A stretch of 64,000 nucleotides of DNA, taken from assembly GCA_036172245.1 (NCBI GenBank), contig JAYWIR010000017.1, forward strand, positions 1,612,001 through 1,676,000, given 5' to 3'. The notes under the pieces were generated by a model. It was not told the DNA's origin. It was given only the letters and a program-made list of their open reading frames with translations, and did not search any database. The translations under genes and the position numbers were made by a program. This DNA comes from Raillietiella orientalis (Eukaryota). Below, one piece after another: positions 1-64,000 of this stretch. Numbering within the stretch: position 1 is the stretch's first letter; each line of letters opens with the position of its first letter.

Positions 1-400
1 CCTGGGTTTCGCCATCACGCCCCTGTTTACCATGCACCACTCCTCCCACCAGCCGTCTGAATGCCAGAGGCACACTCTTCCGTTCTTGAGTTCAACCTAG
101 TAAAAGAGAGTTTTGATGAGAAAAAGAGGTCTGTCCCGAGCTTGACCAATGATGCTCGTTTTCTGCATCAAGCTGACTGAGTTTCATCGTTTACGACGTT
201 TCATCCCCTTTGAGTCCCAGAAGGAATCCTGTTTGCTACGAAAAAAGGCTTGTTTCCTCATATGGTTCTTCCAGCAAGATGGTAGATGTTTGGAGGTGAA
301 AGTTATTTTCTTCGTCGGAATGATGGGTCATCGGGTCAATATTCTTCGATCATCAATGGTTCTTTCACCTTCAAAGTTTTGACTTTGATTTCAAATATTC
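1..400 (-). mobile_element. Very degenerate L1/Tx1-type reverse transcriptase remnant (runs off the window start)
   Basis: Minus-strand frames give RT-like fragments in the expected order across stops and frameshifts: FVANRI (cf. GF..GR.I), QLDAEN (cf. SLDAEKAF), DGWWEEWCMVNRGVMAKP (cf. NG..S..F...RGVRQG.P). Confidence 0.3.
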
Positions 401-3400
401 CCATATCCAAGAACTCTCTCGTATGTTAGCTACCGTTTTCTGTCTCAGAACTCTTGATGCTCTCTGCACAATTTGTAAACCCTGTCTTCATCAACGAAAA
501 AGTAATTACACAAATATACCAAATGATCCATTGGTATATTTGTGTGATTCACGCGTGAAAATCCATTTTCAGGGCAGAGGATGTATACAAAATATATTGG
601 AAGCCCAAAATGATTTTGAACGAAAAGAAGCCCACACAGCCAATTCACCCTACAGAGAACGAGAGAAAGGCAAAGTCTAAGATATCCTGTTATTTCATTT
701 TGAAGAACTTAAAAGCTTTTTTTGAAAAGGAACTTGGAAGTGAAATAACCATGACACGTGTACCTTGACCAAAAGCCTTCTTCATCAACCGTTTGTATAA
801 GAACTGGATCGACGACCGATTGCTTCTATGATTTCCTTTCTATGTGCCTGGAATCGAAACAAGGACTTTCCTGAAACATTAATACCTTAGGAAAACATGG
901 AAAGAATGATGACCCTTTGCAAAGCAACCTGACCCAAGAATCAAAAAGTGAAACACGTCTTTCCTCGTCGCGAAAAGAATACTCTAAATAAGGAACTTCA
1001 GTTGAGAAAACAGAAAATTTTTTTGAAGACATAGTCCTTCACTGTCATGAGAAGAGGTAGTACCAATCTAAGTATCTATCGCAATGAGTCTTGTGATTAC
1101 CAAAATAAAATGATAACATGCAAACGCAGCAATTTACTTAGTCGCATAATCAGTGAGTTTTCGTTTGCAGCGTGGAAACTTTTGGGTGACCGATATCAGC
1201 TTCAAAGGTGCTTCAGGCAAGTGCTCTCAGTTCTCTGCTTCATGAAATAACAAACTCTCAGGAAAACCCACGATGCGGAAACCACAACCGCCAGAAGTTC
1301 TTCAGACCAGCAACTATATAAGTGTTAAGTGTTGTGTCATAAGAAAACGAGTCCAGTCGTCCTTGTCATATCTCAAATGTTGTGCCACATAACTCGGACT
1401 AATTGACTCAGCCAAATGAGGAAGAATGAAATCCACAGAAGGAAACCGAAAGTCCAAAGTGCCCAGGAAATTTGAAGCAACGAGATATTTTTTTTTTTCC
1501 TTTTTTCGTACCTCACGTGTCTTCACAAAAGCTCCTGTGTCACTTTGAAAGTGGCCTCGCATCGCTCAAAACCAATCACCTCAAGCTCAATAAAGTCTGT
1601 GGCTGGAATTCCCACTCCATCTACGCATGATCCACGTTATTTCTCGGCAGTTTTACATCCAGTTGTCTTCTGTACGCTTTTCTCAAGTGCTTAAGGATTC
1701 CTGTTGTGCAGTGCTGTCAATTTTCCTACCGAATAATTCAAAAGAGCCATGCATGAGACGAGCTCTCACTCACGAATGAGTGCATGGGTGGGTACTCATG
1801 CATGAGAACGAATCCAGCAGCGAATCAGAGGACCAGCATATTAGAACGGTTGCTGCATACTAACCGGTCGAAATTCGGTATGGTTTCGAGTGGGATGAGA
1901 GCTGGAGGATGGACCAATACTTGGTTATCGTATTCTTTTTCCTTTTTCAAGAGAACCATCGTCATGATCTCCAAGCAGCGAATTATGCGTAAAGAGGAAA
2001 GAACAGTCAGCAATTATCGAAAGTGACAAAAAAGAAATTTGGAGACCGCAAATGTTTGGTCGGAGATTTCGATCTCCATCTAAATTCAAGATTTCTTTAT
2101 GAATTCCATAAATCGTGAATGCCAGTAAAATTTCGCTGAATCAGGAATCATCGTTACCTATTTGTAAAGGATGGCAAGTGGGCTGTCTTGTCACATGCGT
2201 TTCCAGATGATGAAAATCTCAAGATAATTATATATATATATATACATATATATATAGCAGTTAGGAAAAATTCTTCTTATACGGATAACCTTTGATGTGG
2301 TTCCCCCCCAAGAGATAAAACAAACTTTAAGTAAAACTTGACCTGAAGCATGAATGTATGTTAGTATGGCGCATATTTAGGTAAAACATATATGGAGACC
2401 TTCGAGTAGTCCTACTCTGACAAGTGTACTGCCTAACGGTCTGTTCCATCATGCGTTCCATATCTTTTTTGCAAGTCTTCCTTTGTTTTTACAAGGTCTA
2501 AAAATCTTCCGACTTTACGAAAAAAAGAAATTTTCAATTTCCGTTCAAAAGTTCTGTGACTGGAAATTTCCAAGTCCAAGGCTGAATACATGAACGGACC
2601 TTCACGTGCTTGGCTTCTGGCAATCCCCACTGACACGTGTTCTGGTTTCGAGCAATGTGTGCGCTAGCCATTTGGTCCTCCAGACTCCTGTTTCTGAAAG
2701 TTGCATCAGTGGACTTTCTGGAATTTTATCCTGAATCTATGTCGAGCAGCACTTCGATTGGAATTCGACCGTACATGGACGCACAAAATAAAAATTCTAG
2801 AGTCAAATCAAAACTTGTGTACAAGATGAAGCATAGCAAGAAGGAAGGTGACTAAGTTCTTGTGCGGCACGAAAATCCCGGATGCCACTCGCAACTAAAT
2901 ATAGCCTGACTTGCCTCCAGCTGCTTATTATGTGTCCAAAACGAAAAGCTATTCCAGCTTCTCTCGTCATTTCTCTGTCTCTTGGCTGTTTCCTGCTGCG
3001 TTCCCGTACAACGTGCCTTGATTCAATCCCCTTTCCTTTCGTAAGAATCCTTCGTGGCTACCAGTACGGTTTGCTCCTGTTCCGTGCGAGATGTCTGACC
3101 AGCAAAAATGGATCCCACTCGAAAATTAGGCAAGTCCGTACGCATGCCTTCACGCAGCTGTGCTGTGCCTCCTTTTACTCATCTCTTCTGATCCCTCTAC
3201 TCGCCTCGAAAAATAACGCCTCTCTCTCTGGATGCGCGCAGCTTCTGACTTCTCACGTAATGAGACTGCAATCTTTAACCCTACTCACTAGTCTTCTTCG
3301 GGATTCCACCGTCCTAAGCTCTCCATTTTGCAGTATCGGCCTTTCCAAAAAGCTTCCTATGCACACAGAAGGAGCAATTTTTCTCCTAGACTCAGAAATC

Positions 3401-3965
3401 ATGGATCTCTTCGCAACAGATCTCATGAACACTACTTCTGTCTCTTCGACTGTTGAACCATCTATAGTTCGTTTTCAGGGTTCAGTATTGGTAAAGGCAA
3501 TTCTGTTTGCGAAGATGTGTGAATCCGCTAAGTCATGTGCATTTTTACACACATATAGGTTTGGCTATGTATGCATTGCGCGCAAGGTAACACACATTAT
3601 GTGTATGATATGTATGTGTACTCAATGAAGCATATAATTTTTGTAAACAAAAATACAAATATATATATATATATATATACATGTGTGTATGGATGTTTAT
3701 TTCTACTAATGTAATATTTGCTTGTATATCTTCATATATTTGAAGATGCAGTAACATACTGCACCTAGGTATGCACCCAGCTTATATGTGTGCGTGCAAA
3801 TCTTTACTTGCACATACTTGCATGTATTTACGTACATTTTATGTGTACATGCTCACATTCTGCTTAAAAAGTTATATCAAGTAAAGGAAAACACTTGAAA
3901 CCCACCATCCTTCTCTGCACATCACGGTGAAGTGGATAAGCAAAATAAAAATTTCAAATAAAAAA

Positions 3966-4033
3966 AGGGATAGAATAAGCAGACGATAATAATCGTTATT
4001 ATTCTTCCTTATTATCGTCCTTATTCTATCCCT
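3966..4033. repeat. Imperfect 68-nt hairpin (14-bp and 11-bp stems)
   Basis: agggatagaataag(ca)gacgataataa ... ttattatcgtc-cttattctatccct are reverse complements. Confidence 0.85.
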
Positions 4034-4779
4034 GCAGACGTTTGGAACATAATCTTCAAGACGTTAGCAACCTACTGGTGAGTGTTCGTGGCAACTTGCA
4101 ATTCACCGTCAAGAAATACTTGGAGTTACCGGAAAGACTTGGTTCCGAAAGATAAACACGAAATCTTCACAGCGATTCGTCCGGATGCAAGCGGTGGTGC
4201 GTTGGAAGGATCTCACCATGAGCGGATCCCCGTAGTGAGTTGAATTAGCGTTTTCAGGCGTAGAACTCTGGGAAATAGGAAGCAATTGCTATCGGAACCT
4301 GAGTCCCGTTTCCAGGAAGACTCGCAGTTCCTTCCCAGAAGAAAACAAACGTTCCGACAACGATTTTTGCGGCGTCTAGCTAAGTGACGACTACTCCGAC
4401 GCTATCCTTGGAGGGTGCTCGTGGAAGGAGCAAGGAGCTCACTGAGATGTGATGCACATGGTTTGGCAAAGGCGTTCTGTAGGAAGGAGGAAGCTGATGA
4501 TGGTCGAGGAACCCACAAATGAGTTTCAGGGGATAAAAATTCCCAGATGAATTTTTGAGAAGGAATCTTGTGCTGACATGTAAGCATCAGCATGGAGCGC
4601 ACAGGAGGATCGTGTTTGCAAAATGGCGTCATGAGCGCCAGGGTTTTTTTTTTTTTTTTTTTTACAGGAGTAGAATTTTGCAGGTTCATTCTGGGTAGGA
4701 CGTTTGAGGAAAGCTGGATGTTTCCAAAACGAAAGAAAAGAAGATTCCCGGAAGCTTTTGGGGTGCTCTCAAGAGGACC

Positions 4780-6610
4780 GACTTGAATTTGGATTTCAAA
4801 CTCGGCCCGAGTGCGCGCAGCTAAAAGGACAAGGAAGATCAGTGGCTGCAGAAAAGGATTCTGACGGGAAAAATTCCCTTCCCTCCTGTTTTTGAGATTA
4901 GAAGGAACCCGATCGATCAGGATAGAGTAGACCTCGGTACGTAGCTTATTATTTCCAAGGCTGCCAGTCTGGCTATTAGTAGCGAAGTCCCAAATGGTTT
5001 TCAGATAGATATCTGGCATTCTCTGGATTTAACACCAGGGAAAGACGCAGGAAAACCCTTATCTTTGGAGTCATAAAAGAACTGTTGGAGACTCAAGGAA
5101 ACTTGAAGGTTCCTTAAAAGCTCCTGAAAGCGAATGCAGCAAGATTTCACGAGAAATTCTGAAACAGACGAATTCTCACAAAAGATTGCAGTTTCCTTTC
5201 CGGGAATGGAATTCCGAGAAAAAGTTATTGAGCACCGCAGCCAGTTCTATTGACCTCAAGAAAATTTTTTTTCGAGAAAAGCCATCTTTAGGCAACCACT
5301 TTAGACTCCCTTGGCATGCCTCGGGTTAGCTGCCCTGGAACTAGTAAGATTCCAGTAAGAAGAAGAAAAAAAAAACAGGGACAATTTTCTATAGGCTGAG
5401 CAAAATAAGAGCATAATATTTATAGAGATGATCGACAAAGATGAGTAGATTGGTAACGTTGTCGACGAAGCCTCTCTCATGCTGGATTGTCTGCTTCGAA
5501 TGCAAAAAGCAGAAGAACTGTTTCTTTTGCAGAAGCAGACTTGACAAGATCCGAGAGATGGAATTTTGAAAATTTTGGTGGCTTTTCTGCAAAGAGATTG
5601 CTCTCGTTGGAAAGCATCGGAGGCTTTCAGTTGCAACACGTGCTTGTTTTAATTTTCACGGAAATGTGATTTAGTCGCACAACTGGGAAAGTGTGCATTC
5701 TAGTCCTTGAGATACTTAGCACTTTCTTTCGGTGCCTCAGAAATGAGTGTACTCTTCCGAGGGAAGACGCACTGAGGCAACCTGGTCGTCGGTCATGGTT
5801 TTCATCTGAAAAATGATCGCCACCACTCATCATAAAAACGAGTCTGAGAGCCCGCTAATTCTGGAAGATGGTGTAAGACTTTAAAAGAACTTTTCCATTG
5901 CTGCTAGCAACAGCAAATGACAGAATGAGCGAATGACGGTCCAGAAGGTACACATGCAAGTCGCCGGATAGCAAAGATGAAAGTTGGCTCCAGATAATTG
6001 ATCATCGGATACGTGAAAATACATTGCAGCTGCCATGATTCTTTACCGTCAGAATTTCCTGGAATCATTCCTTCATAGTTCAAAAAAAGTGAGTCTTCCA
6101 ACGGATTCTTCCATGTGGAATTTTTTTCATTTCGGACTTTCGAGAATGGTTCCACTTTCTAAAAGTAAATTGTGCTCCATGGATCCCTTAGAAGTCGCTT
6201 CATCTTCTAAGAAGTATTCCTCGCATTCTCTCTGGGCTGGAGAATAAGCGATCATGCATCCATTGCGTTCCTCCGAAACAACTTTGAGAATTTTAGGAAT
6301 CTAGGCGTCCTTCCAAAGTGTAATGAAGGCGCTATTGTATCTGGAGCCAACCCTCATCGATCCAGTCGCTGCTTAGATCTTGCAACGGATTTCGAGTTTT
6401 CATCTGGGTTATCCTCCATCGGTGATAATAAGCCTGAAAACCAAGATTTTCTTCAGTTTTAAAGAAACTTGACTGCGGACATGAGACCCTTTCGTGCTTG
6501 TCGATCGGGGAGTACAGATGGCTCGAGGCAGGTAAGAAAACCTCAAACTCGAAACTGGAAAATGTACCATGAAAGCTCGGTTTCGCCTCCCAGAGAAAGT
6601 CATGTCTCAA
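4780..6610 (-). mobile_element. Degenerate L1/Tx1-type LINE ORF2 remnant
   Basis: Ordered minus-strand fragments: KGSHVRS and FFKTEE (APE-RT linker, about 6.5 kb); MIPGNSDGKESWQ...FAIRRL (RT start, about 6.0 kb); GFVDNVT (YADD region, about 5.46 kb); IW...NNKLRTEVYSILIDRVPSN (zf-RVT-like, about 4.9-5.0 kb). Confidence 0.45.
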
Positions 6611-9133
6611 CGATGGCAGCGAATGAAAATCTCTCTTCGCTCACGGCACAGGCGGTGCCCAGACATCCGTCAAGCAAAAGGAGAGAAAGGGTTGTCGATC
6701 TGACGAAGAAGAGGAATTCGGTTTTGCTGCTGGACTTCTGTGTCCGCCTTTTGTCAGCACGTTCATCCGGAGAAAGACGCACTGGCCGTTCAACCAGAAA
6801 ACCGGATGAGGAGCTTTACAAGCTTTGTCACCCGGTTGCTTCGAGGCGTTCATCAAATGAAATGACGTCATTGGTAGGACCCCGCCTCCTACCACGTCCC
6901 AGTGCATTTGGAGCACGCCGAGATGCTAGTACGCAGACCAACAAGGTCTGCCTCGGCAACAGAGGAGAACACACAAACAAACAAATAACATGTGTATATA
7001 TTGAAAACGAAACCTGGGGTGGAGGGTCCACTGGTTGTTGATAGGATCATTGGTTGTTGCGAGACAGCCGCCAGAAGATGCTAGCAAGTTCTATCACATA
7101 TTTCTCAGATAAGGCCATCCCGTTGCGATCCGCAAGAAGTGGGCCACGATGTTGATGGACTCCCCGTCGTCCTGGCCTCCTACGGCAGCGCTCCAGGATG
7201 CAACAATGCCTACAAGGCAGCAAACAACTGACAACGACGCGCTTGGAAACAGTGCATCTCGCACGAAGAGGCACTTTGAAGCGTCTTCCGGAGCTGTCTC
7301 TGGGGATCCGAAGGGTCGTGGCAGAAAGCTCCCAGACGGACCGGAGGACAACGCAGTCCACAGGCAGGCCAGGGAAGAATTCGACTTGCTCGCATCCCGC
7401 AATCTGTACAAGAATCCGGCTTGCTTGCATCCCGCAAGCTTATTTGGCGCAACTGGTTTTCTCTATCACGAAGTGTCAGCTTTGCAGTCAGGGCATATCA
7501 GCCCAAAGAGTGTTGCGGAGGCCAGGACTCCACGCTGAAGTCCTCCGCCCTCTTTTCCATGTGAAGCTCTTTGCATTTTAAGAAGATTTCTTTATGTCTA
7601 CCGCGGCACTTTTTTTGATCACTTCTCGGAATCATTGTCCGGCGAAGTGGTTCAATGATAACTTCCGCCAACACACCACAGGGTCATCAAACTCGGGAAA
7701 TGAAATCACATGGAACAAACAGGCGTCAATGGCATGAGATCTAGGAGATGCTAGGAGTCCCTCTTCATCCCTGCTTCATCCTCGAAGCAAAAAGACTTTC
7801 TGAAACTGGATGGAATTTTCTTATTTGAGGAGGTACTGCTGGAACGAACAACGCTTGACCATATGCAAGCAAACACCGGATAGTCCACCGGATCTGCGAT
7901 CTTCTGTCCGTTTCAACATCTGTCCCGAAAAACCCCCGTTTCTTCCACTCAAATAGGACTCAAGAGCTCAACTGCCTTCCTGACGAGTGGGAAAATCTTC
8001 TTCTCCTGCGACGCAACGGACTTCGAGAGCACAGTCGAGAATGGCCGCAAATTATTCGGGGCGGCGTTTTCGATCATGTGATTAGGAACATGCTTGCGTT
8101 CAGCATACACTTGACTTCTTCGTTCTGCCGTTGCGGTTCCTTCTTTTCCGGAGACAACCGAGAGCACCGATGACGTGATTTTTGCCATGTCAATCTCAAG
8201 TCTCACCCCCTCCCCCTCTGTCGTCTCATGCTTTTAGCAGAAGTGAAACCTCAGAAACTGTGTTCGTTTTATTTCATTTATTTGTCTGAATCGGCATAAT
8301 ATTTATTGAAGATGAGAACGTAATATTTTTTTTAAGAAATATTACCTATTTTCGTCATCTTTCAATTTTTTTTTTTTTTTTTTTTTTACATGTGGTACAA
8401 CACGGACAAGTGGAATGAAGTCCAGCTTGGAGGAGCAGGCAGTGGAAAGCTAGGAACGAAGTCTACTAAAGATGGACAATCAAAAAGCAAAGGGCGAACA
8501 GAAAGCAGACCTTCGTTCTTCTCACGTGTTTTCTGATCCGGAGAGGGGCACGAGGGATTTCCTTAAGAACAAATGCTTGCCTCTTATGAGAAACTCGATT
8601 TCCCGCTCAAGAATGCCATTCTGGACGCAAAGTGAGCTAGCATACAATGAATGTGAATGATGAAAGTGGATGATGTCCTAGGAAGCAGCTGATGAAGCTA
8701 ATGATTCTAAATCTCCTCAATCCTTTCCTCCAACTTTAAATCTTTCTACGTCATTTGGTACAATTCGTATTATTTAGCACCTCTGAAGTTCATCTCAGTA
8801 GTCATAGCGGAAAACACAAATTTTGCATCTCACGAAAGATGCCTTATGTGTGGAAGAGAAAACTGCTGATTCCCATGAAAACATAAGCGAAGAAAATGGA
8901 TACCGGGATGCCGCCAAGGTTCCCATTATTTAACGGTTCGTTCTGAGGATGGGATGCAGCTGAAGCGGTCTAAAACGACTGATTCTACTGGCTGTACTGC
9001 GATGCGAGAAGAAGCACAAAATGGTGAAGAGAAACCCATGCATTTGGAATGCAGAACATGAGAAAGTATGTCTCGATCGTTCTGCCTTCAAAGAGTATTC
9101 CATGACAAGACCTCTCTCCCCCTGTAGAACTTC

Positions 9134-9930
9134 CGCGGTGCAGACTAAAATCCTGAAAGATCTTAAAAATATACATTAATATACATATTTCTATATAGAT
9201 TAATGTGTGTATTGACATATACTATAAATATTTTAAAAACAAGTGCATATATATATTAATGTACATATTTATAAGTAGATTAATAAACAACTTTATTTTA
9301 GCGTACATATTTTATTAATGCTATTAATAATTTCTTCTTATATACATGAAATATGTATATATAGATAGGTAGATATAGAGACAGTCCTATCTACGTATCC
9401 TGTCTCTAACTGTATAAATATAAATATAGATAAATAGATAGATATGGATGTACAACTTTATTTTACCATACATACTTCTTAATGTTACTAACTATATATA
9501 TAATCTTTGTCAGCTATCTGTATATCTGTATAGATCGCCAGATCTATATCTATCTATCTAGATAGATAGATAATGTTACTAATATATATCTATGATTATA
9601 AAAATAAATATGTACGTTTATTAAGCACATCCATGTATGTATGCAGATATATTTATGTATAATATTACTATTAATACCATGTATGTTAATAAACATTGAT
9701 AAACATGTATATTAAACTAATATTACTCTTGATAATATGCGTATTCACAAATATTAATAAATGTATATGTGAGAATAAACTTGCATGTTAATTTATATAT
9801 AAATATGTACATTAGCATACTTAATAAGAATATGTATATATTTTAAGATCTCTTATAAGATGTATTAGTATATATAATAAACATATGTAATTATTTTCAA
9901 GATCGTTAGGGATTTTGAGCCAGGCCCGCG
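9134..9930. mobile_element. AT-rich MITE-like element with imperfect about 38-bp terminal inverted repeats
   Basis: The left end cgcggtgcagactaaaatcctgaaagatcttaaaaata (9134-9171) matches the reverse complement of the right end (9892-9930), cgcgggcctggctcaaaatccctaacgatcttgaaaata. The interior is TA-rich low complexity. No TSD recognised. Confidence 0.5.
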
Positions 9931-12900
9931 CGTCCGATTGCAAATCCATCCATTAATGGGTGATACGGTCAGGCAAAAGCCAAGAGATGCACTCTTGAAG
10001 AAGCTATCGAGGACAGTCAAAGCCATTCCGTGAGCTTTTTACGCATTAATTGGCAGCTTAATCGTGTGATTTAAGAAGGTCAACGTGATTAAATAATAAA
10101 GCATCCACGGAAAAACACGCTGGGGAAGCTGGAGACTTGTCTTCGCGTGGACTCGCAAGCAGTCTGCAGCCGAAAAACAAACAGCATACATGCGAATCGA
10201 TCCCATAAACGAAGAATCCCGAAAATCAGTGTTGGCAATTGTCCCTCTGGGAATCAGCACAGTCTGCACTGTCTACGTATATGTATGAGGCCTAGATGAT
10301 GTAACTAAATAGCCAAAAAAAAAAAAAAGGGGTTTTAGAGCCAAAAACTGACTGAGCCGAATCGGTGGTGGAACTGCCTACAAAAATAGCACAAATTGCA
10401 GAGCATTTATTAGCAGTGTTCTTTGCTGGACACGGGCTGTCACTGGTCATCTACAGAAGAGCAGCAGCTGTGTTTCCGGAAAAACCTGATTCCGGTTCCA
10501 TAGAGCAGCATGGTTATCAGCAAGTTTGACATGGATTTCAAATGAAAGTATCTACAGTACAATCTTGAAGTTACTCTTCTGAAGCTGCAAAAATAGCACG
10601 GTGTTGGTTAATTTCTCATAAAATGTTTACATCATTACTTACAATGAATTGGTCATGTTGTTCACATTGGAAAACGTGTCCGCTACATTTCCGAGTTACA
10701 TTTCCTTCCCTAATAGGTTTAATCCTTGTTTTAGCACCCTCTTCGAATACAGGTCTTGGAGGAGTCCTGGTTCATCAATATTGGGTTGCTTCCACACTTA
10801 ACGACGGCGGTTTCTCTTTTTACCATTTCCTCAGAGATGCCTTTAGCAGCCACCTGCTTCTTCTTAATGACTTTGTTTATTTTTATCAACACTGCCTTAA
10901 TGAAGGTGAGGCACATCTGGACCATTGAGTTGTATTTTGTAACGTCTCTTGCCCCTTCGAATCATCCTCTAAGGATGTCCACCTTCTTTCTCCCTGGGTC
11001 ATCCTTGAATTGCTTTACCAGATTCCAGTCTTTGTCTAGCAGAGGAGTGTACAATCTCTGGGAACAATGTGCTTCATTCTGCACATCTTGTGGTAAGCTT
11101 GATTTCCAGTATGTGTGTGTGTGTGTGAGTATTGGTTAGGTTGCCCAGTAAGAGGGGTAAACGGAATGTTAGCAATAATGAAATAAATGATTGGAGGATG
11201 TTAGTAGCTTCATCAACGAGTGCTACGTCCTCCCGCTGTACTGCTTTGAAGAAGATCTGGAAAATTCCAATTTGCGCGCTCTGTCATGCTCGAAATTTTT
11301 TCAAGGTTGATGACTACTTAGGGAAAGAAAATGTCCATCTGAATATGCGCTTGTTAATCCCATAGGATGAAGCACAGACAACGGAACTGAATGGAAGGAA
11401 TGGAATCTCACATTTCCAAGTAGGGAAATTCCAGGTACTTCAATCAAGATAGTGTCGATTTATTAGTACGAGATTAAAGTACGAGAGTACGAGAACTTCG
11501 CGAAGTATTGAAAAGGAATCTTGAAAATGGAACGAAGAGTATTGCTAGGGAGAATGCTGGTGCAACTGCAAGAGCAGTATCCGTTTTTGACATGTTCATC
11601 TGACGGAGGAAAAATGGAGAGGTTTAATCCTGCCCATCGTCGCAAAAATTCATCAGTGACATAAATAATTAAAACTCGGAATGATGTTGGATTGCAAGGA
11701 TTGCTCGAATTCAGGGCACAAGGCTGGATGATTTTTTGAAAGGGGAGGGGGAAAAAAAAAGTATTAAGAAACGATGATACGTCATTTCTAACATATGAGC
11801 AACTTGTGTGGGGTTTCAGTTCCTACTGAAAGTTGTATTCATGCAAATGAATTTGAATCTCCTGACGGTCCGATTCGAATCATTAGCAGCCGCAAATCCA
11901 GGTAACTTGAGATGAGATATTTCACGAATTACCTACACCAAAGATTTATGCAAGAAATCTGTTTGCAGACCTCATGCGGAACCCTCAAGGTATGCGAAGT
12001 GATACAACTCTCAGGAATCTCAAAGACTCACGCAATCATTTGGACGTTGATTATGATTGAGTACGATTTCCGTGAAATCACGAGTAGAACCAATCAGTGT
12101 TTTCTTTTTTACCAGTTAAGCAAATGACAGACATGCAAATAATTCAAGAACAGTGCCTCCGCACAAACTGTTTGGTTTCCTGAACGCAATTCATAGGTCG
12201 TAGGTTCAGGAGCTGGGAAAAACATCTTATGTTTCATGGGAGGAGCTGGTCGGCATTCAAAAGTTACCTGTTCTGTATCCATCTGCCTCCGTTCTTAAGA
12301 TATCGATGGCGAACATGCACGTTTTGGTTTAGTTGCTGTATGCTAACCAGGTTTTCAGAACTTGCGTGTGGTAGTGCAAGTGGCCTATGGGTGATAACAT
12401 GTCTTGCCGACGAAAGAACATCGATATATTAGGCTTGCATCATGGAAGCAGTGAAGTGAATGCTTAGAAAGAAAGGTGCTTTTTGGAACACCACTTGGGA
12501 CGACACCAAGAACATTCATTGCTGCTATGGTTGGATGTTCGGCATACTTTCATTATAGTTTCTGGAAGCAATGCAGGCAACAACCTTTTGAAAAATTGAA
12601 TAACTCAAAAGCAATCTTTTCATCTGGTTGATGACAATAATTTATTATATTTGGTGCTTCGATATGCAGTTCAACTAGGACAGTGGTGATCCTTTTTTTT
12701 TAAAAAAAAAAAAAAGGAAAAAAAAACCGATGTGGCAAATCTTCAGCTGCTTTAAAATGCTGTTGAAGTGATTGGTATTTCGTCTTCATCAGTTGAGACA
12801 GACAAGAAGCTCGTGAAGATAAGATTACCTGATCAAAAAGATAATTTACTTCCGAATGCATTTTGATGCAACGCATTATGACTGGAAATTCCGAGGGAAA

Positions 12901-15900
12901 GAAGAAATTCTAGAATATCCTCTATCAAGACATCCTGAGGAGTTAAATGCTATAAGGGAAATTCAGCCCAAGGCTGGCTGAAGGAACTCTTTTCCTTTGA
13001 ATTTCGATTGCCGGATGCAACTAGTTCTTGCGTTGCATTTCCAATCATCTCGGTAAACAAATGTAAAGGAAGCTATTAGGCTGCTAAATTTTACTTTTAC
13101 AGAAAGCAAAGTCAAAGAGAAGGAAGAAAAGTGACAAACTTGGAAAGCCAAACCAAACACCGCATTGCAACCGCGTGCGTCGATTCGTATGCTGCTATAT
13201 GCGTTTCATGCTTGAGAAAGTCTATTTCACCAGCTCGGAAAAACGATCATTCTACGGTAATTCAAGAATCCGAATGAAATCCGAATGAAAATTGAGCTGC
13301 CCGTTCTTTACTGCCCATATTTTAGCGAAAAAGAGTTCATTGCTTTCTTCTCCTCCTCTGATGAGTCGGAAATGCATTAATTAATGCACCGCACTGAGGG
13401 TAAAACTCGCCCTTAATAGATGCTTAAGGAGGTTTGCATGAATTATGGAAGCACTATTTTTCTTTTCCCTGAAACTCGTTTTGGATTTTCATGGAAGCCT
13501 CGAATACAAAAACAAACCTCTTGGAAGAAGAAAAGCACAATCCTGGAGTCGGATATGACGAATCTTAAAAAGTTTGGTTCTTAATGTGACTGCAAATTTT
13601 GCCACATACAAGCGGGCAGGTAATTGGGAACACCTATAATTGATGATCCTTTTTGCTTAATTGCATCATTTGCCTATGGAGTGTCAAGCAAGATGCATAC
13701 GTGCAGATTAGGAAAGCGCCTTCGTATGCTTGCGTTTTCCTTTCTGTTCTCACATCGTTTTTTGTTTTCGTCTTTTCCTGCGCTACATCGAAATCATCGC
13801 TATCATTGGCATCCTTCTTTGAACTCACAGTCATCGAATTCATTTCACCAGAAGTTTCTGTGTGCTGAACATTCCGAATACATTCTGAATCACCCTTCCC
13901 ACTCAACTTGCACCTCAATTGACGCTCGAAGACCTACATTGGCTGCGTTGGCTAGATAATATGATTCGAATACATCTTGATGCTCACAACACGGTCTGAT
14001 TGCAAATTTGAAGGGGGGGAAGAAATTCAAGAATATTCTCTGTCAAGCTACCCCGAAGAACCAATCCCCGTATTCATGGAAGCAGACTTCCCAGAAAATA
14101 GGAATACTTGAAGAAATGAAATCAATTGGAATGGAAAGGTTGCTGAAAACAAGTTCCTCGCTGAATGATATATTAATGTTATGATCTTGTTTAGAAAATC
14201 AGCTTCTCTCACGAATTACAGTTTCTTCAAAGGTCAAAATTGAAGTAATGATACCCAAGGATGATGCACCTACTGTAACTATTCGCTATCAAAAATACAT
14301 ATGAATACGAGCTGATTGCATGTATGGGAAATTCATCCACAGTATTATGAAAGTAATGTGAGGTTAGGAACAGGAGTGCTAGAAAAAAAAAACATGGAAG
14401 GATGCTGGCTTAACTAAGCGACTCGAAGAATCAAATTTCAGTTTGCAAGCAATCTTTTGAAATTTTCTATTTTTACTGCAAAACAAGAGACTTTTATGAA
14501 TCATCGTGTTTCATTCATCATGTTTGTCATGTAATTGCCTTTTCAAATTAAATAGTTGTTTCGGAACTTTTGATATACTCGTCTTCTGTTTCAGAGGAAA
14601 CAAAAAAATGTCTTTCTGACGAAACACTATATGTTCCAGCATTAATGTTCTTTCGTCCAATCAATGTCCTTCTCCAAACATGTCTTCCTTTCCGATCTTG
14701 TTCAACACCCAAGTGACCCTATAGGATTCGTGGAATCGGCATCGTTTTTGAATGGTCTTTGATCCCATTTTTAACGACTCAGTAACCTCAAGTAATGGAG
14801 ATGACTAATATTTTAAACCTCCAAGGGAAGTTGCCATGGTTTTCCTTTTCACAACAAAAGCCGTGCAATAAAATGTTGGGGAGTGTTCTTCAGAGTGCAC
14901 CGTTGCTACATCTGAAAGGTCGCTCAGAATGCGTTCACGATTCTCATTTGGAAATACTCGAAACTCTTTTCCATGAAGTTCTCTCAATCAGTGCTCAGTA
15001 GTCATTTACATCTGTTTGGGCATTAGGGAATACGAGAGAATAACACTCTTGACGGCAGCACATGTGTTCGATGCTCTCCAAGATAATTGCGTCACGTTAT
15101 TAAAAATTGCAAATAGCTTCTCCCATCCTCACCATCCTACTTCGAATCACTGATGTTTCTGCTAGGATCTTCTCTAAATATGGTCGTTAGATCCACGGAT
15201 GCACGGATGAGCGAATTTATCACTCATTAGCAAACGTATGATTGATATATGTGGTATGATTACAATGTACGTAGGACAATTGGATGTTTCGATTGGATTG
15301 CTTTCATGCACTTTTGTGCGTTCAATCCCTTAAATGAACTTTTCCTCTTGGTCGTAAAAATGACCAACTATACAGAATGGCTTATCAGATCAGCAACCCT
15401 ATTTATAGGTTGCCTCTCGCTTTGACTATTCAATATCATGAATAGTTGGTTATCACACTCAACATAACTGGTTCGCTGCTGTCCATGATTACATTTTTTT
15501 CGTGGGAGCGATGAGGATCAGAAATTCTAAAGAGTATGTTCATCCTTGAAGCATGCGCCTTCTGGATTACTGACTCCGTCCGAAAACAAATCCAATGCTT
15601 TTCTGCCTCCGAATTCTCATACCCAGGGAAGCCATTCTACCCCAGAATTTCTCAAGAACAGAAAGGCGAGGCTACGCTGGAAATCTGAAGTGAGGATGCA
15701 TCCTATTCTTCTTGTAGTTTTCAGCCTCCAAGAATTCCGCTTTCCTTTTGCGATTCTGTTTCATGCCTTGGAGCTCAAATTTGGGATTTAAGTTTCCTGG
15801 GTCTACTGTGAGGTGGATTCCATTGGTTTGATGCGTAAACAAATACAGAGAGATGCTCAAGAGTGCAGAAATCTGAATGCTGGGCTCCTAGGACAGCACT

Positions 15901-17229
15901 GACATTGCCATCAAGAGACGGAAATCGTAAACGGATGTGATTCGTCCTCGGAATTCGTTTCAGCTTCCGATCTGTTCAACACGGTGCATTCGGTAAAACA
16001 GGGAGCAAATTCGTGGTTTCGTTTTCTGCTACGTTTTCCCAGGCTGAATACGTTGGATGTGGCAAAGTTTCCTACTGCAAGTGCACATTCTCATTCTCGT
16101 TTTCTTCCTTGAACTAATCTTCCGAGCACTGGACACGATTTGCTAACGTTTCTCGAGTTACAACGAAAACGTGTACCTAACAGCCGACACAGCTCTGTGA
16201 TGACAAACGTCACGCAAGATGCAGGAAAAGATTCAGAGCCCAACGTATCTCAATGATTTCCTGAGATCTTTCGTCCGTTCGTGAGCTCCGTGCCATTCCG
16301 ACCCTGCTTGTTCTCATAACGTGGAGACACCCTCTTGTGATGCATCTTATCGTGAATGTCAGATGCACGTCCCTTCATGAAAAACACACTCACAAGAAAT
16401 GCACATGCACAAATGTTATTTGTTGCGAGTTCCATGGGAGTGCATCATCTGAGCAAGTAGCAGAGAGTGTTGTTTACATTCGCTCCAATAACCAAGATCT
16501 CCTCCGGTCTCTGTGCCAAACAAACTGCTTCCAGCTAGGGAAAGATGGATGTCTGCTTCTAATGATTCATTTGGGAAAGCATAATTTACCGTGGAGAAAC
16601 CGAGTTACCATCCTCATAAAGAATTTGTTCCATCTCGCAAGTAATCTGAGAACACGACTTGCTTATAAGGCGAAAGGAAAACATCGACAGTGTTCTGAGC
16701 GCAGGGCGTGTTCTTTGCTGAGCGATAGCACAAGCCGCAAAATGATATTGTACGTGGATTTTATACGTAGAGAAGTACATCCAGACAATCGCGGGTTTCC
16801 GATCCATAGAAATTGTAGCTCGTTCATCTATTTGCCGTTTTCTTTCTTTCCTTCTTTCGAGATTCACTGGGTTTTCACGAACAATGTTCTTTTCACTCCT
16901 TCTAACGTGAAGTAGGAGATGAACTTTTAAACAGTTGAAGGAGCTGGGGAAAGCAAAGAACTCATGAAGTATGAGTGTTTTCTTTATCTGCTCACCAAAC
17001 ACACATGAGCTGTCATAACTATAGCCAAATGCTGGTAAAGTTGAGTTATGCTCACATTGAGCTCCAGAGAGCTGAAGATTCTCTTACTCGGGAAAGTGCG
17101 AGCCGCAAAGGGCCTTTATATCGGGTAAAACTATAACGACGTCGTTAAGGGGAGTTCAAGTCTGGCTGCCAAAGTTTCAGACAAACCGTTTCTTAAAGAA
17201 TAGAATTGAAAGGGGGAGAAAAACATACT

Positions 17230-17960
17230 CGCTTTAGGCATATCTCGGCTGCTGAAAAAAATTAATCAAGCTTCGCGGTGTGTATTTTCGTCTTATTCCA
17301 AGAAGCTGTGAGCATGTGTGCAAACGCCAGAGCTGAAGAGCATTCCAGTGCGAAGAGCCGAGGCGCCCAAACGGAAATGTTGCGTCTTTCCGAGACGTTT
17401 TTCTTGCTTTGCGTTCGGTCACTTTTCGGTCTCTGAGAAAGGAGGAAGCTGCCTCCTTCGCTTCCCGCGCAGTTCCATGCTCCTTTCGGTGCCGCTACAG
17501 CGCTGTTTCCGGTGGGAGTGTGGGAACACCCGTAGTCCCTGGAAGGCTTCCTCGTTTACGTGTAGAGCAGTGCCGGGAAGAAGTCCCTGGAAGGCATTCT
17601 TGAAACGTCTGTGCCCACCTTCTCACAAAGCAGCAAGATCACAGCTGGCAATCTGCTGCAGGGATTGCTCTGGACGGGAAGCAGGAGTCGGATGAGTCGC
17701 AACTGGTCTGTCCTCTCCCGCTAGCTGTGCCCAGTGGGTTCGGTAGTTCTCCGGCGAGGACTTCATGTCCCGGGATGAATGCTTTCTCCTAGCAGAGGAT
17801 TCCTACACTGCGCCCCACGTTGAGCGACGATGGTCTTGCTGGCCAGGATGTTGCTGCGAATGCGGAGGAGGAAGTTGCAACCGTCGAGGCCTTGCGAATG
17901 GTTTCGAAAAGGGCATTCCGGGGTCTGTCTAGGCAGGGAAGATTTCTCTTCTTGCACATT
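17230..17960 (-). mobile_element. Degenerate 3' end of a restriction-like endonuclease (R2/NeSL-group) non-LTR element
   Basis: Minus-strand FLLRIRSNILASK...QCRNPL (pre-CCHC region), and downstream FGRLGS...LLGIRRKY resembling the RLE C-terminal G.LG.W...LGI...Y motif. Many frameshifts. Confidence 0.4.
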
Positions 17961-18504
17961 CAGGCATCTTTTTCGTGGTTGATGCGATCAAAAGTGCAAA
18001 TCACGCAGCATGTATACATATAGCTACAGCCATACTGTACATCCATTTCCGAATGGTGTTTAATGAAACAATTAGACATGCTGTGGCGGATTGCGTTGGG
18101 AATAAAGGGATCAGTGAGTGATGGAACAGGAAAACATCCGTTCCCTTGTACCCTCAGCGTTTCGTGGCTCGAGAATGCTTCGCGGATTCTTTTTTATGAG
18201 CACAGAATTCCTGAGCATCGCGCGAGGAACATGAGGAACTGGAGATGGGGGAACACGTGCAAGAATCATGCGAGAATGGGAAAAGTGGTCGTGGGGTGTG
18301 AAAGGTCGCGAAGAGGGTTTGGGAGGGTCGCCGAAGCTCCGGACTCTCTGGGCTCTGGCGTGATTTGACGCGCGCAGCTTCCAGGTATTCGGTTCCATAA
18401 CTTTCTCCAGAAAATAAATTTTCGGCCTTTTCTTTTTTTGGTTTTGTTTTCTGCCAGCTGCTAGCAGCAACTCCATCTGCTTTGAGCTGTTCCGTTAAAA
18501 GGTC

Positions 18505-18550
18505 TTTTTTCGTTTTTTCTCCTTCTTTTTCCTTTTTTCTCCTTCTTTTT

Positions 18551-18584
<34 letters not shown>

Positions 18585-18935
18585 ACAGGATGTCCGCTAC
18601 TCCTCCGACCGTCGTCGTCGCCGTCTTCGTCCCGAGAGGCAGTAAACGCAGCGGTGCGGTCTCGAATGAGAAACGATCTCGGCGTGGAGATGAGCATCTC
18701 CTGCTCATCCGCTTCCTCTTCCTCGCCGTGCTCGGGGGGACTCCTGCGGAAATCCTGCACGGAGGCACCTCGCTCCGACCTGCCTGCCTCTCCTCCTCCC
18801 CCTCGGCGCGTTGCGTAACCGTCAACCGTAATGATATCTGGAAAGTTATGCGCACGTCAAACTTGCTTCTTCTTCTTCTTCTTCTTCTTCTTCCTCTTCC
18901 TCCTCCTCTTCTTCTTCCTTTTTTTTTTTTTTTTC
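18505..18935. repeat. Polypyrimidine, poly(T) and (CTT)n simple repeats
   Basis: About 30-nt T run ending at 18583, (CTT)n at about 18866-18890, and a second T run at about 18919-18934. These explain the poly-F/K/E/L ORFs in the track. Confidence 0.9.
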
Positions 18936-21500
18936 CATCCTGCTTTCCTCTTCATCTTTCGAGGGGGAGGAGCCCGCTCCCCTCCGCAGCAGCCCAATGC
19001 AAGCAGAACGTGCGGCTTTCGGGAGTCCTGGAGACTTCGGCAAAGAGTTGGAGGAGTTCCAGCGAGCTGCCACAGCCGAAAGTCTGAGCGATCCTCCGGG
19101 AGCGACGCTGACGTTTGAAAAAGACGCTCCCGGAAAAAGACGCCTCCGACTCAGGAATGCGGCCCGCTAATTTATGGTCTTCCCGAACGCAAACATTATT
19201 TTTTTTTTTTTTCTCGAACGGCTGGAGTTTTCCCATTCCCTGCTGGGATATCCCGGTCCCGGCGGCCGTTACAGCACCTATTTGTCTCCAATTTGTCTGC
19301 TCCTGCGCGCCAGCTCGTATCCGGTGGGAGCTCGAGCTGACCAGGATTCCTTCGCTCCTCCTCGGGCGGGTGCCCCCTCCCTCAGACAAATGAAAACACG
19401 TGTGCCTCTGCGTCTCCTCGTCCCCACTGCATGCACCGATTAATCCATCGTGACAGCTTCCGACCTCAGGATATTCGCAGTCACATGTTGGACCAGTCGG
19501 AGGACAAGCCATAAACGTCGATCGGATGACAAACTCACGGTGCCCGGTTGACATTTCCCGGAGGAAAAGTCAACTCTCCGACGGCTAAAATGGTTCCAAA
19601 TGTTCCGCCGTTGCTCCAGCAACGCGGGTGGAGACGCACGCGCCGTTCTCTTCCCGCCGTCACGGCGGAGGCAGCAGAGGCCACGCGCTTCCCCCTGTAG
19701 ACGCCGCCGCCGCCGCGCGAGGTCCAGAACTGGCGTCTGCGAGCATCTACGGAGCCTACAGGAGCGCGAGACCGTGACGCCCTGCCCAGCATCCGACAGC
19801 ACAGAGCACGCATCCCCTCCCTCCCTCCTCCCGGAGGATGCCTCCGGCCGGCAGCACCCGAAGAGAGGACCTTCCCGAGGTCTCTTTCCCTGCGTCTCAT
19901 TTCCTCAAGTCGGAAGGAATGTCCTTCGGATGCTGGTGCCCGGGCCGCATCCTCTCGAGCTCAACGTCCGCTCTCGTCCATCCCGAGGGTTGTTCCTTTG
20001 GCTCCCTCTCTATTTCCCGTGCGGTTTCTTTCCGGCACTTAGAAGTGGATTCTGAAGAGTGCTCCCGAAATGTCTCGCGTGCTCCTCAGGGTAAATACGG
20101 AAATGCACGCCCCTTTCTCCCCCTCCTCCTCGCCTCTCCTTCTCCCCTTTGCCTGCTCACCGAGACGCCCGCGAGGAAAGAACGGGGAAGAAAGTAGGAG
20201 GAGGCAGCTTCTTCGCCGGACTCCACCCCGAACCCACTCCCGAACCTCGGATGGAACGCTCCCGGGATGGGAGCAGGGCGGTCCATCCAGAGCCCTCTTC
20301 GCTTTTGAGCGGGAAGGAGATGCGGCCGCCTCCAAGGACGGGAGCGACGAGAGGACGCTCCTCGAGAGAGTGCGCGCACGCGCGCTTTCCACTCCTAACA
20401 GGGGGAGTCCGACGCCCTCCACAAACCAGGGGACTACCGCGCTGGGGCGCCGCTGCCTAGCCGGCGCGCGCGGCGGGGCGAGTCCGAGGAGCCGTTGCCA
20501 GGAAACGCCGACGACGACGCCCGGACCCCTCCCCTCGGGTTACTCCGCTCACCAACTCTTCCAACCAACCTCCCACCAGCATCACTACCCTCCTCCTTCC
20601 CTCCTCCTTCTCCTTCTTGGAGCCCACTTCACCTCCGTCGCCTTTTGCGAACTTGCGTTCATCGCCCTCGGCCTCCTCGTCGCTCCCCCAGGCGCTCGGT
20701 CGGAGCACTCGGGGAACCGGGAAAAGATCTGGCGATGCTCATCCTGTCGCCTCGGACTGGATCCCTGCTAATGGCCTGGATGAGTCCAGCAAAGGAACAG
20801 AAGCGAAGGGATGAGGATACGAGGGTATTTGGGCTGGGGAACGGAGCGGGAACGTCGTGGGAAACCCGCGAGAGAGCATCCGTTGCTTGGAAACGGACGG
20901 AGGGCCTCCTCCTCCTCGCGCTTCACGCTTGGCTCCAGGGGAGGCATGAAGCTCATTGTCGGCCAGGAGAGGCAGCAACGGAACTCGAGAGGCTTCTCGA
21001 AGCCGTCCTCCCACGGGAAAGGGGAGGGGTGGATAAGAGCAGCTAGTCGGTGGAGCTTTAGCTTCACGGCGGCGGGTTGGAAGACTCGGGAAGAATCCTG
21101 GAAACGCGGACTCAGTTGGACGAGGAGCAGAGGAAGGGAAGCAGAGGCGCTTCTTTCCTTAGAGGGGAAGAGCTGGAGAGGGAGGTCTGGAGACAAGCCG
21201 GTTTGGTGTCAGCCTTCTCCTTCGCAGATAGGACAGATCGAGAGGTCGGACCGTGTGAGTCCGAAGTCCCGAGAATGCGGTGTGGTGCGGATGATCGTTT
21301 CTCAGGCGGGTCGCACAATCACCGGGGGGAGGGGGGGGGGGCAGGAAGGTATTGCAAAGGGTTTTGCGGAGTTTTCAGAGGTCGGCCGCTGCATCCTCGA
21401 CCCCCCTCTCCTTCTCCCCACTTCGAGGAAGTCGAGACTACCAGGGAGTCTGATGAATGGAGCACATCCGGAGGCGCTCCCTTCGGGCAGCGGACTCGTG
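18590..21500. promoter_or_regulatory. GC/CpG-rich island-like non-coding region
   Basis: Dense CG dinucleotides and GC runs (e.g. ccggcgcgcgcggcggggcg at 20461). Its overlapping ORFs have no recognisable domain. A regulatory or 5'-exon role is inference only. Confidence 0.3.
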
Positions 21501-22062
21501 ATCTGCAGTGCCCAGACAACAAACGGAACATTTGTGTGATGCGTTAGAAGCAGATGCAACGTCCGAAGAGCTGTTCCCCTTCCCCTCTCCTCCCCTTCTC
21601 CAGCTTTTCACGCTCATCATGTCTACCCCGTAATGCCTTTCGGGCATCGAGAGTAGCAAGATGTCTTCACCTAAGTCTTGTGTTGAGGACAAGCGGCATG
21701 CTCTGTGCGGAAGTCTGCACCACAAGACCGAGGCACGTCAAGTCCGGATCAAAGAGAACCACCGCTCTGCTTCGCCTACATTCTCACAGAGGGCAGCAGC
21801 TGGTTCCGAGCGCTCATTCTGATTGTGCATGCAGCGTTGCTCGCTCAGAAGCCGAATCGAGGACCCTCTTTTCACTAAGTGAGCCAAAACACACCTGACC
21901 AGAATCATGGAAGATGGAATCAGCGACGCTATCACTTATGACACGGAAGAATCATGCAAACTGGAGTCTTCCAAATTCCCCAGTGGGTTAGTCAGGAATT
22001 CGTTCCTTCTTGACTAACTTCTTGAGCACATCGCTCAGCAGAGTTCTTTTTTAACTCCTTAA

Positions 22063-22770
22063 CCCACTATGGCCCGAGTTTTTTTTACGGCTATAAAAAA
22101 ATTTATGCAAATCAGTGATGAATTAAGTAGTTTGAATGATTTCATTATAACGAATATGTTTCGTAACTTCGGGGTCACAACGGCGTACAACGTTCGCACT
22201 TGTGCGTATAAAAGTCCATCCATCTCGTGCACGACTCTTCGTATCCTCAACGGCAGATCCTTTCGTCTCTGATTGTCAAACATTCCAGATCTTGGTGATC
22301 CGTAAATTGATATAACAACCAAAGAATCGTTCTATTTCATTAGATGAAACATCTATGGGTTTTTCTGGATCGCGCTGCAGTGCATGTGTATTGGTATACT
22401 GGACTATACCGATGCATATGCACAATATAGTTGACTATACTATATTACTCATAATCTCGTCATCAAATAATTTTCGGAAGTCATAGGAGAGTAGGGTGCT
22501 TCAGGATCTTCTGGACAATTTCCTTTCCAACGAAGGTGAAGACTATTTTTCGGATGGTATACTCACTGCCAAGAGATTCTTTTCGTGATTTTAAATTATC
22601 ATCATCTGATGATGATTCCCTATGCAATTCACCGTCGTTATCCATAATATTTATATGTCGTCGGGTAAATATTATTGGCCGATCTCGGTCCGAGTCAGAT
22701 TCTAATAAAGAATCCTCGGTTCTATTACTGCTAGTGCTTCTTCTTATTCTTACTACTATTTTTTTTCATA
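22063..22770 (-). mobile_element. Internally deleted piggyBac-type DNA transposon remnant
   Basis: Terminus TTAA|CCCACTATGGCCCGAG at 22059-22078. The minus strand encodes an acidic N-terminus, then YDFRKLFDDEIMSNIV / VQYTNTHALQRDPEKPIDVSSNEIERFFGC / SIYGSPRSGMF (PGBD transposase N-part), joined directly to a Cys-rich tail (HKCERCTPL). The other TIR was not confidently found. Confidence 0.65.
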
Positions 22771-23549
22771 TGCTTTGGTATTCATATTCTAGCCTTCCAG
22801 TATATAAAACTGGAAAAAAAAAGGAAAACACAAGCGTCGTCGCAAATAGACAGAATCCGACCATTAGAGATCATTGTGACCTGAAAGTCACAAAGATGCA
22901 TCATGTGAAAATAACAACAAAATGATTGTTCAAATGCAAGCAAATAAGAGATTATTGATACACAGACCAAGAGCTATTAGGTAGGCTTTTTTTTGTTTAT
23001 AAAAACACCGATAGAACGAAAAATAATAGCAACTGCACATTTATAGACAACTCGCAAAAGCATTTATCTCGATATCTCGGGTTAGAGTTGATATCCATTA
23101 CCAAGGTTGTTGTTGGTTACCAAGGAGACGTTATAGAACAAGATGTATATGCCACTTTGGGGTAAAAAATTAAAGAAATCAATAAGATATCGACATATTA
23201 GTATGTGACTCAAAGTGGGCTCTTGAAGGTTAAGAATGAATATTCTTTTCAGTGCGAGACCACGGTTGTAGCATTCCATGAGATGCAGAAGCCACAGGTC
23301 AGGGATGCAGATCTCTCTCAGCTACGGTAGTACAGATTGCGTCCGTGGACACGAACCGGGCACCCAGCAGTTTTCCTTTGAGTCAAGAAGCTCTTGTCAT
23401 GACTTGTGTTGTCAGATGGTATCAGGCGTTCAGTGTCTCTCCCGAGCTTGCGCGCGATAACTGTTCGGGACTCGGATCGCGAAGGTAAATCCGTCCCTTA
23501 CAGACGAGGTCCTGGTTCTTCTGGAAACCAGTATGAGCTTCAGTGCTAC

Positions 23550-24250
23550 TTGCTGACCGACATTGTGTGTACCGTTCCGATGCGAGTACTGCTCCTACTA
23601 TCATCTTGCAAGAGCAAGACGGTAGGCTTCCAGGCACAGTTTGAAGTTTCAGTCCACGCATGAAGAACCTCATGCGAAAAAGGAGGAAGGCTGAGTGTGG
23701 CGTTCAAGAGAAGCATGGTTCTTTGGTAGTATGCGCGGTTCCTTTCCGTGGGCGGCTTTAGGACCGATCCATGATCTGTTTCATCTAGGCACAGTTCCCA
23801 CGAAATGATCATTATGGTGCTTTATGGGGTGTCTTGACGGTGAGGCATGTCAGCCACGTGTATTCTGAAGTTTCCTTGACAACTGAATCGTTACATTCTA
23901 GTTTTGGCAGCTGAGTCTCGTCCGTTGCACCTTTCTGCTTCCGGATTTCCTCCTGCTATTGACAGGCATTTACTTTCTCCATCTGCTATAAACCACAGAA
24001 GAGTAGGGTACATTACTATTTACTAGCCACAGAGGATGAATTCTTCACTTTGTGGAATTATTTGATAAGCATGCTGCACGCGGCATTGTGGAGTGCAACT
24101 CCTACAAAGGAGGCAGGCGTCCTGTGAAGCTCTTGTGGCTTCTCAGAGAGAAATATGTAAATGTCGAGAAGAAGCAAAGCGATTTCGTGGCACTTGATCT
24201 GTTGATCATCTTACCCATGGAACTGTCCTGGAACTTCTTCAATACCACTC
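23550..24250 (-). mobile_element. Degenerate LINE APE / post-APE remnant
   Basis: MIISWEL following an SDH-like position, then LLNATLSLPPFSHEVLHAW (cf. L1/Tx1 WKLN.SLL...F...V...W). Confidence 0.3.
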
Positions 24251-25703
24251 TTCAATGTCAAACTCTGAAGCATTGATGAAAGATTTCTTCAGAGGGAAAG
24301 CAAATCCTTCTGAAAATTAGGGTGTCCATGTTTCATCTAGTTGAGTTCCTCTGTCGTTTCGAGAAAGTATGATGACATCGGGAGGTCCATTAGAATCTTG
24401 TGTGAAAGATGTCTGGAAAAATACACTTCTTGATTTGCGGAGCTGAGTCTCATTGCATGTCTCTTAGTTCAGTGGCTCGCATCAGAAGCACTTTCAACAG
24501 CGTAAACACCATCAAAAATAACAACAGACATTAAAAATATCAAAGCGAATAGTCAGTATGGAGAAGATTTTTCAATCATCAGACATTGGAGCAGATCAGT
24601 TCACTATGTAGAGGAAAGGCAGCAGACACTGTGAGTAGCAAAAGAATTAGGTGCCATCTTTTATTCCAGATTATCATGTACTATGCAACATTCGCAATGA
24701 AAAGGATGTAAAGAATCACATTCTTTCTTCTTCATCTGTAAAATTCGCATGCTGTGAAAAAAAAAAAAAAAAAAAAAACGTAAAAAGCTGAAGTGACTGG
24801 TTCCGCCTCAGCGGAACTGAAAAAATTCAACATTTGACGTCTCCATTAAATATTACTGTCCGTGTGTGATGGAAAAATCGTTATACAGAGGCGGCGCGTT
24901 CTTACAGCTTGCACTTTATGTGCTGCGAAATGTCATCAGAAAACACGTAGGGAACGGTTTTTCTGGATAACTTTATTATTTCATTCCGAACCTTAACTGT
25001 AAACCCGAAAGGACATACGCGTTGTCCTTCGATGTGCATCGCGGTGAAAAGGTAACCATAGGGAGCACGTGCAGAATGAGCAAGAGGAAAAACAAAAAAT
25101 AAAAACTATGGAGAGAATCTCGGATTCTAATCTCCGAAGAAATCCACTTCGCCAGAATAGTGTCTCCCTTTTTCGTTTTTGTTCTTTGATTCAAAAGCCT
25201 CAGTTGCTGAGTTTGTGGCAAAGATGATTTGTTGATTTCGAACCGAAGGGAAAAGCATAATGATCGGAAGAACATGAGTGTCTGGTATCCTTCGGCTTGA
25301 AATGCAGTCCAGAGATGCGAAAACCAACGATAAATACGATAATAAAAGTGAGTGAGAATAATAGTAATAACAATAATAATGAACACAGATAAAAGAATAG
25401 CATTCTTAATGCCATGGAAAACCGATTTTCTGGTGCACATGGTCATTATTTTCTGTGAAGCTCCTTAGATGCGATGCGATGCCTTGGGATGCGATGATTG
25501 TAATACATTCGCACATATTACCATTTCGATTATTTTTATAAAATTTTGAAAGATACCGAGTCACGGGAATCCAGTACGAAACCATGCAGTAATAACGAAC
25601 ACTTCTGTTGCTCCTCCTTGTAAGCAGACCCTGATGGCCTCCGAAGAGATGGAAATGCCTCTACGTTCGTTTCAAGGATGGTATTAGACGGAAGATGGAA
25701 AAT

Positions 25704-26170
25704 CTACTCAACATTCGAAATTTGATTAAAAAGGAGCTCATCGTGATGAAACATCTGAAACAGAAACTCAGTCATCTGAGGACTCCCTCGGAGTCGCAAC
25801 CAGTAAGAAGGGATGCACAACACACAGAGAAGATGACTCCTTGTGAATGTCTCGTCGTAACTTTCAAATGGTTTTTGAAAATTCAAGAGCGAATTACTTT
25901 CTTGTTTTCGAATATAAGAAAGAAGTTCAATCCGATCCGAGATCACAGTTCTCGTAGCATTTTTCATCTGAGGATGGAAGCGAGATTCCATGTTTCGACA
26001 TGGTAAGTAAACTGCCTGTGCAGCGCGGTCCAGTTTCTTCATACAAGCTTGAAAAACAAGGAAGCTTTGTACCAATTGGGATCGACGTTAACTCTAGAAA
26101 CAACTTCAACAAACTGGGATCTTTGTGGCTATGAAATTCGAGAGGAACGGAATTTTCTCTTTTCATGTTC
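25704..26170 (-). mobile_element. Degenerate LINE RT remnant
   Basis: NSVPLEFH (cf. DG.P.EFY), RTVISDRI and LLNFQKPFES (cf. LDF.KAFDS), in order on the minus strand. Confidence 0.4.
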
Positions 26171-28401
26171 CTTCAGTTGTCTCGAGCAGTCTGCTTTTGC
26201 ATAGTGATAAACAATTCAGTCACAGTAAAAATGCAGCCCTTCCTCTTGAAAGATCGGTGAATGTCATGAGATAATCGTGCGATGCTGCTTGCGTTTCCTT
26301 TCCCATTAAAGAGAAGTTGGCCAAAATGATAGGTATCTTGTAAAATCAAACGTCTTCTTCTTCGTCTTTTTTTTGAATGTATTAAGGAAATCGCTCAGTC
26401 TATGTTCATAAATCTCTTCCTGGACCTCTAATCTAGAGTATTATGTTGAGGGGAGACTTTCGGTACATCTTCTTCTTGTTCAAGGGTTCAGTTGTCTCTT
26501 AAACGTCATTCCCTTACTGCTTATCAATCTCACTCTAGTGGTGAGATGTGTGTGATGGGATGAGATGGGACCTCCAGCTAAAATGACCCCCAGTAGCTGA
26601 CACCAGTAGAAGACAAATGTTTTTGCTGCTTTCGTTGTTAGGATTTGATTTTCATGATCCGCGTATGCTCTTTGAAGATGGGCTTCCGTCTAGATGTCAC
26701 CCTAAACTTTCTTGAAACAAAGGAAGCGGAAATAAAATGAAAATAATGTTTCACATTCCCGTTGTTTTGATGAATCCCGTATTTCTAATTGCTCGTATTT
26801 TTCGATGGTACTTGCAGATACACGGATCATGTCTTCAGATTGGGAACTGGCTTCCTGATACATTTACCTGAAGCAGAAAAGCACGGAAGTTTCAAGTTTG
26901 CGTGGAAACCGGAATCATATGAGCGTTGTGCAAAAAAGTGCAGAGACGGAAAATGCACCTCGATGGTTTTTCCATCTTGGAAGCACTGCAGCCAAGAATT
27001 GGTTTCGTGAATTATTAATTGTATTGCATCAGGATTTGGAACCCTCTCGAAGAGTGGGTTCGGAAATCTCCATTCCTAATCAGGAACGCAACTGTTGTTT
27101 CAGTTATAATTAAGGATATTTTGTCTACAAGCTAGAATAATTCCAAAGAAGAAATCGAAAGAAACTGACCATGCTCTCAGTCTGAGTTTCTGGGTCAACT
27201 TTTTTTGAGTTTTCAAATGATGGAGGCAGAAGACCTATTGAATCTCTTTTCGGCTTTTGCTTTCCTTTCACTGATTCTTTTCCACAATTTGTCTTTGCAT
27301 TTTTTCAAAATCTCAGCCACTAACCATCTCTGAATAAATATGAGTGAAGTAATGGTTGTTTGTTTGATAAGTGTCGTTCTCCGCTGTCTTAAAACAGCAT
27401 ACTTTTTTCTTTCTCCGTTCATCTCCATGCGACTTCATCTTCCGAAACTTGAAGCGAAAACTTGCACTAACCAGAAGCACACTGCTAGGAAAAAAAAGAA
27501 AAGAAAAGAAAAAAGACGGAATTCCTTACATATAAAAAAAGCTTCGGGGTGATGACCAAGGTCACTTCGAACATCCGAAAACACTTGTGAATGGCTCGAT
27601 GGAAAAAAGAGAAAACGATGCGGCAAAAAAGTGCCTGCCATCATGATTTTTGCTTTCATGATTGGTTCTCGCTCTACTTACTTCAGTCGGGTATCAAACC
27701 TACCCAAGATGAACTTCCTAATTATTCTCGTGTTTAATTCTTGGGCATCCTTAGTGTTGACAAGCAAAGGTAAGCAAATTCTCGTTTTTGGGGGGATTGG
27801 ATCGCGATTTTCTCTGGCTTTCCGTGCTTTGATAAAGTTGTGCGAGTTGGACGAATCGTCGTTTCTCGACGAAACGCATCGAAACAGCCTCTCCTGTGAG
27901 ATCGAATTCGCTTCTCACACGTTCTAGTTCTCCCGGAACAAATGTCCGCAGGAATCCAGTGTAGTGTTCCAATGAGCACAGCAATAGCCTGCACTATTAG
28001 CAGCAGCCACCCGATCACGTGCTAGCGCGGCTAACCGGGATGTTGCTGATCACGCACCGGAATGTTGCCTTCTTCCGCCTGTAGAGCTTCAAGTGTGGAA
28101 GAAAGGAAACTCCTCGAGAGGTAGCAGGATTTCTTAATCTTTAGATGGAAGCTCCCTGGAGGACGAGGTGGAAAGAAAGGAAAATGAAAATCCATAAAAA
28201 AATAAACAGCAGAAACTTCTCTTCATTCTTCAATCTTCCTGATCGCCTAATCAGAAAGGATCAGAAATTTATTAAATTGATTCTCCTTCCTCCGAAATGA
28301 TGCCATCCGTGCAATACTTGCCAACTTTCCAAATAGGTGTGATGCTCTCCGGTGATAATGGACGAACACCACTGCCCGCTTACACTTCCCTCCAGAATCT
28401 T

Positions 28402-28465
28402 ATTGAAGCTGGTGGTTTCGAATGCGGTTCTGGAGGGAACCGCATTCGAAACCACCAGCTTCAAT
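28402..28465. repeat. Perfect 29-bp inverted repeat with a 6-nt loop
   Basis: attgaagctggtggtttcgaatgcggttc-tggagg-gaaccgcattcgaaaccaccagcttcaat. Confidence 0.97.
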
Positions 28466-29949
28466 GAGAAAGTGAAATTCTTCTCTCACTGTCGTCACAA
28501 AGAGCAGTCCGAATGCTGCTATGGAAACCAAGGCAAATGGCGAAAACACTGGCAAGTATTGAGCAAAACTTGCCAGTAAACCCGGAAGAGTAGGTACGCA
28601 GACAAAAATGCATTGCATTTGTCTTTTCGCTCACCGAGGATGTCGCCAATCGTTGATTAAAGTTTGCGATTATCTGAAGTCTCACATTAGAATTTTTCCG
28701 TGAGAAACCAATGCTTGGAAGGGACCTCGATTCTGAGAGCTTCATTGCCGATATCGGCAGTGCTCTTTTACCAAGCCAGTATCACTCTCTCAACTTGTAC
28801 AAAAGTATCATAAGCAAAGCTTTGGACTGCATGGCGTCATGGAGTCCTAAGCTGAATAACGTCTGAAGTTTTTCCCGATCCTGAGCGACACGCATCGTTG
28901 TTCACGTCTATAGTCCACAGCAACTGCCGAAGACGTCGGCGCTCGCATAATGGAAGGGGACGTGTGTTGTTATTGAAACATAGCAATTCGCGTTTTCAGA
29001 TGGACTCATGTCCGAGGCCATCAAAAGCAGAGCTAGGCTATGGAGCACTCAGAAGGAAACTCGGAACTGAAAGACATGCATGGAAAGCGAAAAGAGATAT
29101 AACCAAAAAGCTTCTTCTTCCCCCCAATTCCTAAATTATAGCATCCCTTTGTAGATAGAAATAGAGAATGTGTGCTCTCAGCACGAGGTCACTATACACA
29201 TTTACGTCTTTTACTGACCCAGAGTGGGGACCAGGAAGAACTGAAACCCGTGTCGGTATCCTGACTTTTGGTTCACCCCTCCTTGCTGAGTCCTTTGTCT
29301 TTCGGTGTTGAGCCGAATCACAAATCGAATGCAGTTGAGAACTGTCACTTTCAGAACTCTTGATAAATGCTTTCCAGTTGATAAAAACCATTCGACTTTG
29401 CTTCTGGATCCAAAAGGATGGAAGCTAGAAAAAGGATCCGCTGTCGCAATCTGTCTGACGTTGGCGTAACGAAAATAGTACCGAAAAAAAAAAAAAAATT
29501 GATTACGAAATTGAATCTAAAAGAAAGATAGAAACGATGTGAGTCTCAGATTAGATTTTCCAGAAATCGTGTAAGGAATCATGGAACACAATGCAGACAG
29601 CCGAAAAGAGCACAGGGAGGTGTTTCGAAGAGCGTCTCATCAGGCGGTAATGAGGGATTTTTCCAGAATGCCTGAAAAAGGCTTCTGTTGCTCCTACAGG
29701 AAACAGATTTTCGAGGAACGGAAAGATGCACCCGTGCATTCATCGGTAAACAGGACGGAATGTCCCGATACTTCGATGCGTATTCAGGTCACACGGAAAT
29801 CGAAGCGAAACGGAAAGGACATGAAATGCGGGTTGCTACGCAAGGATTTGAAACGCGCGTGCAACACCGAGGTCTTCTTGGCTCGACATCGTGACCAAAC
29901 AAGCGGGGCGTGTCCTGTGTGCAGTTGCATGAGGAAGTCAGAATGAAGC

Positions 29950-30560
29950 ACGCGTTTGGTTTGCTCTCAAGTATACCGTGGAGCACACTGCTGGATGAGC
30001 TCGGCGAAACCGTTTGCTGGAAGAAGCAAGGCTACCCGGCTGTGCAGCTGGAAATGCATCCTGAGAAAAGGAAGAACTCTTCAATTGTTCCGAAGAGAAA
30101 AATCGGTATCTGTACGCAAGACGTGAAATTTTCAGCGAAAGGAAGCTCCTCAGAAGAAAAGATAATCCTCAGCAATGCAGGGAACTTCAGGGGAAGCATC
30201 TTTGAGGAAACATCTTTGGATCAAATAGAAAAGCGTGGAGAATGCTCCCACCAGAGCGAATGGTGCATAATTCGGAGAAAAGCGCATGCCTTTAGAAAAA
30301 TTCATGACATTTCCCATGACTTCATGGGCACCCACCGCATCCATAGAAAATTTAGGACGATGGAAACTTTCAAGCGATTCGTGAAATGATCTTGCTGAGT
30401 TCGCTGGAGATTGTCGGCCGTGAGACAACGCGATCTGAAACCCCTGACAACAGCTTCTGTGCCTGCACAGTTCCTCGCATTTTAATGAAGTCTAAAAGTG
30501 CATTTCTGCCGGTGGCTACTAGTTTTTCATCTGCAGCGGTTTGTAGAAAGAGCATCCAGA
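29950..30560 (-). mobile_element. Degenerate LINE RT remnant
   Basis: Minus-strand TGRNA, GVSDRV (cf. KAFDRV), SKGMRFSPNYAPFALV (cf. G.RQG.P.SP.LF), CIAEDYLFF (cf. YADD), in canonical order. Confidence 0.4.
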
Positions 30561-32160
30561 ACGTTTGGATTTATTGCTTCTCTGTTCGCAGAGACATTTT
30601 TCCTCAGAAATGATCCCATAAGCTCCTTTTCCTCTTCTGCAAGCGAAATTTTTTGGGTTGAACTTTCTCAATTAAACCCGAGTTGATGCATTTGTGTTGT
30701 ACCATTAATTATTCTGGAGAAAAAGTTGACGCGATTTTTTTTTTTTTTTTTTTTTTCGCTTCTACGTGTTTTTCATATCTTTCTTTTGTGGGCTTCAGTT
30801 CCCCTTAGGATCTTGAAATCAAAATTAGAATGAAATGCACGTGTTATTTTCGTTCTGAAAACTGGATTTTTAAAGGAAATGCATGCATCCCCATCACCCT
30901 TTCAGCTATGCTCATAAAAGTATGATAAACACAAAAGGAATTTAACGACGTGCAGCCATTAACGAGTAAATATCGGATACATCGATAGAAAGTCATGTGG
31001 AAAGTTTATATGAAAACTCATCTCGATCACCAGCATTCAATCGTACTCTAGCTTCGATCTCTATTAAAATGATGCAGCACGTAGTGAGACCGATCCAGAG
31101 GATATTTGGGTTGTTTGGTGACATCGTGGAGGTGTCTCGTTAGCATCGGACATTTCCTCTGAAATTCGAAGAGACTTTGAGCTACTGAGAACACTGGTGA
31201 AGAGGAAATTCTCTACGATTTTTTAAAATATATTTATATACCGTTCGGAAGAACGTGTGTGCGTTTTCGGATCGGATGTGTAAATGGGAGGGCGCGTTTC
31301 AAGAATGTGACCCCAACCAAATGCAATGAGAAAGGCAAAAAGATACGAAGAACGTTCTCTTCTCACGAATGTGCGAAATTTACGTGAAGAAGCACTCGAC
31401 ATGCCGTTGTATCAGTGCTGTCGCATTTCATAGCAACTCGCTGTCTCCACCCACCTGGATGAACTGCAAGTGATTAACTGGATTTAATCTCCAGATGCGT
31501 CCGATGCTTTTGTGAATGGCATTATCAGCTGGAGGAATTGAGGTTAGAAGTCTCGTCCGTTTAGATTTTTATTGGCTGATTCTCTAATCCTGCTTGTCCT
31601 TCAGAAAGTTCTCGAAAATAATTTCGCGAGTCCTGTGAAAGATGCCGAAGGCCAGATTATGGGAACTGTGTTTAAAGATCACTGTTTCCTTTCAAGGAGT
31701 TGCAAATAGAAACTGCGATAATGGGAGGGGGGGGGGGGATACAAAATCTGCAAAGCTCGCGGAATTGAATTGTCTCAGGAAATGTTCTCTGCAGTAATCC
31801 ACCATCTCGTGCGTGTTCGTTAAGCAAAGTGCACCTTCTATTCGTACAGCTTCACCATGATTTTCGTCCATTCCTCAAGTCAAAAGACAAGTGCCAAAAG
31901 TTAGACAGATGCCAAAGAACGCCAACATTTCATGCAGTTTCCGACTCCACCAAAATGTGCTTCTAGCTCATTTCTATTCTTGGACTGCATTACGTGAAGA
32001 AATCAAAAATATGGAATCTCTTCATGCTTGATGATGGCCAGGCAGAGATTAGTTAGAGATGGTAGTCCTACTGGAGTAGGCATCTTTCCAATAAAATAAA
32101 ATATACATGTATGGATGTAATTTCGCAATATTTTCACCAATAGAAAGCAATTCTCTATAG

Positions 32161-32412
32161 CGGCCTTTTCCAAACTTTTCCCGTGACAGAACACTTCACA
32201 AATCCTGAAATTTTAACGGAACACCTTGGTTATTTTATAAGGTAGGTAGACATTAACAATAAATAAATGGAGCAAGTAAATATAAGAGTTCAGAAAGCAA
32301 AACAAATATTTATTCTCAAATTTTAATTGAAATTTTCATAATTTTTCACGGAACACTTACTGACTTTCGGCAGAACACCAGTGTTCCGTGGATGATAGTT
32401 TGGGAAACACTA
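32161..32412. mobile_element. hAT (Charlie/Buster-like) MITE, 252 bp
   Basis: Perfect 8-bp TSD CTCTATAG (32153-32160 and 32413-32420). TIRs are CGGCCTTTTCCAAACT and, as reverse complement, TAGTGTTTCCCAAACT. Internal (c)ggaacac / gtgttccg subterminal motifs. Confidence 0.85.
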
Positions 32413-32828
32413 CTCTATAGAAGAAGAAAAAAGCGCAGAGTTGGAGATTCACAAAATTATTGATAGCTTAAGGATATATTCGATTCTACGTGGATATTGC
32501 GTGGCAATGGTATGCAAACGGTGAAATCCATGCATTTTATCGATACATTAAGAATAGAGTGTAGCTATGGAACCCCATCATTAATAATAACTGTGGAGTT
32601 GAAGCTTTGACTTCATGCAAGGCATTGATCTCATTATCTAGAGCGAAAAGAGTTGAAATTGTTCAATTCGTGGTACTGAATGTTTTTTTGTGTGTTTGTA
32701 TACGAAATCTGAAATTGAAATTTCCTCATTTATCTCTTGAAACTTTCAAAAAATCCGATCGAGCAGGTACCATCCTGGAATTGGGAAGACGAATATTGTC
32801 TAAAAGGCAGTCGCTGACAAAGAGAGAA

Positions 32829-32866
32829 GATGAGAAATGAGGTTATGAATAACCTCATTTCTCATC
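32829..32866. repeat. 18-bp perfect inverted repeat with a 2-nt spacer
   Basis: gatgagaaatgaggttat-ga-ataacctcatttctcatc. Confidence 0.95.
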
Positions 32867-34793
32867 ATTATTCCGTTCACGTATCTTCAATCACGAATGA
32901 TAATAACCCAAGGGGAAGCAGCTAGTGAATTGGAATTCTTTCGGAATACCTTCTCGTGATCGACAGAGAGATTCGCATAGAAAGTGATTGTCTAAAAATA
33001 AAAGTCGGACGCGGAAGTTTCCGAATTGATTCGACCATTTCCGAATTCTCTCTTCCGGTGGAGACCATCTGCTGAGTGCCTGAGGCTGAAATTTTCACAA
33101 TTTCGATCTGGAGCTTTACACACTTCGAATGGCAGGAAATGAAGTCAGGGCTTTTGATCTACGGAACCGAGGAGTGCGGACGAGCGTTTGGCCGCTCGTT
33201 TCTAGCGAAAACGATCAGCCAGGAAGCTGCGAACCAACTCCCAAGCAAACTTGGAAGGCAAACCGGAAGCCCCCCCAAAACTTTCAAACTTGCATTCTGC
33301 TAACAAGTTTCCGTTTTGTTTCTGTTCCTATTGGAAACCTTTGCTAAGATATGGTAAGTTGGAGTAGCGCCTTTACCAAATTCATCTTCCGGTTTGTTGG
33401 TTTACAAGCATTGTGGACGCTGTACCTCTGGAGAAGACAAGTAAGCATGAAGTGGAAGAGAAAGCTGCTGCAAAGATATCGAAGTCGTTGGTCCTCTACC
33501 ATGAATCGGTCATTAAATGCGTCTGAATAAACAAATTTGAGCGTAAAACAGTCGACTGAGAAGGAAGACAAGAAGGGATGGACAAACCTGTAGTTGTTGC
33601 TTTCGTTATTGTTCCAGGAAGGGGAGTGCGAGTCCATCCGTTCCCAAGACGCAGTTTCGAACGCTACCGATCTCAGTAGCAAACACGAAAAACCGAGTCT
33701 CAAGACCCGCTGATCAAACGTCTGGGGATGTATCCGGTGCACTAGTAGAAAGAAGCGCTCCTCATTATATTCTCTCAGTCAGCTTCAATCCAGATTTTTG
33801 CGCCAATTTGTCATCCGCAACTGATTTATCATCCGCTTCCTCTTTGAAATGGACTGGATATCGTGTTTCGTTCCATTCTTCGACGCGTGCGCCTTTGTTT
33901 GCTGAGACAGAGAAGCCGATCGAGCGCAGACACGACTTCATCAATGAAGACGACTGCATGCCTTTCCTCTTCTCGGATGGGTCCCCTTTCCTTGGTTCGT
34001 TCCACTGTTCCTAACTTTCATTCTCCAGCGGAAGGTTCGTGACTCTGCTACACGTCGAAACTGCAACGGATTCTTGTTGATAAAAGGAAACAGAGCTGCA
34101 CACCTTGTATTGTACACGTCCGTAAAGATAGGGATCGATGTTCGCTTTCCAGAGCGTGCCCGCTCTTTAAGCAGACACGTCAATCGCTGTGGTGTACTGC
34201 ACACTGAGGAAGTTCCTTTGCCTGTTTTGAAAGTCATCCCGTGTTTCGAATGTGGAAAGGAGGAAACCTTCTGGACTCACACATCTTTCGTTTCAAGAAG
34301 CACTTGTGATGTTTGCAAACTCTGCTGCTTGGGAAAACAGGACGATCCGTTCTTTCCGGACTCTGATCCCATCTTTAGGGAATTTTCCTCTCGGCAGCGC
34401 CCTTCCTGCCTTCAGCTATCCCTGTTCAGTGGAACGGAGAACGGTTCGAATGGATGAGGTCGCGTGCCTCCGGCATTCTCAGGATCTGTGAGAGACTGTG
34501 GCACCCGAGTGGTCGCGTTCAGCTCCCCCTTCGCTCTCGAGTGCCGGGATGGGTGCTCTCCAGCTCGTCACGAGGCACGTCAGCATCGACTTTTTGCAGG
34601 CAGAGAGCTTTCGCCCCCCCTACGGCGAGTTGGCAAATTAAGCACCCTGCAGCAAAGATTTTCGACAGCAGCGAATCATCGAGCCCCGTGCTAAACGCGC
34701 ACTTTCTTCTCCCCTTGCCAGAGAGGACGAAGCGCATGGTCCCGCTGCAGCGAGTCTCACACACTGACAGGTTCACTCATCAGCTGGCGTCAG

Positions 34794-37622
34794 GTGACTT
34801 CAACCCATGCCAGCCATCACCTTGCGGTCCCTTCACGCAATGCACGGTGCAAAACGAGAGGGCTGTTTGTCGTTGCCTAGACGGCTACTTCCCCAAACCC
34901 GACACCATCACTGGATGCGGTCCTCAGTGTCTTAGGTAATTAAACGAAAATTAGCAGCAAGACGAGACGCGCGCGCGCCTGTCTCTCGGTGGCAACTGAC
35001 ACGTGTCAGCTCCCTTCCCATTGCATCCGGGTGCTTGTCTTTTCCTCAGACTCTCGCTTCCCCTTCTCTCCTTTTCCTTCCCCTCTTTACTTCCCCTTTT
35101 ACGCTTTTTCATCCCACCCTCATCTCCACCCCACCCACCCTCCTTCCTTCGCAAACGTTTTCCTATCTCTAAGTTGCTGACTCTGAGGCGAGTCCCGTTA
35201 TTTGTGGTTTCGGGACTTGGCTGTCCTCAGAGGCGTTCCTCATGCTCTATCCAGAGATCACCTCCCTCCTTGTTTCTGGAGACAGCTTGCTCTGGGAAGA
35301 CTGCAGGCAGTTCCTCTAGCGGCATTTCCGAAGCCACACAAAGACGGGAGAGATCATCCGCCTCTACAGTAGCACCGACGGATGCGCGGCACAACCTGGA
35401 GAGGAACGGCGCACTGCTCTCTTCCCCCCCATCCCTCCTCCCTCTGAGGCACGAGGTTCTTCCCGTTGACCGATCCTCTTTTTTCATTTTCCTGAGAAAC
35501 GACCCCGAATCTTTGAGGGGACATCCGCAGAGCGGGCCTCCGCGTCTCTTGGGGATTCGTGTTACCTTGTTTCCTTTTTTTTTTTTTTGTCTTCTTCCTC
35601 CTCCCTCCATGGAAAGTCTCCTTCGTGACCGGCGTCGTTGTGCTCTTCCAGCAACCAGGAATGCCCCGTAGACTACGCATGCGTCAGCACGCGGTGCGTC
35701 AACCCTTGCGACAGTAGGACCTGCGGGAAGAACGCGTACTGCTCCGTCCGCAACCATCGCGACACGTGCAGCTGCTTCACTGGTCACGTCGGCAACCCGG
35801 ACATCGAGTGCCACATCAACATCCTGAGTATTCGTCCTTCCTTTTCCCCAAACGTGTTTCGGGGACTCTGGTTCCCGGAACAAACTTGTCTTTCGCAGAT
35901 CCCAGGTCTCCTCCTGTCTTAGCCAACATCCTGTCTCCGCATAGCACGAACGACCCCTGCAGTCCGACCCCCTGCGGCGCTAACGCCGATTGCAGAGCGG
36001 AGGGAAACAGGGCCATCTGCTCCTGCCCTGTGGGCTACACCGGAAACGCACTCACGGTCTGCCGCCGTGGGCAGTGCGTAGGTAGGACCCAAAGAATAGT
36101 CAAGCGAAGAGGAGAGAGAGAGGACGGTTGGGGACAAGCCGCTGCGTGTTTCTAACAGGCGCAGCAGCAGCGGGGGCATTTGCTTCCTTCTCCCGGAAGC
36201 TCATATTCTGAGTCACCTGGAGATCTGAACGCTACCTTTCCGGAGAGAAACCACTTCACCCTGAAAGTGGAGGAGTCTTGACTCTCGCGCTCCTCCTGCT
36301 TCAGCTTGTTTCCGGTCCTGTTCTCCGCCTCGCGTGCTGTTCTCAGGACCTTTCCTGAGGGGGGAGACACGGCGCCGCCCCCGAAGCCGAAGGGATGTCC
36401 CTAACTGCTGGTCTTTCCTCCGCTGCAGATCACGCGGACTGCGAGGAGTCCAAGCTGTGCGACGCGGACCTGCGGTGCGTCGACGCCTGCGCAGGGAAGT
36501 GCGGAGTCGCCGCCAACTGCAAGGCGGTGCGCCACATCCCCGTGTGCAGCTGTCCGGACGGCTACACCGGCGACGCCTTCAAGCACTGCACTCCCCTGAC
36601 CGACGGTTAGTTCCTCGGGGAAATGGCGCGAGGAGGAAGAAGGTCGGAGGAGCGTCCATCCGATCATTTTCCTCTTCCCTTCCCTCTCCTTTTTTTTTTT
36701 TTTTTTTTCAGATGACATCTGCACCCCGTTTACCTGCGCGGCCAACGCCAACTGCGTCGTGAGAAACCGTGTCCCCGTCTGCTCCTGTAAACCAGGATAC
36801 ATCGGGGATCCAATCTCGCGTTCGGCCGGCGGATGTCGCCACGAGTGCGAGAAAAACGAAGACTGCGCCGTCGAATTGGCATGCAAGGACTACCGCTGCG
36901 TCAGCCCCTGCGCGGGCGCCTGTGGGGAAGGCGCCTCTTGTGACATTGTCCACCACAGGGCAGAGTGCAAGTGTCCCAACGGTTACCTGGGCAATCCCCT
37001 CCTTCGCTGCTACCCCGAATGCGTCCGCCACTCCGACTGCCCCAGCTGGAAGACCTGCGTGCGCTTCCGGTGTCAGGATCCATGCGCCCCCGAAGTCGGA
37101 TCTTGCGGGGAAGGGGCCAACTGCACCACGAGGGACCATAAGGTCACTTGCAGCTGCCCTAGAGGATGGACGGGCAGCCCTTTCGTCTCCTGCCGGCCGT
37201 TCGAACTCCGTGAGTAGAGCAAGAGCCTTCTTCCCGAGGAAGCCGGTGCCCTGTGAACTTTAGGAGACCTGTGTGAGCCCAACCCCTGCGGAACGGGAGC
37301 AGAGTGCAGCCCGGGAAAGGACCGATCTGGGAATGACAGACCGGTGTGCCTTTGTCCGGAAGGCTTCTATGGAGACCCCATTAAGTTGTGCCAGAGGGGA
37401 GAATGCTTGACCCATGATCAGTGCCCCAGCGGCTTGGCCTGCTTCGGCTATCAGTGCCGGGACCCCTGCCTCGGGGCTTGCGGCATCCGAGCCCGGTGCG
37501 AGTTCAAGAATCCAGGCACCCTCTGCAGCTGCCCGTCCGGCTACACGGGAGATCCGTTCGTCGAGTGCGTCTACGAGCCCGCCTCCCACCGGTTGAGTGC
37601 TGGAGCCAGGAGCTCTTTCTGA
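34794..37622 (+). CDS. EGF/DPY-repeat (Dumpy-like) cysteine-rich extracellular protein, 5'-incomplete; resembles the short arthropod CG9572-type proteins often annotated as Notch-like
   Basis: Exons 34794-34935, 35652-35827, 35899-36081, 36429-36605, 36712-37209 and 37264-37622 are joined by GT-AG introns with compatible phases (510 codons plus TGA). The product has 9 EGF-like and 5 DPY-like modules (e.g. NPCQPSPCGPFTQC, ECEKNEDCAVELACKDYRC, DLCEPNPCGTGAECSPGKDRSGNDRPVCLC). No ZP or transmembrane segment before the stop. The donor at 35828 is weak. Confidence 0.92.
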
Positions 37623-38297
37623 TCCCTGAAAGCATTCCCGGGAGTGGAGCAGCGGATTGCTTCCCTTCCCTTCCTCTCCGGCATGGAGGCGAAGAGGAGG
37701 GAGGATGACGAAAAGGAATTGTCCTTCGGAGGGCACGAGGCTCCTCTGGCAAATACACGGGAATACAGCAGCGACGCCCACCTGTGACAGATACTTCCGT
37801 TTCCCATGCTCGCGCGCGATAGGGGACGGAAAAACGGGATCGGGCTGAGGAGATCTCTTCAGGCTTGCTGCAAACCGAGAATAGAAAAAAATCTGCAAAG
37901 CTCCTCCAGGTGACTGCGAGACCACTGCCAGCAGGGAATGCTGAGGACGAGAGAGTGGACATGTTTCCTCCCCGGGAAGAGTGGCATAGCAAACTTCCAG
38001 CAGGAGTGCGGAAGCAGCTATTCTTTCCCCTCACGCACACGAGACACCCCTCCCAAATCGCACCCTCTTCCAGATAGTCTTCGAAGCATCATGGACCAGT
38101 CATCAGGCCATAACTCGACGATTTTCAAGCTCCCTCGGGCTTTGAAGGCCTTTCTGGTTCTTGCGACATTGGCGGAGGGTCCTTGGAAGGGAAGGGAAGG
38201 GAAACAAAAGCTCCATTTCCAGGTTCGTTTTCCCAGCCGGCAAGTCGTGACGCTTGCGCACTTGTCCGATCTTCGGCACTCTTGTGATGCTGTAGTG

Positions 38298-38837
38298 TCC
38301 TGACGCGCCATGTTTCCTCCTGCGATGCTGACCGATGTTCCGGCTGAAATGGAAGCAGGACGTGCCTCCAGGTGCAACCGACGTAAGGAATCTGGCTTCC
38401 CGGGGAGAGAGGGACGTCCCCGAACTAGGTTAAGGTGCGGTTACGATTGAATCGTTGCCGCACCTGCTGGAGAACTGCAATGCCCTCCGGAAACTGTGGC
38501 GGAGGCTGCGTCTTCAGCGCTCTCTCACTTCCGGAGGGCGTCGCCAAGGACTTGATGCGAAGACTCTTCGCGCGCAGCAGACTTTCGTACTTTTCGACAC
38601 GCTGCATCCGCGCCACCGTCACAGCCCGGGGCACCTCAAAGGGAGGTCATTCCCCTGGAAACTGAGTACTTGAGTCGGGCCGCAAGGTGGCCTTACCTGC
38701 TGGAGGAAGTCGAGCTGGAGATTTCCGGTTCTGGGCGCCGGCACTGGTGCCCCAATCTCCCTTCCTTCGTTTATTGACCCACTTCAAATTACTCAGTGGA
38801 CAACCCGCGTCTCGGTGATCCTTCTTCAGAAATTCTT
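38298..38837 (+). repeat. Left arm of a 540-bp inverted repeat; LINE ORF2 3' end (zf-RVT-like)
   Basis: Reverse complement of 42598-43137, with 5 mismatches by manual comparison and no indels. Encodes MFRLKWKQDV...IESLPHLLENCNALRKLW. Confidence 0.95.
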
Positions 38838-39017
38838 CCTGTTTTTTCCCCGGATTTACCCTATCTCCGCATCTCGCCTCCGCGGGAGGACGGCGCCCCG
38901 TTCGGGGAAGGACAGACTCCGCGAGCGGGGTTGCGTCGTGGGTTTCGATTTCCCTTCCCCCTCTATCCCCTCGCAGGATGACTCTAGTTGACCCATGGGC
39001 TTTGGGTGCAGCACTGG

Positions 39018-41393
39018 TTGACACCTGGTCACGCCGGGACGTTTATTTATAAAAAAAAATAAACGTCTGTGGCAGGATGTTTGATCTTGCCACGTTACTT
39101 ACAACTACGAGAAGGAACCTGGCGCGAACAAGCACGCAGGCCAGCGGGATTCGCTCCAGCAGCACAGAAGAAGGGGAGACAAACAAAAAGAAAAAAAATA
39201 AAGCAAAAAACATGCAGTAAAAAAAATAGGGGGGTTAGGGAAGGGATCACTGTGTGCTGGAGGGTGCTCTCTGCATCCTTATAAGGATGCCGGCAAGTAC
39301 CTGTTTCATGACTCTCACATGGGGACATCCTGACTCTGTCCTTATGAAAAAGACAACAGAATACATGGCATCCCTGTCATTCTGCACTATGGCTTGCTGC
39401 TCCATGCAGCCACGTTTCTGCGTAGGCGGCAAAGTGCTTCTAGAGATGCGGCCGGCGTGAGGGCATCGCTTAGGAAGAAAACCTTCAAACGACTCTGGCG
39501 TTGCCTCAGGGAATTCCAAGGGTCGCGGCAAAGCGTTCCCAAAGGGGCCGGAGGTTCACTATGAGTTCACTAGGAGGGATTCCCGCTCTCTGTACCTTGC
39601 GCAGTTCGGGTCCACACGCCACCGTGTCCAATGATGCCGGCGGGCGTTGCACGGGAGGTCCCAGTGCAGCAGCATCAACGCTGACTGCTTCCACTTTAAG
39701 GGGAGAGTACCAGTGTTCATGAGCACCGGGGTCCACTGCAGGTCTTCCTCCAGAATACTCAGTAGCACGCCCAAGAGCAAAAGTCCACGAGGTCGAGCAC
39801 TCATGGTCGCAGCATCAGTGGGCTGGCCCGTCGTCCACTTGCCCAGCCCTCTTCTCTTTCTGAAGATTTCCACAGTAACCTCCCATCTGGCCGTAAGGAT
39901 GCTGCCCATGTGCTCCCTAAGGGAGAGCAGCGCAGCGGCGAGGGAGGTTTTACTTGTCCACGCACTCTTCACAGGACCTTCCAGGATATCGCGGAGTGTG
40001 CGGTTGTGGTTGCGCGTACAGGAAACGTCGCACCTGTTCCGCGCTTGGCTCCTGGATCCCCGCCCACGTGAGAACAGTTTCCTGTAATCAAGCACTACGG
40101 TCCCCGGAGCGACACTGGTGAAATCCGGAAACCTCCGGATGCTCTCGTTGACTGGCCAGGATTAAGAATTGAACCTCCGGGGTCCTTCCAGGAGTCAAGA
40201 AGAGGAGGTTTTCTTCAGAGTTTCCCTCCGGTCGTGAAAATGGAATGTCCAGAAGAGAGCTGCTCCTTTCAGGGAGAGCCCTTTAGAGAATCGGGAAAAG
40301 TCTCTTTGGGGTCCTTTCCAGAGAAGCAAACCAACAGAGAATCCTTTCTGGGTTCCCCTCCGGAGAAGTAATAATGGAGCGGTCCCTTCTTGGAGGTCCT
40401 TCTGGGAAGAAAAAGGAAGAAGGGGGTTTCTCCAGGACTCCTTCCCAAGCGTGAGAGGAGCGGAATCCTTTCCCTGGATCCTTCCTGGATTTATGGGACG
40501 GTTTCCCCCTGGGGGACCCCCTATCTTGAAGAGTTTACACGCCACAGCCTCGGGTGGTGTGAATGGTATCAAAGGGCTTAGTGAGTCCCCAGGTGAATGG
40601 TTCTCGAGCACCTGGCGGGACGCTGATGAGGGAAGCAGAGGTCTTGGAACATTACAGGGATAAGATGGCGCCCTTGCATCTCCCCCTTTCCCTGGCCTCG
40701 GATCAGGATTCATCGGGACCTTCCACCGGATCTGCGAAAGAAACCGGAGCTGGGGTCGCGGAGGGAACGAAATCTTTCGAGATCCTGGCAGAAAAATGAA
40801 GACGCTTTCCTTTGCGAAGTCATATTGGCACTTTTCCGCGTTACTGGATGTGGTCCAGAACCCAGCGCCGACGAGACCTTTCTTTGTTTCGGAAGCTCAC
40901 CGGGAAGTCCTGGTCACTTCCACAGAAAAGCTTGCTCCTCTCCTCCCTGATCCTATAGTTTTCATCCGACTTCCAGTGAAAGTGGAATTTCGGAGAATCA
41001 GGATGTGAGGAGCTGCGTGGGATGAGCCGGTATGGAAGGAAGAATAAACGAATGGGGGGTGAGGGGTTGAGTGATGGATGGCTCGTTTTAGATTAAAGAT
41101 GCAGGAAAGGAAGATACTGCTGCTGTCTGGAGAAGAAGGCATTTCATTGTACAAATAACCAATCAGTGACCTAGCTCCGGTGAGAAATCGACCTGATTCC
41201 CATATGTTCCACCATCTCTTCTCCACCCTTCCTATTCTCGGGAATGGGTCATGGAAGGAGGGTGTCGAGAGAGAGATATGTTTGAAGGTCATATTCGATC
41301 AAGGTGGCTAGTAAAATCGATAGTTCTTAGGATGAAGGAGATTCCATCCTAAGAATCATCCAATCTTCACCATTATGTGAAGGGAGAAAGTGG
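39018..41393 (-). mobile_element. Internally deleted (bipartite) L1/Tx1-like LINE: ORF1-like region, APE start, ORF2 C-terminus, 3' UTR
   Basis: ORF1-like GRVEKRWWNIWESGRFLTGARSL (about 41.2 kb). APE N-terminal SWPVN (40147-40161) and LQET (40076-40087) are followed almost at once by the C-terminal PLKWKQSALMLLHWDLPCNARRHHWTRWRVDPNCAR..RESL, a pyrimidine-rich 3' UTR and the terminal motif at 39018-39047. Confidence 0.7.
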
Positions 41394-42519
41394 TGAAATC
41401 TGGATTCGACGGTACATTTACTATAAAAATAATAAAAATACAATTAAGTCTTTCTGTGGTAAACCACTTGGTTCACCGCGTCCTGGCAACTTGTCAGTCA
41501 CCGGTCTGTTGGCCGGAGAGGTCCATTTCGCGGTGAAGGGGGAGAGAAGACAGCAAAATGAAAAAATGGGGAGGGAGATTTTTCTTGGAAGGAGGGGGAG
41601 GAGAAAGGGGGGGGGATCACTTTTTGCCTGTAGACGTCCTCTGCATCCTGTCCAGGTTTCCAGCAAGTTGCGTTCTCATACTGCCCAGGTGAGGCCATCT
41701 GGATGCGGTCCTCAAAAAAATCCGTGCCCAGCGGATGGTGTCCCTGCCACTCTGCCCTCTTCTTGTCGCGTTCCAGGCCACCGCGATTCCGCAGACGCAG
41801 CAGAGAACTGCTAGGGACGAGGCTGATGGAAGATCAGAACGAAAGAGGCTCTTAAAAATGTCCTTGGGGCCGCCTTCAGGAATATCTAGGATCGTCGACA
41901 GACGATTCCAGAGAGGTTGGAGGGAGCACAGTCCAGCAGAAGGTGCGGTCTAAGTCTCTTTGTCGCCGCACCTTTCACAACGAGCGTCAATACTCCCCGT
42001 GTCCAATCATGGAGGAGCACTTAGCGTGGGATTCCCCAAGGCAACGCTAGCAACGCCACTTCCTGCCACTTCGGGGGGAGGGTGCTACCGTCCCAACTCG
42101 CTGGGGGCCACTTCACTTCCTCAGGAGGTATCGCGAGCAGCTCGCCCCTAAAATGAGGGTAAAGAGTTTACCCTGCTCTTGGTTCTTTTGAGGACGGAGT
42201 ACTGAGGAGTATTGTGGAAAGCACATTATCCGGGATCTGTTGGGGGGTACCTCTTTTTTTCAGGATGAATCTTTTCTAGAAGAATCTCGAATGCGTGGAG
42301 ACAGGAGCAAACATGTTCCAAGTCACGAAGGAAAGGGAACGAAAGGAAAGAAGCGGAGACGGCTGACCGGTTCAGAAGTCGAAGCCAGCATTCAAGTCAG
42401 GGATGACTGCACTGGGGCGGGAGTTCCTCCGAACAACGCCAGGCAGCATTTCCTAGGTACCGATCGGATGCGGCAGAGATGCTTCAACGGTCTGGCCGAA
42501 GAAGCCTCAGGATCATTGG
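41394..42519 (-). mobile_element. 5'-truncated copy of the same LINE family (ORF2 C-terminus and 3' UTR)
   Basis: Minus-strand PKWQEVALLALPWGIP..LLHDWTRG / IDARCERCGDKET..HLLLDC / PLWNRLSTIL. Terminal motif at 41394-41422. Confidence 0.75.
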
Positions 42520-43137
42520 TTCTTCACATGGACACGCCGCGGCTTCTCTTAGAAAATAAACAAACAAGTTGGGAACGCAGTTTCCAAAAGAATCAGCAAG
42601 AATTTCTGAAGAAGGATCACCGAGACGCGGGTTGTCCACTGAGTAATTTGGAGTGAGTCAATAAACGAAGGAAGGGAGATTGGGGCACCAGTGCCGGTGC
42701 CCAGAACCGGAAATCTCCAGCTCGACTTCCTCCAGCAGGTAAGGCCACCTTGCGGCCCGACTCAATTACTCAGTTTCCAGGGGAATGACCTCCCTTTGAG
42801 GTGCCCGGGGCTGTGACGGTGGCGCGGATGCAGCGTGTCGAAAAGTACGAAAGTCTGCTGCGCGCGAAGAGTCTTCGCATCAAGTCCTTGGCGACGCCCT
42901 CCGGAAGTGAGAGAGCGCTGAAGACGCAGCCTCCGCCACAGTTTCCGGAGGGCATTGCAGTTCTCCAGCAGGTGCGGCAACGATTCAATCGTAACCGCAC
43001 CTTAACCTAGTTCGGGGACGTCCCTCTCTCCCCGGGAAGCCAGATTCCTTACGTCGGTTGCACCTGGAGGCACGTCCTGCTTCCATTTCAGCCGGAACAT
43101 CGGTCAGCATCGCAGGAGGAAACATGGCGCGTCAGGA
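42520..43137 (-). mobile_element. 5'-truncated LINE 3' end; contains the right arm (42598-43137) of the 540-bp inverted repeat
   Basis: Same zf-RVT-like peptide as the left arm. Continues to a weaker version of the terminal motif at about 42520-42549. Confidence 0.85.
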
Positions 43138-45979
43138 GACTGAGGATTTTCCCACCAGCGTCTTCTCTACTGAATGCATCCTCTACGAGTGAGATGCACA
43201 GACGCTATAATTAATTAATTCAAATTTCTTAATTCGGACGAGGATTTCCTTCGGAGAGTTCTGGATGGAAAGTGCAGGAAGGAAAGGAAATGGGAACAAA
43301 GGGAGCCTCAACGAATCGCTGTCTGCGCCCTCCGCAAAAGCACCGTGTTCTTGTAAACACTGTGTTCCTGCACTCATCCACCACTAGTTGCGAGGGAAAA
43401 AAAAGAAGCATTTGAGACCATATTCCATTCAGAGTCACGCATAGCCTATGGGAAGGTGAACCAATCCTTCGGAACTGCAGACTACGTCTCCTTAAAATGT
43501 TTCGCTCGTTTACCCCAGTTTGTTTTCTTTCTCTTCTGCTCTCAGTCTGTCTTAGTGGATGAGATGTTTCTTCTTTAATTCCAGAACAATCGCCCTGCCT
43601 TCTTCTATCTTCCAGGGTGTTTTCTTCCAGTCATACAGGGAACATGCAAGGTGTTCCGCTTGGGATTTCCACTCACGGGAACGCATCAGAATCCATGGCT
43701 TCTGGCACGCTTAAGAGGCATAGTCATCAGCGTCGTTCTTGACGCTGGTTGTCCACATTTGACGTGTTCCATCGGAAACCTCAACAGCGCATGGAACAAG
43801 CAGCTCGAAGAAAGCGTGCCCGGATGCGGTGGAGGTTCCGTTTGCGAAAACGGAGGTACACCATCTGAGCACACGTGCCTCCGAAGCAGGCTCAGAGACG
43901 GAGTTAGCAGACAGCACCAAGAAGTGCCGCTGAGATCCACGGTCCTTCCGGATCTCGGTCTCGGAGAAGGAAGTTTTAGTGTGGAACTCAGTTGGGAGAT
44001 GAGAACCCCTCCCCCCCCGAAGCACCAGCCGCTTTCTGTAGCCAGGCGCTGGGATCGGCGGGGCATCCGGCCGTTGTCCCTCTCTACGACGACCTTGCAT
44101 CCTAGGAGGGGTCCGCAAGTTCCGGCCGGAGCACGAAAGGTAAAGGATACAAGTCCTTCGTTTGGTCCCGGCCGCACGCCTGTCGAGGGGCGTGAAGGAC
44201 CGCGCACCAGGGCCTGCCCCTCGACGCAACCTCTGGTGTCCTCCACCGCATCTGAGTCTTCATCCTCATCTGCTCCGGTGCCAGGAGGCTGAGACTTGCC
44301 ATTACGATGAGGAATACGCGTGTCCTACAGCTGGACTCGGGACTTGGAGTGAGGAAGACGCTGGCGAACCACGAGAGAGAGGAGGAGGAGGACACGTCGC
44401 GCATCTTCCTCTTGTAGGGCGACAGAATCGCGCTTTCCTCTCCCCGTAGCCATGGGGGGGTGGGGGAGGTTGCAACAATCTACCCTGGAACTGTCACGGA
44501 CCTCATGCGGATGCTGTTTTTAGAGGACGCCCGGGGCAGCAGGCGCGAGCACCTGCGACTGCGAGCGACGGCCGCGACCGACGAGAGCACAGGGGCGGCA
44601 GGGAAGAAGAACATGTGTGCTCTGATCAAGGAGCGCGCGGGAGAAGACGCGGGAAGAATGCTGCTGCTGCAGTGTATCCTCGACCGAATGCTTCAGAAGC
44701 CTTAAAAGAGATCGTCTTTCGTCTTGCCTTCGAGATGACGAATCTTGTGATAGGCACGACACTTGCCATTGCGGTGCTGACCATCAGCACTTGGACTTGC
44801 TTCTTTTAGGAATTCAAGCGAATGCAGCATCTCCTGGTGTTCGTGTTTGCTTTGTGTTGAACTCTGGCGACCATAAAACAAATCGAATTGCAATCTCCTG
44901 TCCAAAATTACCACCAGAAAGATAAAGCTAAAATATGTATGAATCGACAGATTACAAATTTACTCCGTTCCTCTCCTGTGCGTGCCGTCGTTAATAAATG
45001 TCTACATGGCATCCGTACGTTGGATGCGTTAATAAATCACCCCCTACTCCTTGAGGTGTTTTCATAAAAGTAATTGATGTTCATCTTTGAAAATACTGAT
45101 CTTTTCCGATCCGGAAAAACAGATAAAAGTTCTGGGGAGTCGTCTAGAAAAATCTTATTGTCCCAGCTTATTTTAGCACCTGGTCTCAGTATCACGCGCT
45201 AAAATAAGCACAAACAAAGAACATAGACGCAGATTTCTGCATTTCCTACTTTCACATGGAAATTTCCTGTAAGTAGGCGCAGATACGCTTTTTGGAAGTT
45301 TAGACAGAAGAAGCGTCTCTCCCTCGTGGTCGTTTATTAGGGCTGAGATCCACTCGAGGTTAATTTTTCTCGACTCCAGCGCATCCTCATCTGCCAAAAA
45401 TAGATCGCTCTTGAATGTTTTGAATCCACTGAAGGTCTTTTCTTTCTTCACATTCCTAACAAATTGCAAAAGTAATGGATCGTGGGTCTCAGAAACCATC
45501 GTCGTAGGAATCTTGGAACCAGCTTTCCAAGAAATCACTGATTTTCGCGATCCGCATATTTCACTTTTGGCAACTGCAGAGATTTCCGGTACGTTCCTGT
45601 TGTTGTCTCTGCTCTATTCCTGGGATCTTGTAATCTAGCTGCGATGCTACTATATCATGGATGAGTAGCTACTTTCGTCTTCCTTGAAATGACCATAGTT
45701 CAGTTTCTTGAAGGAAAATTAAGATGAATCGCCCAATTATGTATGAGAAGTTTCCTTTCCTCAAAGACGAAATTCAATTTCCCACAGCTGCACCTGTCTT
45801 TTTCCCATCGGAATTCTTTCAGGTTCTCTTCCTTGTCGTCTTTTGCTTGAGATTTTTCGTCTTTGTTCTTCGTGCCACGCAAAAACCGAACAGCATCCTT
45901 CCCTTCCTAGTGAAAGTTTCTTTGTTACCACCACTCAGACACCGAGTGCGGCGTTGGGTGCAGAACGCACACGAGATTA

Positions 45980-48720
45980 CGTAAAAAAAGCCGTAGGAAA
46001 ATCATTCATCTTGATGGATAGATGACCGCACCGGAAAAAATTTTCAAAGAGACTTGACAACAATCCTTCAGAGCAGTGATGAGACAACAGACAGTCGACT
46101 CTCACACGGGTGTTTTCCTCCCAAGGGTTACGAAGGAATTCCTGGGATTCCTTACGTACAATCAGTGACAGTAATGATTTTTTTCCCTTTCTCTTGAAGT
46201 GCAGTTGGTCACCATTTTCCCCTGGGCCGCACGAAGACTTCAAGCTCGAATGGCTTCCCCGGAAGCTCAGAGTCAACCGTGCATCACGATAAATGGCTAA
46301 GGCTCTGTCCAGAGCCCCCAGACAGTCTGCCTCTCTATTGCAAGGTGCACACGTTGCTAGCAATGTTCTGTTTCCCATGGCTTCGTCTTGAGCATGTAAG
46401 GAAGTGAAGGGACAGCAACCAACAGGCTCGATCTGACCTTTGGCCGGACTCCTTTCAAGGACGTTCATGAGCTTCACGCACACGTTCAAGTCCCGTCCGA
46501 AGGACCATCCTAACACTTTTCTTTTGCCCTGCCTCCCAACAGGAAACGGAACCCACCGACTTGCAGGATTCCTTGATGACATGCTGCTCACCTAGCGACG
46601 AGTCGCAAACAAGGCGCAGATTGGCAGTCAGGCCTCGCGTTTCTTATGGTGACGCGCAGGCTTCCGAAAGAGGTCTCCTCCGTCGGCTCTTTAACAGTCG
46701 TCAAACAGTGTTGCCCTTCTCTTCCTGCAGCAGCGGGTGCATCGCTTGGCCTCCCGATCCCGCAGAGGCGCAGAGCTGGCTTCACGAGCCACGGGAGGTG
46801 ATGGCGGCGCAGGTTCACGCAGCGCTACTTTTTCTGGGAGAGGTCGCATTCACGGCGACTGCAGCAGGTCAGGACCCAAGAAGGATCTCGGGAAAGAAAG
46901 GCGAAAATCATGGAATGGGGGAAAGAGCGGATGTCCACGACGCATGAGCCGTAGGAGTTCGGAGATGTCTACTGGAATCCGAGAGGGAAAAAAGTCTTCT
47001 TCCCCCCTCAGATGAGAGCAGCATTCTTCTGAGGGTATCATCGGGATTGCACCCAGGATCGAGTCCACGATTTCGAGGGCGAGGCATTTGGGGGAAGGGA
47101 ATGAGAAGATCGCAAAGTACTTAAAATCAAGGGTCTTCTCGAGAGCGTTCCGTTACCATGGAAAAGGGAATGCAGACGTTGACCGTCCCTCGGAATCAGG
47201 CTGCGTACTGTTGTGCTTCCGGCTCACGTCCGCCGAAGACGACCCAAGAGGGCGGGCGTTCGCCTGACCCTTGTTCCTCCCCCCGTTAAAACCGAGACCC
47301 GATTTATCTTCCCTTTTCTGTATCCCCTTGAGGGAGGTCGAATAAGACGCCTCTTCGGCGATCATTCCTGCCCACTCATCCTCACCACTCGCAGAGAACG
47401 GGTGCTGCCTCAGACGTCCCAGGTCTCTTCTGCCGCCCTCCTTTCTCTCACTTTCTCGAAGGGAGTGGTAAGCGGAGGGGGGAGGAATCGCAGGTGTGCC
47501 TCTCTCCGGTGGCATCACCAAAGCGTCGGTGGCAGCGCGCGCGCACCAGACCCTTCCTTCCAGAGATCGATCTCGGAGGGCTCTTCCATTCGTCTTTTCC
47601 CGGAAAAAAAAAGCCTTCCCGGCTACACGTGCGACTTCTTTCCAGAAAGGTTTCGCTTATGCGATAGGGTGAGGTGACCTCTCTTATCAGGAGGAGGAGG
47701 AGGAGGAGAAGCTACATGTAGCTGGCGATAGAAAGTGACACAGAGCGCTCCCGCAGTGATACCTAACCACTTTCGTCTGTAGGGGGTGGATGGTCGGATG
47801 GGATGATGCCAGCTACTGCGACGGAGCTGATCTCCCAGTGGTGGAGGATTCTCACCCCTGGTCACCCTCGATTCCCATGTCCTAGAACAACCTTCTCGAT
47901 CAAGCCTCTCTTTTCATTCCTTGCCCTTTTTCCCCTCCTTCCTTCAAATAACAAGTTCTCTCCAGAGGGAGCCGTCAGCACCAAATTCTCGGATACAGGG
48001 GTGGAAATAGGGAACGACCCTTGGATTCTCCGTGCTGCTCCCAAAGGCCTTTCAGGCAGTTCATCCACCTACCAGACCTTCTCTGTGACACCTGATATCG
48101 CTGGAGCATTCTTAGAAAGCTGTCCCTGTTGTAGAGGAAAGGGGATAGAGGTGGTAAGGTAGCAGAGTCGAAGACCGAGATCCAACGGAAGTTTGCAAGT
48201 AGGGAACAGAGCTCTTGCCAGTGGGACCTAAAGCGTCAGAGGGGAGGACTTCTTGCAGGCCACACTTCTATCCCAGCACCCAAGACCGTTATTCAAGTTC
48301 CCGGCCCTCTCGTGGAGGGGGAGACCTCGGAGACGCGGCCAGAGAAGCCCTGGCTTCGGACGGGGGAAACACCATTCACACGTGACTGTTCTGAGAACTC
48401 TCCGTAGGAATGCGGAGGAGGGGTGGAGCATTCAGATGAACTACAGGAACACGGACGCCTTGGCTTTGGGCGCTAGCGTCCTACCGACCGAAACCGCGTT
48501 GTTCCATGACAACCCGGAAGGGCACACGTCGGTCTTCGGTCAGCCGACTCCACACTGAAAAGGAAACACGAGGCGCCTTGGAGGCCTCATCCGTGTGAAG
48601 CTTGGCCCGAACTTCTTACCCGTCGGTCGTATGGAGTGTTCCTGCCGCGAGCTCCGCACACAAGTTGCTTCGCAGCTCCCACGTCGGTCACGGGAAGCCA
48701 ATGTGTGCTGCATTGTTTCT
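45980..48720 (-). mobile_element. Degenerate L1/Tx1-type ORF2 (APE and RT) remnant
   Basis: Ordered minus-strand fragments: RQEH (QETH), CGVG, VGRTL, VHLNAP, AGNLNNGLGCWDR (GDFN), VTFYRQL, NARPLG, LDFKYF, MRRGHPLFP (RQG.PLSP), KVLGWSF. Confidence 0.55.
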
Positions 48721-49489
48721 CCTGCTCTTCGATCGTCCAGAACTCCAGAGAAAGCACCTCCCTGAGGAGGATCCTTAAAGGGCACGGTAAAAGGTGGTCT
48801 ATTTGCTACTCTCTTGCCTGTCCGTGATTTTCCATATGAGTCGGGGCTTCTGCTTGTGGAAAAAGCGATGCTGGCGATGTTCATCTATGGGTACAGCGTT
48901 CAATGAGAACATTTGCCTTCGAAGGAGGAGACGTAAAATGGGAACGTACTGGAATTTTGCACCGACCCAGAATGCAGCAGATTTCGCATTCTCAATTGAC
49001 TTCGAAAACCCTGCTGCCTCTCAGATCATTTGATAAGGTCCTATCTACGAGACAGCTCTCTCTATCGGGTATTCGTGAAACTACGCCCCGAAATCATGGA
49101 TGCAGTTCAGCGTAGACTAGATAGTAGTAAGCAGTGGTCAATAAGTAACTAATAGATAGTAGAGAGCTTGAGAAAAAATTTATCTGGCAGAGGATTAAAT
49201 AGATAAGTCAATACATATACGTCTCGTAGAGCAAGAAGAAAGTTCCTTCCGATATTGCAGGAAGTATGAAGACTTCCTCTGCTCCCAATGAATCCTTTTT
49301 CTTTTCTAGCTGCATTTGCGTAAAAGAAGAAGAATGCTTGAGGTTTGTCGCTGCATGTACATGGTCAGCCGATGCAGGTGACCTTCAGAAAAGTCCAAAA
49401 GGAGTCTCCAGTGGGAGAACGGCCATTGCACAGCATAACGACCGAAAGTGTCATCTTCAGCAGCATCATGAGGAGCATCTTCGGCATGG

Positions 49490-49962
49490 CCGGGGCCAGG
49501 GTAAAATCAGAGGAAACGCACATGTCGGCGCTGCTGGACGGAAGACGAAACGCTGCCTCATATCTTAAACCGATGCAGGAGGCACTTTCATCTGTTCACT
49601 GCACGACATAACGTGATCAAAGAAATGATTAGGATGGCCGTGGTGGATGAGGCAAAATGGACCCTAGTGTCGACTAACTAGAGAGCTCCAGAAACGGAAA
49701 CCCTCTTGTGTCCCTATCTAGTGCTGAAGAAAGAAAATCAAACAATAGTGTTTGGCATTTGCTGCCCATTCGAGGCTGGAAAAGGAGTTCAGCACAGCCA
49801 GGAGGAACAAGCTGGAAAAGTATAAAGAGGGAGCCCTCAGTTAAGCAAAGGAAGCAATGTAAAGTGCATGCTCTCGTCGTTGGCTCACTAGGAGCCTGGG
49901 ATCCAGATAACGAGGAAGTGCTTCATGATCTTGGAATTCTTAAAAAGCACTCGGAGAGGATG
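49490..49962 (+). mobile_element. NeSL/Utopia-type non-LTR retrotransposon fragment (CCHC and restriction-like endonuclease)
   Basis: CRRCWTEDETLPHILNRC...ARHN...CPYLVL...ICCPFE, then after a frameshift ARRNKLEKY...VHALVVGSLGAWDPDNEEVLHDLGI. One stop codon plus frameshifts; truncated by the adjacent element. Confidence 0.85.
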
Positions 49963-51100
49963 CTTGAATCCGGTTGCGCCGGGAGTTTTATTTTGAAATA
50001 AGAACAGAATGAACTACAAAGAAGAAGGAAAGAAGGGTATCCTCTCAGAAACACGAAACGCCAAAAAAAAGAAAATTTCACCCGGGATAACCACCAGCGC
50101 GCAAGCCGGCTTCCAAAAACTAGGGAACGGAGGGAGGGGACAATGAATAAATAAAAAAAGATAGGAGGGTGGGGACAGGGGTCTTCGATATTCCTTAATT
50201 TTCAGAAGCGACTGTGGATGGTAACGATCTCCCTGGAGACTCCTGACAGATGAGGGCTCCTTGTTGCTGCCCTTATGAGGGCCGCTGCCATGCTGGTGGC
50301 CTCTCTTCGCCGCGAACTTGATTCCAGCACATGACTGTCACTATGGCGCGGATGCAATCGATTGTTGCGATCCCAGAGCCTTTCTTCAGTCCACTTTTTG
50401 TAAAAAATCGCCGCAGCGAGTCCGCTGCGGTGTCCTGAGGTCTACGGAGTGCCGAAGAGAGTTCCCGCCACAAGTCCGCGAGGGCAATGCAATCCAACAG
50501 CAAGTGCGGGAGTGATTCCATCGCCATGCACCTGGAACAGCTCTGGGAGACAACTCCCCCGTAAAGCAGGTGTCTGCGCTGATTACACTGGAATTCCCAA
50601 TGCAGAAACAGCAGAACATCCTGTTTCCACAGGAGCGGGAACATAGAGGTGTCCACTACGGTACTTTCAGTACCTCGGTGTACCGTTGGGAGACTATTAT
50701 CCGGCCGAGTCGTGGTCCAGCTGCCTCCAGAAGGCAAAGTTGGCGATCAGCGCGTTCCGGGATGGCAAGTTTCTCTTTCCAGAACGGGCCGCGGTGTGAA
50801 ACGCGTTTGTGGCCCCCCTCTTCGGCCCCCTGCTTTTTGTTTGTCCCCCACCGAGTAGCATTAAAAGACGGACGAAGGACCTCCTGAAAATCTCCCTGTG
50901 GGCACAGGGAGGCCCCGAGTCAGCCTGAAGGACTTGTGCGCACCAAAAACTTTAAGCTCTGCGTATTGCTTCACGACGGTCATAGTTTCCTATCACTTAT
51001 TCATAAGGATTGAAAAGACGATTGGCACGAAGAACATTTTAGATCCCATGAACATCCCGAGTGCTTCGGTCACGTGTTCCCTTTAGCTAAAGATTAGACG
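49963..51100 (-). mobile_element. 5'-truncated LINE 3' end, same family as the 38-43 kb chain
   Basis: ORF 50273-50737 reads MFPLLWKQDVLLFLHWEFQCNQRRH...CSRCMAMESLPHLLLDC. Pyrimidine-rich 3' UTR and terminal motif at 49964-49992. The 5' boundary is approximate. Confidence 0.8.
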
Positions 51101-52956
51101 AGATGGGTCCTCTCCACAGCATGAGTCACCATGTCTCATAATTTACTGAACAAAGTACAGAAATTTTATATGAATGGAATTGGAATTTTCTAATAACTTC
51201 ATGGTATTTATGGTATAGTAACTAAACTACTAATCTCGCATTAAAATCTATTTACTACTTTAGGTATTCATGGGAACCTGAATAGCCTTTATAACATGCG
51301 TTATTTTAGGTCTAGTGCCTTAATCCAGATTTTCAGTCATGTAGAGATTTTATTTCCTTTACTTGATTATAGAAGAGATTTTTGCTTCAGATTTCCTGTG
51401 CATTTTTGAAGTATCGTACTATGTAAGCAACATTTAGGAAATCCTAGTTTATTTCAGTTTCAAACTGTTGTGCTCCATGTTTGGGGCTTCAAGAAAAACA
51501 AAAATTTTGTAGCTTTCTTCTACTTGGTTGCTGTATTAGGATGGGTTATCTTAGATATATAATTGTTTATATAAATAAAAAAGCAAAACCTCCAGATACG
51601 TTGAATATATTCATAGCCATTAAGATATTACCTTTTTAAAAACAAGATCATATTACAAAATATAAAACCATGAAGAATGAAACAACCATTAATGAAAACT
51701 AACAGAAATAGAAGTTGCAGGATCTCAAAAAACTTACAATCTTACAAACTTACTTGTTACTTATCAAAATCAGTAAAAAAACTGCTCACTGCATTTGAGA
51801 AAAATTCAACTTTTAAACTAAATTTCCGAAGCCTTGTGCAATCCATTGCGTCAAGCAGGATTATTATTGAGAGTTTTAACCGTGGCTAGGAATTAAAACA
51901 AGCCTAAATCAGTTAACTTGCAACAACTTGTCTCAATAAGTTAGAGCTGTTTTTCTGATCTTTCCATAAAATACAGGAATTCTAAATTAAATTTCAGCAG
52001 ACATAACAAAAGTTACTTTGAATGGATTTTGTGGTCAACGAAAATAGATTCTGAAATGCAATTTCTAAAAACCAAAGAACACAAAGTGCTGTGCAATCTT
52101 TATACAACAAATAATAGGTCAAATTAAAATTTCATCACAAGACTCACTTTTAAGATGTATCTATCTTTACAGAGAAAACTTCATCACTATCAAATTAAAA
52201 TTATAGCATATGTGTTGCTAAAGCATTAAATATAGTTTTAAATGTACAAAATGAAGCACTACAATGTATGTAAAACTGTATCTAAAATGAAACACTGAAT
52301 ACGATAAAAATTGTAATTACACTTGTTTCAGGTTTTGAATTTATGTACCCAGGAACCATTGCCAGTGCCCAGAAACCTCATAGTTAAATTTACTTGCAAT
52401 TGGATATGTTGAATTTATTAAGATCTTGGGTGTTAATAATAAATGGCTGTTGTAATTAAACATAAACATAGCAAAGCAAACCAAACATTTTGCCTTCAAA
52501 ACAAATGTCTGCTTATCACAAAAACCATGCATGTTAATGTTGCAACTCATTATTCACTGGCAAATGATGTATAGCAAACTTTCATTTCAAAAAGGTACAC
52601 ATGTATGTGAATGTATATAAACATCAAATGAAGTCTACAGAATAAACCAAAAGCAAATCAAGTGTTATTAGAATATTCCACATAGATCATCATGGAAAAA
52701 TACTTTCATCTTAGAATTATCTTTTGTTTAGGTTCCATGAAATTTCACAGGACACATGCAATTATCAAGTTTGGAACATGCAAACTTCTGGTAGTAGCTT
52801 GATTCCTAATTTTGCAGCAGTACATGTATACATGATTACTTAAACATGAATAGCAAACTTATAAGCACATGTATGGCATAGGATACAAATTCCAAATAGA
52901 TTACAAAGTTTTTTCATGAAAAAATTAAAATCAATTCAATTTAAATATCTCCATGC

Positions 52957-53752
52957 TCATTCTGTGGCTTCAGAGATATAAATAATTTTGGTAAAAACAT
53001 CTAGCCCTTTTGCTGAGGAGAAAGGCTTCAATTGCATTTCATTTGCATCTGCTATTGTTAAAGGATTTGTTTCCTCCCAGCTGTTAGATTTGAAACCTCT
53101 TTCAGGGCTCTGCCATAAGATATCAAAAGAACCTTAAGATAACAAATGAAAGCAAAAAGCGAGAACAAAAAAAGTTACATACAATTTTCCTCTATGACAG
53201 GCAAAATTGATACAGCAGCTATAATTTGCTTGATCACACATTGGAACATATTTGGGTCTTCTTCTTGCTTTTCTCCAATAGTTTTACTATCGATAGTGTT
53301 AATGGCCAACTTAATTTGCTAACTACCTCTTCTTGCTTTCAGTTATCTCAAATTCCCATTGTTCACGTACATCTAATCTCACCAGACTCTGAATAATCAA
53401 CATTACTTTCACAACATCTTTCAGATGATCTACAAAAGTTTACAGAATTATACTAACTTATTATCTTACCATTAATATGTTGGAGAACATCTTTGAGATA
53501 AGACTGGATATCATGTCTACTTATTAACATGATATGCATACCATGTTTTTTGGTACGAATAAATTGTTCAGGTTCATATACACCCCTATGAAACAGAATT
53601 GAATTGATGGCACATTCTGAAAAACAATTTACAAAATAAATACTGAATACAGATACAAAATCAAGAATCATACAGCATTTCAAGTGAAATACCAAACCAA
53701 ACACTTTGATGAAGATAAAACTCTCAGCACCAACTTCAATATTTACATTCAT
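52957..53752 (-). CDS. Mad2-like HORMA-domain protein (divergent), 194 aa
   Basis: Exons 53752-53698, 53616-53470, 53429-53327, 53286-53183 and 53132-52957 (585 nt; GT-AG introns of 81, 40, 40 and 50 nt). Motifs ECAINSILFHRGVY, REQWEFEI, CVIKQIIAAVSILP, CSFDIL, WEE and LKPF align with Mad2 INSILYQRGIY, LERWQFDI, VIRQITATVTFLP, CSFDLL, WEE and LRSF. Confidence 0.88.
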
Positions 53753-55161
53753 TGAATGACCCGAAAAATTGTGATCTTTTTGGATTAGAGATAAAATCGT
53801 GAAAAGAAATCATGTTTATTTTTTAATCTGCCGGAAAGCTGATTTTGCAATAAAACTATTTAGATAAAAAGGAACTGATTAAAAAAACTGAGCAACCTGA
53901 AGTGCAAAATTTTATCTTATAAAACTTATCCACTAAAAATTTTTGCAAACTAAACTGTATATTTCCTTTATTAAAATGTAGTAAACTACACTGCAACAGT
54001 TTACCTTCACACACTACAGAAGACTCACCTAAGAATTCTACTTCCATACATAATGTTGGATTTGCATGTGTATTGGCCATTCATTTGGCTAAAACAAAAA
54101 ATTTGTTGGAAATCAAAAACGCAATTTCAGTAAATCAGGTAACATAGTAAATATCGTACAAATTTTAATTTGGCAAAAGTAGACTGCCAAAGTTAATGAC
54201 TGCTCAAAATATTTGATAAGAATATTTTAAGTTTTTCACACCGACTTTGTGTTTGCCTAATTACCATATATCAGTGGGGATGAATGCTTTAATTCCCTAT
54301 TACTTCAATAACACCTCGTTTTACATTTTAAAGTTATTACTGATACCACAATTTCATTTGCTATAAGAGTGCATCTGACAATTCGCTTGAGGTATTAGCT
54401 TACTCAAACAAACTGTTAGCGGTTAATTTCGGCGTTACGTTTATTCCAAGAATTTCGCGCATTCAATAAAAGAACACGAAACATATATTCAAACACATGA
54501 TCATAACAATTAATGTAACATTCAACAAGAACCCAGAGAATGAATTACAAAAATCCATAATTATACACTATTTAAAAGGCACTTTGATATTTCCCGAGGC
54601 TCAACCCCTAAGGCTCAATCATTTCAACAGCCGGCACCTAGGGATGCCAGCTGTTAAAATGATTTTTTCCTATTTCATATCTATGATTACCATAAAGATT
54701 TGTTTATTAAAAACCACTTTTCTATTGCGTTAAATTAATAATTTTCATAAAATATTTCTTAAGCTAACAAAAAGGGTGCATTTAGAGATTGGAAATGAAC
54801 GTTCGATGAAATAAGTATGCAACAATGCATCCATTATGCCATTCGTCTTTGATTAGATTCATCTATACTTATTAATAGGAACAATTATCAATCGGACCAG
54901 CTTCCGGACTCGGTGCCTTTAGAACCCCTTATTAGTTTAAAGTTCCGTCTTACTGTGGGTTTCGCTTTGAACCCTTACCAAAAGGGATGTTCCAAGCACT
55001 GTTCGTTTTCTCTTTTCCCCAGTCCGACAAGCGGTGCGGTGAATTTATTAAACACACAACAAACAAACAATTACTGTCACTTTGGCGATTTATTAATCAT
55101 CAGTCGTGCCAACGCGGGTAAATCACTGCGTCGTCCTGGCAGTGCACTGCAGTATCTCCAG

Positions 55162-57535
55162 TCAGTGCTTAAGGGTCCAAGATGGTACCCTCCTGCACGC
55201 ACGAGTGCCGGTTTCTTTCTTCAGTCTTTGCAGAACGTCCCGGGCGTTGCATGCGCGGTCCTCCGCCAGCTTAGTCCTCCTGGTGAGGATGCTCCTCAGG
55301 AAGAAGGCGACGATCACCCGCACGGTGGGATTGCAGAAGAGCACGCCGTCTTCGCCCTCGAACAGTTTTCTCAGGATTTCCGGATTCGAGGTGTTGTCCA
55401 ATCCGATGGACCGCCACACCGCTTTCCAGTCCCGGACAATGGTGCGGCAGGTATAGAGATGGAGGTTGTCTTCTGTCGATCCGCAAGCCAAGCACTGGTT
55501 GTCGTAGGGGTTCCCGGTCCAGCGTCGGAGTGTCCTGAAGACAGATTTGCCCGCGTTCACCTTTAGTCCGAGTCCGCCCTCCATGGCCTGCAGGATGTCC
55601 GGGAACGCTTTTTGATCCCGTTCGTTGGACATGACGAATAGAGGATCGTCGCTGTAGACCAGGTGCGTTGTCGTATTTTGTCCTTCTGCTTCCAGATTGA
55701 TGTCCTTGAGCCATCCCTCGCTGGTTACGAGGGCAACCACCGCCTTCATGTGAATGACGAAAAGCATGGGCGTGTCCCTGGCGGACTCCTCTTTCCATGT
55801 CGATATCTTCCGTGGTCACTCGTTCATGTGCAATCGAAAACTGACTCCTTCGAGGGTGAGCTCCACCTACTGCAGGAATTTTCCTTGCAAGCCAAGCTTG
55901 CAAACGATTCTCGCCAGCATGTTGTGGTCTATCGAATCGAAGAACTTCTGGATGTTGGTGAGGCGGAGCACCAGGTCGTTTTCCAGGATGCCGTTGTAAC
56001 CCAGGAGGGCTCGGGCGCACTTGACGTTGTCCTGCATGCGCCTGCCGGGCACGGTCTACGTCTGCGTGAGGGAAACCACCGACTTCAGCATTTTCCTCAG
56101 TCCCAGATCTTCGCCATCCATTTCGCATACGAATTCAGGACGAAGATGGGCCTCCACTGGGTGATGTTGCGGAGGTCCCCGTCGGTCTTGAGGAGCAGCA
56201 TCATCCTGCTTCGGTGGGAGGAGGCGGGCAGTCGTACTTAATTGCAAATGTAATCCAGCAGCTGACGGAACAGGCGCAGGTAGGCGGACACATGCCTTTG
56301 GTAATGCGCGCCGGGCACGCTGTTGGGGCACATTGCTACGTCCTTGCTCAGTCCGTCGAACGCCGCAATGACCTCGTCGGTTGTGAAGCCTTCATTCAGT
56401 TCTTGTGTTTCCTGGGAGGCCAGGCTCTTCACCCTGAGAAGAATCCGTTCTTGGCCTCCGGGGTCCAGGTATCTTTCCTTGAGCAGCTTGGAGTAGTGCT
56501 GCTGGAAGGCAACCACACTTGCTCCGAGGTTCTGTAGTGCTTATCCTGGTAACGGACGTGGAAGATGCCGTTGCCAGGTTTCGCTTTTGTAGCCGTCCGA
56601 TGTCTTTCTTGACGCTCCTGTCGAGGAAGCGCCTCTGGTACTCTTCCCAGCACTCAGAGTGTGAGGGGTGGAGTTGGTGGATCTCCCTGTGGGCTTCCCC
56701 GCGGAGACCCCGGTCGCCGTATTGGAGGTTTGAGAAGGATGAACGGTGTGCTTAAGGTTGTCCCAGTCTTCCACGCGCAAGATGTTCCTCGTGGCCAGGA
56801 TGGTCTCCAAGACGCGCTCGTACAGGGGGAAACGCTCGGGGGCATATGAGTGCCTCCTGGAGCACGGCGTTCAGCTTCCAAGGATTCCTTGACACCATTC
56901 TCCATTTCGACAAGGGTGGTCCGAGATCCCGGTGTTCAGATCCCAGATCCCCTGGATGCGGTTGGTTAGAGTTTCCGAATAGATCATGTCGTCGATGCGC
57001 GTCATGTTCGCCCCCGTGAACAAAATGGCGAGTCCCTCCACCATGTTCAGGTTGGCGCTGTGCACGCCAGTCTCGTCGTGGCGTCTGTCGTCTAGACTGA
57101 CGTTAAAGTCGCCGGTCGATCACGACGACGTCCTTCGGGGTGGTCTTGCTCTTGACTAGATCCACTAGGGCATTCGCGAAGATTTCTTGTTGAGAAGTGG
57201 TCAGTACACGTTCAGCACGAACAGGTGTACGCTTCCGGACCACGTCATCCTCAGGCCCAGAACGCAGCCTGCCCATCCGTGGAACACTTTCAGGATGGTT
57301 GGCGTGAGCGTCTTCTTCACTAGGATGGCGACGTCCATGCGGCTGGTTGAGCTCTGTTTAAGGTGAATGTCCAATTGGAGATCTCTCTCTAGTTCTTCCT
57401 GTGTCACTGGTGTCAGGAAGTGAGTTTCCTGCAGGCAGTAGATGGTCTCCTGCTGCAAGAGCCAGTTCATGTACCTCCTCCTCGTCGAGTTCGTGCATCT
57501 GTTGATGTTTCAGGATGCGAACCCGATCTTCCAGA
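55162..57535 (-). pseudogene. LINE ORF2 (APE endonuclease, RT, C-terminal Cys motif), disrupted
   Basis: S*NIN, YCLQETH, LNVY, GDFN, TRID, ISDH (APE); WRPI, PGRRMQDN, QKFFDSIDH, RGVRQG, YSDD, GLKVNAGKS (RT); CLACGSTEDNLHLYTC. Multiple frameshifts and stops. Confidence 0.9.
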
Positions 57536-57577
57536 TCGACGATAGGAACTGCTCGATTAACGGACGGCTGGGTTCCT

Positions 57578-59051
57578 TCAATAGGTCTTTCTTTTCTTTT
57601 TCGACAGTTGCACCCTGATTTTCTGGGCGCGCCTGTCTCTCTTATTCTGATATCTGCATTGTTTTACTGCTGCTACCTCCCTTCCCTTTGCGCGTTCGCT
57701 CACGCCTCTGCGCTGTTGGGCGCCGGCGGCGACAGTTTTCCTCCCCCTTTTTCCGGAAGAACGAGGGTGAGGCTGACGCAAATCTGGCTGGTGCATCGCC
57801 TCCCGCGGCGGAATCGTCTGTTCTCTCAATTGCTGCAGCAGTTCTTGTTACTGCTGGAATGACTGCCTCTTCTGCTCCTCATTAGCGATGGCGGTAATTT
57901 ATGGAGCGCAGGTCATCAATCTTTGCTTGCAGCTCTTGATTGAAGCCTCCTGCCCGATCTCCCTCGACGGGGTCGGCGTGACTGGGTCTGGTTTGCCTGG
58001 AGTCTCCTCCTGGGTGTTGTTTTTCTGCTTTATCGGAGTCTTCTCGCCCTTTGCGGGGGCTTCTGGCGCTGGAGAGGATATTTGCATCTCCTCCGGTGTA
58101 TCGGCAGAGTTCGTCTTCCTCTGCCTCTGCCTTTCTTCCTAGAAGGCTAGCCACTCGTATTTCTCGCAGTCCTTCCTTTCGTGGTCCCCAGCTTTGCAGA
58201 AATAGCATCGCTTGGAGCGTTCGCACTCTGCGTCCGCGTGCCCGGGTTTGCCGCAGTGCCTGCACCTGCAGTCATGGTAGGTCGCCGCCCTATGGCCAGA
58301 GACCATGCAGATATGGCAAAAGTCCAGCTGCTCCCAGTAGGCTATGCTGACACTGGTCGAGTGGTTACAGATGAGGACGAGGCTTGGTAGTTGCGCGCCT
58401 TTCGTCATCCTGAGCATCAGAAAGGTTTCTCGCCCGAAGCTATCTTCGTGGTAGCCTTTCTCCTGGAGTTGCATAACCTCGCTGTACTTCCGGAAGTGGG
58501 AGAACACGGTTTGAGTCTGTCACCGGATGCAGGCCTGCCAGGTACACCGTCGTCGCCGTGTGCTCCGAAATTCCTCGAAGAGTCCTCCCGCTGATAGACG
58601 GCTCGTTCTCGACAAGATCGTCGATAACATCCTGGTTGTCCGTATACACGGAGAATCCTCCGACGAATGGGGCGATTGCCTTGAAGAACTTAAAATCGAT
58701 TCTTATGAGGTGAATCGCGAGGTAAATGTCGTACACCGCGCTGTTTTTTAATCAGCCCATGGGGAAGGTGACAACGGTCATCTCAGGGCCAAAATTCCTG
58801 AAGTGGCCTGAATTCCTCCTTGATTACACTTCTGACGATAAGTCGTTCCCCGTGAAAGACATGGACTTTGAGGATGAGGCGGAAGCGGCCACGCTCCGGT
58901 ATGACGGCGATGAGGATGCCTTATTTGCTTTCGCAGCAGCAGTTGTCATTGCTTGCTCTGCTGATGGACCTGCTTCCACTTACGTCCACTCTACTTTCTC
59001 CCTCCTCTTGGGGTCTTGGTGGTGGGTTGATCTGGGTGGATTCGGCGCCAT
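57578..59051 (-). pseudogene. LINE ORF1 (gag-like, three CCHC zinc knuckles), disrupted
   Basis: ATG at 59051, an SYRSVA motif, and knuckles CHICMVSGH, CRHCGKPGHADAEC and CYFCKAGDHERKDC. In-frame stops and frameshifts. Confidence 0.85.
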
Positions 59052-60006
59052 AGTTTTTATCTAAAGATTTATAAACACAGCCACTTCATTTGAGAGATTT
59101 TTAGCATTATGTATCCTTCAAAAAGATCTGTGAGGTTCTTTTATTTCAAAGATTCTGTTTCGTCTAAGTCCATAGCTCCATAGTTTCGTCTGAGTCCGTC
59201 CTTTTTATTCGATGGCTGTAATTTAAGTACCTTAGGTCTCATCTTAACAAAAACATGCATCCCTACATGAATGACAAGGCAAGGAATAAGCAAACATTTT
59301 TGCATGAAATGGAAAACATAAAAGAAATTGAAAGCAATGCTTGTAACCAGAAATGATACTATTAAGTGTAAACTCTCTCTTATTCTCTTATAAAAATTCA
59401 AACCTAAACATATTTTTCTATCTTCCAAATACACTTTTGTTTGATATCCCTAACTTGAAGCTACTGGTATGGTTGCTTATTTGACAATGAACCTAACAAA
59501 CTCAGTAGCTTCTTAGTTTCCTTCAAGTAATCAAAATAAAACTTCGTGTCACATGCACTAATGGCGTTCCATTTTGGGAAACCATTAATCTACTTTATGA
59601 ATCTTTAATTTCTGGCTTTCAATCTGCAAAAAATATTTCTGGATTCTTTCATCACGAATCTGTTGATGCAGAATACCACTATAAATTATTCAAAGCACCT
59701 AATATCATACATAATAATGATGGTACAATCCAGAATGTATCAGGATATTATTAGGTCACAGCAAAAACCTTTTTGCTTCAAGCATTTTTTTAAAACTTCA
59801 AGCATTTTTTGAGCAGCTCATTTCAAAAACACATTGATCTTACTGAAGATGTATTTGTTTACTTAGTCAATTATTTATTATCAAGATTTGCAATAATCTT
59901 TTAAAATAATAACAAGTCCATGAATTTAGATTTACCAAATGATTACACTTTCAACTTTTTTCAAACCACTAATTTGTGTCTATTCATGACTTTTTAAATG
60001 AAGAAT

Positions 60007-60758
60007 TCAGGATGCAATAATCCTCTCAATTTGATCACATAAAGAGAATGAATAACTGTTACTTTCATGACATACGTGTTTGATGTTTAGTAAGTTTTCA
60101 ACTAATGAAGCATTATCTTGCTGCAATTGAAGCTGATGTTGGGAGATCCAACTTCTATCATGATTCAGATAATAACTTTCAACAAATTTGTGAGGGCAGC
60201 AAATTCCCCATTCCTAAATAATCACAGTTAATGCAATTAATCAAAAAAATTGATCACCTGTGGACTCAACATAGACCAATACTTTTCTCCAGATGGACGT
60301 TCATATAAATGATAAACATGACCTGGTATCTTCACAAAATTGCAAGCTACATGATGTAGTTCGTATTGAATTCTGGTATCTTCCATTATTCTTCGAGCTT
60401 GATCACACAAAAACTGGGCTTGTTCAGCTATAACAACTAGCTTGTTTGTTGCATTTGCCTTAATAAAATCATCCACCTAAATGCAAAAATGACATCATCA
60501 AGCAATTAAAAACAGACATCAGTCAAAGTTGGATTTTCCAAAAAAAATCTCAATACCTCTCATATTATTTTTCAAAATAAAATCCATGAATGAAATAATG
60601 TATTTAGAACACAAGTTCATTTTCTTTATAACAATGCTGGAAACAATATGGTGTCTCCATTTACTCACACTTTGAATGCTTTCTGCTAATTCTATTAGAT
60701 CAACCTTACTGCAGCTCTTCGACTGAGAATTTATCGGTTTTTGCAAACTCAATGGCAT
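60007..60758 (-). CDS. C1orf50: C1orf50-like / DUF2452 family protein
   Basis: Exons 60758-60669, 60476-60258 and 60213-60007 (GT-AG introns of 192 and 44 nt): [30 protein letters not shown]...LHHVACNFVKIPGHVYHLY...SMLSPQEWG..CPH.F...Y.L.HD.SW. The start may lie in an upstream exon, since an acceptor-like tttag lies just before the ATG. Confidence 0.9.
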
Positions 60759-63700
60759 TGTGGATGCCTAAATGACACAACTGGACAATTGTTGGTGAAG
60801 AGACTTTGCTTCAACAAATGCATAAATCACAACTATCACTTGCTTCCGTGTAAACGAAAATATTTAAATATCCTTAATAAAGATACATTTAGGTAAAGTA
60901 TACAAAGGAAAAACAAAAACACAGAACATCCAAAAACAAATATACCACAAAACTTGCTATCCTAATTGAAAACCAGAGCACTCCATGTTTTTGCTCAATA
61001 CTTGGTGTTCTTAATTGTGCTTAGGTGATTACGGAAGCTTTCAGCGATCGACTCAAGTCGATGCAATTTGGCAATTTATAATAAATTCAAATCAATATTA
61101 ACACTATCACGATTTGTATCGCTTTTTACTTATGCATGATTTTCTCATTACTCATTCAATTAAAATATAAAACCCCAAAGCCAATCAATTTGTTATCTCT
61201 TGAGTTCAAGCAGATGAAAGGCCATATGAAACTTTACTCTCCAAAAATTTCGCCCTAAAGTTTCATTAAATGGTTGCTGATTTAATGCATAATGATTTAA
61301 TGCTCTGATTGCCAGATTTAAGACCTCACTTTCAATCATACAACGCATTTGTAAATCATAAATATCCTTCCATTACATAAAACGATCACTCCATGTAACG
61401 GTAATTACGCTCGTTTGAAAATTCATTTCCATTCATGAACACGATGTTTTGCGAGAATTACTGAGGTCATCTACAAGTTTTTAACCACTCTTCTTCACAG
61501 TTGTTTCAAAGACAACATCACATGTAATTGCACCTGAGGGTAAAATGAGATCTTCAATTTCGTGCATTCTTCAAACATAACACTTCGAAAACGCAAAAAA
61601 TCTGTGAACTCAAAGTAAGGAAACCAAAGAATTTCTTCTAATAGAAGCAACCCTAATATTTACAGTACGAAGTTTGTAAGGCAGAGATTGGTTATTATAA
61701 ATATTCACCATTCAAAAAATCTCGAGTACATAATATCAATCAATTCGTCTATTTCATGCTTTTATACTCATAGATAGTTTATTTTCGAATAATCACAATG
61801 GCAAGTTAAACATAACTTTCAATCCATTACAAGATTCATGGAGAGCTTATTACTCCTATTGAATAAGCAATCAAATAATCGTGAGCTTCAAACTTGTGTT
61901 TAGCATTCTGACAATAAGTGACAAAGAAAATTCAAATACACACACTGGCATTAGTTTCACTATTAATCGAAAACACTGAAACTACGTGATTATTACACAA
62001 AAATATAATCCAATAAAGTATTATACGATTCCGTTTTAATACGCTAATTTGTGTACTCAAAATACCTTTGCTGTCGATAAGAATAAATGTCCTCAGAGAA
62101 CCAGGATTTTTAGATACAAAAAAATTGCAAATTCAGTCTTAGCCAAATTCATTGATGAAAATGAAAGGCAAACCCGCATATATTAAACAGTATCCTCAAA
62201 ATGAGTCATGTACACCAAAAAAAATGGCCTCATAAAATAAAACGACTTAATCTCCGCTCATACAAAAGCATGAATTTTCGGGAAACTTTTGCAGTTATTA
62301 ATCTTAATAATTCAAGTCACTGCTTCTTTTAACATTCCAATAGGAAGCTGTTCATGTTCATGTTCTATAAAAACAATGTCAGAACCACGACTATGGTTGA
62401 CTTCACATTTAAGTTGGTTTCCAGCATATTGCATTCATCTGGGCATTTGAAAAATGATAACTAATTTTCCTCTATATGGACAATTAAATACAACCGAAAA
62501 GTTTAAGCTCAAAAAAAAACTGATAGTCCTTATTTACATTTGTGAAATAATTCATCCCCATTGTAGCAGCTTATAATATCAATTGAACACTTGTAGAGAC
62601 GAGAATACTCTTCGAAAGATGTCAATTTGAGAGCTGGCCCTTTTCTATGTTGTTCTGTTTATGTTTTCAAAAGCTTTTGTTTATTTACTTTTATACGTTG
62701 TCGATGATTTTGTGTGTTTATATATGCAAATTTGAATTTTTCGGATTTGTGTAATCCTCGGTAGACAGAACTAATGTATGCAAACACAAAAGATTTTCAC
62801 CACTCAGTGTATGTTCTGTGCAGTTAGGAATCCATTCGTATCAATTCACATCTGTTCTTCAGTTTTTCAGAGATTCACTTTACGGCGTTTCTTAATGTAT
62901 GATTCTTAATTAATGTGTTGCTATCTTGAAGGATGCAACGAACACTTTCAAATACCGAAATAACCATGAGTCAAGGGAGAGTTGATATGTGTGTTAGTGT
63001 ATTTCAGGTGGTGTGTTGATGAAACAGAACAAATGACTAAAGCGCTCTTAGTAAAGTACTCGTTTTTAGATGAATCTCAAAAAAGTGGGAATATAATTAA
63101 ACGTGTCTAAAATTAGATTAATATATGTTTTGAGTTTGCAAAAGGAGACAACAAGCAGTCCCCCAAAAATAAAAATTTCATAGGATAATAAATGTTATTA
63201 CATGTTCACGGCAATATCACATTTCACATTTCTTAGACACATTTTCACTTTTCTTAGTCTTTTCTTTTCATCTATCCATAAATAATTATTTTGTGATTTA
63301 TGATGAGAGAATTACATGTCTTAGGAAATCTCTAAAGTCATGTGCATATCGCTGAAAATAGTATCCTATTACAACTCCATGTTTGCCCCTCAAATTTAGT
63401 TTTTCAATCATCATTTCATTAATGATTAGTTTACTGAGACTTTCATTGAAAAAACATTTATTTCAAAGGGGTCGTGTAATCTAATGGCTATGCACGAATG
63501 CATTAAGCAAGGAAGGAATGTCCTCTCAATGATATTCGTAGACTTATTCAACTGGAAGTACACCAAATGTTCACCATCACTTGACGTTTTAACCGCATAA
63601 CTTTAAACAAATTTCGAATCAATTCAAGACAGTCTTTTCTCCAGTTAGTCCAGATTCAACATTCTTTGGATATAGAGTCAATAAAAAAAGGAATCGGTAA

Positions 63701-64000
63701 CTCGAAATCCAGAGAAATCACCAAGCATGAATAACAGCTCCAGTTTACCTTTATGTTTGTGGTTAGCAGAGACAACAAAACAGAAGAAAACTGTCATTTG
63801 AAAGATACTTTCTGTCTGAAGCTATAGCTGAGCATTTTGAGTGAAATAAGGCAATCAACTGGTAGCTGGTTAGAAGTGGTAGAAGCTGTTAGCGCACAAG
63901 GGCTATGTTCGTGTTTCGGATGTAATCAGTTACTATAGGATTTCGAAACCAGGGCCTTTTTTGAAGACCACAAGATAATGTGCAATCAGTAAGTATAATC

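Follow-up and report, generated by a model that had tools for sequence, protein, structure and literature searches.

Mammalian L1 elements are LINEs of the relaxed type, whose copies end in A-tails and carry no conserved terminal block. Stringent L1-clade LINEs with a conserved end of about 45 nt have already been published (Ohshima 2012, PMC3472496, in the parts of that article consulted here). In a monocot L1 lineage, the LINE1-1_ZM group, divergence over the last 45 nt is 0.144 versus 0.570 overall, which was read there as stringent recognition, and Table 1 of the same article lists poly(A) as absent from 13 of the 15 green-algal L1 families, with no 3′ repeat in five of the 15 and other repeats in eight. 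Hence, a preliminary description of the present DNA generalised too far in contrasting stringent LINEs with L1/Tx1 elements that usually carry A-rich tails, since stringent and poly(A)-less L1 elements appear in these parts of PMC3472496. In the L2 clade, the conserved 3′ tail of UnaL2, ZfL2-1 and ZfL2-2 serves the element's own ORF2 protein as a cis signal, and the Tx1 clade (Xenopus Tx1 and relatives) forms an animal branch of L1-type elements (consulted sections of PMC3747384 and PMC4176376 for L2, and of PMC4494074 and PMC3747384 for Tx1).

Five LINE remnants in a 64-kb window

The window, that is, the whole 64-kb stretch of DNA analysed, contains five independent diverged remnants and one duplicate, dispersed, front-truncated and sharing the 3′ part of a common ORF and a 3′ UTR. 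They would represent decayed 3′ ends of LINEs, of about 0.6-1.1 kb each. Terminal blocks are listed as read in the sequence.

6818-6865, minus strand: c7 terminal block; hexamer GATGAA, core CCTCGAAGCAACCGGGT, then GACAAAG
6866-7497, minus strand: c7 body; coding remnant ORFs 7050-7439 and 7097-7462 plus 3′ UTR; stop 7049-7047
38294-38847, plus strand: inverted partial duplicate of c42; source stretch 42588-43141, blastn 98.4% over 554 nt
39011-39058, minus strand: c39 terminal block; U-rich tract, AATAAA, core TCCCGGCGTGACCAGGT, then GTCAACCA
39059-40161, minus strand: c39 body; decayed C-terminal coding remnant plus 3′ UTR
41386-41433, minus strand: c41 terminal block; AGTAAA hexamer, core TACCGTCGAATCCAGAT
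41434-42147, minus strand: c41 body; coding remnant ORF 41620-41949 plus 3′ UTR; stop 41619-41617
42514-42561, minus strand: c42 terminal block; hexamer decayed, core CCGCGGCGTGTCCATGT
42562-43141, minus strand: c42 body; tblastn 37.5% over 56 aa
49956-50003, minus strand: c50 terminal block; AATAAA, core TCCCGGCGCAACCGGAT, then TCAAGCA
50004-50925, minus strand: c50 body; ORF 50276-50746 plus 3′ UTR

Rereading the sequence recovered the four minus-strand motifs of the preliminary description exactly as quoted (39047 to 39018, 49992 to 49964, 41422 to 41394 and 42549 to 42520). Copy c7, with its core at 6846-6830, is a fifth one, absent from that list. The block observation is confirmed and, with this fifth copy added, is stronger than first noted.

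The best preserved C-terminal ORF is that of c50, which contains a CX2CX7HX4C knuckle; we infer a 5′ limit near 50925 for this copy from the interruption of a plus-strand frame. The frameshifted coding remnant of c39 carries a WKQ...C..C motif and an open frame at 39562-40161, and its stop at 39249-39247 lies in a GTGATCC context. It matches the c50 peptide at 42% over 50 aa (tblastn, E 1.8e-9) and is collinear with c41 across 39229-39772 (tblastx). Copy c7 shows 35.7% identity over 42 aa (tblastn), in addition to tblastx matches to c41 and c39. In the four copies with readable stops, the stop-to-block distance is 221-229 nt (c39, c41 and c7) or 138 nt (c42). The duplicate at 38294-38847 stops short of the terminal block, with no covariance-model match downstream, and was therefore not counted as an independent 3′ end.

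Overall, the copies share 33-42% amino-acid identity, with stops and frameshifts, and thus represent a lineage rather than the one LINE family initially proposed; the shared protein tail on which that proposal was built is nevertheless present. A Pfam read-through in 12 frames detected no RVT domain within 3.3 kb upstream of each copy. Given the front truncation, a missing reverse transcriptase is expected and does not argue against a LINE origin. The c50 peptide matched Pfam zf-RVT (PF13966) with an E value of 0.0064 and 17.6 bits, below the cut-off of 27.5, while the other seven lineage peptides scanned gave no zf-RVT match even at E 5. An Atlas cluster with zf-RVT in 40% of its members scored 0.96 to c50, a language-model lead. 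The earlier label "L1/Tx1-like", which draws on this one sub-threshold match and this lead for copies that retain no reverse transcriptase, is only putative. In their C-terminal knuckle and W...W...C..C...H....C...LW layout, the copies presumably resemble the ends of Tx1 and plant L1 ORF2. Beyond the window, searches with protein and DNA yielded no relatives.

A conserved terminal block without an A-tail

The block opens with a U-rich tract and an AAUAAA-like hexamer; two bases further on lies a GC-rich core, followed by a stretch of 4-10 bases whose last three are CAA or CCA, the core consensus across copies being TCCCGGCG-YR-ACC-R-G-R-T. It includes a poly(A) signal, and transcript 3′-end formation could also account for its conservation.

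The last ~45 nt form an island of conservation. The mean pairwise match among the five copies reaches 0.587 there (z 5.9), versus 0.209 in the 45 nt preceding the block and 0.211 (z -1.2) in the 45-nt flank beyond the end. A coding block 270-314 nt upstream has a z of only 2.9. Outside the block, blastn aligns only coding pieces of ~60 nt at ~74%, and neither the remaining 3′ UTR nor the downstream flank can be aligned among copies. Since only the terminus is spared while the adjoining UTR is unalignable, neutral decay alone would not explain the block.

The block is also specific to these elements. A 17-nt consensus, TCCCGGCGYRACCRGRT, made from c39 and c50 only, found two exact sites, those of c39 and c50, and nine sites with four mismatches on both strands, compared with 6.7 four-mismatch sites in shuffles. 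Three of these nine are the 3′ ends of the c41, c42 and c7 remnants. The chance of a four-mismatch match inside a 50-nt target zone is ~0.003 per copy (6.7/128,000 positions), and such a match occurred in all three copies. With leave-one-out position matrices, the five left-out sites each outscored all non-family positions among 127,936: c41 ranked fifth, below its four training sites only, c7 scored 14.4 versus 6.9 for the top non-family position, and c42, the weakest block of the five, scored 8.5 versus 7.6. A covariance model gave 39.5-48 bits for the five sites (48 for c39, 44.2 for c41, 41.1 for c50, 39.6 for c42 and 39.5 for c7), the next best match scoring 13.8 bits (E 2.6; 128 kb, both strands); having been trained on the same five sites, it is informative only for the absence of further matches. 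It detected no sixth or free-standing block on either strand of the 64-kb window, and no SINE-like partner carrying the same tail there. The analysis covers only five old copies, and its consensus and alignments were constructed once the sites had been seen.

No A-tail follows the block, as noted earlier for four copies and now seen for all five: A-runs within about 20 nt of the five ends do not exceed 3, the 30-nt flanks contain 20-27% A, and neither poly(A) nor a simple repeat was found after the block. The five ends lie 22-26 nt past the hexamer and finish in A, AA or AAA, three of them being followed by CCA. We found no convincing target-site duplications around these copies; one 8-nt candidate with one mismatch occurs at c42. 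Hence, the last element base is uncertain by about 8 nt.

In c50, the block adjoins a plus-strand coding-like sequence that apparently resumes beyond the insert, so that the block falls within the inserted element. The orientation is the same in all five independent remnants, the flanks are unrelated and the window holds no other instance, in agreement with the initial claim that the block belongs to the element and not to a target site. On the other hand, the "Utopia-like" label given to the neighbour at 49963 gained no support from the searches run.

Candidate structures and alternative explanations

Two structures upstream of or including the core are suggestive only. One is a stem-loop present in the minimum-energy folds of c39, c7 and c41:

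39069-39093, minus strand: candidate stem-loop SL-A of c39; counterparts at 6871-6895 (c7) and 41456-41479 (c41)

In SL-A, 22 of 26 cells are paired, with two compensatory pairs, versus 27-58% in slid controls, a three-copy comparison that has no statistical power. The other is a long-range helix between the core and an upstream box, with 30 of 35 cells paired (85.7%), a value reached by none of 500 shuffles; this helix was chosen from the same alignment on which it was scored, and is found in two of the five minimum-energy folds.

The preliminary description had a different structure in mind, a terminal hairpin of 4-5 bp (CCGG-CGCAA-CCGG or CCCGG-CGUGA-CCAGG) with a GNRA-like loop, which would be recognised by the reverse transcriptase. 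The minimum-energy fold of c50 includes this hairpin and that of c39 a variant of it, four of the five hairpin pairs are possible in four of the five copies, and in c42 both sides of the pair in columns 47-59 differ, with G-U in place of C-G. However, the hairpin's paired cells amount to 72%, compared with 63.6% in shuffles, of which 43 out of 500 attain this percentage. In three of its five pairs, any departure from the commonest pair is due solely to unpaired cells, and c41 forms only two. RNAalifold returned no consensus structure, with zero pairs, for the terminal five-copy alignment, and folding of the last 43 nt was no better than in shuffles (z 0.66, -1.39, -0.76, 1.11 and -0.78 for the five copies). 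Moreover, the hairpin and the long-range helix are mutually exclusive. Shuffles, RNAalifold and single folds thus lend the "structured" 3′ end no thermodynamic support, no covariation was demonstrated among the five copies, and recognition of such a hairpin appears distinctly unlikely. Alternatively, the block may mainly be a module for transcript 3′-end formation (U-rich element, AAUAAA, cleavage at CA ~20-24 nt downstream), conserved through the need for defined mRNA ends; reverse transcription would begin within a short tail, on its first one to three As, and the GC-rich core would be a spacer or an auxiliary processing element instead of a reverse transcriptase binding site. The intact AATAAA of c39 and c50, the known variant AGTAAA of c41, the U-rich tract upstream of the hexamer in four of the five copies, and the spacing and A-endings of the five ends all fit such a module. 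The best-conserved columns, however, lie in the GC-rich core and not in the hexamer (invariant columns C23, G24, G27, C31, C32 and T36 versus one hexamer position), c42 and c7 retain the core despite a decayed hexamer, and relaxed copying of polyadenylated RNA would leave A-tails, seen at none of the five ends. A role mainly in 3′-end formation is therefore a reasonable contender, though an unlikely one. Roles in 3′-end formation and in reverse transcriptase recognition are mutually compatible.

Two further explanations deny the block a function in the elements. It could lie outside them, as half of a preferred target site of Tx1 type or as part of another repeat hosting insertions. Many Tx1-clade members are target-specific (consulted sections of PMC4494074 and PMC3747384), and CCA follows three of the five ends; in addition, when the five copies are compared, the match in the UTR beside the block does not exceed that in the outer flank, so that conservation alone does not assign the block to either side. 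Yet in every copy the block sits on the side of the element, in three of them at a constant distance from the stop, and it directly adjoins both the U-rich tract and the SL-A box common to c39, c7 and c41, while the 45 nt past it share nothing, the window contains no free-standing block, and c50 has coding-like sequence from another element on the far side. We consider an origin outside the elements hardly credible. The block could also have no function, being a leftover of common descent among few copies or the product of selective reading of short GC-rich strings. The small number of copies, the post hoc consensus and alignments, and the narrow margin of c42 over the background maximum are compatible with this. 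Neutral decay, however, should have eroded the terminus like the neighbouring UTR; c7 was found via the consensus of two other copies, at the expected place downstream of a LINE remnant; and the rare four-mismatch match in the target zone recurred in each of the three copies concerned. An absence of function is very improbable.

Proposed recognition signal and known LINE systems

The selective conservation of the last ~45 nt matches the behaviour of stringent LINEs. We therefore lean, somewhat beyond an even chance, towards the block being a cis signal for the element's own protein, used for a stringent, tailless start of target-primed reverse transcription in the five remnants. ORF2 of these elements would end in an L1/Tx1-type zinc knuckle, and the block, at the RNA 3′ end, would be recognised by the element's own protein, initiating target-primed reverse transcription. 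cDNA synthesis would begin at or beside the end of the block, so that an A-tail would not be copied. We infer both the binding of the block by the reverse transcriptase and the point where synthesis starts. The 3′ block is thus probably the recognition signal of the copying enzyme, a signal type known from other LINEs. From the original "stringent, structured L1/Tx1-like" reading, the selective terminal conservation is retained, the terminal hairpin is unsupported and the clade is putative.

A broader reading, which we judge unlikely, is that an animal branch of L1/Tx1-type LINEs, probably an arthropod one, kept or evolved strictly sequence-specific tailless initiation through a composite 3′ domain. 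SL-A would be followed by a ~120-nt domain that holds the AAUAAA signal and is closed where the terminal CCCGGCG core pairs with a GC box upstream, and a terminal CAA or CCA would be the exact starting point of the cDNA. On this view, the entire L1 clade would have inherited stringent recognition from its ancestor, and the poly(A) dependence of mammalian elements would reflect a loss that came late.

Mammalian L1 elements have a poly(A) signal near the 3′ end and front truncation, both also found in the present copies; in contrast to their A-tails, none of the five ends here has an A-run longer than 3. For green plants, stringent recognition has been proposed as ancestral (Ohshima 2012, PMC3472496, consulted parts). 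Many green-algal L1 families lack an A-tail as here, a likeness drawn from tail absence (same parts of PMC3472496). As far as the consulted sections of PMC3747384 and PMC4176376 describe them, UnaL2, ZfL2-1 and ZfL2-2 resemble the present copies in having no poly(A) tail; they are members of another clade, however, with a stem-loop that has been demonstrated by experiment and is bound by a mapped region of the protein, and their ends carry short tandem repeats (TGTAA in UnaL2), whereas the present copies have neither a terminal repeat nor a proven stem. Regarding Tx1, the copies retain neither reverse transcriptase nor endonuclease for a placement, and their five flanks are unrelated, whereas many Tx1 elements are target-specific (PMC4494074, PMC3747384, consulted sections). 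The monocot LINE1-1_ZM group and Chlamydomonas L1-1_CR, as portrayed in the consulted parts of PMC3472496, keep an end of ~45 nt while the rest diverges, as here (0.587 versus about 0.21). These elements are of the L1 clade, whereas the present copies, apparently from an animal, are only putatively so. L1-1_CR ends in poly(A) repeats, unlike the tailless copies here; the hairpin of the monocot group is backed by compensatory changes, in contrast to the unproven terminal hairpin here; and both have tail-sharing SINE partners, none of which occurs here within 64 kb. Overall, the LINE remnants described here are an ordinary but clean addition to the already known stringent-type ends.

Five diverged LINE remnants and their 3' ends

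The four terminal strings of the preliminary description are found exactly at the positions listed here, in minus-strand reading, and a decayed coding remnant lies upstream of each of them. The best-kept coding version is the ORF of copy c50, which carries a CX2CX7HX4C knuckle with a WKQ motif ahead. A tblastn comparison with the c50 peptide relates the other copies to it, including a plus-strand copy (c38) and a fifth remnant (c7) absent from the earlier list.

LINE copies in the window and their tblastn comparison with the c50 peptide
49992->49964, minus strand: terminal string of c50 (ORF 50276-50746, source of the peptide)
39047->39018, minus strand: terminal string of c39; 42% identity over 50 aa, E 1.8e-9
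41422->41394, minus strand: terminal string of c41; 32.7% over 55 aa
42549->42520, minus strand: terminal string of c42; 37.5% over 56 aa
38335-38484, plus strand: c38; score equal to that of c42
7394-7172, minus strand: c7; 35.7% over 42 aa

In c7, the terminal motif is present at the expected place, with its core at 6846-6830 (minus strand). This gives five independent 3' ends, versus four initially. All results rest on these five old copies in one 64-kb window. The copies had been assigned to a single family, which does not hold: they are 33-42% identical in protein, and their nucleotide similarity is limited to stretches of about 60 nt, at about 74%. Hence, we regard them as members of one lineage.

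The plus-strand copy c38 belongs to the sole long repeat of the window, in which 38294-38847 (plus strand) is an inverted duplicate of 42588-43141 (minus strand), over 554 nt and with 98.4% identity. The duplication stops 27 nt ahead of the c42 terminus and the sequence after it is unrelated; therefore, c38 was not counted as an independent 3' end. The inverted pair brackets c39 and c41; its outer flanks are dissimilar, with no sign of a duplicated flank. It probably reflects a local rearrangement or duplication at the DNA level. An alternative, in which c38 and c42 are separate insertions of a short non-autonomous element whose 3' end differs, was considered and rejected: nothing but the duplication defines the 5' limit of c42, and a local inverted duplication is simpler.

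Within about 4 kb, one strand carries c42, c41 and c39 in head-to-tail order (42520->39018, minus), and c50 is on the same strand 7 kb further. This clustering could be due to chance in a repeat-rich stretch, or to a preference for inserting near earlier copies. Between c39 and c41, each strand of a GC-rich segment (40198-40896) has a long open frame (minus 233 aa, plus 141 aa), with no Pfam match and no tandem repeat called.

Few domains remain to classify the lineage. No reverse transcriptase was found upstream of the copies in a read-through Pfam search (3.3 kb, 12 frames in all), and no copy retains an endonuclease. The c50 peptide matches Pfam zf-RVT at E 0.0064, its 17.6 bits falling short of the 27.5-bit cut-off. 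A protein-language-model lead for the same peptide points to a cluster with zf-RVT in 40% of its members (score 0.96). Seven other peptides of the lineage had no Pfam match even with the E limit relaxed to 5. Around the knuckle, the arrangement presumably resembles the ORF2 ends of L1 and Tx1, and we consider L1/Tx1 membership of the copies slightly the better guess. Protein searches found no relatives of the copies. Neither the c50 peptide nor a 7-row alignment had a match in a word-indexed search of longer proteins, and the best hit in PDB sequence searches was glycine receptor beta (E 0.9), taken as chance. The sole HMMER match of the c50 peptide among 1.84 billion representatives (E 9.7e-5) is a 3398-aa repeat protein with DUF7239 and was discarded as spurious.

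A conserved terminal block without an A-tail

MAFFT alignment places the same elements in the same order in the five ends: a U-rich tract, a hexamer, two bases, a GC-rich core, and 4-10 bases ending in CAA, CA or GAA. Together they form a block of about 45-48 nt. The hexamer is AATAAA in c39 and c50, AGTAAA in c41, and decayed in c42 and c7. Invariant columns are mostly located within the core, of whose 17 positions no copy has lost more than 4. From the stop codon to the end of the block there are 221-229 nt in c39, c41 and c7, whose stops share a GTGATCC context; in c42, measured from the stop that was read there, the distance is 138 nt.

The absence of an A-tail, as initially reported, extends to all five ends. 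The longest A-run at any of them is 3, and the 30-nt flanks contain 20-27% A. Since the core is so well kept, A-rich traces would be expected if tails of useful length had once been present; the tail-less state is therefore taken as real for the five copies. No convincing target-site duplication was found at the copies, so the last base of the element is uncertain by about 8 nt. In three of the five copies, CCA directly follows the initially proposed end (39018, CAACCA; 41394, CACCA; 42520, GAACCA; all minus strand). The element may extend a few bases more and end in CCA, or CCA may correspond to a nick-site preference.

Conservation is concentrated at the terminus. Over the last 45 nt, pairs of copies match on average at 0.587 (z 5.9 versus shuffles), compared with 0.211 in the 45 nt past the end and 0.209 in the 45 nt ahead of the block. 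Conservation in the rest of the UTR is near background, and where pairwise local alignments there exceed shuffles, low-complexity T-rich runs account for it; z is 2.9 in a coding block 270-314 nt upstream.

The block was then compared with chance expectation. A 17-nt consensus, TCCCGGCGYRACCRGRT, built from c39 and c50 only and scanned on both strands, has two exact sites and nine sites at four mismatches, versus 6.7 in first-order Markov resamples of the window. The ends of c41, c42 and c7 account for three of the nine. The probability of a four-mismatch site in a given 50-nt zone is about 0.003, and such a site is seen at all three remaining copies. With leave-one-out position matrices, each of the five left-out sites outscores every non-family position among 127,936, by a small margin in c42 (8.5 versus 7.6). 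A covariance model of the 48-nt block, run with no filters, gives 39.5-48 bits at the five sites that trained it; the telling result is the lack of any comparable site elsewhere in the window (next best 13.8 bits, E 2.6). The pattern AATAAANNTCCCGGCGNNACCNGNT matches 7 loci in metagenome contigs, 9 in prokaryote-genome contigs (all titled bacterial MAGs) and none in viral collections. By our uncontrolled estimate, chance alone would produce about this number with a 19-base pattern, and rescoring with the full model gives no more than 12.7 bits for any of the 7 metagenome loci.

Another kind of LINE, decayed, much longer and much more complete, occupies about 54800-59800 (minus strand), with an RVT_1 match at E 6.5e-5. 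By eye, it shows gag-like CCHC knuckles, endonuclease-like motifs and a knuckle directly after the reverse transcriptase. The covariance model scan detected no block in this element, which thus serves as an internal negative control.

The five-way profile leaves it undecided whether the block belongs to the element, because the UTR adjoining it is no better conserved than the outer flank. Four other observations settle that it does: its constant orientation and distance from the stop, its direct continuation from the U-rich tract, a conserved box just upstream of this tract in c39, c7 and c41, and the lack of any free-standing block in the window by covariance model scan. The c50 flank gives a further view of the junction. 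On the plus strand, 49470-49963 contains a CCHC knuckle followed by RHN, a PD..D-like stretch and an ORF (49678-49998) that crosses the junction at 49963/49964. An open frame possibly continuing this ORF resumes near 50925 (about 50925-51083, plus strand). If this continuation is real, c50 would be a nested insert of about 960 bp with the block as its 3' limit. The flank features are consistent with LINEs of the R2, NeSL and Utopia group, whose endonuclease is restriction-like, and resemble their C-terminal part. The label 'Utopia-like' previously given to this neighbor is without Pfam, homolog or Atlas support, and the ORF 49678-49998 had no match in the word-indexed search of longer proteins.

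Candidate folds of the terminus

The specific CCGG/CCNGG terminal hairpin proposed earlier does not stand out from chance. In the five-way alignment, 72% of its cells pair, compared with 63.6% for shuffles, of which 43 in 500 attain 72%. Three of its five pairs depart from the commonest pair only via unpaired cells, and c41 forms two of the five. RNAalifold predicted no pair on the terminal alignment, and shuffled sequences fold as well as the last 43 nt do (z 0.66, -1.39, -0.76, 1.11 and -0.78). A hairpin between the U-rich tract and AAUAAA, perfect in c39 (9 bp), was rejected as a special feature: taken across the copies, its stability does not exceed that at 93 other AATAAA sites used as controls in the window (share of controls with equal or greater stability: 0.10, 1.0, 0.33, 0.74 and 0.16).

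Over the last ~118 nt, RNAalifold pairs an upstream GC box with the core. In this long-range helix, chosen from the same alignment used to score it, 30 of 35 cells are paired, a value reached by none of 500 shuffles, while slid controls give 29-54%; two pairs change on both sides. The helix is present in only two of the five minimum-energy folds, and only c39 (z -3.96) and c41 (z -2.32) fold better than shuffles over this length. In c39, c7 and c41, a candidate stem-loop just upstream of the U-rich tract keeps its arms while its loop varies, with 22 of 26 cells paired and two compensatory pairs (n = 3, hence no statistical power); nothing clear is seen at this position in c42 and c50. We conclude that the terminus is a conserved sequence block, with candidate folds only.

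Role of the block and known parallels

The very 3' end is kept across lineages otherwise diverged beyond alignment, which is a signature of stringent recognition. On these sequence data, we lean towards the block acting as a stringent-type recognition and initiation signal. The element protein would recognize it as its own RNA tail, and cDNA synthesis would start at the block end, so that no tail would be copied. The 'stringent 3' signal' initially put forward is reasonable; its specific hairpin is not supported.

The main rival is that the block is chiefly a module for transcript 3'-end formation, in line with its embedded AAUAAA and its end at CA or AA 22-26 nt later. The core is nevertheless better kept than the hexamer, and we consider this explanation unlikely; 3'-end formation and recognition can also coexist. 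A block without function fits poorly with the conservation observed at the terminus and appears quite improbable. Least probable of all is a target site, which accords poorly with the data on orientation, spacing and the lack of free-standing blocks.

For the locus itself, stringent-type recognition has little consequence: the copies are dead and front-truncated, in a repeat-rich stretch beside other decayed retroelement remnants. Other features of the window are cysteine-rich EGF-like repeats in open frames at about 34800-37620 (plus strand), mutually similar by tblastx and presumably resembling arthropod dumpy-type modules, which may point to an arthropod host, and two probable host exons on the minus strand, at 53456-53809 (start of a HORMA domain, E 7.9e-5, just below cut-off) and 60240-60476 (DUF2452, E 8.1e-32). 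Confirmation across the genome would make the block an exact 3' marker with which to annotate this LINE lineage and any SINEs using its tail. An animal case would then join the argument that specific recognition of the 3' end, rather than of poly(A), was ancestral in L1-type elements.

Such an end would not be as rare as first implied, since stringent or poly(A)-less L1 elements are already reported by Ohshima (PMC3472496). There, 13 of 15 green-algal L1 families are tabulated without poly(A), and a SINE partner is reported for Chlamydomonas L1-1_CR. In a monocot L1 lineage described in the same article, the last 45 nt diverge by 0.144 versus 0.570 overall, and the end forms a hairpin with compensatory changes and has SINE partners (PMC3472496). 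The monocot lineage displays the same pattern as the five copies, namely selective retention of the 3' end.
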